Source: an uncultured Alphaproteobacteria bacterium
GTDB lineage: Bacteria; Pseudomonadota; Alphaproteobacteria; Rhizobiales; Xanthobacteraceae
Assembly (NCBI GenBank): GCA_963800155.1
Contig: CAWDAB010000004.1
Coordinates: forward strand, 26,755 to 90,754
Length of the DNA stretch: 64,000 nucleotides
Reading direction: 5' to 3'
The notes below the pieces were generated by a model. It made no database searches. It was not told the origin of the DNA and saw only the letters and a list, made by a program, of their open reading frames with translations. Shown here in pieces: positions 1 to 64,000 of the stretch. The first letter of the stretch is position 1, and every line of letters starts with the position of its first letter. The translations under genes and the position numbers were made by a program.

Positions 1-3000
1 GCCGAAACCTTCAACGAAATCGTTACCGCGAACGAACGCATGGCGCAGCAACTCGAGCGCGCCGGGCAAGTGGTCGGGCGCGAGGGGCACACCCGCCATC
101 GCGTCAAGTTCGCCCTGCCCAACGGCGCGTGGAGCGAGATGGAGGATTCGGTCAACACGCTGATCGAGGACCTGCTTTGGCCGACCACCGAAGTCACGCG
201 TGTCATTGCCGCCGTCGCACAGGGCGATCTGCTGCAGACCGTGCGCCTCGACGTGGACGGCCGGCCCTTGAAAGGCGAATTTCTCCGCTCGGCCAATATC
301 GTCAATCGCATGATCAAGCAGTTGGGCATCTTCACGTCGGAAGTGACGCGCGTGGCGCGCGAGGTCGGCAGTGAAGGCAAGCTCGGCGGCCAGGCCAAGG
401 TCCGCGAAGTGACGGGCGTGTGGAAAGACCTGACCGACAGCGTCAACTCCATGGCCAACAACCTTACGGCGCAGGTCCGCAATATTTCGGACGTGACCAT
501 TGCCGTCGCAAACGGCGACCTTTCGAAGAAGATCACCGTCGACGTCCGCGGCGAAATTCTGCAGCTCAAGGAAGCCATCAATACCATGGTGGACCAGCTG
601 CGCGCATTCGCCTCGGAAGTGACGCGCGTGGCGCGCGAGGTCGGAACGGAAGGCAAGCTCGGCGGCCAGGCGATCGTCCCCGGCGTGGCCGGCACCTGGA
701 AAGACCTGACGGACAACGTCAACTCCATGGCGAGCAACCTGACCGATCAGGTGCGCAGCATCGCCGAGGTCACGACCGCCGTCGCGCGCGGCGACCTATC
801 GCGCAAGATCACCGTCGACGTGCGCGGCGAAATCCTCGAGCTCAAGGACACCATCAACACGATGGTGGACCAGCTCAACGCCTTTGCCTGGGAAGTGACG
901 CGTGTCGCGCGCGAGGTCGGAACCGAAGGCAAGCTCGGCGGCCAGGCGCAGGTGCCAGGCGTCGCCGGCACGTGGAAGGATTTGACCGACAACGTCAACC
1001 TGATGGCGGGAAATCTGACCGCGCAGGTGCGCAACATCGCCGAAGTGGCGACCGCTATCGCCAACGGCGACTTGTCGAAAAAGATCACCGTCGACGTTCG
1101 CGGCGAGCTTCTCCTTCTCAAAGACACGCTCAATACCATGGTGGAGCAGCTTCGCTCGTTCGCCGCGGAAGTGACGCGCGTGGCGCGCGAAGTCGGCACC
1201 GAAGGCAAGCTCGGGGCGCAAGCGCACGTGCCCGGCGTCGCCGGCACCTGGAAGGATCTGACCGATACGGTGAACGTGCTCGCGGCAAATCTCACCACGC
1301 AAGTGCGCAACATCGCCGAGGTGACGACGGCGGTGGCGCGCGGCGACCTCTCGCGCAAGATCACCGTCGACGTGCGCGGCGAAATCCTCGAGCTCAAGGA
1401 CACCATCAACACGATGGTCGATCAGCTCAACGCCTTCGCCTCCGAAGTGACCCGCGTCGCCCGCGAAGTGGGCACCGAGGGCAAGCTCGGCGGCCAGGCG
1501 GGGGTGCCCGGTGCCGCCGGCACATGGAAGGACTTGACCGACACCGTGAACGTTATGGCCGCGAACCTCACCGAGCAGGTGCGCGGCATCGTCAAGGTCG
1601 TGACCGCCGTCGCCAACGGCGATCTCAAGCAGCAGCTCACGGTCCAATCGAAGGGCGAGGTGGCGGCGCTGGCCGAAACCATCAACAACATGATCGAAAC
1701 GCTGGCGACCTTCGCCGATCAGGTGACGACGGTCGCCCGCGAAGTCGGTGTCGAAGGCCGCCTTGGCGGCCAGGCGAACGTGCCCGGCGCCTCGGGTACG
1801 TGGAAGGATCTGACCGGCAACGTGAACCTGCTGGCGGCGAATTTGACCACGCAGGTGCGCGCCATTGCCGAGGTCGCCACGGCGGTGACGAAGGGCGACC
1901 TCACCCGCTCGATTCAGGTCGACGCGCGCGGTGAAGTGGCCGAACTCAAAGACAACATCAACACGATGATCGGCAACCTGCGCCTTACCACCGAGCGCAA
2001 CATGGAGCAGGATTGGCTGAAGACGAATTTGGCGAAATTCACCACGATGCTGCAAGGCCAGCGCGATTTCGCCACCGTCGGCAGGATGCTGCTCACCGAG
2101 TTGACGCCACTGGTCAATGCGCATCTCGGCGTCATCTACCGCGTCGACAACTCGGTCGAAGAGCCCTCGCTGCGGCTCGTTTCCGCCTACGCCGACGACG
2201 GCCAAGAGGGACACCGCGAAATTCTCCACATAGGAGACGGCCTGATCGGGCAATGCGCCGCCGACAAGCGGCGCATGCTGATAAGCGAGCCGGCGCTGAA
2301 TGCGGTGCCGATCAGTTCGGCGTCGTTCAAGGCGATGCCGACAAATGTCATTTTCTTGCCCGTTCTTTTCGAGAACCAGCTCAAGGGCGTTATCGAGCTC
2401 GCCTCGCTCCGCACCTTCAACGCGCTGCAGATCGCGTTCCTGGAGCAATTGACGGACAGTTTCGGCACCGTCCTCAGCAGCATCGAAGCCACGATGCAGA
2501 CCGAAGGCCTGCTGAAACAGTCGCAGCAGCTCGCGGCCGAACTGCAAACCCAGCAAGCCGAACTGCAACAGACCAACGATCAGCTTGAGCAGAAGGCGCA
2601 ACAGCTCGCCGAGAGTAACGTCGAGATCGAGCAAGCGCGCCGCGCGCTCGAGGAAAAAGCGAGCGAGCTCGCTTTGACCTCGAAGTACAAGTCCGAGTTC
2701 CTGGCCAACATGTCGCACGAGCTGAGGACGCCGCTCAACAGCATCCTCGTGCTCAGCCAGCAGCTTGCCGAAAACGGCGACGGCAATTTGGTGCCCAAAC
2801 AAGTTGAATTTTCACGCACTATTCACGGAGCGGGAACCGACCTTCTTCACCTGATCACGGACATCCTCGACCTTTCGAAGATCGAGTCCGGTACTGTTAC
2901 CGTCGAAGCCGAGGAAATTCAGCTCGCGAGCCTCGTCGATGCCGTGTCACGCCAGTTCCGCCATGAGGCCGAGCGCCGGCAGCTCGCTTTCGACGTCCGC

Positions 3001-4715
3001 GTTGACGCGAACCTCGGGCGCAGCATCGTCACGGATTCGAAGCGCCTGCAGCAGGTGCTCAAGAACCTGATGTCGAATGCCTTGAAGTTCACGGAAAAGG
3101 GCAGCGTGCACCTCAGCGTGCATGCTGCCGTCGGCGGCTGGAGCGCACAACATACCGTATTGAACCAGTCGCCATTGGTGGTTGCCTTTGAAGTGGTCGA
3201 TACTGGCATCGGCATTCCGGCCGACAAACAGAAGATAATCTTCGAGGCATTCCAGCAGGCCGACGCCAGCACCAGCCGCAAATATGGCGGCACGGGCTTG
3301 GGCTTGGCGATCTGCCGCGAGCTTGCCAACCTGCTGGGCGGCGAACTGACCCTGCACAGCGTTCCAGGCACCGGCAGCACCTTTACGCTCTATCTGCCCA
3401 TCAAGTTCTCCGGGCCGGCGATCGTCCCGCGTATTCCCTCGCCCGGGACGGCGCCGAGCGTGCAGTTTCTCGAAGACCAGCGTGTGTCGGATCGGGTCAC
3501 CGAGAACATACCCGACGACCGGGCTCAAATTCGTCCGGGCGATGCCGACGCTGCTGATCGTCGAAGACGATCCGCATTATGCTCGGTTGCTTGCCGATGT
3601 CGCGCATAGCCTGGACTTCAAGGTTTTGATAACCGCACGCGGCGGCGAAGCGCTCGACCTCGTCACACGCTACGACGTCTGCGCGATCTCTCTCGACATA
3701 TTCCTGCCCGACACGATCGGCTGGAACGTGCTAAGCAATCTGAAGCACAATCCGGCGACCCGCCATATCCCGGTGCAAATCGTGACGTCGGACGACGACC
3801 GGCAGCACGGTCTCGCGCGCGGCGCCTTCTCGTTCCTTACCAAGACCGCCAACGGCGACGATCTCAAATCGGCATTTTCACGCATTCGCGCCTACACCAC
3901 GCGGCCGACGAGGCGCCTGCTCGTCGCGGAAGACAATGCGGCAGAGCAGCTCAGCATCAGGACGCTGCTCGCCCACGATGACCTCGAAATCGTCACGGCG
4001 TCCACGGGCGCGCAATGCAGAGAGCTGCTGCGTTCGGAGCCGTTCGATTGCGCCGTTTTCGACCTCAGGCTGCCGGACATATCGGGCTTCGAGCTCCTGA
4101 AAGAGGTCGGCGCCGATCCTGCGCTCGCCGATTTGCCGGTTGTCGTATTCACCGGGCGTGAGCTTTCTGCGGATGAAGACGCCCAGCTGCACACGATGGC
4201 GCGCAGCATCGTCGTCAAGGGAGTCGAGTCGCCGGAGCGCCTGCTCGATGAAACCGCCCTTTTCCTGCATCGCGCGCTGGCGAAGCTGCCGGCCGACAAA
4301 CAACGCATGCTGGAGCGGCTGCGGGACTCGGACGAAAAGTTGGTGGGCCGCACGGTTCTCTTGGTCGACGACGATGCGCGTAACGTCTTTGCGCTCAGCA
4401 GCGTTTTAGAGCGGCGCGGAATGAAGGTCCTCACCGCGACCACGGGCAACGAAGCGATCCAGCTCATCGAGTTCGAACCCGCACCTGTCGATCGTCTTGA
4501 TGGATATCATGATGCCGGGCATGGACGGCTATCAGGCCATCGGCGCAATTCGCGCAAACCGTGCCTGGCGCCGCCTACCGATTATCGCGCTGACCGCAAA
4601 GGCGATGAAAGGCGACCGCGAAAAATGCCTGGAAGCCGGCGCTTCCGATTACCTCGCCAAACCCGTCAATACCGAGCAACTGCTGTCCACGCTGCGCAAC
4701 TGGCTGCACCGGTAA
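1..4715 (+). CDS. Poly-HAMP hybrid sensor histidine kinase (HAMP repeats-GAF-HisKA-HATPase-3x REC); 5'-partial, with frameshifts near 3540 and 4480
   Basis: ORF 40..3609 is open from base 1. It has six 92-aa repeats with G(K/R)LG(G/A)QA, H-box [14 protein letters not shown] and G-boxes DTGIGI/GGTGLGL. Receiver domains continue in 3482..4726 and 4497..4715. Confidence 0.9.
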
Positions 4716-4729
4716 GCCGAGCATGAGCG

Positions 4730-6560
4730 ATGACCAAGGTCAATATTCTGCTTGTCGACGACCAGCCGTCGAAGCTTCTGACCTATGAGGCGATTTTGCG
4801 CCAACTCGGCGAAAGGCTCCTCACCGCCAATAGCGCACGCGAGGCTCTGGAGATCCTGCTGAAGAATGAGGTCGCGGTCATCCTCATCGACGTATACATG
4901 CCGGAAACCGATGGGTTCGAGCTCGCGAAGATGATTGGCGAGCACCCGCGGTTTCAGCAGACCGCCATCATTTTCATATCCGCCATCGTGCTCAACGATG
5001 TCGACCGCTTGCGCGGTTACGAAATGGGCGCCGTCGATTATGTCCCCGTGCCGGTGATCCCGGAAGTCCTGCGGGCGAAGGTCAGGGTATTCGTCGAGCT
5101 TTATCGCAAGACGCGTCAGCTGGAACAGCTAAATCAGGAACTCGAGAGCCGCGTGGTAGAGCGCACCGCTGCGCTCGCCGATTCGACGACGCAGCTGCAG
5201 CACAGCGAACAGTTGCGCGGCCTCGCGCTCATGGCCGGCCAAATGGGTTGCTGGGAATGGGACGCGCTCCGCAAGATCGGCAGCTGGGATCAGGGCCAGC
5301 ATACGATATTCGGCGTGGAAGCGACGACGTTTCGGCCGACGGTCGAAAATATCTGGCCTTTGATTCATCGCACCGATTTGAAGCCGATCCTCCAGTCGCT
5401 GCGCGAGTTGAACAGTTTTTCTTCGACCTTCCAATGCGAATTCCGCGTGCGGCGGCCAAACGGCGAGCTCCGTTGGTGCCTGGGAGCCGCCGCCGCCAGT
5501 TTCGACGACGCAAACCGGTTGACTCGCCTTGCCGGCATCACGGTCGATATTACCGACCGTAAAATGGCCGAGGAGAGGCAAATGCTTCTCGCCGAAGAGG
5601 TCGATCATCGCGCAAGAAACGTCGTGGCGGTCCTGCAATCGATCTTACGGCTCACGCGCGCCGACAACATCAAAGAGTACATTGCCGCCGTCGACGGGCG
5701 GATCAGCGCCCTTTCGAACGCCCACCGGCTCCTGGCCAATTCGCGATGGGAAGGCGCGGACTTGCGCAAATTGGTCGAGGAAGAGCTTGCCGCCTATCGC
5801 AGCGAGGACGACCCGAGAATTTCGATAGACGGCCGGGCGGTCCTGCTCGCGCCGGCCATTGCGCAGACAATCGCGCTCGCGCTGCATGAGCTGGTCACGA
5901 ACGCCGCCAAATACGGCGCGCTTTCGACGGATGCCGGGCGCGTCGCTTTGACTTGGCACGTCCAGTCAGACCGGATCGATTTCGAATGGGTCGAGTTCGA
6001 ACGGGCCCGCGGTAAAACCGCCGACGCGGCGCGGCTACGGCACACGGGTCTTTTCCGGCGGGATCGAGTACCAGCTCGGCGGCGAGGTGACCTTCGATTG
6101 GCGTCCGGCCGGCCTGCGCTGCAAGCTGTCGATACCGAGGAACAAATCCACGCTGAAGGAACGCCAACCGTCGCGCGCCGTCAACGGCGCGCGGTCGCTG
6201 GAACAGGATTCGCTTGGCAAGCTCGTGTTATTGGTCGAGGACGAGCCTACGATTTCGCTGATGTTGTCCGATATGCTTCTCCAGTTTGGCCATTCGGTCG
6301 ACGGGCCCTACAACCGCTTCGCCGACGCGATGAACGCCGCGCGCACGAACAACGTGCAAGCCGGCGTGCTCGACATCAACGTCGGCGGCCAGAAAATCTA
6401 TCCGCTGGCCGAGGTGCTCACCGAGCGCAAGATTCCTTTCGTCTTTGTCACCGGCTATAGCGCCGACCGGATCGATTCCCGCTTCAGCCACGTGCCGATC
6501 CTGCAAAAGCCGATTGACGCCGAAGCGCTGCGTGCCGCGATATCGCGGGCGCCGCCATGA
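4730..6560 (+). CDS. REC-PAS-HWE-type histidine kinase-REC hybrid; frameshift near 6000
   Basis: N-terminal receiver (ILLVDD), PAS/PAC (CEFRVRRPNG..W), HWE H-box EEVDHRARN and LHELVTNAAKYGAL. The C-terminal receiver is in ORF 6087..6560. Confidence 0.85.
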
Positions 6561-6600
6561 ACAAGGACTTCTTGTTGCTTTCTGCGCGCGTCGGCGAGGC

Positions 6601-7965
6601 TTAGCGGGCGAGCGCGGCGACGGCGCGGCGGTCCGCTTTGCCGGTTGCGCCGCTCGGCAAGGCGTCGCGGATATGGAACACCTCCGGCACCTTGTAGCGC
6701 TCGGTGCGTTCGAGCAGCCAGCCGCGCAATTGCGCGACGTCCAGCGTGCGGCCCTGGCGCGGCACGACGACGGCGTGCAGCACCTCGCCCAGCCGCTCGT
6801 CCGCAACGCCCGCGCACAGCGCCGCCGCGACGTCCGGATGTTCGGCGATGAGGTTGTCGACCTCCAATGGCGCGATCTTGATGCCGCCGCGTGACACCAT
6901 GTCCTTGGCGCGGCCGACCAGCGCGACAAAGCCGCCGGCCGTTTCCCTGGCGAGATCGCCGGTCCGGAAGTAGCCGTCCTCGAAAGCGGCCTGCGTCAAT
7001 TGCGGCTCGTCGAGATAGCCGAGCATGCCGAAGGGCGTGCGGATCTGCAGTTCGCCCGTTGGCGCGATGCGAAAGGCGACGCCTTCGGTCGGCCGCCCGA
7101 TGCTGCCGAAACCCTGCGGCTGGTCGGCGGGCGCGAGGCAGAAGTCGCAGGAGCCGGTTTCCGTCAGCCCGTACAGATCGTAAATGGCGGCCGGCGTGGC
7201 GCGGCGCAAATTGTCGGCGAGCTTCGGCGCCAGCACCTCGCCGCCGGTGAGGATCAGGCGCAGCTTCGGCACAGGCGGCATGGAATCGAACGGCAGTGCC
7301 CGCAGCATCGAGGGCACGGCGGCGAGCACGCTCGAGCCGGCCAGCGCCTGCACAAGCGTTGCACGCTCCGCCTTCGGCATCAGCACGAGACGCGCGCCGT
7401 GGCGCAGCGCGAGCAGCATGACCCAAAGCCCGAAGATGAAGGTCATTTGCAGCGGCAGCAACACGACGTCGTCGGCGCGCAGGCCGAGCAGCCGCTCGAG
7501 CACGGCAAGCTTGTCGGCAAAGCGCCGCTGGCCGATGACGGCGCCTTTCGGCAGCCCCGTGCTGCCCGAAGTGAAGATCACCAGCGCTGCGTCGCGCAGC
7601 AATTCCCGCCGCGGCGGTTCGGCGCCGCCGATAATGGAGAGCGTGTCGCCGTCGACAAGAAAACGCGCGGCGGCCAGGCTCCGCACGCGCTCAATCGTTG
7701 CCGCGGCGGCCGAAACATGGACGGGAACCGCGACGCCGCCCGTCCGCCAGATACCCAGCAGCGCGCCGATATCGGCGGGCCGATTGCCGATCCGCACATG
7801 CACCGGCTCGCCGGCGGTACTGCCGTTTGCGCGCAGCTCCCGTTCGACGCGCAGGGCGATTGCGAGCAAGGCTTCCGGCTCGCGCGCCTCGCCATTGGTG
7901 TCCGTCACCGGATGCCTGAGAGCGGCGAGCGCGTCGCCAAGATACGCGGCAAGCTCGGCGGTCAT
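6601..7965 (-). CDS. Class I adenylate-forming enzyme (acyl-CoA synthetase family)
   Basis: AMP-binding motifs IFTSGSTGLPKG, YGLTETG and YFRTGDL. Confidence 0.9.
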   Translation of the reverse strand: MTAELAAYLGDALAALRHPVTDTNGEAREPEALLAIALRVERELRANGSTAGEPVHVRIGNRPADIGALLGIWRTGGVAVPVHVSAAAATIERVRSLAAARFLVDGDTLSIIGGAEPPRRELLRDAALVIFTSGSTGLPKGAVIGQRRFADKLAVLERLLGLRADDVVLLPLQMTFIFGLWVMLLALRHGARLVLMPKAERATLVQALAGSSVLAAVPSMLRALPFDSMPPVPKLRLILTGGEVLAPKLADNLRRATPAAIYDLYGLTETGSCDFCLAPADQPQGFGSIGRPTEGVAFRIAPTGELQIRTPFGMLGYLDEPQLTQAAFEDGYFRTGDLARETAGGFVALVGRAKDMVSRGGIKIAPLEVDNLIAEHPDVAAALCAGVADERLGEVLHAVVVPRQGRTLDVAQLRGWLLERTERYKVPEVFHIRDALPSGATGKADRRAVAALAR

Positions 7966-8786
7966 TTTGCCCGGCCCGGGAAACGGGAATCACGCCAGGT
8001 TAGCGCCGCCTTCAAGCCCTCGCGCCGCGCGATCTCCATGAATTGCACCTTGTCGGGCGAGCCCGCTCCTTCGATGGCGAGGTCGATCGCCAACGCCTCT
8101 TCCAGCGCCGCCAGCATGTTCTGCGCTTCCAAGGCGCGGTTGATCGCCCGCTTGGTCTGCTTGACGAGATCGGGATCGATCGCCGCGATGTGCCGCGCCA
8201 TCGACAGCGCGGCGGCGTCAAGTTCGGCCGGCTTCACCACGCGATTGACCATGCCGATTTCGCGCGCCCGCGCCGCCGGGATGCGGTCCTCGCCGGTCAG
8301 GATGATCTCCTTGGCGACCTTCGGCCTGACGATCCAAGGCAGCAGCATCGCCACGATGCCGGCGCCGAACTTCAGTTCCGGCTCGCCGAAGAAGGCGTCC
8401 TCGGCGGCGATGGTGATGTCGCAGGCGAGCGCGAGCTCGCAGGCGCCGGCAAGGCAGGGACCGCGCACCGCCGCGATAGTCGGCAGCGGGCAGTGCCAGA
8501 AACGCATGACCGTATCGAAATCCTTGCGCAGAATGCCGCGCCATTGCTCGACGCCGGTCGGGCGGCGCTCCATCTGCTCTTTCAGGTCGAAGCCGGATGA
8601 GAAGGCATTGCCCGCGCCGGTGACGATGAGCGCCCGCGCCTCCGCGTCGCGCTCGATCTCGTCGAGCGCGGCGCCGATCTCCGTCAGCATGACGCTGTTG
8701 AGCGCGTTGGCGCGCTCGGGGCGCGATAGCACGAGACGCGCGACGGGCCCGTCGCGCTCGACCGCAATCGTGGTAAAAACCGCCAT
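7962..8786 (-). CDS. Enoyl-CoA hydratase/isomerase family protein
   Basis: Crotonase motifs AFSSGFDL and GPCLAGACELALACD; 4-nt overlap with the synthetase. Confidence 0.9.
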   Translation of the reverse strand: MAVFTTIAVERDGPVARLVLSRPERANALNSVMLTEIGAALDEIERDAEARALIVTGAGNAFSSGFDLKEQMERRPTGVEQWRGILRKDFDTVMRFWHCPLPTIAAVRGPCLAGACELALACDITIAAEDAFFGEPELKFGAGIVAMLLPWIVRPKVAKEIILTGEDRIPAARAREIGMVNRVVKPAELDAAALSMARHIAAIDPDLVKQTKRAINRALEAQNMLAALEEALAIDLAIEGAGSPDKVQFMEIARREGLKAALTWRDSRFPGRAK

Positions 8787-8897
8787 CGTCCAACCTTTGC
8801 TTTACGGCTTTGCGCCGCGCATCATAGCCTGGATTTTGTGCGGCGGGCGCGCTTGCTGGGCTGGGACGAAAATGCAAAGAAGGCGGCGTTGCGGCGC

Positions 8898-8974
8898 GCG
8901 CCGGTAGCTCAGCTGGATAGAGCACCAGACTTCGAATCTGGGGGTCAGGGGTTCGAATCCCTTCCGGCGCGCCA
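8898..8974 (+). tRNA. tRNA-Arg (anticodon TCG)
   Basis: Complete cloverleaf: acceptor GCGCCGG/CCGGCGC, D-arm, anticodon stem CCAGA/TCTGG with loop CTTCGAA, T-loop TTCGAAT and encoded CCA. Confidence 0.92.
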
Positions 8975-9078
8975 GCTTCTGGCATTTCCCGTGCGAATCG
9001 CACGGCAATCGCACGACAAAAGTACCCATTTGACGATTGGGCTGGAACGTGGCGAATGGGTCGGTCAGCGGAGCGGCT

Positions 9079-9127
9079 GACTACGAATCTGGGGGTCAGG
9101 AGTTCGAATCTCTTCGGGCGCGCCAGC
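9079..9127 (+). repeat. 3' half of a tRNA-Arg(ACG)-like gene (att-site remnant)
   Basis: GACTACGAATCTGGGGGTCAGGAGTTCGAATCTCTTCGGGCGCGCCAGC matches 8928-8976 with 4 substitutions; no foldable 5' half. Confidence 0.8.
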
Positions 9128-9228
9128 ACTTAGCACCCGACTTCCGTGCAAAAAATTACCGCTTTTTACGGTTTTTGCAAGGAAGCCCCCGCATCATCGC
9201 GCGGGATTTCGGCGAACCGTACGCTGAT

Positions 9229-9251
9229 TTCGAATCCCTCTCCCTCCGCCA
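9229..9251 (+). repeat. 3' end of another tRNA, probably Ser (att-site remnant)
   Basis: TTCGAATCCCTCTCCCTCCGCCA comprises a T-loop, 3' acceptor strand, G discriminator and CCA; no upstream tRNA body. Confidence 0.6.
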
Positions 9252-9576
9252 GTCCTTTCGCGACCAAAATTCTCCGCTAGATTTTGCCGCGCTGAAATCG
9301 CCAATAACCACGGGCTTCGCGTGAAAACCTCCGCACTGCGACGCGCCGGCCGAGCCCCGAAATTCGTTCTCTCCGGCCGTTTGTCTCCAAACCTCCCGAC
9401 TGCGCGGCTTTAGTACGGAACTCGTAAGCGTCTGATTTTGAATCGCTTTTGGTGACGGCAACCTCCGCACTTTGCAGAAATATCGCGGGGTAGCGTTGGA
9501 ATCCAACGCGGGCATTGATCGCACGACGGTTTTCAAATCTCTCGGTACAGAATCTTGGCGTCAATCGCCTCTGGCC

Positions 9577-10710
9577 TCACTCCTCGAAGCCGGTCGATTC
9601 CGGTTTGAACTTGAGTTGCTGCGCATTGTCGCGAACTACGCTGACCTCGCTGTCGTCAAAGCCGCCGGTTGCCTCAGCCTCTATCTCCAGCGTGAGCTTG
9701 ACCTTGGCCCCTTGAGTCCGCTGTAGCTCCATCACGACTGCAGTCAGAATGGCATCGAACGACTTCACCGGACGGACCATGTCGATTTCGACCGACCCAT
9801 AGAAGCGTCGAGGCTTGCCGGGCGGCGTCGGCTCAGTAACAGGCCCGGGAGTTCCTGGCTGCGGTTCAGGTGCAGGGGGCGATCCCGGCCCGAGCGCTGG
9901 CCCAGGCGCTCCTTCTTCGGATAGCTGCCTCCTCGCCTCAGCTTCGCGAACGAGCAGCGCCGTTGGCGAGACTAGCTCCGGTGGGTTCTTGGCCCAGATC
10001 AGTTTCCGGTATTTTTCGGTGACGTCATCGAAACCGTCCGCGTAGCCGAATTGTGCGTCAAACTTGGCCACTGCGTCACGTATTGAGCTTTCCAACACGA
10101 CGCGGTCGCGCAACTTTGGCAGATAGACGTAGGCCGCGAACCAATCAGCGATCTCCGATAAGAATACGGCGCGCGCCGAACGCGTCGCCGCGCGAAGCTG
10201 GGAGATGCGCCGCGAGGGATTTGCTTCCATGCGCGAAGGCAGCGAGCCGTCGCCGTCCACTTCGCTGTCTACGACTGCGCTGAATGCCGGGTCGAGTGGA
10301 TAGAGGGCGCTCGCGCGGATGCGCTCATGCGCGATCGGAACGCGCCCCGGCGTGATCAGCGGATCGCGCGTCTGCGCATGCCAAAGCACGCCGATGACAT
10401 TCGCCATGAAGCGCAGCACGCCGCGGGTGCGCTGAAACCGCTCCAGGCTGGCCCAGGCTTTGGAAAGCCGTTCGAACAGCTCAGGGTGAATCGGGTAGGA
10501 CAGGCGCAGCAACTCGAGATAGCGGGCATCCTTGGCCTCGGGTGGAAACTCGGCCGGATTCTTCTTGTAGAGATCATGGAAGGCCTTGACCGTTTCGTCG
10601 CGCGCTTTCTCGCCGTCGGCATCGAGCGGTTGAAACAGACGGCGGCGGATAATCTCGTACGTTTCGTCACCAGATGCCGGAAGCCAGGGCGACTGCACGC
10701 GGCCGAATAG
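9577..10710 (-). pseudogene. DUF499-type AAA+ ATPase, middle and C-terminal fragments with an internal deletion
   Basis: Contains YEIIRRRLF, SYPIHPELFERL and FQRTRGVLRFMA, then an abrupt jump to the C-terminal YVYLPKLRD...LKF..TGFE segment; far shorter than a full DUF499 protein. Confidence 0.75.
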
Positions 10711-12278
10711 CCTTCGCTCGCGTGTCCGGCATCGACCGCGAACAGATCGGCAGCAAACTCCGCTTCCTTGAAACGGTTGGCAATGACGTCCGGGTGCGGT
10801 AGCGCGACCTCGATCCACGGCTTCAAGGCTTTTGCCGGGCCGTCTGAAAGGTCGAGCTTCGGCGGCTGCGCGGGCACTGCGGCAGGAGCGCGGGTGGCAC
10901 CCGAATTGCGCTGTGCGTCATAGAGCTTCTTGAGTTCCGTGACTTCCTTCTCCGGCGCCTTGGACAGCTTCAAAAGCTGATGCATGGCGTCGATATAACG
11001 CAGCGCCTCATCGTCCTGCAGCCCGATGGCGAGATGCGAAATCGCATTGCGCGCTTCCAGCACCATCGAGGTGAAATTGCGGGCCTTGTGCCGGTCGTTG
11101 CGGGCGAACGCGTCGTCGAACACTTCGCGCCAGCGGTTGATCATCGTCTTGACGAGGCCATAGGCGTCCAGCGGCGCGTTGGGCGCGGAGCCCTGCGCAC
11201 GGCTGGCATAGTGCAGCCAGTTCGCGCCATGGACGGTCTTCATTCGCGCTTTTCGTTCAATGGGCGAGCCCGTAACTACGCAGACGAATGCTTCGCCCTT
11301 CGCGGATTTTGTACCGAGTTCAAATTTCTGTTCGTCGCCTTTGGCGAGCTCTCCCTCCTGAACTTCAAAGTAATAACCATTCGGTGCTGCCGGATCGATC
11401 ACCGGCTTAACCCAAGCTTTCTTGCCCTCTTTGGTCGAGAGCATGAAGGAGGAAACCAGCGGCACCATCGCGCCTTTGGCCGCCGGATCGGGCGAGCGCA
11501 CGGTGCGCGCCCACAGCCAGGCGATGACGGTGGCGTCCGAGCCGTCCGGCAATTTCGCTTTGGGATAGAGATGGCCGATACGCTTTTCCGCCTCTTCGCG
11601 CATCCATTGACCGTAATAGCGCACATCCTCGGCAAGGCCCTGCGTGCCCTTGCCGTTCCAACGTCCGCCACGTTTGAGTTCGGCCTGCGATTTCGGATTG
11701 ACCGGCGGTCGGCCGGCGAATTTCGGCGGTATCTCCACCAGTGCCTTGCCGATCAGCACGGCCACCGGGTTGAGGTCCGAGCCATAGGCGCGAAGCCCGA
11801 GCCGCTGTGCCTCCAGCGGAATTGAGCCGCCGCCCGAGAAGGGATCGTAAACCGGCGGTGACTTGGTCTGGAGATAATCGAGGATCGCCTTGCTGTTGGT
11901 TTTCGGCGGTGGCTCTTCGCCCAACCCCCAAGCCACAGAGCGCGCGATTTCCCAGCGCGCCTCGTTCAGGATGGCCTCGTCGTTCGAGGCCTCCCACGGC
12001 ACCAGCCGTTCGATGATCTTGTGCAGGCGCTTGCGCTCAGCATCCTGTGCCTCTTCGGTGGGAAACCGGTCCGGCCAGGACGAGGGATCATCTACCAGCT
12101 GCGCGAACAGCACCGCGCGGCACGCGGCCAACGGCCGCCGCGCCCACCACAGATGCAGTGTGGAGGGGTGGCCATGGCGGATCGATTTCTCGCGCGCCGA
12201 GGCGGCGTTGATGGCCTCCAGCGGGATGGATACCTCGATAAGCTTTTTTCGAACGGATGGAGCGGTAATGTCAGGCAT
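10356..12278 (-). pseudogene. Chimeric ORF: DUF1156 adenine methylase N-half fused in frame to a Swt1-like HEPN/DUF499 N-terminus
   Basis: KKLIEV..PL..IN, HLWWARRPLAACRA and DPFSGGGSIP (DUF1156), followed by HEPN-like EARNAISH and LKPWIEVALPHPDV (DUF499 start). The methylase catalytic half is absent. Confidence 0.75.
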
Positions 12279-12610
12279 TCGCGTCCTTCGTGATCTCGTA
12301 TCTATACGGCGCCGTGCTCACGATCGCGACGGTGTCCCCCTCCCGAACCCCGGCGCGAGCGAAGAAGTCGGCAATGGCGCCGCGTGCGCGAAGAATACGC
12401 TTGGTCCGGTCGATATCCGTCTCGACCGCCGTGCCCGGAATGAACGTCACCGAGATTGTACGCGCAGCAGACTGCGATTTATTGCCGCCGCCGATCGCAT
12501 CCTGTGGAAAGAAGTCAAGCGGCAGATAGAGATGATTGTTGCGGATGTTTCCGCCGGTGACCGTCACTGTTCGAACCGTGCCCGGCGAGGCCTGGGATTT
12601 TTCCGCTCGC
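12271..12610 (-). pseudogene. C-terminal fragment of an unknown gene of the defence operon
   Basis: The stop overlaps the DUF1156 ATG, implying translational coupling; the 5' end runs into the opposite-strand phage gene fragment. Confidence 0.45.
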
Positions 12611-12749
12611 GACGCATGGGCTCGCTGCTCCTGCAGCACGGCGTCGAGCCTGCAGCGCTGGCCGCGAGCATGGGGCGACTCGGTGACGGCAAATCGCCCG
12701 CTTCGATTATCGGCGCGCTCGCTGACCTGATCGCAAAGGAGCCCCAGGC

Positions 12750-12965
12750 ATGAACGCGCCGTTTCCGCCGCGCTGCGCGCTCGGCCGCCTCGTGCCCATC
12801 CCGGCGACCAGCGACGGCGAGCTCTACGCGATGCGCCGGCGCGCCTGGCGCGAGCAGGGGATCGTCACGCTGTCCATCGATGCGATCGACGATCCGTGGC
12901 TGCGGCAGGCGATCATCAATGAAGCCAAGCGCCTTTATGGCGAGACCTCCGTGAGAGTCCAATGA
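12750..12965 (+). CDS. Small hypothetical prophage protein
   Basis: Coupled by ATGA overlaps to the upstream fragment (..SLLLQHGV..) and to the next gene. Confidence 0.6.
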   Translation: MNAPFPPRCALGRLVPIPATSDGELYAMRRRAWREQGIVTLSIDAIDDPWLRQAIINEAKRLYGETSVRVQ

Positions 12966-13513
12966 CCAATAACAAAGCCGCGCGCCGCAAGAAAGCTGCG
13001 CCCTCTGGTCGTAAGCAGGCGCAGCCAGCCATCCGCCAGGTCACCGAATTCGATCCGAACGGGATCGAGATCACGCACCATCGCACAGTCGATACGCTGC
13101 GCCTGATGCTGGAGGCCGGCAACATCACGGGCGCCATGCACAATGCCGCCCGAGACTTCCAGGCGGCGTTCACCATCGCCTGTTTCAATTCGATGCCGCG
13201 CGTGAATTTAACGCTGATGGCGCGCTCGCCATCGGCTGCGCATCACGTAAGCGATCTCAACGACGCCCAGCTTGCCGCACGCGAGCGCGTGGCGCGCGCT
13301 CTCGATGCGCTCGGGGGTCACGGCTCGCCCGCCGGTTCGTGCGTGTGGCATGTCGTTGGCATGCAGAGCTCGATTCGCGAGTGGGCGCTACGGCGGGGCT
13401 GGGGTGGCCGGCCGGTGCGCCAGGAGAGCGCGCAAGGGATCCTCGTTGCCGCGCTTGGTGTGCTCGCAAAGCATTACGGCATCCGCGACACTGGCGAGCG
13501 GCGCTATGCGTGA
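12962..13513 (+). CDS. Prophage protein, DUF6456-like (possible late-gene regulator)
   Basis: Motifs HHRTVDTL and VWHVVG..SIREW; located just before the packaging region. Confidence 0.6.
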   Translation: MTNNKAARRKKAAPSGRKQAQPAIRQVTEFDPNGIEITHHRTVDTLRLMLEAGNITGAMHNAARDFQAAFTIACFNSMPRVNLTLMARSPSAAHHVSDLNDAQLAARERVARALDALGGHGSPAGSCVWHVVGMQSSIREWALRRGWGGRPVRQESAQGILVAALGVLAKHYGIRDTGERRYA

Positions 13514-13663
13514 AACGATTTCCGAGTCGCATCAATGGCTTGCAGACAAAATGCACGAGCGATGCGTTTTTCGATTGACGAGTGACCGATGCAAACTTAG
13601 CGTTCGATCCACGGTGCAGAGATGCGCCAGAGACAAAAACAACAGCGACGCATCGACATTCGC

Positions 13664-13858
13664 GGGTCCTCCCTGGGGCTGCAACGTATGCGGGGGGAAA
13701 AGGCCCGGAATTTCGCTACAGCCAGCCGCAAATTCTGAGTTACCAGTTACCAGCTTCACTTACGGTCGTGCGGTAATAAGCCCGTCGAAACGCGAAGCAA
13801 TTTGCGTTTTCCGCATTGGTAACCTGGCGCGTGGTAACCGCGCGGTGGTTACCACGCG
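13664..13858 (+). promoter_or_regulatory. Putative cos-like packaging site
   Basis: GGGTCCT (identical to lambda cosQ) at 13664, a G-run about 22 nt later, five TGGTAAC copies and a 12-bp inverted repeat at 13828-13858. Confidence 0.45.
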
Positions 13859-13866
13859 ACTCGCCG

Positions 13867-14046
13867 CTACTTATCTTTGAGATACGCCTCGACCTTCTTG
13901 GCACTCTTTCCGACGGCGCGGACCGCGCCCGCCAATGCTTGGCCGGACACTCGAAACTTCTTCTTCCAATATTCCTTCTCGTAATCCTCGTTCATGTTGA
14001 TGGTGCTGCGGTCGGGCTCGCCGCGCTTTTTCCGATTGTCGGCCAT
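13867..14046 (-). CDS. DUF3606-like small protein (59 aa, not in the ORF track)
   Basis: Manual translation: MADNRKKRGEPDRSTINMNEDYEKEYWKKKFRVSGQALAGAVRAVGKSAKKVEAYLKDK; RBS GAGGAG upstream. Confidence 0.75.
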   Translation of the reverse strand: MADNRKKRGEPDRSTINMNEDYEKEYWKKKFRVSGQALAGAVRAVGKSAKKVEAYLKDK

Positions 14047-14144
14047 GATGGTCTCTCCTCAATGGGGTGGCGGATTATAGCCAACTCAGCAAGAACATCC
14101 ATCGCCTCGGGCAGAAATGCAGCGTCCCTACATCCGCTAAATCA

Positions 14145-15398
14145 ATGAACTCGGTTGCCCCGATCTCGGTTGAGCATTGGCCGCTCGATCGATTGATCCC
14201 GCACGCCCGCAACGCGCGCATGCATTCCGAGGATCAGATCGCGCAGATCGCAGGATCGATCGCCGAGTTTGGGTTCGTGAACCCAGTGCTTGTCGGCGAT
14301 GATGGCGTGATAGTCGCGGGTCACGGGCGCGTGCTTGCGGCGCGCAAGCTTGGCCTCGCGGAAGCACCGGTGATCGTGTTGTCGCACCTGACGCCGACGC
14401 AGCGCCGGGCTCTGATGATTGCCGACAATCGCATCGCCGAGAACGCTGGATGGGACGACGAAATGCTGGCGGCAGAGCTGACAGCACTTCGCAATGAAGA
14501 TATCGATCTTCAGTTGCTCGGATTTGATGAAGCCGAGCTCGATCGCCTGCTCGATGGTGAAGGCGAGAACGCTGAGCAGGCGGATGCGGTACCTGAGCCG
14601 CCGGCTGATCCGGCCTCACGATATGGCAATCTGTGGATCTGCGGGCAGCACCGAGTGCTTTGTGGCGATGCCACCGTGCTGTCGGACGTCGAAGCCGTGC
14701 TCGGCGGCGAACTTGCGGACCTGTGCTTTACTGATCCACCCTACAATGTGAATTATGCCAATGGGTCGCATACGAAACGGCCCAGTAAGAGACGCCCGAT
14801 CCTCAATGATGCTCTTGGTGCCGATTTTGCCCAGCTGCTCTACGATGCGTGCCTTAACATCCTGACGGTCACCAAGGGCGCCGTGTATGTCTGCATGTCC
14901 TCCTCAGAGCTGGACACGCTGCAGCAGGCGTTTCGGGCGGCCGGCGGGCACTGGTCTACGTTTGTTATCTGGGCCAAGAATACATTCACGCTCGGGCGAG
15001 CGGACTATCAGCGCCAGTACGAACCCATCCTGTATGGCTGGAAGGACGGAGTGGATCATTACTGGTGCGGCGCTCGCGATCAGGGCGATGTCTGGTTCGT
15101 AGACAAACCGGCGAAGAATGATCTTCACCCAACGATGAAGCCTATTGAGCTCGTTGAACGTGCCATCCGCAACTCAAGCAAGAGCCGCGATATCGTGCTC
15201 GATCCCTTCGGCGGGTCGGGCAGCACGCTCATCGCCGCCGAGCGAACAGGCCGGCGCGCGCGGCTCATTGAACTCGATCCCAAGTATGTCGACGTGATCG
15301 TGCAACGATGGCAGAAGATAACCGGCGGCAGCGCTACCGACGCCACCACCGGTCAACCTTTTTCGGAAAGTCCGTCTGAAGATCAGCCGGCGATGTGA
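14145..15398 (+). CDS. Phage ParB-N + site-specific DNA methyltransferase (N6/N4)
   Basis: ParB-like LIPHARNARMH and AGHGR; catalytic FTDPPYNV; SAM-binding LDPFGGSGST. Confidence 0.9.
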   Translation: MNSVAPISVEHWPLDRLIPHARNARMHSEDQIAQIAGSIAEFGFVNPVLVGDDGVIVAGHGRVLAARKLGLAEAPVIVLSHLTPTQRRALMIADNRIAENAGWDDEMLAAELTALRNEDIDLQLLGFDEAELDRLLDGEGENAEQADAVPEPPADPASRYGNLWICGQHRVLCGDATVLSDVEAVLGGELADLCFTDPPYNVNYANGSHTKRPSKRRPILNDALGADFAQLLYDACLNILTVTKGAVYVCMSSSELDTLQQAFRAAGGHWSTFVIWAKNTFTLGRADYQRQYEPILYGWKDGVDHYWCGARDQGDVWFVDKPAKNDLHPTMKPIELVERAIRNSSKSRDIVLDPFGGSGSTLIAAERTGRRARLIELDPKYVDVIVQRWQKITGGSATDATTGQPFSESPSEDQPAM

Positions 15399-15664
15399 TA
15401 GACCCGCCCGCGGCCCTCGATCTTCTCCGACTGCACATCGAGCCCAAGCTTCTTTTTGAGCGCACTAGCAATCGCTCCACGGACCGTGTGCGGCTGCCAC
15501 TCGAACTTCTTGACGATCTCATCGATCGTTGCGCCGTCCGGACGCTTGAGCATTTCGATCAGCTTGGCCTGCTTACTGTCGGCGCGTGTTCCGGGCCCTT
15601 TAGCCTTCGGGCGAGCTTTCCGCTTTCGGGCGGACTTGGTGGCTGATTTGATAGACTTGGCCAT
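15383..15664 (-). CDS. DUF3489 domain protein
   Basis: SKQAKLIEML.RP.GATI and WQPHTVRG..A.ALKKKLGL motifs. Confidence 0.8.
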   Translation of the reverse strand: MAKSIKSATKSARKRKARPKAKGPGTRADSKQAKLIEMLKRPDGATIDEIVKKFEWQPHTVRGAIASALKKKLGLDVQSEKIEGRGRVYHIAG

Positions 15665-15761
15665 GTGAGGCTCCTTCAGGTAGAGGCCGCGACGATCGCG
15701 ACCCTTCTACGACCCCGAGCCCCGCATCAGAGCGGGGTGGGCCTTGAGGCATGGGAGCCAA

Positions 15762-16007
15762 TCAGTTTCGGCCTGACAGCACGCGGTCCATGGACTCCTG
15801 GAAGGTTTCGTTGGGCAGTGCTGTCTCGGCTGCGTGTCGGATCATGCCAAACACCAGAAGCTGCACGCGTCTGACCGCCTGTTCGAGCGTCTCTCCCGGC
15901 AGGACGTCGGCGTCGCAATTCGCGAGGAGTTTCCGCAGCGCGGGCTCGCGCTCGGCGGCAACGCGGGCACGAATCTCAGCAGGCGAAAGTCCGCTCCAGT
16001 CCTCCAT
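15762..16007 (-). CDS. Hypothetical prophage protein
   Basis: RBS GAAGGAG before the ATG; lies in the small minus-strand operon. Confidence 0.5.
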   Translation of the reverse strand: MEDWSGLSPAEIRARVAAEREPALRKLLANCDADVLPGETLEQAVRRVQLLVFGMIRHAAETALPNETFQESMDRVLSGRN

Positions 16008-16020
16008 GCGAGATGCTCCT

Positions 16021-16389
16021 TCAGGGTTGCGCGTTCGCTTCGGCCATGATCTCGCAATCGGTGACGAAGCCGAGGAGGTAGGCCAGTCCACGTGGAATGC
16101 CGGTCTCGTGTGACGTGCGGCGATCGATCGTCCAGTTCATCCAGCGATCCACCGCGGCACCGATCGCGTCCTGGAGGGCAAGCCCTTTGAACAAGCCGCT
16201 CGCCACGTCGTCGGCAAAGTGCCGCCCCTGGCGGCTGTCGAGGAAATCGCGCACACCGCTCTCTGAGCGGCAAGTCGCCTTGGCGATGGCATCCATCGCG
16301 ATCGGCCAAGCCTCAGCGGAATCGGCGTGGTGGCGAATGGTGCCGTAAAAACCCCAGGCTTCGTTTCGGCTGGGCAGGACCTTGTTCAT
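16021..16389 (-). CDS. Hypothetical prophage protein
   Basis: Coherent ORF (LPSRNEAWGFYGT, FLDSRQGRHFAD) with RBS GGAG. Confidence 0.6.
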   Translation of the reverse strand: MNKVLPSRNEAWGFYGTIRHHADSAEAWPIAMDAIAKATCRSESGVRDFLDSRQGRHFADDVASGLFKGLALQDAIGAAVDRWMNWTIDRRTSHETGIPRGLAYLLGFVTDCEIMAEANAQP

Positions 16390-16489
16390 GGGCGTCTCCG
16401 TGCCGTGATGGCGCCATTCACGCTCTGTTTTGGCTCGGAGCCAAGCGAATAAACGATCAATTGATTGCTTTGTTAGCGCCGGCAGCATC

Positions 16490-17047
16490 ATGGGATTATC
16501 AATCCGCGCTTATGCCAAAGCGCGTGGCGTCAGCCATGTGGCCGTGCTCAAGGCCGCGAAGGCCGGGCGCGTCCCGCTCGAGTCTGATGGTACGATCGAC
16601 CCCGCGAAAGCCGACGCGGCCTGGCAACGCTCCACAGACCCAGGCCGCACGAAAGCAAGGCTAAAATCTTCCGCGGAGAAGCTTTTTCCCGTCGGCAGCG
16701 CCGCGCTTGGTTCGGTCCGCGAGACGCTGAAGGAGCAGGGGCTTCCTGCCGGCGGCAACGTCACCTTCGTCCAGGCGCGCACCGCGCACGAAATCGCCAA
16801 GGCGCATCTCGCGCGACTGCGCCTGCAGCGTATGAAGGGAGAGCTGGTCGACCGCGCCCGCTCGACGGCATTGGTGTTTCGGCTTGCGCGCGAAGAGAGG
16901 GATTCCTGGCTCAACTGGCCAGCCCGGGTGGCAGCCTTGATTGCGGCCGACCTCGACGTGGAGGCGCACGCGGTCCAAAAACTGATAGAGACGCATGTCC
17001 GCGGTCACCTCGCCGAGCTCGCCGAGATTCGAGCCGAGTTCAGGTGA
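16490..17047 (+). CDS. Terminase small subunit-like protein
   Basis: N-terminal HTH MGLSIRAYA..RGVSHVAV.KA; directly upstream of the large subunit. Confidence 0.75.
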   Translation: MGLSIRAYAKARGVSHVAVLKAAKAGRVPLESDGTIDPAKADAAWQRSTDPGRTKARLKSSAEKLFPVGSAALGSVRETLKEQGLPAGGNVTFVQARTAHEIAKAHLARLRLQRMKGELVDRARSTALVFRLAREERDSWLNWPARVAALIAADLDVEAHAVQKLIETHVRGHLAELAEIRAEFR

Positions 17048-19007
17048 CCTGTTCGTCTTCGACGGCGCGGAAGAGCTCGGCCAAGCCTGGCGCGACGGGC
17101 TTCTGCCCGACCCGGCGCTGACGGTTTCAGAATGGGCGGATCGGCACCGGGTACTGAGCCCGCGCGCCTCCGCCGAGCCAGGTCGCTATCGCACCGATCG
17201 AACGCCCTACATGCGGGCGATTATCGACGCGCTGTCGCCCATGCATCCCGCCCGTCGCATCGTCGTGATGAAATCGGCCCAGGTCGGCTTCACGGAAGGC
17301 GGCAACAACTGGATCGGCTACGTCATCCATCACGCGCCCGGACCGATGCTCGCGGTACAGCCGACCGTCGAGCTTGCCAAGCGCTTTTCGCGCCAGCGCA
17401 TCGAGCCGCTGATTGCCGAGAGCCCTGCGTTGCGCGAACGGGTCAAGCCCGCGCGCTCGCGCGATGCCGGCAACACGGTGCTGTCAAAGGAATTTCCGGC
17501 AGGGCTTCTGGTCATCACCGGCGCTAACAGCGCGGTCGGCCTACGTTCGATGCCGGCGCGCTATCTGTTCCTCGACGAGGTCGATGCTTATCCGCCCTCG
17601 GCCGACGAGGAAGGCGATCCGGTCGCTCTCGCTGAGGCACGGACGCGCACCTTCTCGTGGCGCTCCAAGATCCTGCTCGGCTCGACGCCAACCATTCATG
17701 GACTGTCGCGGATCGAGCGCGAGTACGAAGCGTCTGATCAGCGGCGAAACTTCGTCCCTTGCCCGCACTGCGGGGAGATGCAGTGGCTCAAATTCGAGCG
17801 GCTGCGCTGGGACAAGGGGAAGCCCGAGACTGCACATTATGAATGCGCTTCCTGCGACGGCCGGATCGAGGAGCACCACAAGACCGCCATGCTCGAGGCC
17901 GGCGAATGGCGCTCCACCGCCGAGCCGCAGGACCCCGGCACCATCGGCTTTCACATCTCGGCGCTCTATTCACCGGTCGGATGGCTGTCCTGGGAGAACA
18001 TCGCCCGGCTCTGGGAGACCGCGACGACAGACGAGGCCAAGCGCAGCTTCAAGAACAGCGTGCTGGGTGAGACCTGGGTCGAGACCGGCGAGGCGCCCGA
18101 CTGGCAGCGCCTCTATGAGCGCCGTGAGTCCTGGCAGTTCGGCACGGTGCCGAGCGGCGGCCTGTTTCTGACAGCGGGCGCCGACGTCCAGAAGGACCGC
18201 ATCGAGGTCGATATTTGGGCCTGGGGCAGGGGGCTCGAAAGCTGGCTCGTCGATCACATCGTGATCGAGGGTGGGCCCGAGAAGGCCGCAACCTGGGACG
18301 ATCTCGCAGGTCTGCTCGATCGCACCTGGCCGCACGCACACGGCAGTCGTATCGGCATTGCCAAGCTTGCGATCGATACCGGCTACGAGGCGCCCGCAGT
18401 GTACGCCTGGGCGCGCCGGGTCGGCCACGCCCAGGTCGCGCCGATCAAGGGCGTCGAAGGCTTCAATCGCGCGGCACCGGTGATCGGACCGACGCACGTC
18501 GACGTCACCGAAGGCGGCAAGAAGCTCCGCCGCGGCGCGCGGCTGTGGACGATCGCAGTCGCGACCTTCAAGAGCGAAACCTATCGTTTCCTGCGTCTCG
18601 CGACGCCGACGGACGAGGAGTTCGCAGCGGGCGCCAGATTCCCGGCAGGTTACATCCACCTGCAGCGCGGTGCCGAAGCCGAGTGGGTGAAGCAGCTCGT
18701 CGCCGAGCAGCTCGTCACGGTGAAGACCAAGCGCGGTTTCACCCGGCTCGAATGGCAGAAGCTTCGCGAGCGCAACGAAGCGCTCGACTGCCGTGTCTAC
18801 GCGAGAGCAGCCGCGTGGATCGCCGGTGCCGATCGCTGGACAGAGGCGATGTGGCGCGATCTGGAAGACCAGATAGGTCCGGCAGGAGAGGTCGACAGCG
18901 AACGATCGGCTGATCCGCAATTGGCGAGCGACGCCCTAGCCGGCGTCATTCGACGCCGGCCCGCCCGTCGCGGCCGCCGTGTGTTCCGGTCGACCTACCT
19001 GAGCTGA
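16995..19007 (+). CDS. Terminase large subunit (GpA family); exact start uncertain
   Basis: VSEWADRHR, Walker A region KSAQVGFTE, Walker B LFLDEVD and Zn finger CPHC..CASC. Confidence 0.93.
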   Translation: MSAVTSPSSPRFEPSSGDLFVFDGAEELGQAWRDGLLPDPALTVSEWADRHRVLSPRASAEPGRYRTDRTPYMRAIIDALSPMHPARRIVVMKSAQVGFTEGGNNWIGYVIHHAPGPMLAVQPTVELAKRFSRQRIEPLIAESPALRERVKPARSRDAGNTVLSKEFPAGLLVITGANSAVGLRSMPARYLFLDEVDAYPPSADEEGDPVALAEARTRTFSWRSKILLGSTPTIHGLSRIEREYEASDQRRNFVPCPHCGEMQWLKFERLRWDKGKPETAHYECASCDGRIEEHHKTAMLEAGEWRSTAEPQDPGTIGFHISALYSPVGWLSWENIARLWETATTDEAKRSFKNSVLGETWVETGEAPDWQRLYERRESWQFGTVPSGGLFLTAGADVQKDRIEVDIWAWGRGLESWLVDHIVIEGGPEKAATWDDLAGLLDRTWPHAHGSRIGIAKLAIDTGYEAPAVYAWARRVGHAQVAPIKGVEGFNRAAPVIGPTHVDVTEGGKKLRRGARLWTIAVATFKSETYRFLRLATPTDEEFAAGARFPAGYIHLQRGAEAEWVKQLVAEQLVTVKTKRGFTRLEWQKLRERNEALDCRVYARAAAWIAGADRWTEAMWRDLEDQIGPAGEVDSERSADPQLASDALAGVIRRRPARRGRRVFRSTYLS

Positions 19008-19010
19008 ACC

Positions 19011-19217
19011 ATGACGCTCGAAGAGATGACGGCTCAGCGCGACGCGCTGCTCGCCGCCCGTTTCCGTGGCGTGCGCACGGTCGAGATCGATGGCCGACGC
19101 GTCACCTACGCTTCGGACACGGCGGCTGCCATCACAGATCTGGAGCGCCGGATCGCCGCGGCCGAAGCGGGGGGCCGGAAGCGTCGAATCCTCACGTCCG
19201 CTTCGAAGGGGCTCTGA
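19011..19217 (+). CDS. Head-tail joining protein (gpW-like)
   Basis: 68 aa with GVRTVEIDGRRVTY, located between terminase and portal. Confidence 0.75.
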   Translation: MTLEEMTAQRDALLAARFRGVRTVEIDGRRVTYASDTAAAITDLERRIAAAEAGGRKRRILTSASKGL

Positions 19218-20687
19218 GTGCTTGCCTCGCTGACAGCATTCCGGCGCCGCGTCGGCGCGTTCATCGGCGGATTCGAGGCAGGGCTCGCGAACCGGCGCCT
19301 GAAGGGATTCCAGCCAAGCCGGGCACATCTCAACACGCTGATCGCCGCGGCAGGCCCCGACATCACGGCGCGCGCCCGCTGGCTCATTCGCAACAACGGC
19401 TATGCTGCCAATGCCATCGAGAGCTGGGCCGGCAACGTCGTTGGCGCCGGGATCAAGCCGTCCTCGCTGATCAAGGACGCTGGCCTGAAGGTGCAAGTTC
19501 AGAAGCTCTGGCTCGACTGGACCGACGAGGCCGACGCCGAGGGATTCACCGATCTCTATGGGCTGCAGCGGCGCGCCGCGCGCGAGGTGTTCATAGCAGG
19601 CGAAGTGTTCTTTCGGTTTCGGCCGCGACGGCCGCAAGACGGGCTGACGGTGCCGCTGCAACTGCAGATGCTGCCGTCCGAAATGCTGCCGCTCAATCGC
19701 AACGAGGTTGTGCCGGGTGGCAACGTGATCCGCCAAGGCATCGAGTTCGATGCGATCGGGCACCGCGTGGCCTATTACTTCCTGCGCCGACATCCGGGCG
19801 ACATGACCGATCTGGGTCTTGCCGGTGACATCGTGCGCGTGCCGGCTTCCGAAATCGTGCACGTCATCGACCCGGTCGACGCGGGACAGTTGCGCGGCGT
19901 CTCGCGGTTCGCCGCAGGCATCGTCAAGCTCTTCCTGCTCGACCAGTACGACGACGCCGAGCTCGACCGGAAGAAGGTCGCAGCGATGCACGCGCTCTTC
20001 ATCACGACGCCGGCACCGGCCGAGCCGCTCGATGCCGCCGAGGGGCGCGACGAGAACGACGAACGCACCATCGACTTGCAGCCCGGCCAGATCACCATGC
20101 TGGAGCCCGGTGAGGAGGTGCAGACCTCGTCGCCGGCAGATTCGGGCCAAACCTACGAGCCATTCCAGTATCGCACGCTGCTGCAAGTGTCGGCCGCCCT
20201 CGGCGTGCCCTATGCGTACCTCTCGAACGACATGCTCAAGGCGAACTATTCGAACTCGCGCCTGGCGCTGCTCGAATTCCGTCGCCGCATCGAGGCTTAC
20301 CAGCACGCCGTGATCGTCTGGCAGCTCTGTCGTCAGGTGTGGGTGCGCTGGATGGACACCGCGGTGCTCGCGGGTGCGCTCGACCTGGCGGGCTACGACA
20401 ACCGCCGGCGCGAGTATCTCGCCTGCGGCTGGTTGCCGCCGAAGTGGGATTGGGTCGATCCGCTCAAAGACGCGCGCGCCGAGATCGAGCAGATCGATGC
20501 CGGCCTCAAGAGCCGCACGCAAGCGCTCGCCGAGCGCGGCTATGACGCCGAGCAGGTCGATGCCGAGATCGCAGCCGACAAGGCGCGCGAGCAGTCGCTC
20601 GGGCTGAATTTCCAATCGGCGGCAGCATCGGCACCGCTGCCGGCCGATACGTCATTTGCTGGGGAAGCGAACAACGCCAATGCTTGA
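19218..20687 (+). CDS. Lambda-family portal protein
   Basis: RARWL.RNN, RGVS, ANYSNSR..LLEF and WDWVDPLKD motifs. Confidence 0.93.
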   Translation: MLASLTAFRRRVGAFIGGFEAGLANRRLKGFQPSRAHLNTLIAAAGPDITARARWLIRNNGYAANAIESWAGNVVGAGIKPSSLIKDAGLKVQVQKLWLDWTDEADAEGFTDLYGLQRRAAREVFIAGEVFFRFRPRRPQDGLTVPLQLQMLPSEMLPLNRNEVVPGGNVIRQGIEFDAIGHRVAYYFLRRHPGDMTDLGLAGDIVRVPASEIVHVIDPVDAGQLRGVSRFAAGIVKLFLLDQYDDAELDRKKVAAMHALFITTPAPAEPLDAAEGRDENDERTIDLQPGQITMLEPGEEVQTSSPADSGQTYEPFQYRTLLQVSAALGVPYAYLSNDMLKANYSNSRLALLEFRRRIEAYQHAVIVWQLCRQVWVRWMDTAVLAGALDLAGYDNRRREYLACGWLPPKWDWVDPLKDARAEIEQIDAGLKSRTQALAERGYDAEQVDAEIAADKAREQSLGLNFQSAAASAPLPADTSFAGEANNANA

Positions 20688-21978
20688 CCTTCCGCATGTG
20701 GCCTCCCGCGTGTTCGGGACGCCGCTGATGATCGCGCGCGCCAAGCTCGAAGTCATTCTCGGTGTCCTCGGGCCGCGGCTCGCCGGCGGCGCCCTCGAGG
20801 TGGTCGATCCGGAAAGCGATCCGCCGCCGCTCACGTCGATCACCGTCGAGAAGATCGCGGTGGTGTCGGTGATTGGGACGCTCGTTACACGCTCGGGTTA
20901 CCTCGATTCCGCCAGCGGCCTTCAGGCCTACGGAGACATCGCGGATGCAATCGCCGCTGCGATGGATGACTCCAGCGTGCGCGGCGTCATTCTCGATGTG
21001 GATTCCCCCGGCGGCGAGGTCGGCGGTCTATTCGACCTAGTAGAACGGATCGAGGCCATCAGGAGCGCGGGCGCTAAGCCGCTCTGGGCGGTCGCCAACG
21101 AGAGTGCCTTATCTGCCGCCTACGCCATCGCCAGCGCGGCCGACCGTCTCTACGTCACGCGCACCGGCGAGGTCGGCTCGATCGGCGTCGTCGCAGTTCA
21201 TGTCGACGAAAGCGGAGCCGATGCGAAAGCCGGGCTGGCTTGGACCTTTGTGTTCGCTGGTGACCAAAAGGTCGATGCCAATGCGCACGAGCCGCTCTCG
21301 CAACGCGCCCGCGCAACAATCCAGGCCGATGTCGACCGTCTCTACGCCGAACTCTGCGCACTGGTAGCGGCCAATCGGGGCATCAGCATCGAGACGGCGC
21401 GTAACACGAATGCCGCAATCTACCGCGGCGCACTTGCAATCCGCGCCGGCCTCGCCGATCGGCTCGGCACGCTCGACATCGCCGTTGCCGAGATGGCCAT
21501 CGAGCTCGATCGGCTCGCGTCGGCGCGTATGCCCATCAACCTGATAGCCAAGAGGAGACTCTCCATGGCGACGAACGATACCGAACAGATTGAAAATCAG
21601 CCGAGGGAGCCGGAGCAGCCGGTCGAACCGCAACAGCGGGTCGAGTCTGAACCGGCACCGGCGGATGCGTCGCCCGATCCTGCGCCGGCCGCCGCCGAAC
21701 CAGCGCCCGCGGCAGGAACGGCCGAGAGGCTACGCGCTGAATTCGCCGAGGTCGCCGCCATTGCGACTCAAGCGGCGCGTCTCGGCGTCACTCTCGATGC
21801 CGCCGACGCGCTGAAGAAGGGCATCGCGCCCGATGCGCTGCGCCGCAGCGTGCTCGATACGCTTGCGGCCCGCGCCGAGGCGACAAGTGTCATTGCAGCC
21901 GCCCCGTCCACGCCGACCGCCGGCGACAGCCCAATCGTGCGGCGCGCCAAGGAACGCGCCGCGGCATCGCGCACCTGA
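20680..21978 (+). CDS. S49 capsid maturation protease with scaffold-like C-terminus (gpC-like)
   Basis: LDVDSPGGE, SAAYAIAS and GSIGV motifs; Pro/Ala/Glu-rich linker. Confidence 0.9.
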   Translation: MLDLPHVASRVFGTPLMIARAKLEVILGVLGPRLAGGALEVVDPESDPPPLTSITVEKIAVVSVIGTLVTRSGYLDSASGLQAYGDIADAIAAAMDDSSVRGVILDVDSPGGEVGGLFDLVERIEAIRSAGAKPLWAVANESALSAAYAIASAADRLYVTRTGEVGSIGVVAVHVDESGADAKAGLAWTFVFAGDQKVDANAHEPLSQRARATIQADVDRLYAELCALVAANRGISIETARNTNAAIYRGALAIRAGLADRLGTLDIAVAEMAIELDRLASARMPINLIAKRRLSMATNDTEQIENQPREPEQPVEPQQRVESEPAPADASPDPAPAAAEPAPAAGTAERLRAEFAEVAAIATQAARLGVTLDAADALKKGIAPDALRRSVLDTLAARAEATSVIAAAPSTPTAGDSPIVRRAKERAAASRT

Positions 21979-22000
21979 TCAACCATAAGGAGCACCCGAC

Positions 22001-22390
22001 ATGCCCACGCTGACCATAGCGCCGACGCTCGGCGACCTGCTCAAATATGAACTCAACGGCAATTACACCCGCGAAACCGTGACGCTCAAAGCCGGCACGA
22101 ACTATGCGCTCGGCTGCGTGCTCGGCAAGATCACCGCGACGGTGAAGTACCGGCTCTCGCCGGCCGCCCAGGTAGTCGGCGACGAAGGCGCGGAAACAGC
22201 CGTTGCCGTGCTGTTGGAAGCGGTCGATGCCACGGTCGCCGATAAGACCGGCCTCATTGTCGCGCGCGGCCCCGCCATCGTGTCCAAGGTGCCGCTCGTG
22301 TTCGACGCCTCAGTCGACGACGACACGAAGAAAGCGGCCAAGCACGCGGAGCTCTCCACGGCCGGCATCGTCCCGCGCGACACCGCCTGA
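22001..22390 (+). CDS. Head decoration protein (gpD-like)
   Basis: Position, size and G.VLGKITA motif. Confidence 0.8.
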   Translation: MPTLTIAPTLGDLLKYELNGNYTRETVTLKAGTNYALGCVLGKITATVKYRLSPAAQVVGDEGAETAVAVLLEAVDATVADKTGLIVARGPAIVSKVPLVFDASVDDDTKKAAKHAELSTAGIVPRDTA

Positions 22391-22422
22391 TCTGACAACG
22401 CTCTAATCCCACCCGACACAAC

Positions 22423-22462
22423 GGGCCTCGACGGAAATCCCCGTCGGGGCTCGAAGCTTTTT
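22423..22462 (+). terminator. Hairpin followed by a short T-run between the decoration and capsid genes
   Basis: GGGCCTCGACGG-AAATCC-CCGTCGGGGCTC forms 12 bp with 2 G-U pairs, followed by GAAGCTTTTT; could be a weak terminator or a stability hairpin. Confidence 0.4.
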
Positions 22463-22475
22463 CAAGGAGACCTCA

Positions 22476-23498
22476 ATGGCGCCGATGATCAATCCCTTCG
22501 ACGCGGGCGGCTACACGCTCGCCGAGATGACCCAAGCCATCAACATCCTGCCTAATGTCTACACGCGTCTCGGCGAGCTCGGCCTGTTCCGCTTCGAGGG
22601 CATCACCCAGCGCAGCGTCATCATCGAGCAGGCCGAGGGCGTGCTGAACCTGCTGCCCACCGTGCCGCTCGGCGGGCCGGCGACCGTCGCCAACCGCGAC
22701 ACCCGCTCAATGCGGTCCTTCACGGTGCCGTGGATTCCCCATGACGACGTGATCACGCCGCAGGATATCCAGGGCGTTCGTGGCTTTGGCGTCGCGGATG
22801 CGGCCGATCCGCTCGCCACCGTGATGGAGCGCAAGCTCACCCGCATGCGGGGCAAGCACGCCCAGACTCGAGAATACATGGAGGTCAACGCCCTGCGCGG
22901 CGTCGTCAAGGACGGTGCCGGTACCGAGCTCTACGACTATTTCGACGAGTTCGGGCTTGCCCAGCAGTCGGTCGACTTGGTGCTCGGCACCGCCGGCACC
23001 AACGTGCAGGCCAAGTGTCGCGAGGTGCTGCGCGACATTGAGACCGAGCTCAAAGGCGAAACCATGAATGGAGTGCTGGCATTGGTCAGCCCGGGCTTCT
23101 TCGACAAGCTGATCGGGCACTCCAAGGTCGAAGAGGCCTATAAGTATTTCTCCTCAACCGGCGCCCAGCCCTTGCGCGAGGACACGCGCCGGCGCTTCCC
23201 CTTCGCCGGTATCGTGTTCGAGGAATACAACGCCACCGTCACGCTCTCGACCGGCGCCACCGAGACCCTGATCCCGGCCGGCGAAGGCATCGCCTTCCCA
23301 CTCGGCACCATGGACACCTTTGTCACCTATGGCGCCCCGGCCAACCTGATCGAGACCGTCAACACCGTGGGCCTGCCGATCTATGCCCGGCAGATCGCGC
23401 GCCAGGACGGCAGCGCGATCGACGTCAAGACGGAAGCCTCGCCGCTGCCGGTGAATAAGCGCCCGCGGCTGGCGGTGAAGATTCTCACCAGCAACTGA
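22476..23498 (+). CDS. Major capsid protein (gpE family)
   Basis: 340 aa after an AAGGAG RBS; S.PLP...RP C-terminal motif; expected position. Confidence 0.9.
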   Translation: MAPMINPFDAGGYTLAEMTQAINILPNVYTRLGELGLFRFEGITQRSVIIEQAEGVLNLLPTVPLGGPATVANRDTRSMRSFTVPWIPHDDVITPQDIQGVRGFGVADAADPLATVMERKLTRMRGKHAQTREYMEVNALRGVVKDGAGTELYDYFDEFGLAQQSVDLVLGTAGTNVQAKCREVLRDIETELKGETMNGVLALVSPGFFDKLIGHSKVEEAYKYFSSTGAQPLREDTRRRFPFAGIVFEEYNATVTLSTGATETLIPAGEGIAFPLGTMDTFVTYGAPANLIETVNTVGLPIYARQIARQDGSAIDVKTEASPLPVNKRPRLAVKILTSN

Positions 23499-23513
23499 GC
23501 CTGACCGTCTTCG

Positions 23514-23831
23514 ATGATCGACTTCGACGCCCTGGTGCTTGGGCCCGTCTACGACGCGTTCGGCGAGCCTGCCGTGCTCACGCTTGCGTCGGCGAGCCAC
23601 GACGTAACCGTCATCGATCACACCCAGGGCGTCGAGGTCGAGGATGGCGGGATCGGGCTCCAGACGATTCGCTCCGCGGTGGACCTGCGGCGCAGCGCGC
23701 TTCAAACGCTCGGCATTACCGTCGCCGATCTCGTCGGCGGCGAGCTCGTGCTCGGCGGAGCAACTTGGCGTGTCAAGAGCGTGATCGAGAACGGCCTCGA
23801 GCTACGGCTCATCGTCATGCAGGACCAATGA
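23514..23831 (+). CDS. Head-tail connector (FII-like)
   Basis: Position and size; beta-rich sequence. Confidence 0.6.
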   Translation: MIDFDALVLGPVYDAFGEPAVLTLASASHDVTVIDHTQGVEVEDGGIGLQTIRSAVDLRRSALQTLGITVADLVGGELVLGGATWRVKSVIENGLELRLIVMQDQ

Positions 23832-24274
23832 CCGACAAGCGCGAAGACATCCTGCAGCGGCTCACTGAGATCGCCGCTGGTCTTCCCGGCGTCGTCACGG
23901 CAGTGCGCAACCAGGACGAAATCTCCGAGCACGCGCGCCCGGCTATCGCCGTCTTCGATGCCGACGAGACTGCCGACGAACGGGCCGTGCAACGAGGTCA
24001 CGCGGGGCTCGCGGCCAACATCGTCGAGATGACGCCCGAGGTCATGATCCTGCTCGGCGCCCTGCCGGAGCGGGTCGGCAGCGCGCTCAACGAGCTGCGC
24101 GCCCGACTGGTCAAGGCGGTGCTCATCGACCCGCAACTGACTGCGCTCACCGGTTCAAACGGTCGCATTCGCTATGCGGGCTGCAGCACGCATCTGCGTC
24201 ACGGTCGGAGCATAGAGGGCCTGATGGCCGTGCAATTCGCCTTCACCTACGTGCTGCGCCCAGCCGAACTTTGA
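23828..24274 (+). CDS. Putative tail terminator protein
   Basis: ATGA overlap with the previous gene; KRE.IL..L and PAIAVFD motifs; precedes the tail tube gene. Confidence 0.55.
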   Translation: MTDKREDILQRLTEIAAGLPGVVTAVRNQDEISEHARPAIAVFDADETADERAVQRGHAGLAANIVEMTPEVMILLGALPERVGSALNELRARLVKAVLIDPQLTALTGSNGRIRYAGCSTHLRHGRSIEGLMAVQFAFTYVLRPAEL

Positions 24275-24284
24275 AGGAGAGCCC

Positions 24285-24830
24285 ATGCCTGTATCTCTGA
24301 TCGCGCCCGACGCCGATAACTACCAGGTCGGCAAGGGCATCGTGTCGTTCAAGCCGGACGGCGCCGCCGATTACATCGATCTCGGCAATGTTGCCGAGCT
24401 GGAATACACCCCGAACATCGAAAAGCTCGACCACTATTCGAGCCGCGCCGGCACGCGCACCAAGGACAAATCAGTCGTGCAGACCCGCAGCGGCACGCTG
24501 CGCATCCTCATGGAGGAATTGACGGCGCAGAACCTGTCGATGCTGCTGATGGGCACGGTCGATGATGCCGCCGTCGGCGGGCCTACCATCGACATCATGG
24601 CCACGGACTCGATCCGCGGCGAGGTGAAATTCGTCGCCACCAACGACGTTGGCCCGCGCTGGGATCTGCAGTTCTACAATGTAGAGTTCAGCCCGTCTGG
24701 CTCATTCAACCCAATCTCGGATGAATGGAACCAGATCGAGGTGACCGGCGAGGTGCTGTTGGCAGCCAGCGGCGCAAACATCGGCAAGATCGGGCTTGCG
24801 CAATTGACCAATCTGCCGGCCGCGCCGTGA
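24285..24830 (+). CDS. Major tail (tube) protein
   Basis: Strong RBS, 181 aa, precedes the chaperone pair. Confidence 0.7.
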   Translation: MPVSLIAPDADNYQVGKGIVSFKPDGAADYIDLGNVAELEYTPNIEKLDHYSSRAGTRTKDKSVVQTRSGTLRILMEELTAQNLSMLLMGTVDDAAVGGPTIDIMATDSIRGEVKFVATNDVGPRWDLQFYNVEFSPSGSFNPISDEWNQIEVTGEVLLAASGANIGKIGLAQLTNLPAAP

Positions 24831-24853
24831 TCTGAAACCAGGAGGTTTGCACC

Positions 24854-25285
24854 ATGGTCAGCCTGCTCGACATTGCCGATCAGCAAAAGACTGTCACGAT
24901 CCGGCACAAGGACGTGGCGGTCTTCGGCATTTCTGCCCAAGACATCGTTTATTTGTTCGGCAAGTTCCCCGAATTGCGCCTGCTGATGTCCGGCAAGCAG
25001 GCTGATCTGACCCCGGAAACGCTGCTCAAGCTGGCGCCCGGCGCCGTCGCCGCCGCGATCGCCGCTGGTACCGGCTCGGCCGGTGACGAAAACGCCGAGG
25101 CGGTCGCGGCGCGATTAGGCCTTGGCGAGCAGCTTGATCTGCTCGCGGCGATCTTCGAGCTGACCTTCCCGCAGGGCGTTGGCCCTTTCGTCGCAAAGCT
25201 GGACGCGCTCGGTCTGCTCAGAAACGCCGAAGCCGCGTCTGGATGGGCTCGGGATACGACATCGCCCGCGCCGTCGAAGAGCTGA
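24854..25285 (+). CDS. Tail assembly chaperone (gpG-like)
   Basis: Position, plus an overlapping -1 frame ORF. Confidence 0.65.
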   Translation: MVSLLDIADQQKTVTIRHKDVAVFGISAQDIVYLFGKFPELRLLMSGKQADLTPETLLKLAPGAVAAAIAAGTGSAGDENAEAVAARLGLGEQLDLLAAIFELTFPQGVGPFVAKLDALGLLRNAEAASGWARDTTSPAPSKS

Positions 25286-25473
25286 TCCACGGCGGCCACG
25301 CGCGCGCCGATGTCTGGAAGATGACGCCCCGGCAGATGGCCGCCTGGATGCAATTGGCCATGCGCCGGAAATTCGGCGAGCGGGCCCAATTGCTGACGCT
25401 GATGCGCGCCGCGCGCGGCGATGACAGACATTTCCAGGCGTTCTTGCGCAAATTGCAGGACGAATCGCAATGA
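25183..25473 (+). CDS. Tail assembly chaperone extension (gpT-like), candidate -1 frameshift product
   Basis: In-frame heptamer C CCT TTC at 25183-25189; the -1 frame is open to 25473 (contains W.MTPRQ). Confidence 0.5.
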   Translation, partial: PFRRKAGRARSAQKRRSRVWMGSGYDIARAVEELIHGGHARADVWKMTPRQMAAWMQLAMRRKFGERAQLLTLMRAARGDDRHFQAFLRKLQDESQ

Positions 25474-26012
25474 CCTCGATCAGCTTGCGGCCGAAGCCCG
25501 GCCAGGGCCCGAAAGATGCCGCCAAGGCGCAGAGCGCTCGCCTGCGTAAGGCAATCACCAGCACGGCCTACAAGATCGCCTCGGAAGTCCAGCAGCGCGG
25601 GCGTGTCGACATCGCGCAAGCCGGCCGCTTCGGGCCCAACTGGATTTTCGGACTGCGGGCCTTCAAGCAGCGCAAGGAGCCAGGCACCAGTCGCACGGTC
25701 GTCACGGTCAAGCACAACATCCCATTCGCGGAGATCTTCGAGGAAGGCGGCGTCGTCACAGGCAAGCCGCTGTTGTGGATTCCGATCAGCACGGAAAAAG
25801 ATGCGGTCGGCATCCGTGCGCGCAAATTCAATCTCCCGCTGTTCCGGATCACGAGCAAGCGCGGCACGCCGCTGCTGATCACGCCGAAAGGCAAGCCGAA
25901 GTATTTCGGCGTCCGCTCCGTCACCGAGCCGAAGCTGTTCCACATCCGCCAGATCGCCAACGACGTGGCCAAGCGCGCGGGCGATTATTTCCACTCCTAC
26001 TTGGACGGATAA
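25470..26012 (+). CDS. Basic phage tail-completion/neck-type protein (gene X)
   Basis: Coupled to the chaperone; natively precedes the tape measure gene. Confidence 0.6.
   Translation: MTSISLRPKPGQGPKDAAKAQSARLRKAITSTAYKIASEVQQRGRVDIAQAGRFGPNWIFGLRAFKQRKEPGTSRTVVTVKHNIPFAEIFEEGGVVTGKPLLWIPISTEKDAVGIRARKFNLPLFRITSKRGTPLLITPKGKPKYFGVRSVTEPKLFHIRQIANDVAKRAGDYFHSYLDG
25845..26012 (+). repeat. Arm A (3' 168 nt of gene X)
   Basis: Homologous to 28514-28681; 47/55 aa identical by manual alignment. Confidence 0.9.
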
Positions 26013-26172
26013 TCCAGACCATCGCACTCACTAAAGCGGCAGCCATAGCCGTACGTCGATCTAAGGCACAGCCAGCACGTCGCGACCCGCCCTCGAAAGT
26101 CTGCTTGGGGCAAAGCGCAGATGGGCTAAAAACCGGCTAGACTCGGTAGCGCAGCCTTCTTTATTCTTGAAG

Positions 26173-26400
26173 CTATCGTACCTCGACAGTTTCGATGCGG
26201 TCGCACTTGGTGCATTTGTATCTTCTTAGCTCGCGAAGTGGTCCCGCCTTCAAATAACTCGTGACGAGCTGCATTGCTTGCCCGCTACAGGTGCAGCGAG
26301 GTGCGTCTGATAGATGATTATCCGATGCTTCGCCAGGCACGTATGGTGAAGTACAAAATAATTTGCATCGTAGCAATGCATACCATACTACCGACCGCAC
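26173..26400 (-). CDS. Small putative Zn-ribbon protein (cargo 1)
   Basis: CxC...CxxC pattern; start uncertain. Confidence 0.3.
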   Translation of the reverse strand: MRSVVWYALLRCKLFCTSPYVPGEASDNHLSDAPRCTCSGQAMQLVTSYLKAGPLRELRRYKCTKCDRIETVEVR

Positions 26401-26607
26401 CGCGCCATTTCAATCAGGCCAGAGGTTAGGACAGAACTGCTGCTGCTTGTCTGATCGGCCACGTGGTGCGGCCGCGATTGGCATCCCTGGCGCGAGTAGC
26501 TGTCGGCTGGGATGTGCGGCTCACTTTGCAATTCTCAAGCGCAATATTTATCGCCTGAATTGACCTGGCTCAACGCGGAACTTCGCGAACGCGATAGTTG
26601 GGCTGTC

Positions 26608-26799
26608 ATGATCGAATTTGACCGCCTATCGAAGCTTGCGGAAAGCTTTTACCGGCAAGCCAGAAGTACAAGTGATGGACTGAAGCGGCGAGCGCTCATG
26701 CAGCGGGGGGATCGACTCCTCAAAAAGGCGCAGGACTTGCGTCGCGAGAGTATCGACACCACGCAGGCCGTCTATCCCGAGTCCGATTTAAACATTTAG
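26608..26799 (+). CDS. Small helical hypothetical protein (cargo 1)
   Basis: 63-aa ORF starting MIEFDRLSKLAESFYRQAR. Confidence 0.4.
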   Translation: MIEFDRLSKLAESFYRQARSTSDGLKRRALMQRGDRLLKKAQDLRRESIDTTQAVYPESDLNI

Positions 26800-27000
26800 C
26801 GCGGTTGAAAGAGAAGGATGTCGCCCTTGGCCCGATCGGCGGATACGCGTCATAATGGATTTTAATGGCGACGAGATCGCGCTGCCGCCGCGATACGGTT
26901 TCGGCGAACAGGAGTGGTGCTGCCGGACACAATTAAACATGTCGGCTCTCTCCTTACCAAGGATTACTACTGTGTTTCGATCGTCACGATCGCTTGACGG

Positions 27001-28104
27001 TCAATTCGCCTTTTTCAATTGCGGTTGATGCACAAAGGCCATCGTCACTCGCAGTCCCTTGCCTCGACAAGTTTCGAAACTGAAATCGGTTTTCACGTTC
27101 TCGCGTAGCGACTGAAGGATTAGCGCACCAAGCTTGCCCGGAACCGGCCAACTCGTATCCTCGGGCAGGCCGCTGCCGTCGTCCGCGACGACGATCCGGT
27201 AGACGTCGCCATCCTCGTGCAGGCAGCGCACTGTGATAGTGCCGCCCTTACGGCCCGTAAACGCGTATTTAAATGCGTTGGTCATCAGCTCGTTGACTAA
27301 GAGGCCGACCGGCATGGCAATGTTAATTGATGCGGGCGCATGGTCGACTTTCAAGTCGAGCCGGATACCATCGACCGCGTAAGTGTGCATGACGGCCGAA
27401 GCGATCTCGCTGACATAGTGACCAAGATCGACGGCTTGGCCGAGGCCTTCCGTGGATAAGTCCTTGTACAACAGTTGCAGCGCTTCGATGCGACCCGCCA
27501 AGCGGTCAAGATTGACCTTGTCACCGTTGCGCTGGCTGCGCGCGTCAAGCCGGATCAGTGCGGTGATGAGCTGCAGATTGTTTTTGACGCGGTGCTGCAG
27601 CTCCTTGAGCAGCATGTCTTTGTCGCGCAGCCGCTGCGCGAATTCCTCACGCTGCGTCCGCTCCCGCTCGGTCACGTCGATGAGGGCGACGATGCGGTAG
27701 GTTTTGCCTGCATCCTCGTTCTCGATTATGCCCGTATAGGCCTCGACCAGCATAAGCTTCGGCTGCTCGCGCCGGAAAGTACCAATGAAGTCGTCGCTCT
27801 TGGAGAGCGCTACGCCGAATGAGAGCTGCGGCTCATCTTCGAGGCAGAAAGAATCGAGAATGGACCAGCCACGGCCGATGATGTCCTGGTGGGCTTGGCC
27901 AGTCAGCGCCTCATAGGCTTTGTTGGCGTAAACGATACGCTGGTCGCCGCGCACAACCTTGGAGATAACGATGGCGATTGGAATGTGATCGAGAAAAACT
28001 CTGAATTCTCCGGTCTCGATCGCTTGTGTCTTTTCCAACGAATCGAACAGGTCGTTAACCGCCTGTTCGGTCGGTTGGGCTGAGTGCCCGTCAGGAGTGG
28101 TCAT
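27001..28104 (-). CDS. PAS + HisKA_2 sensor histidine kinase (cargo 1)
   Basis: PAS domain (IVYANKAYEALTG), H-box LKELQHRVKNNLQ, ELMTNAFKYAF and DDGSGLP. Confidence 0.88.
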   Translation of the reverse strand: MTTPDGHSAQPTEQAVNDLFDSLEKTQAIETGEFRVFLDHIPIAIVISKVVRGDQRIVYANKAYEALTGQAHQDIIGRGWSILDSFCLEDEPQLSFGVALSKSDDFIGTFRREQPKLMLVEAYTGIIENEDAGKTYRIVALIDVTERERTQREEFAQRLRDKDMLLKELQHRVKNNLQLITALIRLDARSQRNGDKVNLDRLAGRIEALQLLYKDLSTEGLGQAVDLGHYVSEIASAVMHTYAVDGIRLDLKVDHAPASINIAMPVGLLVNELMTNAFKYAFTGRKGGTITVRCLHEDGDVYRIVVADDGSGLPEDTSWPVPGKLGALILQSLRENVKTDFSFETCRGKGLRVTMAFVHQPQLKKAN

Positions 28105-28253
28105 GTAAGTCCTCGGCCGATTGCCGGCGCCGCGAGATGACCCACCGAATGACCCCGGCATCCCAATGGGGAGAGATTCAGGCGCAGATAAGGCGGACAT
28201 TGGCTGCGCCGCGCTACAAAAGCCAATTTATGAGTGCACCGCGCGAATAAGCT

Positions 28254-28514
28254 ATGTCCGACAAGATCATCACCGAGATCGTCATCGAGGGCGAGAAGGA
28301 AGCCATTGCCGGCATCCAGCGCGTCGGCAAAGCGGCCGATGCCGCTTTTGCCGATCTTAAGGATGTCCAGCTCAGTTTCGACTTCATCGAACTCGAGAAG
28401 GGGCCGAAATCGCTGACCGACGCTGGACAAAGGTTCGCCGCGTCGATGAAGAACACCGGCACCGTCGTGACCAGCGTGTTTGCCGGCATTAGTAGCGCCT
28501 TCCGCAACGCCGGC
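28254..28514 (+). repeat. Arm B': diverged copy of the first 87 codons of the tape measure gene
   Basis: Homologous to 33040-33300; 73/87 aa identical by manual alignment. Confidence 0.92.
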
Positions 28515-28681
28515 GCATCACCAGCAACAAGGGTACGCCGCTGCTGATTACGTCTAAGGGCAAGCCGAAATATTTCGGCGTCCGCTCAGTCAGAGAGCCG
28601 AAGCTGTTTCACATCCGTCAGATCGCCGACGACGAGGCTAGGCGCGCCGGCGATTATTTCCATTCTTATCTGGATGAATGA
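28514..28681 (+). repeat. Arm A': diverged copy of the gene X 3' end, abutting B'
   Basis: Reads RITSNKGTPLLITSKGKPKYFGVRSVREPKLFHIRQIADDEARRAGDYFHSYLDE*. Confidence 0.92.
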
Positions 28682-28750
28682 TCGAGTGGAGGCCGAACCT
28701 AGGCAGGACGTATTCAAGCGAACTTATCTGGATGGAGTCCTATGATTGGC

Positions 28751-29602
28751 TCATTGCCGTCGCTTGGCACCTGAGCCAATAACGAATTCAAGCTCCGTCT
28801 CGAAGCGGCCGTCGCTCTCAAATTGAGCGATACATTCGCGTACTTCGGCCCAAGCGGTTGATCGCTTTGTTTCGTCCAGATCCGCGATAACCGCGCGATA
28901 GGCGCCAAACGCTTGCTGCATCATTTCGAGCGTGATGTCAGCGCTCGGCAACCGTATTGGCGCGCGTGCGATCACCATTCTCACATCCACCAAACCACAA
29001 GTTTCGAGCAAGCTCTTCAACACCCCGTCGCCCCCCAAGGCAAAGATTCCAGGTTGCCCCGCGGCGGGAGGCTGTTTGCCGCCATGTCGCAACAGGATTC
29101 GCATGGGTTGAGCCATGAATGGATTATTGGCCGGTGTGGAGAAAACCAGCGCAGCGAAGCGCCGTCCTGGCTTGAGTATGCGCTGAATTGCCATCACCGC
29201 GTCGGCTGGTGACGGAAAGAGCATCAAGCCCATTCGGCACATTGCTGCGTCGAACGGCACCAGCTTTGCGCTCAAATCCTCCGCCGCGCATTCCAGCGTC
29301 TCTATATTGCCGATGCCCTCCCGTTCCGCGTGCTGGCGGACATGTTGCAACATGGTGCTTGAAATATCGCTAGCCACGATGACGCCATTCGAACCGACGC
29401 GCTTGGCGGCCTGGATTGTCTGAGCTCCGGCGCCGCAGGCAAGATCAAGGACGCGATATCCGAGTTCGATTCCGGCCATGCTGATCAGAGTATCAGTGAC
29501 GTCTGCGAGTCCGTCTGAAAACGCAGTTTCCCACTTTGCCCAGCCAGGTGCCGCAAACTCCCAAGTAGCTCGAAGCTCTGAGTTCGATGTCTGGCTGATC
29601 AT
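28751..29602 (-). CDS. Class I SAM-dependent methyltransferase (cargo 2)
   Basis: Motif I VLDLACGAG and FDAAMCRMGLMLFP. Confidence 0.85.
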   Translation of the reverse strand: MISQTSNSELRATWEFAAPGWAKWETAFSDGLADVTDTLISMAGIELGYRVLDLACGAGAQTIQAAKRVGSNGVIVASDISSTMLQHVRQHAEREGIGNIETLECAAEDLSAKLVPFDAAMCRMGLMLFPSPADAVMAIQRILKPGRRFAALVFSTPANNPFMAQPMRILLRHGGKQPPAAGQPGIFALGGDGVLKSLLETCGLVDVRMVIARAPIRLPSADITLEMMQQAFGAYRAVIADLDETKRSTAWAEVRECIAQFESDGRFETELEFVIGSGAKRRQ

Positions 29603-29669
29603 TAGCCTCAAATCCCTATTACGGATGCACCAGCAAGCAATGCCGGCGTGGAGATGGTGATCGTTTGGA

Positions 29670-30131
29670 CTAAGAGTATGCCAGCCGTGACGCTTTAAAT
29701 GCCCATCGGCACAGCGCCCACAGAAATAAAGCGAACAGAAAATGTGGCACCGCCGAGGCGACAATCAGTTTGGGCGTGACGGCCAGCCCGAGAAAGCCCC
29801 AGCCGACGATAGGAAAGAAGAACACGAGGACAAGAATCCATAGCGCGGCGCCAAGCCCCAGCGCGCGAAGGAATGTCAGCGCGTCGCGGAACAGGCCGAC
29901 ATAAATTACCGAGAAGGCCGTGACCCAGATGGTGTGGAAAAGCAGGCCCACAGGAAGCGGGAGGGGACAGCTCAACACCGATTCAGCGAATGCAAGCCCC
30001 AGCGGCTTTGGGAAAGGCGAAACACCCGATTTCAAGGCTGCCACCATAACCGCCGCAGTCAAAATGGAAACGCCGATCCCCACGCCTACCGCGCGCGTCC
30101 AATCTTGCGAACTTAGCGAATGCCATTTCAT
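29670..30131 (-). CDS. Integral membrane protein, about 4 TM (cargo 2)
   Basis: Hydrophobic 153-aa ORF starting 2 nt after the GDCCVxC stop; two intramembrane His residues. Confidence 0.7.
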   Translation of the reverse strand: MKWHSLSSQDWTRAVGVGIGVSILTAAVMVAALKSGVSPFPKPLGLAFAESVLSCPLPLPVGLLFHTIWVTAFSVIYVGLFRDALTFLRALGLGAALWILVLVFFFPIVGWGFLGLAVTPKLIVASAVPHFLFALFLWALCRWAFKASRLAYS

Positions 30132-30133
30132 GA

Positions 30134-30364
30134 TCAGCCTCCATTCGGTTCGCAGCCGCAACCTGTGCTGCAGCGACTTTGTGCCTGCACCGGCGGACAC
30201 GGGACCGAGCCGTAGGAGCAGAACACGCAGCAATCGCCGGGCCTGGGCTTGAGGCGCGCGCCGCAACCGCTGCAGTCATAGAAGAACTGGCAGGCGTCGG
30301 TCGGCATCAACTCCAGCTTGGCAGTGCCGCAATGCGGGCAAGTGATCAGCGATTGCTCAGCCAC
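30134..30364 (-). CDS. GDCCVxC-domain small Cys-rich protein
   Basis: ITCPHC, CQFFYDC.GC and PGDCCVFCSYGSVPCPP motifs. Confidence 0.85.
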   Translation of the reverse strand: MAEQSLITCPHCGTAKLELMPTDACQFFYDCSGCGARLKPRPGDCCVFCSYGSVPCPPVQAQSRCSTGCGCEPNGG

Positions 30365-30378
30365 GGTCTGTTTCCGAT

Positions 30379-30663
30379 CTAGCTTTTCGGGGCCGACGGA
30401 TAACCGGCATTGGTCGTCGCCGCCGTAAGCGCTCTCACGTTCGTCTTGGCGTCGTCATAGGTGACCGTCGCGGTCTTCTGCTGAAGCGAAACCGCGACCC
30501 GCTCGACGCCGGGCAGGGCTTGCAAGCTCGCCCTGACGGTGTGCGGACAGGCCGCGCAGTACATGTTCTGGACCGCGAGCGTCACTGTTCTCTCAGCGGC
30601 GAATGCGTTTGAGGCGGCGGATAAACCCATTCCGACGATAAGTGCGATGAGCGGTATCCTCAT
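30379..30663 (-). CDS. merP: Periplasmic mercury-binding protein MerP-like
   Basis: Signal peptide plus HMA domain NMYCAAC; C-terminal TTNAGYPS. Confidence 0.85.
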   Translation of the reverse strand: MRIPLIALIVGMGLSAASNAFAAERTVTLAVQNMYCAACPHTVRASLQALPGVERVAVSLQQKTATVTYDDAKTNVRALTAATTNAGYPSAPKS

Positions 30664-30678
30664 GACTTCTCCAATCGT

Positions 30679-31059
30679 TCACGAGAGCAGGTAGGGCGCC
30701 ACGAAGTCGAACCCGAAGGCGGCGATGACGATGACCGTCGCCGCCACCAGGACGGCCATCACCAGCCGGTTGGGTAGCGGGCGAGCACAAGCCTGGTTGC
30801 CGGTGCAGGCCTGGCGCGACGCGCGGTAGACGAGCCAATAGCCGCTGCTCAGAAAGGCAACCGCCGCCGCGACGAAGAGTGGTTGATAGGGGGCGAGCTG
30901 GGTGAAGTTGGCGATCCAGGCGCCGCTGACACCCAGGCTGAACAGCACCACGGGCAGGATGCAGCAGGATGACGCGGCAAGCGCCCCTAGCAGGCCGCCG
31001 AGGGCCAAAGCCTGGACGCCGCGACCGCCGACTTGAACCGATCGTGATTTGATGCCCAT
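30679..31059 (-). CDS. merT: Mercuric transport protein MerT-like
   Basis: ASSCCILP in TM1, PYQP and cytoplasmic CxxxxxCARP. Confidence 0.88.
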   Translation of the reverse strand: MGIKSRSVQVGGRGVQALALGGLLGALAASSCCILPVVLFSLGVSGAWIANFTQLAPYQPLFVAAAVAFLSSGYWLVYRASRQACTGNQACARPLPNRLVMAVLVAATVIVIAAFGFDFVAPYLLS

Positions 31060-31066
31060 GACCCGG

Positions 31067-31097
31067 ACGCTACAATCTGTAGCGGCTACAGAATCAA
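31067..31097 (-). promoter_or_regulatory. MerR-type promoter/operator for merT
   Basis: -35 TTGATT, 19-bp spacer, -10 TAGCGT, and dyad TCTGTAG-N3-CTACAGA at 31076-31092. Confidence 0.85.
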
Positions 31098-31109
31098 GGC
31101 GGACCGCTC

Positions 31110-31535
31110 ATGCATGCGATCACAGATTCGCGAGGTCTCGGCATCGGGGCGCTGGCCAGCCTGACCGGCGTCAATATCGAGACCATCCGCTACTACGAGA
31201 AAATCGATCTTATGCGGCCGCCGCCCCGTACAAGCGGCGGACACCGCAGCTATGCCGCCGAGCACGTGGAACGGCTTCGCTTCATCCGCCGGGCGCGGGC
31301 TTTGGGCTTCGGGATCGAGGGAATCCGCGCCTTGCTGACGCTGTCCTCCGGCGCGACCGAATCCTGCGCACAGGCGCGAGAGATAGCCGCCGCCCATCTC
31401 GCCGAGGTGCGCGCCAAGCGGGATGATCTCGCCAAGCTGGAAGCGATACTGTCGGGGACGATCGCGCAATGTGATGCGCGATGTTGCGACGGCGCCGCGC
31501 CCGTCTGTCCGGTGCTCGAAATTCTGGAGTCCTGA
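31110..31535 (+). CDS. merR: MerR-family metal-responsive regulator
   Basis: HTH IGALA..TGVNIETIRYYE; Cys residues near the MerR C82/C117/C126 positions; divergent from merT. Confidence 0.85.
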   Translation: MHAITDSRGLGIGALASLTGVNIETIRYYEKIDLMRPPPRTSGGHRSYAAEHVERLRFIRRARALGFGIEGIRALLTLSSGATESCAQAREIAAAHLAEVRAKRDDLAKLEAILSGTIAQCDARCCDGAAPVCPVLEILES

Positions 31536-32147
31536 ATGGCGATCTCGAATTTCGAGCGATATCAACGCATCGCATGGGCCTACGATCTGCTGGACCTGCC
31601 TTTCGAATATGGGCGCTATCGCAAAATCAGACCGCAACTTTTCAACGGCCTCTCCGGCCGCATCTTGGAAGCTGGGGTCGGCACCGGACGCAATTTCCCC
31701 TTCTATCCGTCCGGTTCCAACGTCGTTGGCATCGATTTTAGCCCGGCGATGCTCGCCCGAGCGCGACGCCGGCTCCCCACGGCCTCGGCCACAGTGGAGC
31801 TACATCAGATGGACGTGACGCGATTGGAATTTCCTGATCGCTCGTTCGACGCGGCGGTAGCCACGTTCCTTTTCTGCGTGCTTCCCGACGAGTTGCAGGT
31901 TGCGGGGATGCGAGAGCTGCGTCGTGTCGTAAAGCCCGGCGGCATTATACGCTGCCTCGAATATACCCGTCCAAGCGGCGGGCTTCGCCGTGCGATGACG
32001 CGGATTTGGGAGCCCTGGGTCAATTGGGCCTACGGCGCTACTTTTGACCGTCAGACAGAACAAAGAGCCCCGGAGGCAGGCTTAGAACTTTTCGAGTCGC
32101 GGTTTGTGCATGATGTGCTGATCAAGCTCCTTGCGGCGCGGGCCTGA
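31536..32147 (+). CDS. Class I SAM-dependent methyltransferase
   Basis: ILEAGVGTG and FDAAVATFLFC motifs; abuts the merR stop. Confidence 0.85.
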   Translation: MAISNFERYQRIAWAYDLLDLPFEYGRYRKIRPQLFNGLSGRILEAGVGTGRNFPFYPSGSNVVGIDFSPAMLARARRRLPTASATVELHQMDVTRLEFPDRSFDAAVATFLFCVLPDELQVAGMRELRRVVKPGGIIRCLEYTRPSGGLRRAMTRIWEPWVNWAYGATFDRQTEQRAPEAGLELFESRFVHDVLIKLLAARA

Positions 32148-32180
32148 CATTCGTACCAGAAGTTAAGTTGGGGAGCCGGC

Positions 32181-32960
32181 ATGCCGCCATTGCTCGACAA
32201 CAAAGACCCCGACGCAAAATCGATTTTTGTCGCTTCCGCACTCTTGCGTGAAGCACGGCGTCAAAAAGGGCTTGCGACCGTCAATGTCCCGTCAATCTGC
32301 GTGCTTGATCCGGACGGCGATATTGTACGGCATCTGAAAGCAAGGAATCTTGCCCACATATCACGCGACTGGCCATGCTATCACAGCGAGCTCTATACAT
32401 TCGAGCTCGCTGGACAGGTCGCTGGCATCATCGGTTGCGCGGTGGGTGCTCCGTTTGCCGTCCTGATCGCGGAGGAGCTATTTGCAAGCGGCTGCGGATT
32501 TCTGATCAGCATCACATCTGCAGGTCAGATCACGCCGGTTGGTAAACCTCCATACTTCGTCATCATAGATCGTGCCTTACGTGACGAAGGAACAAGCTAT
32601 CACTACGCCGCGCCTTCAGAATACAGCGAAGCAGATGCGCGGTTGATTGGCACTGCTGCGCGCGCGTTGAAGACCAATGGCGTAGATTCCCTTATCGGTT
32701 CAAGTTGGACTACCGACGCACCGTTTCGCGAAACCGAGGAGGCAATGGCTGCCGCTCGGGCCAAAGGCATTCTGGCCGTCGAAATGGAAGCTGCGGCGCT
32801 TTATGCCTATGCTCAAGCCGCAAGTAAAAATGTCCTTTGCCTTGCCCACGTCACGAACACCATGGCCATCTCTGAAAGAGATTTCGAAAAAGGGGAAGCC
32901 AATGGCACAGTCGATGCCCTGCGTGTGCTGGAAGCCATCATAGCCGGCCTTAGGCCATAA
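32181..32960 (+). CDS. Nucleoside phosphorylase-like protein (PNP/UDP family)
   Basis: RDEGTSYHY, WTTDAPFRET and AVEMEAAALY motifs. Confidence 0.82.
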   Translation: MPPLLDNKDPDAKSIFVASALLREARRQKGLATVNVPSICVLDPDGDIVRHLKARNLAHISRDWPCYHSELYTFELAGQVAGIIGCAVGAPFAVLIAEELFASGCGFLISITSAGQITPVGKPPYFVIIDRALRDEGTSYHYAAPSEYSEADARLIGTAARALKTNGVDSLIGSSWTTDAPFRETEEAMAAARAKGILAVEMEAAALYAYAQAASKNVLCLAHVTNTMAISERDFEKGEANGTVDALRVLEAIIAGLRP

Positions 32961-33039
32961 GAGTTCTGATCGACATCATCTCAATTCGACTTTGCCATGC
33001 TCACGCAACCGAACTTATGAGCGTTCGGCCTAACCAGCC

Positions 33040-35891
33040 ATGTCCGACAAGATCATCACCGAGATCGTCCTCGAGGGCGAGAAGGAAGCGATTGCCAGCA
33101 TCCAGCGCGTCGGCAAGGCGGCCGACGCGACCTTCGCCGATCTCCAGAACGTCCAGCTCAATTTCGACTTCGTCGAACCCGAGAAGGGGCTCAAATCGCT
33201 GACCGACGCGGGCCAGCGGTTCGCCTCGTCGATGAAGAACACCGGCAATATCGTGACCAACGTGTTCGCCGGCATCACTAGCGCTTTCCGCAACGCCGGC
33301 ACCGTGGGTGGCGGCGTCTTCTCGGAATTGACGCGCTCGCTGCAAGCCACGAGCCTGGTGGCGAAGGCGGCCGGCGTGCAGATCCCCTCGCTCGGGCGTA
33401 CCGTTTCGGCGCTCGGCCGCACCGTCGATTCCTTCAGCGGCGGCGCGCGGACGGCGGCGCTGAATACGACCGACTTCGGGCAGGCGGTCGCGGCCGACCG
33501 GCCCGCAACTTAGCGGCTCGGTCGCAAGCCGCCTTCAATCTGGGGCGCAATATCGGCGACGTGGGCGTGAGCCGCGGTTCGGGTCGCGACCCAGATCGTC
33601 AAGCTGGTGACAGTCGTTTCGCTGCTCGGCACCGCCGTCATCGCGGCATTCGGCGCGCTGGCGAAATCGGCGTCGACCGCCATCAATGCGGTCGGCGAGG
33701 CCGCGCGCAATGCCAGCATATCGGTCGACGCCTACGACAAGCTCATCATCGCGCTGCAAGGCTTAGGGATCAGCAGCGAGGACGCGCAAGCGGCGATCAC
33801 GGCGATGTCGGCGCAATTGGCGCGCTTCGGCATCCGCTACGGCCCCGATTCGGCCGGCGTCGCCGATATGCTGGCGAACAATTTCGCGCGGCTGGCCGAC
33901 CAGGTCGCGTTCAATATCGACCCGGTCAAGCAGTTGCAGATCGCGCAAGCGGCCCTCGGCGCCGAGCTTGGCAAGAAGCTGTTGCCGCAGCTGCGCATGG
34001 GCGGCGATTATTTCCGGCAGATGGCCGACGATACGCGGATCGCCGGCATCGCGTTCAATAAGCTCGACGATTCGAATGCAACCAAGTTCATTGTCGCGTG
34101 GTCGCGTCTTTCCACGATCATCGGCCAATTGAAGAACAAGATCGGCGCGCAATTTGCCGAGCCGTTCGCGCGCGCCATCAATATCGTCACCGAGCTATTG
34201 CTGCAAAACGCGCAGGTTATCCTGCAATGGGCAGTCCGATCTCGCGTCGGCGACCGGCCCGATGCTGGTCGATCTCGCGCGCGCCTTTGCCGGCCTCGAT
34301 AAGGACGTCCAGAACAAGAATATCCTGGCGTTCCGCGACGCGATCTTCGGCATCGGCAAGGCTATCGGCTTTGCGGTCGCAAGCGGTGGTCGGCGGCTTC
34401 AAGCTGATGGTGGCCGCCATCAAGCCGGTGACCGATGCAGTCAACAATCTGTTCGGCACCCAGATCACGGCCGGCGAGGTCGTCGCCTATGCGGCGATCC
34501 TGCAATTGATCGGCGCCTTCCGCCTGCTGTTCTCGGTCGCGACCGGCATCGGCGCGTTGGCGTCGCCCTGGACGCTGGTGGTCGTCGCCATCGGCGCGGT
34601 CCTCGTGGCGCTGGGATACCTCGCCTACAAGTATTGGCCCGAAATCAAGCAGGCGGTCGCCGACGCCACGCAGTGGATGAAGGACAAGTTCGGCGAGGCC
34701 TGGACGGTGGTGGCGGGTGCCGCCGCGACTGCCGCCGTCGCCGGCATCATCTATCTGATCGGGCTTATCCCCGGCGCGCTGGCGGGCGCCGTTGCCGGCA
34801 TTGCGGCGTTCGGCAGCGCGGTTGCCGCCGCAATCGTCGCGGCGCCGTGGGTCGCGCTCGGCATCGCTATTGCCGGCGTCGTCGCCGCGCTCGGCGTGCT
34901 GGCCTACGAATATTGGCCGCAGATCAAGGCCGCGGCGCAAGCGACCTGGGCCGCGATCAAGAGCGGCGCCGCTACTCTCTGGACCGATATCCAGGCGGCC
35001 TGGAATGCCGGCGTCAGCGCGCTCAACAGCCTGTGGCAATTGCTCGTCTCCGGCGCGCAATCGGCCTGGTCGCTGATCACGCAAGGCGCCTCGACCCTGT
35101 GGGCCGGCCTGCAGAGCGTCTGGTCGTCCGGCGTCGCCGCCGTCTCGGCGCTGTGGTCCGGGCTTACGACCGGCTGCGCAAACCGCCTGGGATACGCTGG
35201 TGGCCGGCGCCAAGGGCGCGGCGTCCGCGATCAATACGCTGTTCGCCAACATCATCGGCTACCTGTTCGGCAACCAGCTGGCGGGCGATCTGCAAGCCGC
35301 CTTGCCGCTGTGGGACCAGATGGCGGGCGCGGCCGAATCCGCGATGTCGCGGATCAATGCCGCCGTCGCGAGCGCCACCGCCGCCGTGAACCAATTGAGC
35401 GCCGCGCTCCAGCAAGCGGCGGCGACCGCGCGGGCGGCGCAATCGGCGATGCAGGAGGTTGCCGCCGGCGGCGGCGCGGCAGGCTATGCGCGCGGCGGGC
35501 CCATTCGCGGGCCGCGGCACATCGACATCGGATTCGGTTCTGCTGTGGGGTTCGCGCGGCGAATTCATGCAGCCGGCGCGCGCGGTCGCCCATTACGGCC
35601 TCGCCTTCATGGAGGCGGTGCGCACCTTGCGCCTGCCCATCCCGCGCTTTGCGACCGGCGGCCTCATCGACGGGCTGTCGAATGCCTTGATGAGCCCGCT
35701 CGCGCCGTCGCTGGCGATGCCGCAACCGGCGCCGGTCGCCGCTGTCGCCGTCGCGCATTCTCAACCTGACCATCGGCAACGAGACGTTCGGCGGCTTGGC
35801 GGCCGATGAGGACACCATGGAGCGGCTGACGCGCTTTGCCGTGCGCCAGCAATTGCGCTCGTCGGGGCGCAAGCCGGGCTGGAATCGCTGA
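33040..35891 (+). CDS. Tape measure protein; multiple frameshifts
   Basis: Ala-rich helical segments with Trp-periodic repeats across ORFs 33040, 33607, 34098, 35200 and 35459; C-terminal GG.I.G.GTSTSDS..GEF motif. Confidence 0.8.
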
Positions 35892-35903
35892 AAGGAAGCG
35901 CAA

Positions 35904-36334
35904 ATGGCGGACGAAACCGTGCTCTCGCTTCTGGGGCTCGGCGTGCCGCCCTATTCCGCGCGCGGCCTGACGCAAACCCTGGAGCCGCTCGACCAGGCGA
36001 CCAGCCTGGCCGCGCACGATCAATGGCGAGCTGATCGATCTGTCGCGCGCAGAATTCCGCAAATACAAGTCGACCATCAGCGGCACCGATCAGCGCCCGC
36101 CGTCCTGTGACGGGCTTTGGCCCGGGCGCCAGATCGTCGTCGATTGCATCGAGGAACTTGCCTATCCGGACGGCGGGACGCCGCAGCGGCCGGTGGTCGA
36201 AGGCTCGTCGTTTTCCGGAAGCCGGCTTCACCTATTACCGGCCGCGGCTGACCATGGTGGTGACGGATTTCCAGCTGTCGCGCGACGAATATGGCGCGCA
36301 GGTCGGCTGGTCGATGAGCCTTGAAGAAAAATGA
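35904..36334 (+). CDS. Putative distal tail protein; frameshifted
   Basis: Follows the TMP with an RBS; PPYSARGLTQTL start and TMVVTDF..LEE end lie in different frames. Confidence 0.5.
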
Positions 36335-38325
36335 ACGCCGATTTCACCGATCAAGCGAGCTTGCGCGCGCGGCTTCGCATCGGCAGCATCGGGCCGTTCT
36401 ATTTCGCCTGGGCGGACAAGAACGAGGCGTTCGATCCGGCGGTGCACGCGCGCATCGACGAGGACATTTTCAAGTTCGATGTCGATCACAGCGAGGGCGA
36501 TTTCGCGACGCTGACCGCGATCGTCCGCAACCCGCGCATCGGCCTCTTGGCGCCGTCGCGCCGGGTCTGGGCCTGGCTCTCCTGGCAGAACGGCGCCGAT
36601 CTCGTGCCCCTGTTCTACGGCCGGCTGGTCGGCGTGCCGACCGACATCAATCAGGAACTGGTGACGCTGGTCTTCACCGCGCGCCCGGCCGATTTCGTCG
36701 CGCTGAAAGCGGCCAAGGCCGAAACGTTGAAGGTGCGGCCCTATTACGATCCGATCTGGATCAATCCCGACGCGCTCGATGATCCCGACACCGTGCTCGA
36801 GGCGCGTTCGGCGCTCTGGTCGATCGATCGCGTCACCCACGAGGTCGATATCTCCGATGTGCTGGTCGGCGAGGATGGCATCGAGGATTTTGGGCCCGAC
36901 GAGGTGCCCTACGACTCGGTCAAGATCAATCTCGGCGAGACGCCGCTGCGCAGCGTCTCGGTCGACGCCACCATCAATTGGACGCAAAGCGCATCGGGCA
37001 CGCTTGCACTTCGGCCTCAACGTTGCGACCTACACCGGGCAATCGCTGATTTCGGATTGGCCGAAGCCCGGCGCGACGCTCGGCGGCGGCTGGACGGTTG
37101 TCGCCGCCTCGGCGCGCGATCTCAACGATGTCGAGAACGTCGATACGGTCAATTGCACCGTCAATTGGCAGAACCAGGAGAAAAAGCACGCAACCGGCGA
37201 CACCATGTCGGTCAGCATTTCAAGCTCGGTGCCGATCATGCGCGGCCCGTACCTTTACACCGACCTGATGCGCAAGTTTCAGACCGGCGTCATCGACGAA
37301 GGCGGGCCGGACAGCGATCCGATCAATATCCCGGCAACGCAGGAAAGCACCGGGCTTTACGTGCCGCTCTGGCAGGTCCAGGCGAGCATGACGCTGAAAT
37401 ACGACGCCAACCGGCCGCGCAAGGAGCATGCGCGCTTTACGCTGACGACCGATGTGCAGGACATCGTCACGCTGGCCGAGGACGCCGATGTTCTGGCGAT
37501 CACGCTGGACTCGCAGGATGTCGGCGCCGCCGTCGCCGGCGGCCCGCCGCCCATCGGCTATCTCGGCCGGCGCTCCTATCTGCCCACCGATCGCGGGCTG
37601 TGGAGCCTCGAATATCTGATTGCGCTTGCGCGCGCGCATCTGCTGATCCGCTCGCGCTGCGTCGAGATCACCTTCGCCTGCACCTTCGAGCGCGCCGTCG
37701 CGCTGTCCTGCCGCAAGAACGCGCCGGCTATTCGACGACCGCCTGCCGGGCGGGCAGGCGCTCGGCAAGATCATCGACTACAAATTCGGCGTCGATGGCT
37801 GCAATGGCCTCGCCATCGGGTCGGTGACCATCGGCTGCGCCATCGGCTATGGCGGCGCGGTGCAGGAGCAGCCCGGCGAGCCGACCTATGCGGCGCCCGG
37901 CTACATGGCGCGCCGGCTATCAGGCCTATGCAATCGTCGAGGTCGCGCTGCCGGCGAGCGATGTGAGCTATGCGCCGCCCATCGACGCGCCAAATGATGA
38001 CGGGCTCGCGTTTCCGCTGTCGAAAAGGCAGGCGGTGGTGCGCGAGCAGGTGCACGGCTCGGCCGACGCGCAGGGCGGCGCCATCGAGGCGTCGTTCCCC
38101 ATCGATATCGAGGTCAACAACGCGCAGCCGCAGAACGTGAACGAGCAGAACCGCATCGCGGCGCTGCAATCGCAGACCACGACCGAAATCCTCAAAGGCA
38201 ATGCCGTCTGGTACGACCTCGAATTGAAGCCCGTCGCCGGCATGTCCTTCGAGACGGCCTATGACATCGCCGTCTCGGAATTGAAGGTGCCGAAGATGAT
38301 CGATCTTGAGGCCGCATCGTCATGA
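36331..38325 (+). CDS. Putative tail hub/baseplate protein; frameshifted
   Basis: Joined from ORFs 36331, 36779 and 37849; beta-rich; expected position. Confidence 0.5.
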
Positions 38326-38663
38326 CCAGCCTTGAGCGCATCGTGCGGCCGTTCCAGTCACGGGACGTGACGCCGCCGCAGCGGATTTTGAATCCGAGCG
38401 AGCCGCCGGTCGACAATGTGCTGATCCAGTGCGGGCAGACCGGATCGACCAAGACGTTCAATTCGAGCTACTCGAGCACGATCACGTCCTACGTCGAAAG
38501 CAAGCACCGCGAATTCAGCCGCGAAACCAGCATCAAGCGCATCACCAATCCGGACGACGAAACGCAATACGTCGATGTCGAGTTGATCGACAAGCTCAAG
38601 ACCTCCGGCGTCAACGGCCAGGAGACGACCTTCACCTACAAGAACAAGAGCAATGGCGCTTGA
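38322..38663 (+). CDS. Hypothetical tail protein
   Basis: Coupled to both neighbours by overlaps. Confidence 0.55.
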   Translation: MTSLERIVRPFQSRDVTPPQRILNPSEPPVDNVLIQCGQTGSTKTFNSSYSSTITSYVESKHREFSRETSIKRITNPDDETQYVDVELIDKLKTSGVNGQETTFTYKNKSNGA

Positions 38664-39503
38664 TCCCCCATGGCGGCTCGACCCTCACCAAAGCATTGTC
38701 GAGGTCGGCTGGGGCGCCGCGAAGATCGCCGCACTGGTCTTGAGCATCGATTATGTCGGCGGTGATGCTTTCAGCGATACGCCGGCTTTGAGCGGCCTGC
38801 CGTTCGGCACCACGTTCAATCTGCTGGCGCAGATCGGCGCGCCGGGTGACACGCCGATCGTCAATCCGTTTTCGTCCGCCATGCTGGCGCACGAATACAT
38901 GTGGAGCCGGCCGCCCTGGTCCGACCAGCATTCGGAAAGCCACACCTATGAGGCGACCGTCGTCGACGAGGCGATCTGGAACGGCTGGGCCTATGGCGGC
39001 GGCTCGCCGCTCGGCGGCGTGCGCGTCCCCTACCACGACGGCGTGCCCGATCAGGATGTGCTGCAACAGGCAATCGACGGCTGGGTCGAGGGCTACGGCA
39101 TCCCCGCCGACCAGATCTATTGGATCATCTGGGAGGTCACCGCCTCGCACACCGAACTCCAGACGATCAATCAGTTCTTTTATTCAGCGCGCATGCGATC
39201 GTCTTTTTCAATCTCGGCCGGATCAAAGGGCTGATCAGCCCGTCCCGCTCGCTGACCTTCGAGATCGCGACGGCCGGCGCATCGAGCAGCACCTATTACC
39301 GATGGGCGCTTGGCGTCGGCACCTATAAGGGCACGCGCGATTTCCCCTCGGACGCTCAATGCAATCCGACCTGGACCGGCGTGCCGGTTGCTGCTGCCGG
39401 CACCGCAAGCCCGAACGTGCCTGAGACCGCGATGCCGGCCTGCACCAGCTCTTTCGCGATTGATCTCGACACGCTCGAGGTCACCGCCGAACGCCTGCCG
39501 TAG
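38653..39503 (+). CDS. Hypothetical tail protein; frameshifted
   Basis: Joined from ORFs 38653..39234 and 39120..39503. Confidence 0.45.
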
Positions 39504-39512
39504 AGAACGTGA

Positions 39513-40286
39513 ATGGTCGCCCTGAAATACCGCACCGACGACAATGCCCAATGGGGCGCCGGCCTTGGCCGCGATCTCCAGCCCGCAGGAGATCGACCAG
39601 AATTTCTATGACGTTGAACAGCGGCTGGAGGCGGTCGAGCAGAACCCGGTGCTGCCCAACGAGATCGAATCGATCTCGCGTTGACGGCAACCGGATGACG
39701 ATCACCATGGCCGATCATACGGTGTTCGGCCCCTACATCCTGCCGCAAGCCGCCTTCCGCTTTACCGGCGCCTTTCAGCCCAACCACGATTACCGGCTTT
39801 ACGATTTCCTGGTCGCCAATGACGGCCTCTATCTGGTGCTGCACGATTTTACCTCGGGCGACGCCTTCGTGTTCGGCGCCGACGCGCAAGGCCCGTTCTA
39901 TCAGTTCATCCTGCCGTTCCCGAGCAACTACGACATCGCCTTCTTTTTCCCGGGTCCGCCCGGGCTTGGCATTGTCGACGGCGCGGCGATGTTCGCTTTC
40001 CGCGCTTCGGCCCGCACGCCGTTCTATCTGCCGGCCGGCTTGCCCGACTCCTCCGCCGGGCTTGCCGATCGCGCCGACCGCCGCCCTGTCCTGCGCGATC
40101 TATCAGGACGCAACGCAGATCGGCACGCTTGATTTCGCGGCCGGCAGCACGGCCGGCACCTTCACTTTCGACCAGGCCATCCAGTTCAACGCCGGCAATA
40201 CGCTGCGCGTCATGCGCCCCGCGGCGCTCGATGATACCGCGCTCGATCTGAGCATCCTGTTCGCCGCGGTGAAGGGAACGCTGTGA
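39513..40286 (+). CDS. Tail adaptor-type protein; frameshifted
   Basis: Manual reading MVALKYRTDD...AAVKGTL; the C-terminal 71 aa match the second copy at 63326-63542 (1 aa difference). Confidence 0.6.
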
Positions 40287-40287
40287 C

Positions 40288-43200
40288 ATGGCGACCCCGC
40301 TCGTAGCGGTCGCCTGGGGCGGCGCTGACAATCCGCGCGGCGCCTGGTCGGCCGACGACGCGGCAAGCTGGACGACCGTAAACCTCCCGACCTTCGCCAA
40401 CGGCAGCGGCTCGAAGCTGGTCGGGCCTGGCCTATTCGCCCAAGCTCGGCATGTTCGTCGCCATCGCCAGCGGCGGCGACAATAACAACAACAACGTCGC
40501 GCGGTCGACCGACAACGGCCATAGCTGGACCGGCACCGCCGTCCCGAATACGAATTCGTGGACGATGAACGGCATCTGCTGGGCCGGCGTCCTCGGGCTG
40601 TTCGTCATCGTCACCTCGGCCGGGCCGACCACCAGCACGCGCGTCCTCACCTCGCCCGACGGCATCAATTGGACGGCGCGCTCGCTGCCCGACGACCGGC
40701 GTCGCGCTCAACTCGGTCTGCTGGTCGTCCGATCGCGGCCTTTTGGTCGCGGTCGGCGACAACAACGCGGTCTTTACGTCGCCCGACGCGATCAATTGGA
40801 CCAAGGCGAACGCGCCGGCCACGAGCAAGAACTGGCGCTTCATCGTCTGGGCCGGCGGCGCCATCCAGAAGTTCTGCATGATCGCTGGCAACGCCAGCGG
40901 CAATAACGACTACGCCTATTGCAGCGATCCGACCTCGGCGGCGTGGTCGCAAAAATCGCTGACCGGCTCGGCCTACGATTGGCAATCGATCGCCTATTCG
41001 CCCGGCCTCGACATGCTGATGGTGGTCGGCGGCAATACCGGCGTCATTGCCCGCTCCACCGATGGCGTCAATTACACGCAACTTGCCAGCGGCCTTGGCG
41101 GCACGCGCTTCGATCATGCCTGCTGGTCCGATGCCGGCAAGTGGCTCGTCATCGGCGCCAATACCCTCTACACCTCGGCGAACGGCGTCGCCTGGACGGC
41201 CGGCACGCCGCCATCGACGCTCAGCTGGCATCGCCTGGTGGCGGCGAATGCGCTGCCGCTTGCCGGCAATCTGCGGGCCGATTTTTCCGATGGCGCGGCG
41301 CTCGCGGTCAATTCGCGCGTGCCCATCCCGCCCGGCGCGCATTTCTGTTGGCGCGTCTATGTCGAGGCCAACAACGCCGATTCCTATACGTCGATCGGCG
41401 AGGTCTACATGCGCGCCTCGCCCGGCGGCGCCGATCTGTGCGTGGGCGGCACCGCGCTCGAAAGCGGCCATAGCGGCTCCGATGTCGCGGCGAACGCCTT
41501 CAATCGCAGCGAGGGAAATCGCTGGGCGACGGTCGGCTCGTCCGGCGTCTGGGTCGGCTATCGCTTCCCGCTCCGCCAGGCGCATCGTCGAATTCGCGCT
41601 CAAGGCCGATACCTCGTACCTGACGCAGGTCCCCAAGCGCTTCTGGCTCGAATGGTCGGACGATGGCGTCAACTGGCGCACCGCCATCGGCGCCATCAAC
41701 GAGACCGGCTGGACGCAACCTCCAGACGCGCACCTTCACCAAGCCGGCGCTGGTCGACGGCGCGGCCGAAACCTGGGCGGTGCGCTGCCTCGACAAGATG
41801 TCGAGCGGCGCCTTCGGCAGCGCCGACTACGTCGAAATCCAGGAGCTCGAATTCCGCGATAGTAACGGCGTCGATCTGACCGATGCCGGCGGCGGCACGG
41901 CGATCGAGTCCTCGCACAATTCGAGCTACGTGGCGGCCAACGCCTTCGACAATAATGCCGGCACGCGCTGGCAGGCCGGGGCGAACGGCAAGCAATATGT
42001 CGGCTATACGTTCCCGTCAGCGGTTGCGCCCGCCGTCCTTACCATGCGGGCGCAGAACACGTCCGAATACAATCTGGCGCCGCTGAATTTCGACGTTCTG
42101 ATTTCGCACGATGGCGAGGTGTTCGGCGCGGTCCTGGCCGTGCCGACGCTGCCGGCCTGGACGCAAAATCTCCAGCGCGCTTTCGATCTCGCCGGCGACG
42201 GCACGCCGCTCGGCCCCTCGATCGACGGCCAGGCCAACGCGAATTTCTCCGGTAGCGCGACCGGCAACGTCTCGCTGACGACCACGCAGCCGGACGATAT
42301 CATCGTCGCGATCGTCCATACCGAGACGACCGGCAGCAACGGCTATCGCCCGGTCGGCAGCGTCACCGATACCGCCGGCTTGTCGTGGCAGCGCCGGGCG
42401 CAATACCAGTGGGCCGGCGGTCGCAATAGCAACTCGAACACGCTGGAAATCTGGTGGGCGCATGCGCCCGCTGCGCTCACCGCCGATACGATCACCGCGC
42501 ATATCTCCGGCGGCAATGTCGACGACGCGACCATTCTGGCGTTCGGCGTTGCCGGCGCCGATATCGACGAGCCGTTCGACACGAACGCGGGCCTGCCGGC
42601 GACCGCGACCGGCGGCGCATCGACCGCCAGCACGCCGAGCCTTGCCGGCGTTTCGACCGATGCCGCCCGCGCGCTGATCCTCGCCGTCGCCGGCTCCCCG
42701 CGCACCGGCGGGACGAGCTCGTCGCCCGCCGATTTCACGACGCTTGCGAATTTCACCAATAGCGGCGGCAGCGATTGGTCATCGCAGCAGAGCGAATACA
42801 AGCTCGCGACCGGCCCGCTCATCGATGCGACCGTCGCTTTCGGCACGTCCTTCACGATCCTGAATTGGGGCTTGATCGTCGATGCGATCAAGGCCCCGGC
42901 CGCGGGCATCCCGCCGCTCGAATTGACGGCGGCGCTCGCCGAGGACGCGGCTTTCGGCGCGGCGATCACCATCATCCCGCCGCCGCTGGAATTGGCCGCC
43001 GCGTTCGCCGACGAGGCGACGCTGGCGCCGACGATCGGCATCTGGCCGCCGCTTCATCTCGCCGCCGCTTTCGGCGAGGACGCGGCATTCGCGGCGGCGA
43101 TCACGGTTCTGCCGGCGCCGCTCCATCTGGCCGCCGATCTCGCCGACGGCGCGGCGCTTGCCGCCTATCTGACCGTCGGCGCCGCGGCCTTGCGGCTCGC

Positions 43201-43366
43201 GGCCGATTTCGCCGACGACGCGGTGCTGACCGCGCGCGCGACGCTGTTCGCCGCGATCGCGCTCGCGGCCGCATTCACCGACGACGCCGAGCTTGCGGCG
43301 CCGGTGACCATCGGATTTCAGCCCCACGCGCCTCCGATCCAGGTCGTCGTGGTGCTGAGTTGGTAA
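40288..43366 (+). CDS. Putative receptor-binding/tail fibre protein (BNR/Asp-box propeller, two discoidin-like domains, C-terminal repeats); frameshifted
   Basis: Repeated S.DG..W motifs; two ANAF......RW...GY.FP domains; six 22-23-aa Ala-rich repeats. Confidence 0.65.
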
Positions 43367-43381
43367 CCAAAGGAGAAAACC

Positions 43382-43795
43382 ATGGCATCTGACATGAGCG
43401 TCTATCTCGGCAACAAGGTCTGCCGCTGGCTTGCCGGCAATGCGATGCCGGCGGCGCCCGCCGCCTGCTATGTCGGCCTGTTCAACGGCAACCCGAAAAC
43501 CTCGGGCGCCGAGGTCACCGACACCATCAATGCCGCCGGCCGCGTCGCGATCACCTTCGACGCCATCGCCGACGATGGCGTCGACAACGAGATCACGAAT
43601 TCGGCCGATGTCGATTTCGGCGAGGCGGCCGGCGATGTCGCCAACCTCGACTATGTCGGCATCTTCGACGCGGCCTCGGGCGGCAACCTGCTGTTCAGCA
43701 AGGCCCTGCCGGGCGGGCCCTTTGCGGTCGCTACCGGCACGCCCATCAAGTTCCTGACCGGCGACCTGACCTTCACCATCGGCGCCGCGAGCTAA
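43382..43795 (+). CDS. Small tail fibre-associated protein
   Basis: RBS AAGGAG; YVGLF.GNP and YVGIFDAASGGNLLF motifs. Confidence 0.6.
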   Translation: MASDMSVYLGNKVCRWLAGNAMPAAPAACYVGLFNGNPKTSGAEVTDTINAAGRVAITFDAIADDGVDNEITNSADVDFGEAAGDVANLDYVGIFDAASGGNLLFSKALPGGPFAVATGTPIKFLTGDLTFTIGAAS

Positions 43796-43987
43796 AGCGA
43801 GCGCGGATCAACCCGCGCCCTTCCCTTAAATCCCAAAACTGACGGCTTGGCTGTCGGCGCGCGCGGCGCGCCGCACATGCACATGCGCGTCTTCAAGGCG
43901 AGCCGACCTCGGAATGACGGCGCGCAGGTCGGCGCGCCGCCGCCCAATTCGGCATCGGCCGACATCCCCCACCACAGCGAGGACTTG

Positions 43988-44809
43988 ATGCACTGGACCT
44001 ATGAGCCAGCGATGGAGCAAGGCGTGTTTCCGCACGAAGGCGGATACACCAACGACCCGCGCGATCCTGGCGGCCCGACCAATTGGGGCATCACCATCTT
44101 CGACGCGCGCAAGTACTGGAAATCGAACGCGACCGCCGCCGATGTGAAGGCGATGCCCAAGTCGGTCGCCGAGGCGATCTACTGGCCGCACTACGCGGTT
44201 CCGCTTTGCTACGACGATCTCCCCGCCGGCCCCGATTACGCGGCGCTCGATTACGGCATCAATTCCGGCGTCAGCCGCGCCGCCAAGGTCATGCAGCGCC
44301 TGGTCGGCATGAACAATGTCGACGGCGTCATTGGCCCGGCAACGCTTGCCGCCATCGGCCGGCGCGACCCGGAGGCGCTCGTCAACGCGATCTGCGACGA
44401 GCGCATGGCGTTCCTGCGCTCGCTCAAGACGTTCTCGGCGTTCGGCAAGGGCTGGACGCGGCGCGTGACCGAGGTCCGCGCGCTGGCGCTGCATTTTGCC
44501 GATCAGGCAAAGCACATGGCGCCGCAGGTCACGCCGACGCAAACCGACGAGACGATGGCGAAGGGCGTCATCCCGCCGCCCACGGCGGCAAAGAAGGTCA
44601 TCCAGGTCGGCGGTGGCGGCGCGGCGGTCGGCACGGCCGGCGGCTTCCACGAATGGGTCGTCGCGCATCCGGTCGAAACCGGCGCGCTGGCGCTCGGCAT
44701 CGTCGTCATGATCGGCGGCACCATCTACGCGATCAATCGAAACTACCAGGCGCGGCAGGATGCGCCGACGCCGGGCATCGCGGTGGTGCCCGAAAAAGCT
44801 GCCGCCTGA
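43988..44809 (+). CDS. Endolysin, glycoside hydrolase family 108 with peptidoglycan-binding domain and hydrophobic tail
   Basis: HEGGY..DP.DPGGPTNWGIT, DG.IGP.TL and FGKGW.RRV motifs. Confidence 0.9.
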   Translation: MHWTYEPAMEQGVFPHEGGYTNDPRDPGGPTNWGITIFDARKYWKSNATAADVKAMPKSVAEAIYWPHYAVPLCYDDLPAGPDYAALDYGINSGVSRAAKVMQRLVGMNNVDGVIGPATLAAIGRRDPEALVNAICDERMAFLRSLKTFSAFGKGWTRRVTEVRALALHFADQAKHMAPQVTPTQTDETMAKGVIPPPTAAKKVIQVGGGGAAVGTAGGFHEWVVAHPVETGALALGIVVMIGGTIYAINRNYQARQDAPTPGIAVVPEKAAA

Positions 44810-44839
44810 AACTCTTTCACGCAAAAACGGAGCTAACTC

Positions 44840-45213
44840 ATGAACCTCCTTCTGTGGTGCGCGCTGGTCGTGTTCCTGGCGTGGGCCTACATCTTCTTTG
44901 GCCGCCCGCTGCTGATGAATCGCTTCCCGACGCTGTGGGGCTACATCGATCCGGTCGAGGATTGGCTGGTCGACCGCTCGCGCACCCTCATCGTCGCGCG
45001 GCTGTATTGGATCGGCGGCATCGTCATCGCCATTCACGACACGCTGGCGTCCTACGGCATGGATTGGACGCCGCTCGTCAACGAGGTCACCAACCTGATC
45101 CCCGGCAACTATCGGCCGCTGGCGCTGGCCGGCTTCCTCGCGGCTTACCGGCGTTGCATTCGAATGGCTGCGGCGCGTCACCACGCGAAAGCTTGGCCGA
45201 CAAGAAGGGCTGA
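44840..45213 (+). CDS. Holin-like membrane protein
   Basis: Multiple TM segments, directly after the lysin; 3' end probably frameshifted. Confidence 0.5.
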
Positions 45214-45216
45214 CCG

Positions 45217-45724
45217 ATGTTTGAATGGCTCGCGTCGGCCGCGGCATCGACGGTGTTCAAGCTGTTCGGCGACACCGTCGTCCAGCCGTTCCTGAACGCC
45301 TATCTCAAGTCGAAGGACGTTGACCTGGAAAAGTTCAAGAGCGCCAATGTCTCGACCGAGCACCTCGCGGTCGCGGTGCTGGACGCCAATGTCCGGTTCG
45401 CGCAGGTCAAGTCGCAATATGCGCTTGCCGTGCTGCAATGGTGGCCGTTCCGGCTGATCCTGTTCGGGTCATCTGGCGTTCTGCGCAACGCGGTTCTGCC
45501 TGATCGTGTTCGACTCGACGTGGTGGTGGCTGTTTGGCTGCACCATCGGCGGCCGGCATGTGGTCGGCGATGCCTGTTCCTGGTCGATCCCGCCGATCCG
45601 GGGCGCCTATGGCGATGCCGAGATGCAATTCCTGTTGTTCTTTGTGATCGCCAAGCCGGTCGATACCGCGATCTCCGGTGCGCTCGGCTTGGTGAGCCGC
45701 TACCTGGAAAAGGGCGGCCGATGA
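45217..45724 (+). CDS. Lysis-region membrane protein; frameshifted
   Basis: Joined from ORFs 45217 and 45506; hydrophobic C-terminus. Confidence 0.45.
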
Positions 45725-46110
45725 CGCGGGAATCGGTCGTGTCATGGTGGCGAGCGAACAGCGCGCTCGCCGCCTTCCTCGCCGCCCAATTGGTAGGCGC
45801 GATCGTGTGGGGCGCGACCTTGCAGAGCCGCGTCGGCGTGATCGAAGCCCGCGGCTCGCCGCAGCTCGAGGCCTTGAACATTCGCATCAATACGCTGGAA
45901 CAGCAGAACCTTGCACAAGAGCGCCAGCTCGCGCGGCTCGCTGCGATCGATCTTTTTCTCGCCCAGATGGACACCCGGCTGGCCCGGTTCGAGGAACGAC
46001 AGAACAACGTGCTCAAGACGCTGGACGACAACGCCAAGCGGCTGGACGCCATCAACGAAGCGCTGCAACGCCATATGCAGCAATGGGTGAGCAAACCGAA
46101 GGACAAATGA
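45721..46110 (+). CDS. TM-anchored coiled-coil protein of the lysis region
   Basis: ATGA overlap; N-terminal TM followed by heptad repeats. Confidence 0.5.
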   Translation: MTRESVVSWWRANSALAAFLAAQLVGAIVWGATLQSRVGVIEARGSPQLEALNIRINTLEQQNLAQERQLARLAAIDLFLAQMDTRLARFEERQNNVLKTLDDNAKRLDAINEALQRHMQQWVSKPKDK

Positions 46111-46250
46111 GGTTCGCCGCGCGGGCCGCGGCATTTTGGCGGCGGCTCTGAGTGCCCGGGCCCAGGTCATAAAGAAACGCGCCAAGCGGTGCGATCCCAG
46201 CAGCCATGTAAAACACGGTGGGAGTTATGTGATCAGGCTCGCTTGAAGGA

Positions 46251-48834
46251 TCATAACTGGAGTTGCTTGCGCCATATAGGCTTGAGGATCTCAAGGAGAA
46301 CAAGCAATGCCGCGCCTGCGCTCAACGTGACCGCCAGGTCATCGGTGTGTAGCTGCCCGAAGCGAAACAGGACCGCGGCAGTCGGCCAAAGCACCGTTAA
46401 GCCAAGGATGGCGGCGATCGCCAGCAATATCCAGGCAAGAGCCGGATTTGGCCGACGGAGGGCAGTCACGAGGGAGGTGCTGAATGATCGATTGACGAGG
46501 ATCAGGCTGACAATCGAGAGCACAAGCGAAAAGAAGGCAAGCGCCCGAGCCTCGTCCGGCGGCATGCCGCGATCGAGCGCCGCAATGAATATGGCTGCCA
46601 CCAGTGTGAAGGCCAAGGTTCCCTGTAAGACGCTCCAGCCGATCAGTGACCACGAAAACAGCGGCACGGTTGTGCCGCGGGGCGGGCGCCGCATCAGATC
46701 ATCTTCATCGGTCTCGGCCTCAAATGCGAGTGAACAAACTGGATCGATGACCATTTCGAGGAAGGCAATATGAATTGGGCCGAAAATGATCGGCAATCCG
46801 AAAATCAACGGCAACAGAGCAAGCCCGGCAATCGGGACATGCACCGCAAAAATGAACCCCATGGCCTTTCGAATGTTGTCATAGATGCGTCGACCGAGCC
46901 GGATTGCAATTACGATTGAGCCGAAGTCGTCGTCCAGCAGCACGATCGAGGAAGCCTCGCGTGCGACGTCCGTTCCGCGTCCGCCCATCGCGATGCCGAT
47001 GTGAGCCGCCTTCAGCGACGGCGCGTCGTTGACGCCATCGCCCGTCATCGCAACGATCTCGCCATCACTTTTGAACGCCTGTACGATACGCAGCTTCTGC
47101 TCCGGCATAATGCGCGCGAAGACGCTCGCGCTTTTCGCCCGTTGCGCCAACTCACCATCATCGAGTTTCTCAAGCTCATCCCCGGTCAGTACATCGGAGG
47201 CGTCGATTCCGGCTTGTCGAGCGATAGCGCGTGCGGTTGCTGGATAGTCACCCGTTATCATTACAACGCGGATACCTGCTGAGCGACACTCCCGCACTGC
47301 TGAGGGAACGCGGCCTCGCAGCGGATCGGCCAGCCCAACAAGACCAAGAAACTGAAACTCGAAAGCGCGAGGAGAGTCTGGGAAAATCTCACTCCGTCCG
47401 ATGCATCGGCTTTGGCGATGCCCAGAACCCGCAATCCTTCATGGGCCATGGTATCGACTGATCCTCGAACAGCACTCAACTGCGCCGCGTTCAGGTGGGA
47501 AAGCACAGCGATAGCCTCCGGGGCGCCTTTGGCAGCCACGATGAATTCATTTGTGTTTGGATCCGTCTGCCAAACTTGGGTGACCGCCAGCAATTCTGGT
47601 CGGAGGCCGTAGGCACGAGCGATCTTCCAGCCCTGCCCGGGCAGATCATTTCCGGACGCGAGTGTGAGACGTGCAAGTTCATGAAAGGCCTTCTCCATCG
47701 GGTCAAAGGGCTCGGGCGCACTGGCGAGTACCCGTACAGAGCCAAGTCCCTGAAAGTGGGTAGGGATGCCCGTGTTCTCCAAGCATCGAACCGAAGCAGA
47801 TCTTCGTCCAAACGCCGTAGCTGGACAACGGACATTCGATTTTCGGTTAGTGTGCCTGTCTTGTCGGTGCACAGAACAGTCGCAGACCCGAGGGTTTCAA
47901 TTGAGGCCGCACGGCGCGTGAGCACACGTGCACGCGCGATACGCCACGCCCCCATCGCCATGAAGACGGTGAGCACGACCGGAAATTCCTCCGGCAACAT
48001 GGACATGCCGATCGCAATGCCTGCAAGCACCGCATCGAGCCAGCCGCCGCGCAGCGTGCCGTAGAGGATGACCGCTACAATACTGACAATCGCGCCACCG
48101 AGGGCAGCAAATCTCACCAAGCGCGCTGTTTGGAGCTGAAGGCGCGGCGGTTCGCTTTCCAGTTCGTGCAAGGACTGCCCAATCTTACCGATTTCGCTTC
48201 GCGGGCCTGTGGCAACGACGCGAGCAATGCCAGTGCCACGCACGATCAATGATCCGGCATAAAGAAACGGCAAATCGTCACCGCCGGGACGAGGACGTTC
48301 GGGCGGAATTGTAGTGACAGGGTGCTTTCGGACCGGCACAGATTCGCCGGTCAGGAGCGATTCGTCGGCCAGCACATCATGGCCTTCGATAGAGGACGGC
48401 GTCGGCAGGAACGCGGTCACCCTCGGCAACGACCACATGATCGTCGCGGACAACCTCCCGACCGGCAATCCGCGTGCGCTGCCCATCACGGATGACCAAT
48501 GCGCGCGGGCTCGTCAGGTCACGCAAAGCTTCCAGCACGCGCTCTGTGCGGGTCTCCTGGATAACGGTAATTACCGTAGACATGGCCGCAAAGACGAGAA
48601 GGATCAGTGCCTCCGTTACGTCTCCGAGCAGGAGATAGACGAAGCCGCCGCCCAGCAAGAGCGCAAGCATCGGCTCGCGCAGAACGTCCAGGACAATCCG
48701 AAAAGCCGTTCGTCGCTCCGGGCGGGGTAATTCGTTGTAGCCCTCGACTTCAGCCGTTGTTGCGCTTCGAACTCAGTGAGACCGCGCCCGGGCGGAACTG
48801 GACTGTCATCGCTATGCGTCACGGCTTCCTCCAT
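46251..48834 (-). CDS. Cation-translocating P-type ATPase (P2-like); frameshifted (cargo 3)
   Basis: TGES, PEEFP, DKTGTLT, KGAPE, MITGD and GDGVNDAP motifs across ORFs 48616, 48377, 47491, 47261 and 46251. Confidence 0.88.
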
Positions 48835-48858
48835 TGCGTCCGGGTGCCGGGGAAGGAT

Positions 48859-48879
48859 ATATAGGGGGGTATCCTATAT
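48859..48879. promoter_or_regulatory. CsoR/RcnR-type operator
   Basis: ATATAGG-GGGGTAT-CCTATAT: AT-rich inverted repeat around a G6 tract. Confidence 0.7.
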
Positions 48880-48901
48880 GGGGCAAACTCCCGAGCACAC
48901 C

Positions 48902-49174
48902 ATGAGCCACACAATTCGCGAAAAGAACAAGCTGCTGCAACGCGTTCGCCGCATCCGGGGCCAAGTCGAGGCGATCGAGCGAGCGCTCGACCAGGAAATT
49001 GGTTGTGCCGATGTGCTGCAGCTCATTGCATCGGTCCGGGGCGCAATCAACGGACTAATGGGCGAGATGATGGAGGACCATATCCGGGAGCACATCCTTG
49101 CCGCCGCGAACGACACCCAGCGCCGGCACGGTTCCGAGGAACTGATCGATGTGGTGCGTTCCTACTTGAAGTAA
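48902..49174 (+). CDS. CsoR/RcnR/FrmR-family metal-sensing repressor
   Basis: MSH start, RVRRIRGQVEAI, C..VL..IA..RGA.NGL and H..EH motifs. Confidence 0.88.
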   Translation: MSHTIREKNKLLQRVRRIRGQVEAIERALDQEIGCADVLQLIASVRGAINGLMGEMMEDHIREHILAAANDTQRRHGSEELIDVVRSYLK

Positions 49175-49189
49175 AAAGGATAAGTTCCA

Positions 49190-51234
49190 ATGGCTTTGCA
49201 GGACAGCAGGCATCCGTCCCTCGACAAGCAGACGGAGGACCGCACTACGCACCAGGCGTCTTCGTGCGGACCGGCTCAAGGGGAGCGTCATGCGCGTGAC
49301 CACAAGCACGACCACGCTCATCATCACGAACATGAGCATGATCACGATCATGATGCAAGAGCATGGGCACGACCATCCATTCGAATGGCCCGAAGCTGTC
49401 CGAATTGGAATTGTCGCCATTGCGGCTGCAGCCGTGTGGTTCCGTATATGGGAGCCTTATCCGAGCATCAGCGTGATCGGAGTCCTGGGGTTGGCGATCG
49501 GCGGCTGGCCGATCCTCAAGGAGGCCTTCGAGAATATCGTCGAACGCCGTATGACAATGGAGCTGTCGATGACGATCGCGATCGTCGCGGCAGCCGCAAT
49601 CGGCGAGTTCTTCACGGCGCTGGTTATCACTTTATTTGTGCTGGTGGCCGAAGTCCTGGAGGGCATGACGGTCGGTCGCGGCCGCAAGGCTATCCGCGAT
49701 CTTTTGGAATTCCTGCCGCGCGAGGTTTCGGTGCGCCGCGCGGGATCGATCCAATCGGTCGCGGCCGAAACATTGACAATTGGCGATGCCGTCCTGGTCG
49801 CGCCGGGTGGTCGAATCCCGGTGGACGGCACCGTGCTTACCGGTCATTCCTTTGTCGATGAGTCCCGCATTACTGGCGAATCCATGCCGACCGAGAAGGC
49901 GGCCGGTGCCCATGTGTTCGCCGGCTCGATCAACCAATCAGGCGCGCTCGAAATCGGCGCCGAGCGCATCGGCCGCGACACGAGCTACGGCAAGATCATC
50001 GAGGCTGTGGAGCGGGCCGAAAAATCGCGTGCGCCAGTGCAGCGGCTTGCTGATCGCATGGCGGGATATCTCGTCTATTTCGCGCTTGGCGCGGCGGCGC
50101 TTACTTTCCTGATCACGCGCGACATGCGATCGACAATCTCGGTTGTCATTGTCGCCGGCGCGTGCGGCATCGCGGCCGGCACGCCGCTGGCAATTCTTGG
50201 CGCGATCGGCCGCGCGGCTCGGCTCGGGCGCGATCGTCAAAGGCGGCGTCCACCTGGAAACACTGGGGCGCGTCGATACCGTGGTGCTCGACAAGACCGG
50301 AACGCTCACCCTCGGCAGACCCGATGTGCAGAAAATCTTGCCGGCCGCAGGCGTATCAGAGGAAACCGTGCTGGCTATTGCAGCGGCAGCTGAAATTCGC
50401 TCCGAACACCCGCTGGGCAAGGCGATCGTTGCGTATGCGCGCCGGCAAAGGTGCGACGTCGCTGAGCCGAGCAACTTTGCCTACACGCCGGGGCGCGGAA
50501 TCCGCGCAAATATCGGCGGACACGAAGTTCTCGTCGGAAACCAACTTTGGCTGGACGACAATGGCAATTGAGGTACGCAGGCCGATGAACGAGCAGGAGA
50601 GCCGAAGCAGGGGCAGAGGTATTCGTGGCACAGGATGGAAACCTCCTCGGCTCGATCATCGTGGCGGATACCATTCGCCCCGAAGCTCAACGCGCCATCG
50701 CGGCGCTGCACGGCATGGGTATCAGAACGGTGCTGCTCACCGGGGATACCCGTCGGGTGGCGGCTGCGGTCGGCGGCAAGCTCGGAATCGAAGAGATCGA
50801 GGCCGAGCTGCTCCCCGAGCAAAAGCTGCAAAGAGTGCGCGACCTTGTGGCGACAGAAGCGCGTTGTCGCAATGGTCGGCGACGGCATCAATGATGCGCC
50901 GGCACTTGCCGAAGCCGATGTCGGCATTGCGATGGGTTCTGGAACCGATGTGGCGCAGGAAAGTGCGAATGTCGTCCTGCTCGGCAACGATCTGGCCCGC
51001 TTCGCCGAGACGCTCGCTGTCGCCAAGCGCACGCGCGGCATCATCTGGCAGAATTTTGCCGGCACGTTGATCGTCGACACGATAGGCATGGGCCTGGCGG
51101 CCGTCGGCGTGGTGGGCCCACTGCTCGCCGCGTTCATTCACGTGAGTTCGGAGCTTGTTTTCATTCTGAACTCGGCGCGCCTGCTGCCAGACAGGAACTG
51201 GAAACAGCGTGGCAGGACAGTAGCAGATCGTTGA
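49190..51234 (+). CDS. Heavy-metal P1B-type ATPase with a His-rich N-terminus; frameshifted
   Basis: HDHAHHHEHEHDHDH, TGES, ACGIAAGTP, DKTGT, SEHP and GDGINDAPAL motifs. Confidence 0.88.
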
Positions 51235-51379
51235 ATTTACTGGTGGACTAGATTTGCGACCTTTCGCAATTGCGCCCACTAGGCAGGCAGATCGGGGGGC
51301 GCCCATGCCGGTTTCGGGGGCACCACCCGCATTATCACAAGTTGGTGAACGCAATCTGACGACCCACGATGGTTGAGGT

Positions 51380-52780
51380 CTAACGTGAAACGGGGGGAAA
51401 CTGGAGCTGTATCTCCAACCCGGGTCGAGCGTCGCTTAGAGTGATCGCGGCGTTGTGAAGCCGGGCAATAGCCGCGACGAGGCTCAGTCCCAATCCATTG
51501 CCCGGGGTGGATCGACTTTGCTCCAATCTGTAGAAGCGGCAGAACACATTCTGATGTTCATCTACTGGAATGCCAGGCCCGTCGTCGCGAACTGAAAGCA
51601 TTATGCGGCCGCCGCTCTTGGTCACCGTAATCATCACGTGTCCAGCGTCTCGCCCGTGCTTGAGTGCGTTATCGACCAAGTTAGCCAATGCATCGAACAG
51701 AAGGTCTCGATCCGCGGTGACCGGTGCCGGCCCCACGGCCGCGCACTCCAGACGCTGGCCATTGTCTTCCGCCGCGGCGTCGTAGAGTTCGGCGACGGAC
51801 CTGGCAATCTCGCCAAGGTCAACCGTCTCGAACGCCGCCGTTCGTTTGCTAGTCTCGATTTGGGATATCCGTGTCAGAGCCGTGAACATGCGCAGCAGAT
51901 CGTCGAGGTCGGCGAGCGTGTCGGCGATCAATCGCTGATCCCGATCGGGATTCCTCGCCTGCCCGGCCGCCGTCTCCAACCGTCCCCTGATCCGGGTGAG
52001 CGGTGTTCGCAGGTCGTGCGCGACATTATCGCTGACCTGCTTTACCTCGTCCATCAGCACTTCGATGCGATCGAGCATCGCGTTGAGGTTACCGGCGAGC
52101 TGATCCCATTCATCCTTGGTCCCGCGCATGGGTACGCGCTCGCTCAATCCGCTTTCCATGATGGCCCGGCTGGTCGCGTTGATGGATTCGATTCGTCCCA
52201 CCGTGCGCTTTGTTGCCAGCACGCTCGCAACCGCGGCTAGCGCGAAGACGAGCAACAGCACCAAACCGAGGGCGAGATGTATCGTCGTCATGAACTCGTT
52301 AAGGTCGCCGATGTCGCGGCCGACCAGCAGATGATATCCGTTGGGCAACGTCTCGAAGCGCAGGCGCTTCTCCGGACGGTCCAGTACGCCCGAATGTTCG
52401 CGTGACGAAGGGAGACTGACCCGGCCGGCTGCTCCTTCTATCTGGGCGGGCCATGCGGAGAGATTGCCCCGCACCGGCCGAAAGGAGGAGTCCGCCAGCA
52501 GATAGATGGCATCCGCCCGTGCTGCTTCCGACCGCAGCCGGTCAATCGCACCGACCAGGCCTGACTCTCCGCCTTTTTGATAAGACGCCATCAGGTCGGC
52601 GCGGTCCGCGTCGATTGCCCTGTCCGTTCGGGTGAGAACGTAAGCGTCCGTCGCCACATAGACATAGCTGAATAGCGCCAGCACCAACGCGCCAAAGACG
52701 GCGATGCAGAGCAGCGCCACCTTGAAGGTGGACGAGCGTAAGCTCTTAGCCAGGAGCGCGGACACAGAAGCCAACCCCAC
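51380..52780 (-). CDS. Membrane sensor histidine kinase (TM-HAMP-HisKA-HATPase)
   Basis: NVAHDLRTPL, NLVDNALKH, DDGPGI and GNGLGL motifs. Confidence 0.92.
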   Translation of the reverse strand: MGLASVSALLAKSLRSSTFKVALLCIAVFGALVLALFSYVYVATDAYVLTRTDRAIDADRADLMASYQKGGESGLVGAIDRLRSEAARADAIYLLADSSFRPVRGNLSAWPAQIEGAAGRVSLPSSREHSGVLDRPEKRLRFETLPNGYHLLVGRDIGDLNEFMTTIHLALGLVLLLVFALAAVASVLATKRTVGRIESINATSRAIMESGLSERVPMRGTKDEWDQLAGNLNAMLDRIEVLMDEVKQVSDNVAHDLRTPLTRIRGRLETAAGQARNPDRDQRLIADTLADLDDLLRMFTALTRISQIETSKRTAAFETVDLGEIARSVAELYDAAAEDNGQRLECAAVGPAPVTADRDLLFDALANLVDNALKHGRDAGHVMITVTKSGGRIMLSVRDDGPGIPVDEHQNVFCRFYRLEQSRSTPGNGLGLSLVAAIARLHNAAITLSDARPGLEIQLQFPPVSR

Positions 52781-53450
52781 GTACGGTATGAATCAGAGGG
52801 TAGTCATGCTGCCCGTCGACCTTGCGGCGGACACGGCCAACATAAACATCGATGATGTTGGTCGTCGTTGTCGCGACATGAAGCTTCCAGACATGCTGCA
52901 TGAGCATGGCTCGCGAGACGACCTGGCCCTCGTTGCGCACGAGAAATTCGAGGAGCTGAAATTCGCGCGGCAAAAGCTCAATCGGCCGTCCGGCTCGATT
53001 CGCGGTTCGCGAAACGATATCCAATTCAAGGTCGCCGACGTAAAGCATTGTGTCCCTTGCCGCCACGGCGCTCCGCCGCACCAGCGCCTCAACGCGCGCA
53101 AGCATCTCCGTGAACGCGAAGGGCTTTACGAGATAGTCGTCGCCGCCGGCGCGCAGGCCCCGCACGCGCTCGTCAATCTCCCCCAGCGCGCTGATAATAA
53201 GGGCCGGTGTCGTAATGTCGGTCTCCCGCAACTGGCGAATAACGTCGATTCCGTCGATGCCGGGAAGCATACGATCGATTGTCATCACGCTGTATTCGTT
53301 CGTGCACGCCTGCCGCAGGCCGTCAACGCCGTTGATCGCCAGATCGACCTGGTAGTCGCGCGCCGATAGGAAATCGACGATCTGGCGCGCGGTCTCAGCG
53401 TCATCTTCGATGACAAGGATGTGCCGGAGTGCTCTCATTCCATCATCCAT
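52746..53450 (-). CDS. OmpR-family response regulator
   Basis: IEDD, DRMLPG, DYLVKPF and IHTVRGVG motifs. Confidence 0.92.
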   Translation of the reverse strand: MDDGMRALRHILVIEDDAETARQIVDFLSARDYQVDLAINGVDGLRQACTNEYSVMTIDRMLPGIDGIDVIRQLRETDITTPALIISALGEIDERVRGLRAGGDDYLVKPFAFTEMLARVEALVRRSAVAARDTMLYVGDLELDIVSRTANRAGRPIELLPREFQLLEFLVRNEGQVVSRAMLMQHVWKLHVATTTTNIIDVYVGRVRRKVDGQHDYPLIHTVRGVGFCVRAPG

Positions 53451-53691
53451 TCTCGCCCGCGCCGGTCATGCGCGACACTAGCACAAGACGAGCACGCGAA
53501 AACTGACATGGATGACAGAAACTGACCGATTCGTAATTTGAGGATTGCAAGTCCCCCCCTTAGGTTGATTAGTAGATCGTCCCTGTCGACTTCATTTTGC
53601 ACTGGCTTTATGTGCCGCTCGTATGTGCCCCCGGTGCGCGAAGATGACGGAGTGAATCATGGCGTACCCGGATTGTTATCGGAGCTGAACT

Positions 53692-54765
53692 GTGACCCAC
53701 GTCTATCTGAACCGCTTGGCTGTCGCGGTCCCCGAATATGAAGTGCACGGGACGTTTGTACAATTCGCCGAGCGCGCTCTGCGCGACCGGCAGGCGAGGT
53801 TGCTTTTTCAGCGCATGGTGTCGCGCTCCCAGATATCCCGGCGATGGTCCTGTCTTTCCCCCGCCGCGCCGGGTGCCAACGCGTACCTCGACGGCGACGG
53901 CTTCTACGCCACCGGCCGGTTTCCTTCGACCGACGCGCGAATGCGGCGCTACGAGAAAGATGCGCCGACGCTGGCGGCGAACACCGTCGCGCGTCTCGAT
54001 CTCGGCGAGAAAGCCCGGCATGTTACGCACCTTATCATCACATCGTGCACGGGATTGTCGGCGCCCGGTGTCGATTTTGAGTTGGTGCGACGCTGCAATC
54101 TAACGCCCAGCATTGAACGGAATGTCCTCGGCTTCATGGGTTGTAACGCCGCCATCAATGCCCTCAAGCTCGCCCGCCACATTGTTCGCTCTGCGCCGGA
54201 CGCCACGGTCCTGGTGGTGTCCGTCGAGCTCTGTACCCTTCATTTGCAGGAAGCGGACGACGTTGAGAGACTCCTTACCTACCTGTTGTTCGCCGACGGA
54301 TGCGCCGCGGCGCTGATCAGCGCCGAGCCGATCGGCTTTGCGCTCGAAGAATTCCACGCCGAGATCGCGCCTGACACCGCCGAACATATTACCTGGAACG
54401 TCGGCAATAACGGCTTCGACATGATGCTCTCGGGTGAGGTTCCCGCAACGATCGGGGCGGTGTTGCGCTCCAGATCCGAGGAAGTCCTGTCAGGCGCCTC
54501 CGCGAGTGAGGTCGATCTTTGGGCCGTTCATCCGGGCGGCCGCACTGTGCTCGATGCCGTCGAGGGCGCTTTCGAACTCGGATCATCGGCGCTGAAGTGC
54601 TCGCGAGCGGTCCTGCGCGATTACGGAAACATGTCATCGCCGACAGTGCTGTTTGTGCTTGAAGCTCTGATGCGAAACCACCCGGCGCCGGGTGCTCGCG
54701 GCTGCGCCATCGCCTTTGGACCCGGGCTTACGGCCGAGACCATGCTCTTCAGCGCGGCGGGTTAG
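53692..54765 (+). CDS. Type III polyketide synthase
   Basis: Catalytic triad MGC(Cys), VHPGG(His) and GNMSS(Asn); C-terminal AFGPGLT. Confidence 0.93.
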   Translation: MTHVYLNRLAVAVPEYEVHGTFVQFAERALRDRQARLLFQRMVSRSQISRRWSCLSPAAPGANAYLDGDGFYATGRFPSTDARMRRYEKDAPTLAANTVARLDLGEKARHVTHLIITSCTGLSAPGVDFELVRRCNLTPSIERNVLGFMGCNAAINALKLARHIVRSAPDATVLVVSVELCTLHLQEADDVERLLTYLLFADGCAAALISAEPIGFALEEFHAEIAPDTAEHITWNVGNNGFDMMLSGEVPATIGAVLRSRSEEVLSGASASEVDLWAVHPGGRTVLDAVEGAFELGSSALKCSRAVLRDYGNMSSPTVLFVLEALMRNHPAPGARGCAIAFGPGLTAETMLFSAAG

Positions 54766-54766
54766 C

Positions 54767-55978
54767 ATGGCGAAGCGACGGGGAGGTCAAAGCCCGGTCT
54801 CGCCGACTTGCCCCCACCAAACGCGGCGCCGCTCAGGTCAAGTTGTCGACGTGCTCATTGTCGGCGGCGGGGTCGCGGGAGGCGCGCTTGCGGCGCACCT
54901 GGCGCGCGCTGGCCGTGAAGTCATCGTGATCGAGCGCGAGCGCGGTCCGCATGACAAAGTCTGCGGCGAGTTCATCAGCGACGAAGCCGTGCGCTATCTT
55001 CAGCATCTTGATGTCGACCTCGCCGCGCTGGGCGCTGTTCCTATCGCGGATGTGAACGTCTATTCTTCCGGTTGCGCCATTCGCTGTCCTCTTCCGTTTC
55101 CGGCGGTAAGTTTGTCGCGCCGCACGCTCGACCAAGCCATTCTCGATCGGGCGCTGGCGAATGGCGCGGCCGTGCGGCGCGGTTTTACAGTCCAGGCTTT
55201 AAACCATCGTGGTGACCGTTGGATTGCGGCACTCGGTGGCGGCGGGATTATCGAGGCAAAGAACGCCTTTCTCGCGACTGGAAAGCACAATCTGCGTGGA
55301 TGGAGGCGGCCAGCTGGACGACAAAATGACTTTATCGCCTTCAAATTGCACTGGCGCATCGCCCACGAACGCATTATCGCGCTTGGTCGCACGGTTGAAT
55401 TATATCTCTTCGACGGCGGTTACGCGGGAGTCGAGCTTGTAGAGGACGGTATCCTCAATCTCTGCCTTGTCATCCGAGATCGGCAATTTTCCCAGCTCGG
55501 CAGGACCTGGGACGCGCTTCTCTTGAGCTTGCGCGAAGAATTCCCTTCGCTTGATCGGCTCCTAGCCGACGCCGAGGCGTGCGGCGACCGTCCTCTTGCG
55601 GTCGCCGGGATTCCATACGGATTTGTACAAACCCACGCCGACGGCCCATCCCGGCTTGGCGATCAAGCCGCCGTCATCCCATCGTTTTGCGGGGATGGAA
55701 TTGCGATTGCGCTACATTCCGCGCGCATGGCGGCCGGATATCTTCTGTCCGGAAAATCCCCTCACGAATTCCAGGTCGATCTGAGCCGCGATGTGGCGGC
55801 CCAGATAAAATGGGCGACGCTGCTTTCCCGGCTGCTGGTCTGGCCAAGGAGCCAAGCCGTCATCACGGGATTGGCCAGAATATCGCCAGGCCTGATCGGG
55901 TTTATCGGGCGTCGCAGCCGTATTCCGAACCGTCACCTGCTGAACCGGCATCCTGACCTGGAGAGTGATCATCGGTGA
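54767..55978 (+). CDS. FAD-dependent oxidoreductase/monooxygenase
   Basis: GGGVAG Rossmann motif, KVCGEF and GDQAAVIPSFCGDG. Confidence 0.88.
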   Translation: MAKRRGGQSPVSPTCPHQTRRRSGQVVDVLIVGGGVAGGALAAHLARAGREVIVIERERGPHDKVCGEFISDEAVRYLQHLDVDLAALGAVPIADVNVYSSGCAIRCPLPFPAVSLSRRTLDQAILDRALANGAAVRRGFTVQALNHRGDRWIAALGGGGIIEAKNAFLATGKHNLRGWRRPAGRQNDFIAFKLHWRIAHERIIALGRTVELYLFDGGYAGVELVEDGILNLCLVIRDRQFSQLGRTWDALLLSLREEFPSLDRLLADAEACGDRPLAVAGIPYGFVQTHADGPSRLGDQAAVIPSFCGDGIAIALHSARMAAGYLLSGKSPHEFQVDLSRDVAAQIKWATLLSRLLVWPRSQAVITGLARISPGLIGFIGRRSRIPNRHLLNRHPDLESDHR

Positions 55979-56067
55979 CGGTTCTCGTGCCCCCTCGGTT
56001 TCAGTTGCCTGAGCGGTGCCTGTGGCGGCCGGTTGCAGAATGGCTCCGGGAAGCAACATTCCGCACT

Positions 56068-57624
56068 TCACCCGAGGAAGGTCTCGTGCCCGGGACCCGG
56101 CGTCCTTTTTGCCCAGGGAAGAGCAAATAACCCGGCAACGGCGATCACACCGAGACACCACCAGCCATCATTTACCGCCTGCACAAACGCCGCCTTGTGC
56201 ACCAGTGGCGCCAAGGTCGCCTGCGCGGATGGATCGAGCAGCGCCGCTCTCAACGTTTCGCGCGTCATGCCAAGCACGCGTGCTACGCTTAAATCGCTCC
56301 CGCTCAGCCGATCGATCAGGTGCTGGGCGTGTTCAGGGGCGCGACTGTAAATAATGGTGTCCATGACGGCGATGCCGATGGCGCCTCCGAGGTTGCGCAT
56401 CATATTGAAGAGCCCGCTCCCATCGGCAACCGCATCGGCCGCCAGGCTGCCAAGGGCGAGCTGCGTCGGCGGCAAAATGCAGAACATGATCGCGGCACCG
56501 CGCATGACCTGCGGCCAAAACATCCCATTGAAATCTGTCGTATTCGTTTCACCGGCGCTTAACGCAAGGCCGCCAGCGAAAAGCACGAAGCCAAAGGCGG
56601 ACAATATGCGATCGTCGCAGCGCCGGACGAGAATCGTTGCGATCGGAGCGGCGATAAGTTGCGCCACGCCCGTCACCAGCATGATCTCGCCGATTTCGAG
56701 CGCATCGTGCCCCCGTACATAGGCGAGAAACACCGGCATGAGATAAACAGAGCCAAAAAGCCCCATCCCCAGCACGAAGCTGAGCCAACACCCGATCGAA
56801 AAGTTGCGGTTCCCAAATGTCTGCAGATTGACAATCGGCGTCGGCGACCGGACCGTGCGCCAGACGAAGACCGCGGCGGTAATGACGCTCAAGGCAAGAA
56901 GTCCTGCGACCAGCGCGGAGCCCCATCCGCGATCGGGCGCTTCCTTGACGCCGATTTCCACCGCCGCAAGCGCAATCGCGCCGATCCCCAACGCCGGCCA
57001 ATCCATATCGCCAAGCTCACCAAGCAACATGCCCTCATTCGGCAAGGCAAACCAGGCGATCCACGCAGCGACACATCCGGGAGCGACATTAATCAAGAAC
57101 AGCCATGGCCATGAATAGGTGGATGTGATCCATCCACCGACGACCGGGCCCAGAGTCGGCGCAAGAACGGCCAATACCCCGGCCATGACCGTCGCAACGC
57201 TCTGCAGCCGGGACGGAAAAAGCAGGAATACCGCGGCGAACACCGTGGGAATGAGCGTACCGCCAAAAAAACCCTGCACGACACGAGCGACAATCAATGC
57301 CGAAAAGGTATCGCTTGCAGCACATGCAATCGACGCGATGGTAAATAACGGGACGGCGATCACGAACAGCCGGCGCATCGTCAAGGTGCGCATCAACAGA
57401 CCGGTCAGCGGAATAGCGATGATCTCCGCGATCAAATAGGCCGTTTGCACCCAACTCATTTGGTCCTGGGCTATACCTAATGCCTGTTGAATGGTCGGCA
57501 GGGATGTCGCGACAACCTGCACATCGAGGACTGCCATGAACATGCCGATGCACATCGCCGCGAAGCCAATCCAGATTCGTGCACCGATACGGCCAGACAT
57601 TATGGATTCGGTCTGAGGCGTCAT
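56068..57624 (-). CDS. DHA2 (EmrB/QacA) MFS efflux transporter
   Basis: 14-TM pattern; LDVQVV..SLP, WVQTAYL and FNMMRNLGG motifs. Confidence 0.92.
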   Translation of the reverse strand: MTPQTESIMSGRIGARIWIGFAAMCIGMFMAVLDVQVVATSLPTIQQALGIAQDQMSWVQTAYLIAEIIAIPLTGLLMRTLTMRRLFVIAVPLFTIASIACAASDTFSALIVARVVQGFFGGTLIPTVFAAVFLLFPSRLQSVATVMAGVLAVLAPTLGPVVGGWITSTYSWPWLFLINVAPGCVAAWIAWFALPNEGMLLGELGDMDWPALGIGAIALAAVEIGVKEAPDRGWGSALVAGLLALSVITAAVFVWRTVRSPTPIVNLQTFGNRNFSIGCWLSFVLGMGLFGSVYLMPVFLAYVRGHDALEIGEIMLVTGVAQLIAAPIATILVRRCDDRILSAFGFVLFAGGLALSAGETNTTDFNGMFWPQVMRGAAIMFCILPPTQLALGSLAADAVADGSGLFNMMRNLGGAIGIAVMDTIIYSRAPEHAQHLIDRLSGSDLSVARVLGMTRETLRAALLDPSAQATLAPLVHKAAFVQAVNDGWWCLGVIAVAGLFALPWAKRTPGPGHETFLG

Positions 57625-57738
57625 GTTCTGCGGCTGCCGGCGGATATCACGGTCAGCTGAAGCCGCGTTTGCGCGGAAGGCGCGAACAGGGACGCGCGGC
57701 CGTGGCGAGCGGGAAGGGCACGCGTGACCGGGCGCGGG

Positions 57739-58476
57739 TCATCGCAACCGTCCGATCAGGAATCGAAAGAAGAACCAACCGATGGATACCTCGGTTTGCG
57801 GTATTCCCGCTTCGGCAATGCGTTGCGTCCAGTCGGCGCGTGTGAGCGAGCGCGCGACGGAAATCTGGCCGTCCTGAACCACCATCGGATGAAGCCGGCC
57901 AAGTCGGCCGCTGAGGCCGATGAAATGATAGAGAAAGCGGCTCCTTTGGAGATCGCATATCGCCCAGCCGCGCCGCGCCGCGCGCTCGATCAATCGAAGA
58001 AATTCGGTAATTTCTCGATCCGAGAGGTGATGCGTCACGAGACTGCTGATCATGAAATCGACTGGAGCAGCGGAAGCCAGATCGAATGCATTGCCGACCT
58101 GAAAATCGATTTGATCGGCGGGATCGGTCGCGGACCGCGCGATGCGGATCGTTTCTCGATTCAGATCGACACCGAGCAGCGCAATATCCAGCCCGCGCCG
58201 GCGCGACCAGCGGCGGATCGCGCGTAAGAGGTCGCCGTATCCGCAACCGACGTCAACCAGTGTCGGCGCCGTGCCCGAGTGGCCGGAAACCGCCTTTTCG
58301 AGCCAACGGAGGAGCGGGTAATGACCAAGAAACGTCTGATTAAATCGCGCGAGATCGCTCAGCACATGCTCTAACTCGGCCGGGTCGAGATCCGCTCGTC
58401 CAGCCACTCGGATTCCTGGCTGCGCTGTTTGAGATCGATGGACATGGCCGATACAAGCTAGGTCGTCAGGGTGCAA
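57739..58476 (-). CDS. SAM-dependent methyltransferase (type III PKS-associated type)
   Basis: VDVGCGYGDL, SLVTHH and DG..SVARS motifs. Confidence 0.85.
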   Translation of the reverse strand: MHPDDLACIGHVHRSQTAQPGIRVAGRADLDPAELEHVLSDLARFNQTFLGHYPLLRWLEKAVSGHSGTAPTLVDVGCGYGDLLRAIRRWSRRRGLDIALLGVDLNRETIRIARSATDPADQIDFQVGNAFDLASAAPVDFMISSLVTHHLSDREITEFLRLIERAARRGWAICDLQRSRFLYHFIGLSGRLGRLHPMVVQDGQISVARSLTRADWTQRIAEAGIPQTEVSIGWFFFRFLIGRLR

Positions 58477-58477
58477 A

Positions 58478-59377
58478 TCACGGCTTTTGGGCGATCAACG
58501 CTCCATAGAGAAGCGCTTTCGATTTGTATCCTCGTCGCATCGCGGCGAAGCCTTCCAGGAACGCCACGAAGTCGCCTCCACGTGTGGTCGCAAATCGCCA
58601 CAGCGCCGGGTTTCGGATCAAATCGGTGGCCACATCCCAGGTTTTTGCCACCTGCCTGCTAAAATCTTCGAACGAAGTTACGGTCAGCCCGGCCTCCCTC
58701 ATGTAGGCGCAGTACGCCGCGGGCTCTTCGAGCTTTGGTACCAACATGGATTGCTCGATCGGCTCCAATACGTCGCGATTTTGCGCGGCGGTCGTCACGG
58801 GTGATTTGAGCCAGTCGGCAATTATCACCTTCCCGCCGCATTCAAGGAGCCGGGCGATCGACTGAAAACAGCGCCGTCTGTCGCTCAAATGCGAGATCGC
58901 TTCCACCGACCAAACCACGTCGAACGTTCCGTCGATCTCCAGGGTTTCGGCATCCATATGCACAAGCCGCACGTCAGCGCCGGTTCGTCGTGCCAGATCG
59001 GTTCCGATCGCAACCTGCTCCCGCGAAATCGTCACGCCCGTTACGTGAGCGCCGAAGGCCTTGCTAAGGTAGATCGCCGAACCGCCAACGCCGCAGCCAA
59101 TGTCAAGTACCCGGCGGCATCTCTCTATCCCAGAGCGCTCAATCAACTCGCGAATTAACTGCTCTTGAGCAGCCTCTTTTGTGACGACGCCCGATTTCCA
59201 ATAGCCATGGTGGAGGTGGATTCCCCAAATATCATTATACAAGGCAGTCAGCTCGTCATAATGCTGGGCAATCCGAGCTTTTAGCGGCATGTGCGTCCTA
59301 CTCACGACGAAGAGTAATTCTACGTTATAAGGCCTCTCCCAATGGGAATGAGTGATTGTCCGCCCTGGCACTCCCAT
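58478..59377 (-). CDS. SAM-dependent methyltransferase (tocopherol/sterol C-MT-like)
   Basis: HLHHGYW, VLDIGCGVGG and FDVVWSVE motifs. Confidence 0.85.
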   Translation of the reverse strand: MGVPGRTITHSHWERPYNVELLFVVSRTHMPLKARIAQHYDELTALYNDIWGIHLHHGYWKSGVVTKEAAQEQLIRELIERSGIERCRRVLDIGCGVGGSAIYLSKAFGAHVTGVTISREQVAIGTDLARRTGADVRLVHMDAETLEIDGTFDVVWSVEAISHLSDRRRCFQSIARLLECGGKVIIADWLKSPVTTAAQNRDVLEPIEQSMLVPKLEEPAAYCAYMREAGLTVTSFEDFSRQVAKTWDVATDLIRNPALWRFATTRGGDFVAFLEGFAAMRRGYKSKALLYGALIAQKP

Positions 59378-59636
59378 TGCAACTTACGAATTCGTCAGTC
59401 TCTGACATTATTGTCAGTATTCCGCCTTCACCCGCGACGCCGTTGGCGGGGCGCCATTGCTCAACATGGCTACGAGATGACGATTAGGATTTAACGGACG
59501 GTTTCCAATCGGCCACCCATCCGCGCGCGCCCCACCGCTTCAATGACATCGACATAATACTCTTTTCGGGAAGAGCCTCGCGGATACCTGCGCCGGGTTT
59601 GGGCAGAGGAGGGGCTGCGTTACAGTCGGAAAGTCT

Positions 59637-60497
59637 TCAACTTCCCGCGAGCGTTGCCAACGCGCCTAGCGCTAAAGCAAGACCGGTCGCCTTGCGGATC
59701 GTGAATTGCTCGCGAAGGACGAAAAATCCCAGCAAGGCGGCGACAATGAACCCCATCTGAGCGATCGGTACCAGCACACTCGCTTGGCCGGCTGCCACAG
59801 CACGCAGTAATAATATGGTGGCGCTGAGCAGCAGCAGCGCGGCGGCCGCGCCATACTTGAATGTGACTGGGCTCGGTCGCAAATTGCGGTCAGCGACGTA
59901 GACGACGGCAGTGGCGAGCGGCATGAACACGACCGCTTGCGCGACGACGAGCGTTTCCGGAATGGCGCCATGCCGCAGGCCGACGGTGTGGAAGAAATTC
60001 GACGAGCCGAAGGTGAGCGTCGCAACAGCAACTTGGATCAGCGAGCGGCGCTGTGCGGCATTGGGCGGACGGCCTGCCGCACTTCCGGCGCCTACCAGAA
60101 GCCAAGTCGCAAGCAGAGGCAAGCGTCAGCCCGGCAAGCTTCAAGGGCGTTAAAGGCTCTCCGAGAAAGATGATCACCAGGAAGACGGTGATGATAAAAT
60201 TCATCCGGAAGATCGAGGCGTTGATGCTTACCGCGCCTGCGGCTGAGGCTGCGGCTGAAATTGTAAAAGCCGATGAAACTAACGACGCCCGCGAGCAAAC
60301 CCCATAGCGCGGCTGGATCGAAAACCAGCCGCTGGGTCGCCAGCGCGTAGACGATGACGAGTGGGGCAAAACAGCCACGCCTGCGCCATGATGAAATGGT
60401 CGGAGCGGATGGCGGCGCCGGCGGCCCGCTTGTAGATGAAGTCGGAGATGCCGTAGCAGCCCATCGCTACAAGTGCAAAAACGATTGGCTGGTTCAT
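59637..60497 (-). CDS. EamA/DMT-family transporter; frameshifted
   Basis: Two EamA repeats across ORFs 60279, 60092 and 59637. Confidence 0.78.
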
Positions 60498-60575
60498 GCA
60501 GGCACTCATTGGCCGGAAGCAACGCGCTGTCCATATTAAAGCAGGGTCGAGCCGTGCCAGCGCGGTCGGGGTTGG

Positions 60576-61235
60576 CTAAACGACTTGCGTCGTGCTCGCT
60601 CCGATTTCTGATTTCGCCCAATATTCCGGCGACGATTTTGTTTCCTTAAGCTTCTGCAGGTCTTCGTAGCCCGGCGCCATGGAAGCCGAGGTTCCGGCCA
60701 GCACTTCGTGGTGTTCGATGTTGAGCAGTCGCAGCCAGCTCTGTTGGCCCAGTGTGAGGCCGATCATGCAGCCGAGCTCGACGAGTTCAGGCTCCGTGAA
60801 ATTGCGATGCATGCGTTCCCAGAACGCGTCGTCCGTGTTCAGATGCCAAGTGATCGCCTCGGCATAGGCTAGCGCCGCCTTTTGGCGCTCGTTGTATTTG
60901 GTCGATTTCTCGAAATTCAGCAGATCCATGACGTGATCTTCGATCAGCGCGCCGCTGGTGGTCGCTTTAACCGAGCGCTGATTGCCGCAGTACTCGCATT
61001 GGACTGAACGGGAAACATAGAGCCGGCAAAGCTCCTTGACAGAATGGTCGAGCACACCATTGCGGTAGATGTCGCGCCAGGAATTGGCGAAGAACCAGAA
61101 GCAGGCCGGCACGTGTGCCCGCACCGCGGAACTTTCCGGCCGCGGCGTGCCTTCGCGCTGGCAGCGCTCCATTTCGGCTCGCATCTCCGGCGTCATTTTG
61201 TCGAGGTTCACGTAGCTGATGCGTTGTTTCGCCAT
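60576..61235 (-). CDS. Carboxymuconolactone decarboxylase/AhpD-family protein
   Basis: KELCRL.VS...QCEYC..QRS and ERQKAALAYAE motifs. Confidence 0.8.
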   Translation of the reverse strand: MAKQRISYVNLDKMTPEMRAEMERCQREGTPRPESSAVRAHVPACFWFFANSWRDIYRNGVLDHSVKELCRLYVSRSVQCEYCGNQRSVKATTSGALIEDHVMDLLNFEKSTKYNERQKAALAYAEAITWHLNTDDAFWERMHRNFTEPELVELGCMIGLTLGQQSWLRLLNIEHHEVLAGTSASMAPGYEDLQKLKETKSSPEYWAKSEIGASTTQVV

Positions 61236-61349
61236 GTCGTTGTTCCTCATTCCTGGCGCTGTCCGGGTAGCGAGATCGGCCAAAAGATAGCATCTTTACT
61301 ATTTTATGACCAGCGGGCATATTTGAGCGCGATATTTAGGGGCTCAGAC

Positions 61350-62128
61350 ATGGCGCGGGCACTCAGGCAGCCGGTCCGCATCAGCGGGGACCTCACCGCC
61401 CGCATCATGTTCGGCGGCCGCTCATCGTCGCTGTCGGTCAACATCGTCGCCGACGTGCGTGATGCACTTTTTGGCAAACGGCTGAAGCCGGGCGATTTCC
61501 TCGGCACCGAGAAGGACCTCGCCTCCCAGTTCGGCGTCAGCCGTATCGTCGCGCGCGACGCGCTGCGCACGTTGGAAGCATTGGGAATCGTCGAAATCCG
61601 CATGGGCAAGGGCGGCGGGCGCGCATCGCGCAAGGCAACCCGCGTCTGTTCGCCGAAGCGCTCGCGGTACAGCTCGATCTCACCGGGGTCTCCGTGGCCG
61701 AGATCATGGACGCCCAGCGCGCGATCGAGACGCTCGGCGCCGAGCTCGCCGCCGAAAATGCGACGGCGGCGGACGTCGCCAACCTGCGCCGGCTGCTGCG
61801 AGAGGCGGAAGCGGCAATCGAGGACCTCGACCGCTTCACGCAGTTGTCGCGTGATTTCCATCTGGCCGTGGCGGAGGCCTCGCACAACCGTGTCCTGGTG
61901 GTGCAGCTCGTTTCGCTTGAACACGTGTCCTGGCCACGCCGCAACGTCACCGCCACAACAAAGCTCGCCCGTCACATCCTCGAAATCCATACGAGGCTTG
62001 CCGACCTGATCGAGCTGCGCGACGCAGCCGCGGCGCGCGCGCTGATGGACGACCACGTCAAGATGATCCGCGCCCGGCGCGTCGCCGAGCGCGGACAACC
62101 CCCCGAAGAGGGACAAGCGTGCTGCTGA
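61350..62128 (+). CDS. GntR/FadR-family regulator; frameshift near 61620
   Basis: wHTH VSR..ARDALR.LE..G, followed by FCD domain FH.AVA.ASHN. Confidence 0.85.
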
Positions 62129-62159
62129 TCCGCAGCTAACACCCAGGGAGAAGTAGACC

Positions 62160-63035
62160 ATGCCGAAATTCCTGATCGAGCCGCACTTCCGCCTGCAAGA
62201 ATGGGTCGCCGAAGAGAAGGACTATTTCCGCCAGGAAGGTCTAGACTACGAGTTCCGCGAGCTGGTGCGATCAACTAGCGGCAAGATCCACGACAAGGGC
62301 GATAAGATAGGCGCCTTCCAATCGTTCGAGCAGGGGCGCCAAGCGAGCGTGAGCTGCGCCTGCCATTGGACCGTCAACGTCGCGGCCTCCAACGGCCACG
62401 GCAAGATGTACACGGACGTCTATTCCGTGGCGCCGGCGGGCATCTTCGTGCCGGTCAACTCACCCGTGAAGACGCCGGCTGATCTCGCCGGAGTGCCGAT
62501 TTCGGTCGGCTTCCAGTCCGGCAGTCACTACGCCACCGTGCAGGCGCTCGAACAATATCTCAAACCGGAGGACATCAACCTTGTCTACTCCGACGGCATG
62601 CTTTTCGCGCGCATGGAGCGGCTAATCGAGGGCAGAGCGCCGGCGGTAAACCTGTTCAGCGGGCCTTATTACTTTGCAGAGCAGCTCGGCTTCCGCAAAG
62701 TGATCGACACCACATTCATGATCGGCACCATGATCCACGACGATCCTGATCGAGATGACCTGCGCAAGTTCTTCCGCGCGCTGCGCCGCGCCCAACGCGA
62801 CATTGATCTCAGGCCGGAGCTCTACACGCATTATTACAAGAATGAATTTCCCGACCGTTTCCATCAGATGATGGACACGCGGCGCTGGGGTCCTGGAGAG
62901 CGGCTGGTGTTCGAGCCCTACACCCAGGAAGTCTACCAGGAGTCCTTCGACTGGATCGCCGCCCACCGCATATTCCCAGAAGGTGCGATGGGTGCCCGAC
63001 GCTACGAGCAGGCCACCCTGTCGTTGACCAACTGA
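62160..63035 (+). CDS. SsuA/NMT1-like substrate-binding-fold protein without an obvious signal peptide
   Basis: VKTPADLAG..I.V...SGSH motif; size 291 aa. Confidence 0.65.
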   Translation: MPKFLIEPHFRLQEWVAEEKDYFRQEGLDYEFRELVRSTSGKIHDKGDKIGAFQSFEQGRQASVSCACHWTVNVAASNGHGKMYTDVYSVAPAGIFVPVNSPVKTPADLAGVPISVGFQSGSHYATVQALEQYLKPEDINLVYSDGMLFARMERLIEGRAPAVNLFSGPYYFAEQLGFRKVIDTTFMIGTMIHDDPDRDDLRKFFRALRRAQRDIDLRPELYTHYYKNEFPDRFHQMMDTRRWGPGERLVFEPYTQEVYQESFDWIAAHRIFPEGAMGARRYEQATLSLTN

Positions 63036-63230
63036 TGCGGTGCTAATGAAATAGGGCGTGGCGGTGACGCCGTTCAGCCGTCGAACGCGGCGGCACGCTC
63101 AGCTAATTCATTTGCGAGTGCCGGACAGAATGGTTGGCTTGCTCCTTTCCTGTCGAAACCAGATGGGGAGCCCCGGTCATGTGTGGGGGCTCCTGTCAGG
63201 CCTCATGCGCCGCCTCGCTTGGAGAAGCAT

Positions 63231-63324
63231 ATGACGCTGCGGACGCGATTGACGGACATGCTTGCCATCGAGCATCCGATCATTTCAGCCCCGATGGCCT
63301 TTGCCGGGGGCGGCAAGCTTGCCG
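63231..63324 (+). pseudogene. Nitronate monooxygenase N-terminal fragment, truncated by phage DNA
   Basis: MTLRTRLTDMLAIEHPIISAPMAFAGGGKLA with RBS GGAG, then an in-frame switch to tail protein sequence. Confidence 0.75.
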
Positions 63325-64000
63325 TCGCGCCGACCGCGGCCCTTTCCTGCGCGATTTACCAGGATGCAACTCAAATCGGCACGCTGGATTTTGCTGCTGG
63401 CAGCACGGCCGGCACGTTTACGTTCGACCAGGCCATCCAGTTCAACGCCGGCAATACGCTGCGCGTCATGCGCCCGGCGGCGCTCGATGAAACCGCGCTC
63501 GATCTGAGTATTCTGTTCGCCGCGGTGAAGGGCACGCTGTAACATGGCGACTTCGCTTGTTGCGGTCGCCAATAGCGGGACCGCCAACCCGCGCGGAGCC
63601 TGGTCGGGAGACGACGGTATAAGCTGGTCGACCGTCAATCTACCGACCTTTGCGAATGGTTCGGGGTCAAGCTGGTCGGGGCTCGCCTATTCCCCCGCCC
63701 TCGATATGTTCGTCGCCATCGCCAGCGGCGGCGACAACAATAATAACAACGTTGCCCGCTCAACCGACGCTGGGCAAAGCTGGACCGGCACCGCCGTCCC
63801 AAATCAAAATACCTGGACGATGAACGGCATCTGCTGGGCAGGCCACCTCGGCTTGTTCGTCATCGTCACTTCGGCCGGGCCGACCAGCGCAACTCGCGTT
63901 CTGACCTCAGCGGATGGGATCAATTGGACCGCGCGCACGCTGCCGGTGACGGCGGTTTCCCTGCTTTCAGTTTGCTGGTCGAGTGACCTCGGGCTGCTGG
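63317..64000 (+). repeat. Second, diverged copy of the tail-adaptor 3' end and RBP 5' end (copy 1 at about 40060-40746)
   Basis: Colinear homology over the whole stretch, with mostly third-position differences. Confidence 0.93.
63544..64000 (+). CDS. Receptor-binding protein paralog, 3'-partial and in frame
   Basis: MATSLVAVANSGTANPRGAWSGDDGISW...SSDLGLL, with no stop to the window end. Confidence 0.8.
   Translation, partial: MATSLVAVANSGTANPRGAWSGDDGISWSTVNLPTFANGSGSSWSGLAYSPALDMFVAIASGGDNNNNNVARSTDAGQSWTGTAVPNQNTWTMNGICWAGHLGLFVIVTSAGPTSATRVLTSADGINWTARTLPVTAVSLLSVCWSSDLGLL

What the first reader, a model, noticed from the sequence alone, without database searches (positions are those of the whole stretch)
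25845..33300. Cargo cassettes bounded by phage homology arms: A-cargo1-B'A'-cargo2-B
Seen: the junction between gene X and the tape measure gene is split by two unrelated cargo blocks (26013-28253 and 28682-33039). Between them, a diverged 261-nt copy of the TMP start (B', 73/87 aa identical) is joined directly to a diverged 168-nt copy of the gene X end (A', 47/55 aa identical), in reversed order relative to the phage. Each cargo is therefore bracketed by an A-type left arm and a B-type right arm. Inference: a small circle (arm-cargo-arm, closed at the B'/A' junction) derived from a related phage integrated by single crossover, much like a natural gene-targeting vector. Repeating this would build an integron-like cassette array without an integrase or attC sites. 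This is the best candidate in the window for an undescribed system.
Basis: partly seen in the sequence, partly recalled or inferred. Interest (0 to 1): 0.85.

Follow-up and report, generated by a model that had tools for sequence, protein, structure and literature searches.

The report
Two cargo blocks at a prophage hot spot
In a soil-bacterium prophage, the gap between a small tail-region gene and the tape measure gene is a genuine hot spot where related phages each carry different borrowed host genes, but the unusual "two cargos in a row" layout is seen only in this one assembly and is either a single recombination accident or an assembly error, not a cassette-collecting system.

Summary
A (25845-26017) and A' (28514-28686) are 83% identical. 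B' (28250-28514) and B (33036-33300) are 88% identical. B' abuts A' directly. The element is a lambda-like siphovirus prophage (about 14.8-46.1 kb). Gene X is a DUF6441 protein.

Eleven related phage loci at about 88-97% identity show that the X/tape-measure junction is a real accessory-gene hot spot. Two relatives have no cargo. The other nine carry seven or eight different cargos of 1.6-5.5 kb, including AbiE, two-component systems, transporters and FolE. None shares DNA with cargo 1 or 2.

None of the relatives has an internal B'A' joint or a second cargo. The array idea therefore has no recurrence behind it.

The right arm (33497-41715) carries 20 private one-base insertions and no deletions. 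Fourteen of the 20 write two alleles of a polymorphic site side by side (p = 3e-9). The consensus therefore mixes two phage haplotypes right beside the finding.

My estimates:
- One non-homologous join between two related phages with different cargos: about 0.45.
- Two alleles written in series by the assembly: about 0.35.

The parts
24854..25473 (+). Tail assembly chaperone pair (24854-25285 and overlapping 25243-25473)
   Evidence: phrog_5260 tail protein, E = 4.7e-13. The homologue in L044 hits Pfam Pre_tape_measure.
25470..26012 (+). Gene X, a 180-aa DUF6441 protein. Its last 168 nt (25845-26012) form arm A.
   Evidence: PF20039 DUF6441, E = 1.3e-5, just below the cut-off; phrog_6367. 87-94% identical homologues sit in the same position in 11 related loci.
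26013..28253 (.). Cargo 1: about 1 kb without a recognised gene, then a PAS-HWE histidine kinase (27001-28200, minus strand; called as 367 aa in the protein collection).
   Evidence: Pfam HisKA_2, HWE_HK, HATPase_c and PAS. The closest relative is 86% identical and lies between rsfS and rlmH in a core chromosomal neighbourhood. Homology to that locus covers only 27001-28196.
28193..28253 (+). Conserved cargo right-end element, copy 1, directly upstream of B'
   Evidence: Alignments and blastn.
28254..28514 (+). B': the first 261 nt (87 codons) of a tape measure gene. It runs out of frame into A' (ORF 28254-28547, 97 aa).
   Evidence: 88% nt and 73/87 aa identity to B. It has 15 private codons, 8 of them non-synonymous.
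28515..28681 (+). A': the last ~168 nt (55 codons plus stop) of a gene X allele
   Evidence: 83% nt and 47/55 aa identity to A. Most of its variant letters also occur in relatives L008, L013 and L021.
28682..33039 (.). Cargo 2: methyltransferase (28751-29764, -), membrane protein (29670-30266, -), MerP-like (30379-30663, -), MerT (30679-31059, -), MerR (31110-31535, +), methyltransferase (31536-32147, +), PNP/UDP phosphorylase (32181-32960, +). The last ~55 nt are the right-end element, copy 2.
   Evidence: Pfam hits. The single genes have 66-81% nt relatives scattered over family chromosomes, but the block as a whole was found nowhere else. Element.
33040..35890 (+). Tape measure gene. Its first 261 nt are arm B. 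It is written with 8 extra single bases that break the frame. The gene is 933-947 aa and intact in five relatives.
   Evidence: phrog_3981 and other TMP families.
33497..41715 (+). Stretch of the right arm where the consensus mixes two haplotypes (20 private 1-nt insertions)

Best explanation
Shown: the junction between gene X (DUF6441) and the tape measure gene is an accessory-gene (moron) hot spot of a lambda-like temperate phage lineage of soil Xanthobacteraceae-type bacteria. In the cargo-less state the X stop codon lies 6 nt before the tape measure ATG. Other lineage members carry 1.6-5.5 kb of unrelated, mostly host-like genes at that point.

Inferred: the window's layout A-cargo1-B'|A'-cargo2-B arose once. 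Two related phage genomes, about 12-17% diverged in the arms, each carried its own cargo at the hot spot. They met in one cell as a double lysogen, or as a prophage plus a superinfecting phage. They were joined by one non-homologous break-and-join. The join ran from nucleotide 261 of the tape measure gene of phage 1 to 168 nt before the end of gene X of phage 2.

The product keeps one complete set of structural genes. Heads, gene X, cargo 1 and the B' fragment come from phage 1. The A' fragment, cargo 2 and the tails come from phage 2. It also keeps both cargos and 429 nt of dead gene fragments.

The arms are leftovers of that accident. They are not targeting sequences of an acquisition system.
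For: - Hot spot: L006 and L012 have X abutting the TMP gene. L007, L008, L009, L010, L013, L015, L021/L037 and L044 carry different cargos at the same point.
- The joint has at most a 4-nt CCGG microhomology and lies at non-homologous positions of two different genes. This is the signature of illegitimate recombination.
- Each unit is a complete allele of the locus. Each has an X end, a cargo, the conserved ~60-nt right-end element and a TMP start. That is expected if two ordinary single-cargo phages were the parents.
- The A/A' and B/B' divergences (82% and 88%) lie within the range seen between family members.
- B' carries an excess of private non-synonymous changes (8 of 15 private codons; pN/pS 0.20 against 0.08 in the family). 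This fits a dead fragment that has drifted for some time.
- A second, 79-83% identical fragment of this phage's tail-fibre region lies 20 kb downstream at 63318-64920. Related phages have therefore left rearranged remains in this neighbourhood before.
- From my knowledge of overlap- and graph-based long-read assemblers, they need reads that link B' to A' before they write this path.
Against: - No read-level check of the joint was possible.
- The joint ORF is on record only from this one contig.
- None of 11 relatives shows anything similar.
- The consensus immediately right of B is a demonstrable mix of two haplotypes. Two versions of this very locus probably coexisted in the sample.
- A' shows no sign of relaxed constraint (pN/pS 0.16 against 0.21 in the family), which is unexpected for an old dead fragment.
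- The B' excess is not statistically significant.
- The combined cargo (7.0 kb) exceeds that of any relative (5.5 kb or less).
Confidence: 0.45

Rival explanations
1. Assembly artefact. The sample held two haplotypes of this prophage that differ at the hot spot: L-A-cargo1-B'-R and L-A'-cargo2-B-R. The assembly or consensus step wrote both alleles one after the other (a heterotype false duplication). Neither phage has two cargos, and the B'|A' joint does not exist in any molecule.
For: - The right arm has 20 private 1-nt insertions and 0 private deletions relative to four relatives with intact genes.
- In 14 of the 20, the extra base equals an alternative allele of the neighbouring column. Only 12.2% of ordinary bases do so (binomial p = 3e-9). 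The consensus engine therefore did write two alleles in series at SNP scale, starting 200 nt after B.
- The left arm and both cargos are free of such errors. That is expected if the cargo blocks are haplotype-specific.
- B' ends 1 nt after the last B/B' difference, and A' starts 5 nt before the first A/A' difference.
- The bin contains redundant contigs: C13 = C14 = C11:100388-117062.
- Adjacent false duplications of diverged alleles are documented in long-read assemblies (PMC9516828).
- Earlier notes of this scan describe the same class of error in other MAGs. These are leads, not evidence.
- The layout is unique among 11 relatives.
Against: - A direct B'-to-A' adjacency has no shared sequence. 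Overlap- or graph-based assemblers should not produce it without supporting reads (my knowledge of these programs, not tested here).
- Polishers that make one-base double alleles work on small windows and are not known to insert 4.8 kb.
- The two haplotypes would have to be identical over at least 9.6 kb of the left arm while differing at 20 or more sites in the right arm.
- The right-arm mixing can equally come from reads of another related phage that map only to the better conserved tail genes.
- The excess of private non-synonymous changes in B' is unexpected for the start of a working tape measure gene.
Confidence: 0.35
2. A small circle (A'-cargo-B', closed at the B'|A' joint) derived from a related phage integrated by a single homologous crossover into a resident phage that already carried a cargo. 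Repetition would stack cassettes.
For: - The foreign material (B' plus A' plus one cargo) is a circular permutation of a contiguous X-cargo-TMP segment. A Campbell-type insertion gives exactly this.
- Such circles can arise when a tandem duplication collapses (established genetics, my knowledge).
- Cargo-bearing relatives share a ~60-110-nt element upstream of the TMP ATG. This extends the homology available for a crossover.
- Phage recombinases tolerate 10-20% divergence (PMC3945230).
Against: - It needs two rare events where one is enough.
- No reciprocal hybrid arms or switch point were found. B' differs from B, and A' from A, along their whole length. A crossover would have to lie in the first 30 nt of the TMP gene or in the upstream element.
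- No relative carries two cargos or an internal joint.
- No recombinase, integrase or attC-like repeat is present in or next to the cargos.
Confidence: 0.1
3. Old tandem duplication of the whole X-end/cargo/TMP-start segment in one phage, followed by replacement of one cargo copy and divergence of the arms.
For: - Direct orientation and a single novel joint.
- B' looks partly decayed.
Against: - Cargo 1 and cargo 2 share no sequence.
- A 12-17% arm divergence would need a very long time, yet no relative shares the duplication.
- A' still looks constrained.
Confidence: 0.05

Closest known systems
Morons and mosaic joints of lambdoid phages (HK97/HK022 model of illegitimate recombination followed by selection; listed in the reference list of PMC10884400; the rest from my own knowledge)
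   Same: Extra genes unrelated to virion function are inserted between two conserved late genes. Related phages have different content at the same point. The joints lie at or near gene boundaries. Left-over gene fragments mark non-homologous joins.
   Different: The cargos here are large (up to 5.5 kb) multi-gene blocks of ordinary chromosomal type (kinases, transporters, regulators, mer genes), not single small genes. A promoter or terminator of their own was not demonstrable.
Accessory or defence hot spots of temperate phages and satellites (P2/P4 hot spots; PMC13586616 and bioRxiv 10.1101/2024.10.15.618418)
   Same: A fixed position between conserved core genes shows rapid turnover. At least one cargo is a defence system (AbiEi/AbiEii in L044).
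   Different: This is a different phage type and position (between a DUF6441 gene and the tape measure gene). Most cargos are metabolic or regulatory rather than defensive. Only 11 relatives were sampled.
Relaxed homologous recombination between temperate phages and defective prophages (PMC3945230)
   Same: Diverged flanks of 80-90% identity could mediate exchange of the DNA between them. This is the likely route of cargo swapping at this hot spot.
   Different: A double crossover replaces cargo. It does not explain the permuted B'|A' joint, which is non-homologous.
Heterotype false duplications and mixed-haplotype consensus errors in long-read assemblies (PMC9516828)
   Same: Two diverged alleles are placed next to each other at the border between shared and divergent sequence. 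Double-allele one-base insertions occur nearby.
   Different: The documented cases are mostly diploid eukaryote assemblies, often with a gap or an unsupported junction. Here depth and junction support could not be examined.
Integron cassette arrays
   Same: Only the superficial picture: unrelated gene blocks in series at one site.
   Different: No integrase, no attC or attI sites, no promoter-proximal array logic, and no second example of more than one block.

Membership tests
Phage moron / accessory-gene hot spot | Variable gene content at one fixed position between conserved genes in related phages | tested here: met
   Two loci have no cargo. Nine loci carry 7-8 different cargos, all starting at the X stop codon and ending at the TMP start.
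Phage moron / accessory-gene hot spot | Cargo unrelated to virion function and of different composition | tested here: met
   Pfam annotations. G+C is 0.53-0.62 against 0.63-0.68 in the arms.
Phage moron / accessory-gene hot spot | Own promoter and terminator flanking the inserted gene | tested here: inconclusive
   The consensus scan found no more sites than in shuffled sequence.
Integron | Tyrosine-recombinase integrase next to the array | tested here: not met
   None of the ORFs in or beside 25.4-33.5 kb has an integrase domain.
Integron | attC-type imperfect inverted repeats at cassette ends | tested here: not met
   No inverted repeats lie at the cargo ends. The shared right-end element folds weakly, at -6 kcal/mol with one covarying pair.
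Integron | Arrays of several cassettes recurring in relatives | tested here: not met
   0 of 11 related loci have more than one block or an internal arm remnant.
Campbell-type insertion of a circle by one homologous crossover | Reciprocal hybrid copies of the homology segment, with a switch point | tested here: inconclusive
   No switch lies within A/A' or within nt 31-261 of B/B'. A crossover in the first 30 nt or in the upstream element cannot be excluded.
Campbell-type insertion of a circle by one homologous crossover | Existence of the circular form | not testable with these tools
   This needs reads or outward PCR.
Tandem join by illegitimate recombination | Novel joint between non-homologous positions with little or no microhomology, and units in direct order | tested here: met
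   TMP nt 261 is joined to X nt -168, and only CCGG is shared.
Heterotype false duplication (assembly artefact) | Evidence that two haplotypes were merged at or beside the site | tested here: met
   20 private insertions and 0 deletions. 14 of 20 are double alleles against 12% expected (p = 3e-9).
Heterotype false duplication (assembly artefact) | Each copy at partial read depth and no read crossing the joint | not testable with these tools

The most novel reading that the evidence does not exclude
Diverged flanking gene ends (X end, TMP start, and the conserved ~60-nt element upstream of the TMP start) act as natural homology arms. Circular or tandem intermediates from related phages repeatedly add cargo blocks through them. 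This phage lineage would then build multi-cargo arrays without a site-specific recombinase. The window would be the first caught two-block array.
Probability: 0.06. Interest if true: 0.7.

Novelty: new member of a known kind. Interest (0 to 1): 0.3.

Why it matters
The solid result is a newly described accessory-gene hot spot in an uncultured lineage of soil temperate phages. It sits between a DUF6441 gene and the tape measure gene. These phages ferry ordinary host genes there: a histidine kinase that normally lies between rsfS and rlmH, mer genes, transporters, FolE and an AbiE defence pair. This is useful for understanding how prophages move chromosomal genes between soil bacteria, but it fits the known picture of morons and phage hot spots.

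The striking two-cargo layout would, if real, be a clean snapshot of an illegitimate-recombination intermediate of phage mosaicism. If it is an artefact, it is a warning. Long-read MAG consensus can write alleles in series and thereby imitate rearrangements and pseudogenes.

Tried and rejected
- Other copies of the arms in the same genome: none found.
- Protein search among 300 genomes of the same family: only 34-40% identical relatives of X. The lineage is rare in reference genomes. Close relatives came from MAG, IMG/VR, metagenome and Logan contigs instead.
- Search for truncated TMP starts elsewhere. It found frameshifted TMP genes in error-rich assemblies (L021, L037). It also found one real stranded fragment (L022-L026), which lies among host genes and is not in an array.
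- Rfam scan of 25-34 kb: nothing.
- Promoter/terminator scan: no more sites than in shuffled sequence.
- Consensus fold of the shared right-end element: weak.
- Exact look-ups of the kinase and the PNP protein, to find single-cargo parents: nothing on record.
- Tests for a crossover switch point and for relaxed constraint in the arms: no switch point. B' is suggestive and A' is not, and the numbers are too small.
- Genome-wide search for other adjacent diverged duplications: several exist, but they cannot be told apart from ordinary paralogues.
- Real decay of the tail genes was rejected. There are 20 insertions and 0 deletions, the insertions sit at polymorphic sites, and substitution divergence is not raised.
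The second closure stopped a check of whether haplotype mixing extends into the host genes right of the prophage.
Full report
OBSERVATION

The repeat search returns exactly the pattern described. B' (28250-28514) matches B (33036-33300) at 88% over 265 nt. A (25845-26017) matches A' (28514-28686) at 83% over 173 nt. B' ends where A' begins.

Pairwise alignments show that A/A' homology ends at the stop codon of gene X. B/B' homology starts weakly some 40-60 nt upstream of the tape measure (TMP) ATG. The joint reads ...AACGCCGGCGC|ATCACCAGC.... The parental contexts (B: GCCGGCAC|CGTGGG; A: GTTCCGG|ATCACG) share at most CCGG, so the joint is non-homologous.

Protein identities are 73/87 and 47/55, as stated. 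The B' ORF runs out of frame into A' and stops after 97 codons. There is no further copy of either arm in the 6.2-Mb genome.

WHAT THE ELEMENT IS

The region is the late operon of a lambda-like siphovirus prophage. The genes are:
- a ParB-methylase at 14067-15398;
- small and large terminase;
- a lambda-type portal;
- an S49 protease;
- the major capsid protein at 22476-23498;
- the major tail protein at 24285-24830;
- the tail chaperone pair at 24854-25473;
- gene X at 25470-26012 (DUF6441);
- the TMP gene from 33040;
- distal tail genes and a Gp80-like fibre protein;
- a GH108 endolysin at 43847-44809.

Collinearity with relatives runs from about 14.8 kb to 46.1 kb.

Cargo 1 holds a PAS-HWE histidine kinase. 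Cargo 2 holds merR, merT, a merP-like gene, two methyltransferases, a membrane protein and a PNP/UDP phosphorylase.

The kinase is a common chromosomal gene (thousands of homologues). In its closest relative (86% identical) it sits between rsfS and rlmH. In this genome rsfS and rlmH are adjacent, and the phage copy is the only copy. Only the gene and about 90 nt upstream were captured.

The genes of cargo 2 have 66-81% relatives scattered over family chromosomes, but the block as a whole occurs nowhere else.

THE LOCUS IS A REAL HOT SPOT

Scans of genome, viral and metagenome contigs, plus protein look-ups, gave 11 distinct related loci at about 88-97% nucleotide identity in the flanks.

Cargo-less loci:
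- L006 and L012. The X stop codon is followed by CCGGCG and then the TMP ATG.

Cargo-bearing loci:
- L007: 5.5 kb (two-component system, PepSY proteins, cytochrome b561, Na/Pi-PhoU transporter).
- L009: 4.0 kb (MFS transporter, DHDPS-like aldolase, LysR).
- L008: 2.9 kb (GTP cyclohydrolase I, XRE-cupin regulator, SOUL protein).
- L044: 2.5 kb (AbiEi/AbiEii).
- L010: 1.7 kb (two unknown proteins).
- L021 and L037: 1.6 kb (DUF1330).
- L013: at least 2.3 kb (MFS transporter, plus 1 kb shared with L007).
- L015: at least 0.8 kb.

None shares DNA with cargo 1 or cargo 2.

Where the right end is known, eight of nine cargos end in a related 60-110-nt element just upstream of the TMP ATG. Both window cargos have it, and the cargo-less phages lack it. 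Some cargos also share left ends:
- cargo 1 and L009 over about 130 nt;
- L010, L015 and L044 keep TGACCCGCCA.

The simplest reading is one or a few ancient insertions, followed by repeated replacement of the interior. This is the usual behaviour of a hot spot between essential genes.

NO RECURRENCE OF AN ARRAY

No relative has two blocks, and none has an internal remnant of X or of the TMP start, by blastn or by tblastn at E <= 1.

A search for short TMP-start proteins found only two things. The first was frameshifted TMP genes in error-rich assemblies (L021, L037). The second was a 128-nt TMP start with its upstream element, stranded between host genes in five metagenome samples (L022-L026). 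That is a prophage scar, not an array.

THE ASSEMBLY MIXES HAPLOTYPES NEXT TO THE FINDING

The TMP gene is intact (933-947 aa) in five relatives but broken in the window.

Against relatives, the window has 20 private single-base insertions between 33497 and 41715, two more at 45145 and 45181, and no private deletion. The 9.6 kb of left arm has no frameshifting indel, and the cargo genes are intact.

In 14 of the 20 sites the extra base equals an alternative allele that relatives carry in the neighbouring column. Only 12.2% of ordinary bases do so (p = 3e-9; examples). A 79-83% identical partial copy of the tail-fibre region at 63318-64920 lacks the insertions that copy 1 carries.

These are consensus artefacts of two haplotypes piled on one contig, not gene decay. 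The genome also contains redundant contigs. Earlier notes of this scan report the same error class in other MAGs. I treated those as leads and tested the claim here myself.

WEIGHING THE EXPLANATIONS

Three readings give the same sequence.

(a) One non-homologous join between two related phages, each with its own cargo. It needs one event. It fits the joint without homology. It fits the fact that each unit is a complete allele with its own right-end element. It fits arm divergences typical of the family. It has weak support from an excess of private non-synonymous changes in B' (8 of 15 private codons; pN/pS 0.20 against 0.08). A' shows no such excess.

(b) Two alleles written in series by the assembly. 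This is supported by the proven allele-in-series errors that start 200 nt after B, by the uniqueness of the layout, and by documented heterotype false duplications (PMC9516828). Against it:
- there is no overlap between B' and A' that an assembler could follow;
- window-based polishers are not known to insert kilobases;
- it requires identical left arms but polymorphic right arms.

It is topologically valid. However, it needs two rare steps, it leaves no visible switch point, and it has no recurrence.

I put (a) at 0.45, (b) at 0.35, (c) at 0.10 and an old tandem duplication at 0.05. The remainder is unassigned. The decisive test is whether reads cross position 28514.

COMPARISON WITH KNOWN SYSTEMS AND NOVELTY

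The hot spot is a new member of a known kind. Comparable cases are morons in late operons and phage accessory hot spots (PMC13586616, PMC10884400 and 10.1101/2024.10.15.618418). The likely exchange route is relaxed homologous recombination between diverged flanks (PMC3945230).

It is not an integron. There is no integrase, no attC-like site and no array in relatives.

The two-cargo layout is at best a one-off recombination intermediate and at worst an artefact. Interest is therefore modest. It rests on the hot spot itself, on its host-like cargo, and on the conserved element upstream of the TMP start.

Noticed in passing
window 33497-41715, 45145 and 45181: About 22 single-base insertions break the tape measure and distal tail genes. 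There are no deletions. 14 of 20 tested insertions are two alleles of a polymorphic site written side by side, which is a mixed-haplotype consensus artefact and not pseudogenisation.
   Followed up: yes
window 28193-28253 and 32986-33039; L007 15960-16074; L008 13385-13493; L009 14408-14524; L021, L037 and L044 just upstream of the TMP ATG: A conserved 60-110-nt non-coding element lies directly upstream of the tape measure start in 8 of 9 cargos with a known right end. It is absent from the two cargo-less phages. It ends in CTAACTAAGC-ATG-like stop-rich sequence. Its function is unknown; it may restart TMP expression. It folds weakly.
   Followed up: partly
L022-L026 (for example L022 2767-2957): The same upstream element plus the first 128 nt of the tape measure gene are stranded between host genes. 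A TonB-like gene and an FGE-sulfatase gene lie upstream, and a hydrogenase-4/complex-I-like membrane subunit lies downstream. This occurs in five metagenome samples and looks like a conserved prophage scar.
   Followed up: partly
window 27001-28200; own genome C15:241214-242006: The cargo 1 histidine kinase is the only copy in this genome of a gene that sits between rsfS and rlmH in its closest relative. In this genome rsfS and rlmH are adjacent. A phage is therefore carrying a core-neighbourhood host gene.
   Followed up: yes
window 40060-41250 and 42901-43318 versus 63317-64920: A 79-83% identical partial copy of the tail-fibre region lies 20 kb downstream of the first. It is beyond the prophage end (about 46.1 kb) and after host-like genes. 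It lacks a 1.65-kb middle segment. It is a remnant of a second related phage.
   Followed up: partly
window 23498-23514 and 15710-16439: These are further variable sites of the phage family. L009 and L010 carry 1-4.5 kb between the capsid gene and the next gene, where the window has 15 nt. The window has 730 nt at 15710-16439, where L008 and L012 have 55 nt.
   Followed up: no
own genome contigs C13, C14 and C11:100388-117062: The same 16.7-kb sequence is present three times (99.97-99.99%), twice as whole contigs. This points to redundant contigs in the bin.
   Followed up: partly
window 46251-48489 (minus strand): A P-type cation ATPase is split into two ORFs (332 and 348 aa) with about 190 nt between them. 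It lies just right of the prophage end. Whether this is an artefact or a real break was not resolved.
   Followed up: no
window 16671-18872 versus own genome C8:319753-321955: An 86% identical large-terminase segment on another contig shows a second related prophage in the same genome. That prophage has no matching gene X or tape measure gene.
   Followed up: no
L021 8691-9071 and 19411-19797: Two DUF1330 paralogues (76% nt) occupy two different accessory sites of one phage: the X/TMP hot spot, and a site after the Gp80-like fibre gene.
   Followed up: no

Follow-up and report, generated by a model that had tools for sequence, protein, structure and literature searches.

Joints at short homology between phage and bacterial DNA are known from the gal and bio transducing phages of lambda and from homology-facilitated illegitimate recombination, and orphan remnants of tail-fibre genes are found in bacterial chromosomes, as in the cryptic prophages of E. 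coli K-12. Template-switch chimeras formed during amplification show microhomology too. In assembled genomes, chimeric joins between different genomes are missed by marker-based contamination estimates (bioRxiv 10.64898/2026.10.15.759294).

The window analyzed here is a stretch of 64,000 nt from an uncultured alphaproteobacterium of the Xanthobacteraceae (positions 26755-90754 of contig C4, 103,876 nt), and contains a nitronate monooxygenase (NMO) gene that runs into phage DNA close to the window end. The contig extends 13.1 kb further, and positions above 64000 are window coordinates extrapolated along C4. The genome is rated 96.6% complete and 1.97% contaminated on the basis of markers. Its assembly looks long-read, as IS copies are resolved and two duplicate contigs, C13 and C14 (16,676 and 16,677 nt), are identical except for one indel, apparently a duplicate assembly of a small replicon or repeat. 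Our preferred reading, to which we give somewhat better than an even chance, is that a tail-tip piece of a sibling siphophage adjoins the NMO gene in a microhomology scar on its left and ends in an assembly artefact on its right.

The truncated host gene and the left joint

The features at the host-phage joint are as follows.

62160-63035, + strand: gene of an NMT1/THI5-like substrate-binding protein, 291 aa, a native host gene (Pfam NMT1)
63231-63323, + strand: 5' remnant of the NMO gene, 31 codons (tblastn to the paralogue on contig C9 and to the NMO of contig L116; DNA alignment with nine orthologues)
63311-63324, no strand: 14-bp perfect palindrome CGGCAAGCTTGCCG, the last 8 bp of which (63317-63324) are the microhomology (read from the sequence)
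63317-63542, + strand: last 74 codons of a sibling phage's gene for a 256-aa fibre-like protein, fused in frame to the NMO remnant (alignments)
63544-64000, + strand: 5' part of the sibling's short-form RBP gene, phage sequence running on to 64920 (459 codons; nucleotide and amino acid alignments)

The NMT1-like protein has orthologues with 80-94% amino acid identity in relatives of the genus and in metagenomes. The open reading frame at 63231-63542 (103 aa) opens with MTLRTRLTDMLAIEHPIISAPMAFAGGGKLA; its N-terminus is 55% identical over 29 aa to the host's own NMO paralogue on C9 (tblastn), and its 5' part also matches intact NMO orthologues of 324-346 aa from genus relatives and metagenome contigs. 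These alignments bear out the initial annotation, which had described an NMO gene cut after about 31 codons and continued in frame by the 3' part of a phage gene. The NMO identity of the 5' part is visible through orthologue alignment only: the 31 codons left give no Pfam match, and the full FMN-binding TIM-barrel (PF03060) is not present in the fusion. The order of GntR, NMT1-like and intact NMO genes in a relative (G100, contig L021) and in the ENA contig L116 is that of the window, so the remnant lies at its native locus. The block had been taken for cargo ('cargo3'), which it is not simply, as at least its GntR, NMT1-like and NMO genes are native and stand in the order of the relatives. 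In L116, the intact order reads GntR, NMT1, NMO, OMP, DUF488 and nos cluster. The 3' part of the NMO gene was not found anywhere in the assembly, and an intact NMO of the remnant's type is absent from the bin.

The octamer GCTTGCCG at 63317-63324 is present also at 40060-40067, within the resident prophage, as had been claimed. The two sides of the joint come from unrelated parents, each represented by proxies and not by the true parent: nine NMO orthologues on the left and, on the right, the phage gene as it stands in the resident prophage (copy 1) and in the Logan contig L110, an intact close relative of this prophage. At the joint, GGCAAGCTTGCCGC is read in three of the nine NMO orthologues, most of the others matching six or seven of the eight octamer bases, and GGGCTTGCCG is read in both phage proxies; the octamer would thus have been present in both parents. 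Among 3 million simulated blunt host-phage joins, eight or more bases were shared with a frequency of 3.4e-4, and seven or more with a frequency of 1.0e-3. The octamer in the parent proxies and this low chance value together uphold the earlier proposal of a microhomology-type join to NMO. Within a 25-bp patch round the octamer, NMO and phage are alike at 20 positions (80%), and at 12 of the 17 bases that come after it.

The octamer constitutes the right arm of the palindrome CGGCAAGCTTGCCG, in place of which native NMO orthologues have the 12-bp palindrome GGCAAGCTTGCC. The 14-bp form occurs twice in the genome. The possibility that GCTTGCCG is a dedicated motif for recombination or uptake was considered and rejected, since the genome contains 2100 copies of it at 2151 expected under a Markov model; nor is it enriched in the window, where 23 copies correspond to the genome-wide rate of 0.34 per kb. 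An exact search for the left and right joints among JGI metagenome contigs gave no match, and an exact look-up of the fusion protein and of the 583-aa open reading frame that follows it found neither on record elsewhere.

In an independent contig from a close relative, L118, with an NMT1-like protein 92% identical to that of the window, NMO is broken within ~15 nt of the same short palindrome. The gene is kept there as ~34 degenerate codons (JGI 3300057024, 1734-1840), and unrelated genes follow, namely a 485-aa gene, a methyltransferase and a P450, with 87% nucleotide identity to C6:172692-176247 of the genome studied here. In L119 and L120, NMO is lost after ~22 nt. Taken together, the breaks in L118 and in L119/L120 mark the 5' region of NMO as a recurrent breakpoint in the lineage, and the breakage at nearly the same place in an independent relative is of modest interest. 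That the palindrome GGCAAGCTTGCC at NMO codons 29-33 is itself a recurrent fragile site, to which unrelated DNA becomes joined by microhomology, seems to us unlikely; if true, foreign DNA would naturally be captured at this site, as the piece of phage fibre genes in the window and as the methyltransferase/P450 block in L118.

The phage fragment and its counterparts

The counterparts of the fragment in the resident prophage are the following two genes.

39513-40286, + strand: resident copy 1 of the gene for the 256-aa fibre-like protein, with three 1-nt insertions (tblastn of the L110 protein, four frame segments)
40288-43366, + strand: resident long-form RBP gene, ~1025 codons, the first 1.45 kb interrupted by four 1-nt insertions (comparison with L110)

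The genes of L110 are ordered TMP, 142, 663, 113, 282, 256, RBP of 1001 aa, Gp80-like of 137 aa and GH108, and both in copy 1 and in L110 the RBP belongs to a tail-tip module between the tape-measure/hub and lysis genes. The resident RBP is 87-93% identical in amino acids to the 1001-aa protein of L110 in five frame segments, with the Pfam family F5_F8_type_C. In copy 1 of the fibre-like gene, the frame is broken by an extra A at 40068, right after the octamer at 40060-40067.

Compared with L110 (91% nucleotide identity), the stretch 35171-41715 contains 15 single-base insertions and no net deletions, and the TMP, 142-aa, 663-aa, 282-aa, 256-aa and long RBP genes are frameshifted by them; no single-base insertions are found in the flanks 34277-35171 and 41715-43800. 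The high protein identity and the one-sided type of the indels point tentatively to errors of the consensus in a region of thin coverage and strain variation, the alternative being a very unusual mutation pattern.

The 256-aa protein that precedes the RBP is conserved and has no Pfam family. Its structural model (pLDDT 85) has a C-terminal jelly-roll of C1q/TNF-like type, with strands at residues 129-253, which matches the tail fibres of Agrobacterium phage 7-7-1 (PDB 9rkv; E 3e-5, 118-120 columns, rmsd 2.4-3.7) and also C1q/Pgp3 heads; this likeness is that of a predicted model with 12-13% identity to these structures, and only the last 74 residues are kept in the fusion. The designation 'tail adaptor', given to this gene initially, found no support, and considering the predicted jelly-roll the protein would be better named small fibre-like. 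The joint at residue 183 cuts the predicted jelly-roll domain, and the 74 fused residues therefore should not be able to fold alone.

The RBP exists naturally in a long form of ~1000 aa (copy 1, L110) and a short form of 433-475 aa (the fragment's gene, hereafter copy 2). Its first 320 residues are predicted to form a 7-bladed propeller of the BNR type, like those of GH74, Ycf48 and sialidases. In the long form (40288-43366 in the window, 6001-9006 in L110), two F5/8-type-C-like domains are inserted between the propeller and a conserved repeat tail ending in IQVVVVLSW.

The left joint is in direct orientation, with the right flank of the host on one side and the interior of the phage on the other, 63317-64920 repeating 40060-41250 plus 42901-43318 of the resident prophage, with 79% nucleotide identity between 63317-64501 and the former interval and 83% between 64503-64920 and the latter. 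The absence of the RBP centre (41250-42901) could have been taken for a deletion scar; this was rejected, as natural short forms of 433-455 aa share the exact architecture. Copy 2 has 71-75% amino acid identity to these forms, which end in ...PVTIGFQPxAPPIQVVVVLSW, and is colinear with them at full length. The 74 fused residues are 92% identical to residues 183-256 of the L110 protein, and one of the 74 differs from those encoded at 40060-40286, where pS is 0.31, dS 0.40, dN 0.006 and omega 0.016. Within the RBP, omega between the copies is 0.24 in the N-terminal part and 0.40 in the C-terminal part (by codon). The purifying selection manifested in these values (dS 0.40, omega 0.016) agrees with the initial view of the copy as descended from a functional sibling phage and not from a recent local duplication, and from the sequence comparison it appears sound to assign the fragment to a diverged sibling under such selection. 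Across its 1604 nt no frameshift is present and, together with the omega of 0.016 over 74 codons, this indicates that the fragment is not of single-read quality.

No parent closer than copy 1 was found among public proteins and IMG/VR, the best matches having 71-72% amino acid identity, and neither the rest of the sibling phage nor a second lysis module was found in the assembly. Elsewhere in the window, the stretch 28225-28686 consists of two diverged sibling patches that meet at 28514 (86% and 83% nucleotide identity to 25845-26017 and 33012-33300, respectively), as had been noted initially for the cargo cassettes, their divergence being similar to that of the fragment 63317-64920. A second prophage of the genome (C8:319588-325400) resembles that of the window up to and including the large terminase (72-88% in nucleotides, 91% in amino acids for the terminase) and is different downstream of it.

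The actinobacterial contig end

Beyond the window, the initial annotation had predicted a second tail/RBP module, with the RBP gene, the small fibre gene and possibly GH108 lysis genes. The fibre gene does continue, for 920 nt more, but neither a small fibre (Gp80-like) gene nor a GH108 gene follows, and no second module is present: the phage homology stops at 64920, where chromosomal DNA of Solirubrobacterales begins. It ends at ...PVTIGF, 15 codons (48 nt with the stop) short of the native RBP stop; copy 2 is thus without its native C-terminus, the last 15 conserved residues QPxAPPIQVVVVLSW being missing, and it also has no tail-tip gene context. Past 64920, the 583-aa open reading frame consists of 124 meaningless read-through codons in actinobacterial DNA, to 65295.

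The 12.2 kb from 64920 to the contig end (77122) form one colinear block with 97.25% identity to contigs of Solirubrobacterales (Actinomycetota), represented by two contigs of 305 kb and 549 kb (L121 and L122) and an NCBI MAG (L123). The gene order of the block (epimerase, NTP-transferase, ccmE, ccmF, secG, SBP, ABM, lexA and onward) is that of the Solirubrobacterales genomes, in which thioredoxin and ccmH genes come next on the left. The break at 64920/64921 lies inside a 122-aa actinobacterial gene and overlaps with the phage side by 1 nt (T). Across this joint GC changes from ~0.63 to 0.69, with GC3 of at least 0.9, and the tetranucleotide signature of the block is found only in its own windows in the whole assembly. 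The host's own ccmF on contig C1 is 35% identical to that of the block. Thus, three origins succeed one another here, namely host, phage and actinobacterial, and C4 never re-enters host DNA after 64920.

Relative to L121, the mismatch density is 78, 56 and 44 per kb over the 3 kb right of the joint, drops to 5-13 per kb through eight further 1-kb bins and stands at 23 in the final bin. Of the 41 indels, 23 fall within the first 2 kb, and the epimerase and NTP-transferase genes are broken in the first 3 kb. The break itself is located mid-gene, with no end of a mobile element, and the foreign DNA extends as far as C4 does. The assembly has one more contig end of alien origin: the first 47,270 nt of contig C7 (375 kb) have 32-37% GC and encode Bacteroidota-looking proteins, the remainder having ~60% GC and above, and the joint lies mid-ORF (...NEACSA/SPSAG...). 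That two contig ends are alien, each joined within a gene, speaks for chimeric reads or misjoins and not for biology.

Considering these facts, the joint at 64920/64921 is very probably an artefact, as judged from the sequence, and the contig tail is best read as an assembly chimera, even though the mismatch density to the right of 64920 could be real strain variation in sugar genes. Chimeric contigs of the same kind, with an abrupt mid-gene switch of phylum and a foreign block running to the contig end, have been described in metagenome-assembled genomes, and like C4 (1.97% here) they were invisible to marker-based estimates (bioRxiv 10.64898/2026.10.15.759294). That work covers short-read assemblers, whereas the present assembly looks long-read, and a chimeric read is therefore a likelier cause than a shared k-mer.

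A genuine cross-phylum transfer at 64920 was considered and found very unlikely, given a colinear foreign chromosome at 97% identity, a 1-nt overlap and a second such block on C7. In its fullest version, an alphaproteobacterium would have captured at least 12 kb of Solirubrobacterales chromosome together with phage filler at a broken NMO. The contiguity within the contig is all that speaks for this very improbable account; the block includes such chromosomal genes as lexA, secG and ccmEF, its composition is unameliorated, and it extends to the end of the contig.

Should the right joint be an artefact, the real sequence has to extend past 64920, and this bears on another reading, related to the model of the initial annotation, in which a circle was closed by microhomology and integrated by homology. 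A unit of a sibling lysogen, reaching from the fibre-like C-terminus through the RBP and lysis genes and 17 kb of host DNA to NMO codon 31, would have been circularised or duplicated at the microhomology, and homologous recombination would have inserted it afterwards. After 64920, the true genome would proceed through the rest of the second RBP gene, the Gp80-like gene and the lysis genes to the interval once more, and the collapse of this second copy by the assembler would explain the break of the contig at this point. The topology of the left joint, from right-flank host DNA to phage interior in the same orientation, is exactly that of a duplication or an aberrant excision, host DNA ends where the fibre genes turn highly conserved (a plausible repeat boundary), and other diverged sibling patches exist at 28225-28686. 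However, right to the end of their homology the copies are just 83% alike, the NMO 5' region breaks in relatives that have no phage there, and the assembly lacks second Gp80-like, GH108 and downstream genes as well as a full NMO. No contig of the assembly carries a second copy of the 17-kb interval or of the Gp80-like or GH108 genes, and nothing anywhere in it shows the circle or duplication. As the contig leaves the genome at 64920, the model is not refuted in principle, and we regard it as improbable.

The left joint and its likeness to known systems

As to the left joint, the probability that it is real and exists in cells may be put, on the sequence evidence, at a little over one half. In its favor are the 8-bp microhomology, against an overlap of 1 nt at the right joint, the consensus-grade quality of the fragment, the lack in the bin of an intact NMO of the same type, and the independent breakage of NMO in L118. 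On the other hand, the chimeric ends proven in this assembly make a joint at 1.6 kb from one of them less trustworthy, polymerase template switching in amplification would give microhomology as well, and neither any other part of the sibling phage nor the 3' part of NMO is found in the bin, the joint itself being absent from the JGI metagenome contigs.

An unlikely alternative, though weightier than those above, is that both joints are artefacts, everything from 63317 to the end coming from a chimeric molecule or read of several pieces (host, 1.6 kb of phage, actinobacterium) and the real genome keeping an intact NMO. It accords with the two cross-phylum chimeras at contig termini, with the shortness of the phage piece, cut mid-gene at both ends, and with the absence of the sibling-phage remainder from the bin. 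Yet blunt ligation would very rarely leave 8 bp of overlap (3.4e-4), the 1 nt of the right joint being what it is expected to give; the fragment, unlike the first kb of the actinobacterial tail, is consensus-grade; and the intact NMO is missing from the bin, the gene in L118 being broken within ~15 nt of the same place.

According to the preferred reading, that of a microhomology scar on the left and an artefact on the right, a 1604-nt piece, with the last 74 codons of the fibre-like gene and with a beta-propeller RBP of the short form that is kept up to codon 459 of ~475, would have been joined by its left end to NMO codon 31 through short-homology illegitimate recombination (template switching or microhomology-mediated end joining). 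The event would have destroyed NMO, giving a presumably functionless in-frame fusion, in which the 74 phage residues amount to less than a domain, and the assembler, most likely via one chimeric long read, would then have run into a co-occurring Solirubrobacterales chromosome and followed it to the contig end. What is left as biology would be an ordinary scar of microhomology joining, provided that it is real, in front of a contig end that was misassembled. The locus is of value mainly as a caution: in a genome rated at 96.6% completeness and 2% contamination, the last 12 kb of one contig belong to the chromosome of another phylum and the first 47 kb of a second contig are alien, and readings such as 'cargo', 'fusion' or 'horizontal transfer' near these ends, including that of the 583-aa frame as an 'RBP', would be wrong.

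With the joints of the lambda gal/bio type, the putative left joint has in common that a short identity, of 8 bp in this case, connects the interior of a phage with host DNA beside it, as well as an orientation that would be expected of an aberrant-excision or duplication joint. It differs from them in that its phage DNA comes from a sibling with 79-84% identity to the resident prophage and not from the resident itself; nor is a packaged or circular product, a homologous anchor or a second copy of the interval in evidence. As in the cryptic-prophage remnants of E. coli K-12, a lone partial fibre gene without a virion module lies beside a disrupted host gene. In contrast to those remnants, the 3' truncation would here be an artefact of assembly and not a result of decay, and the fragment bears a strong signature of purifying selection, so that the event, if it took place in the cell, would be recent.
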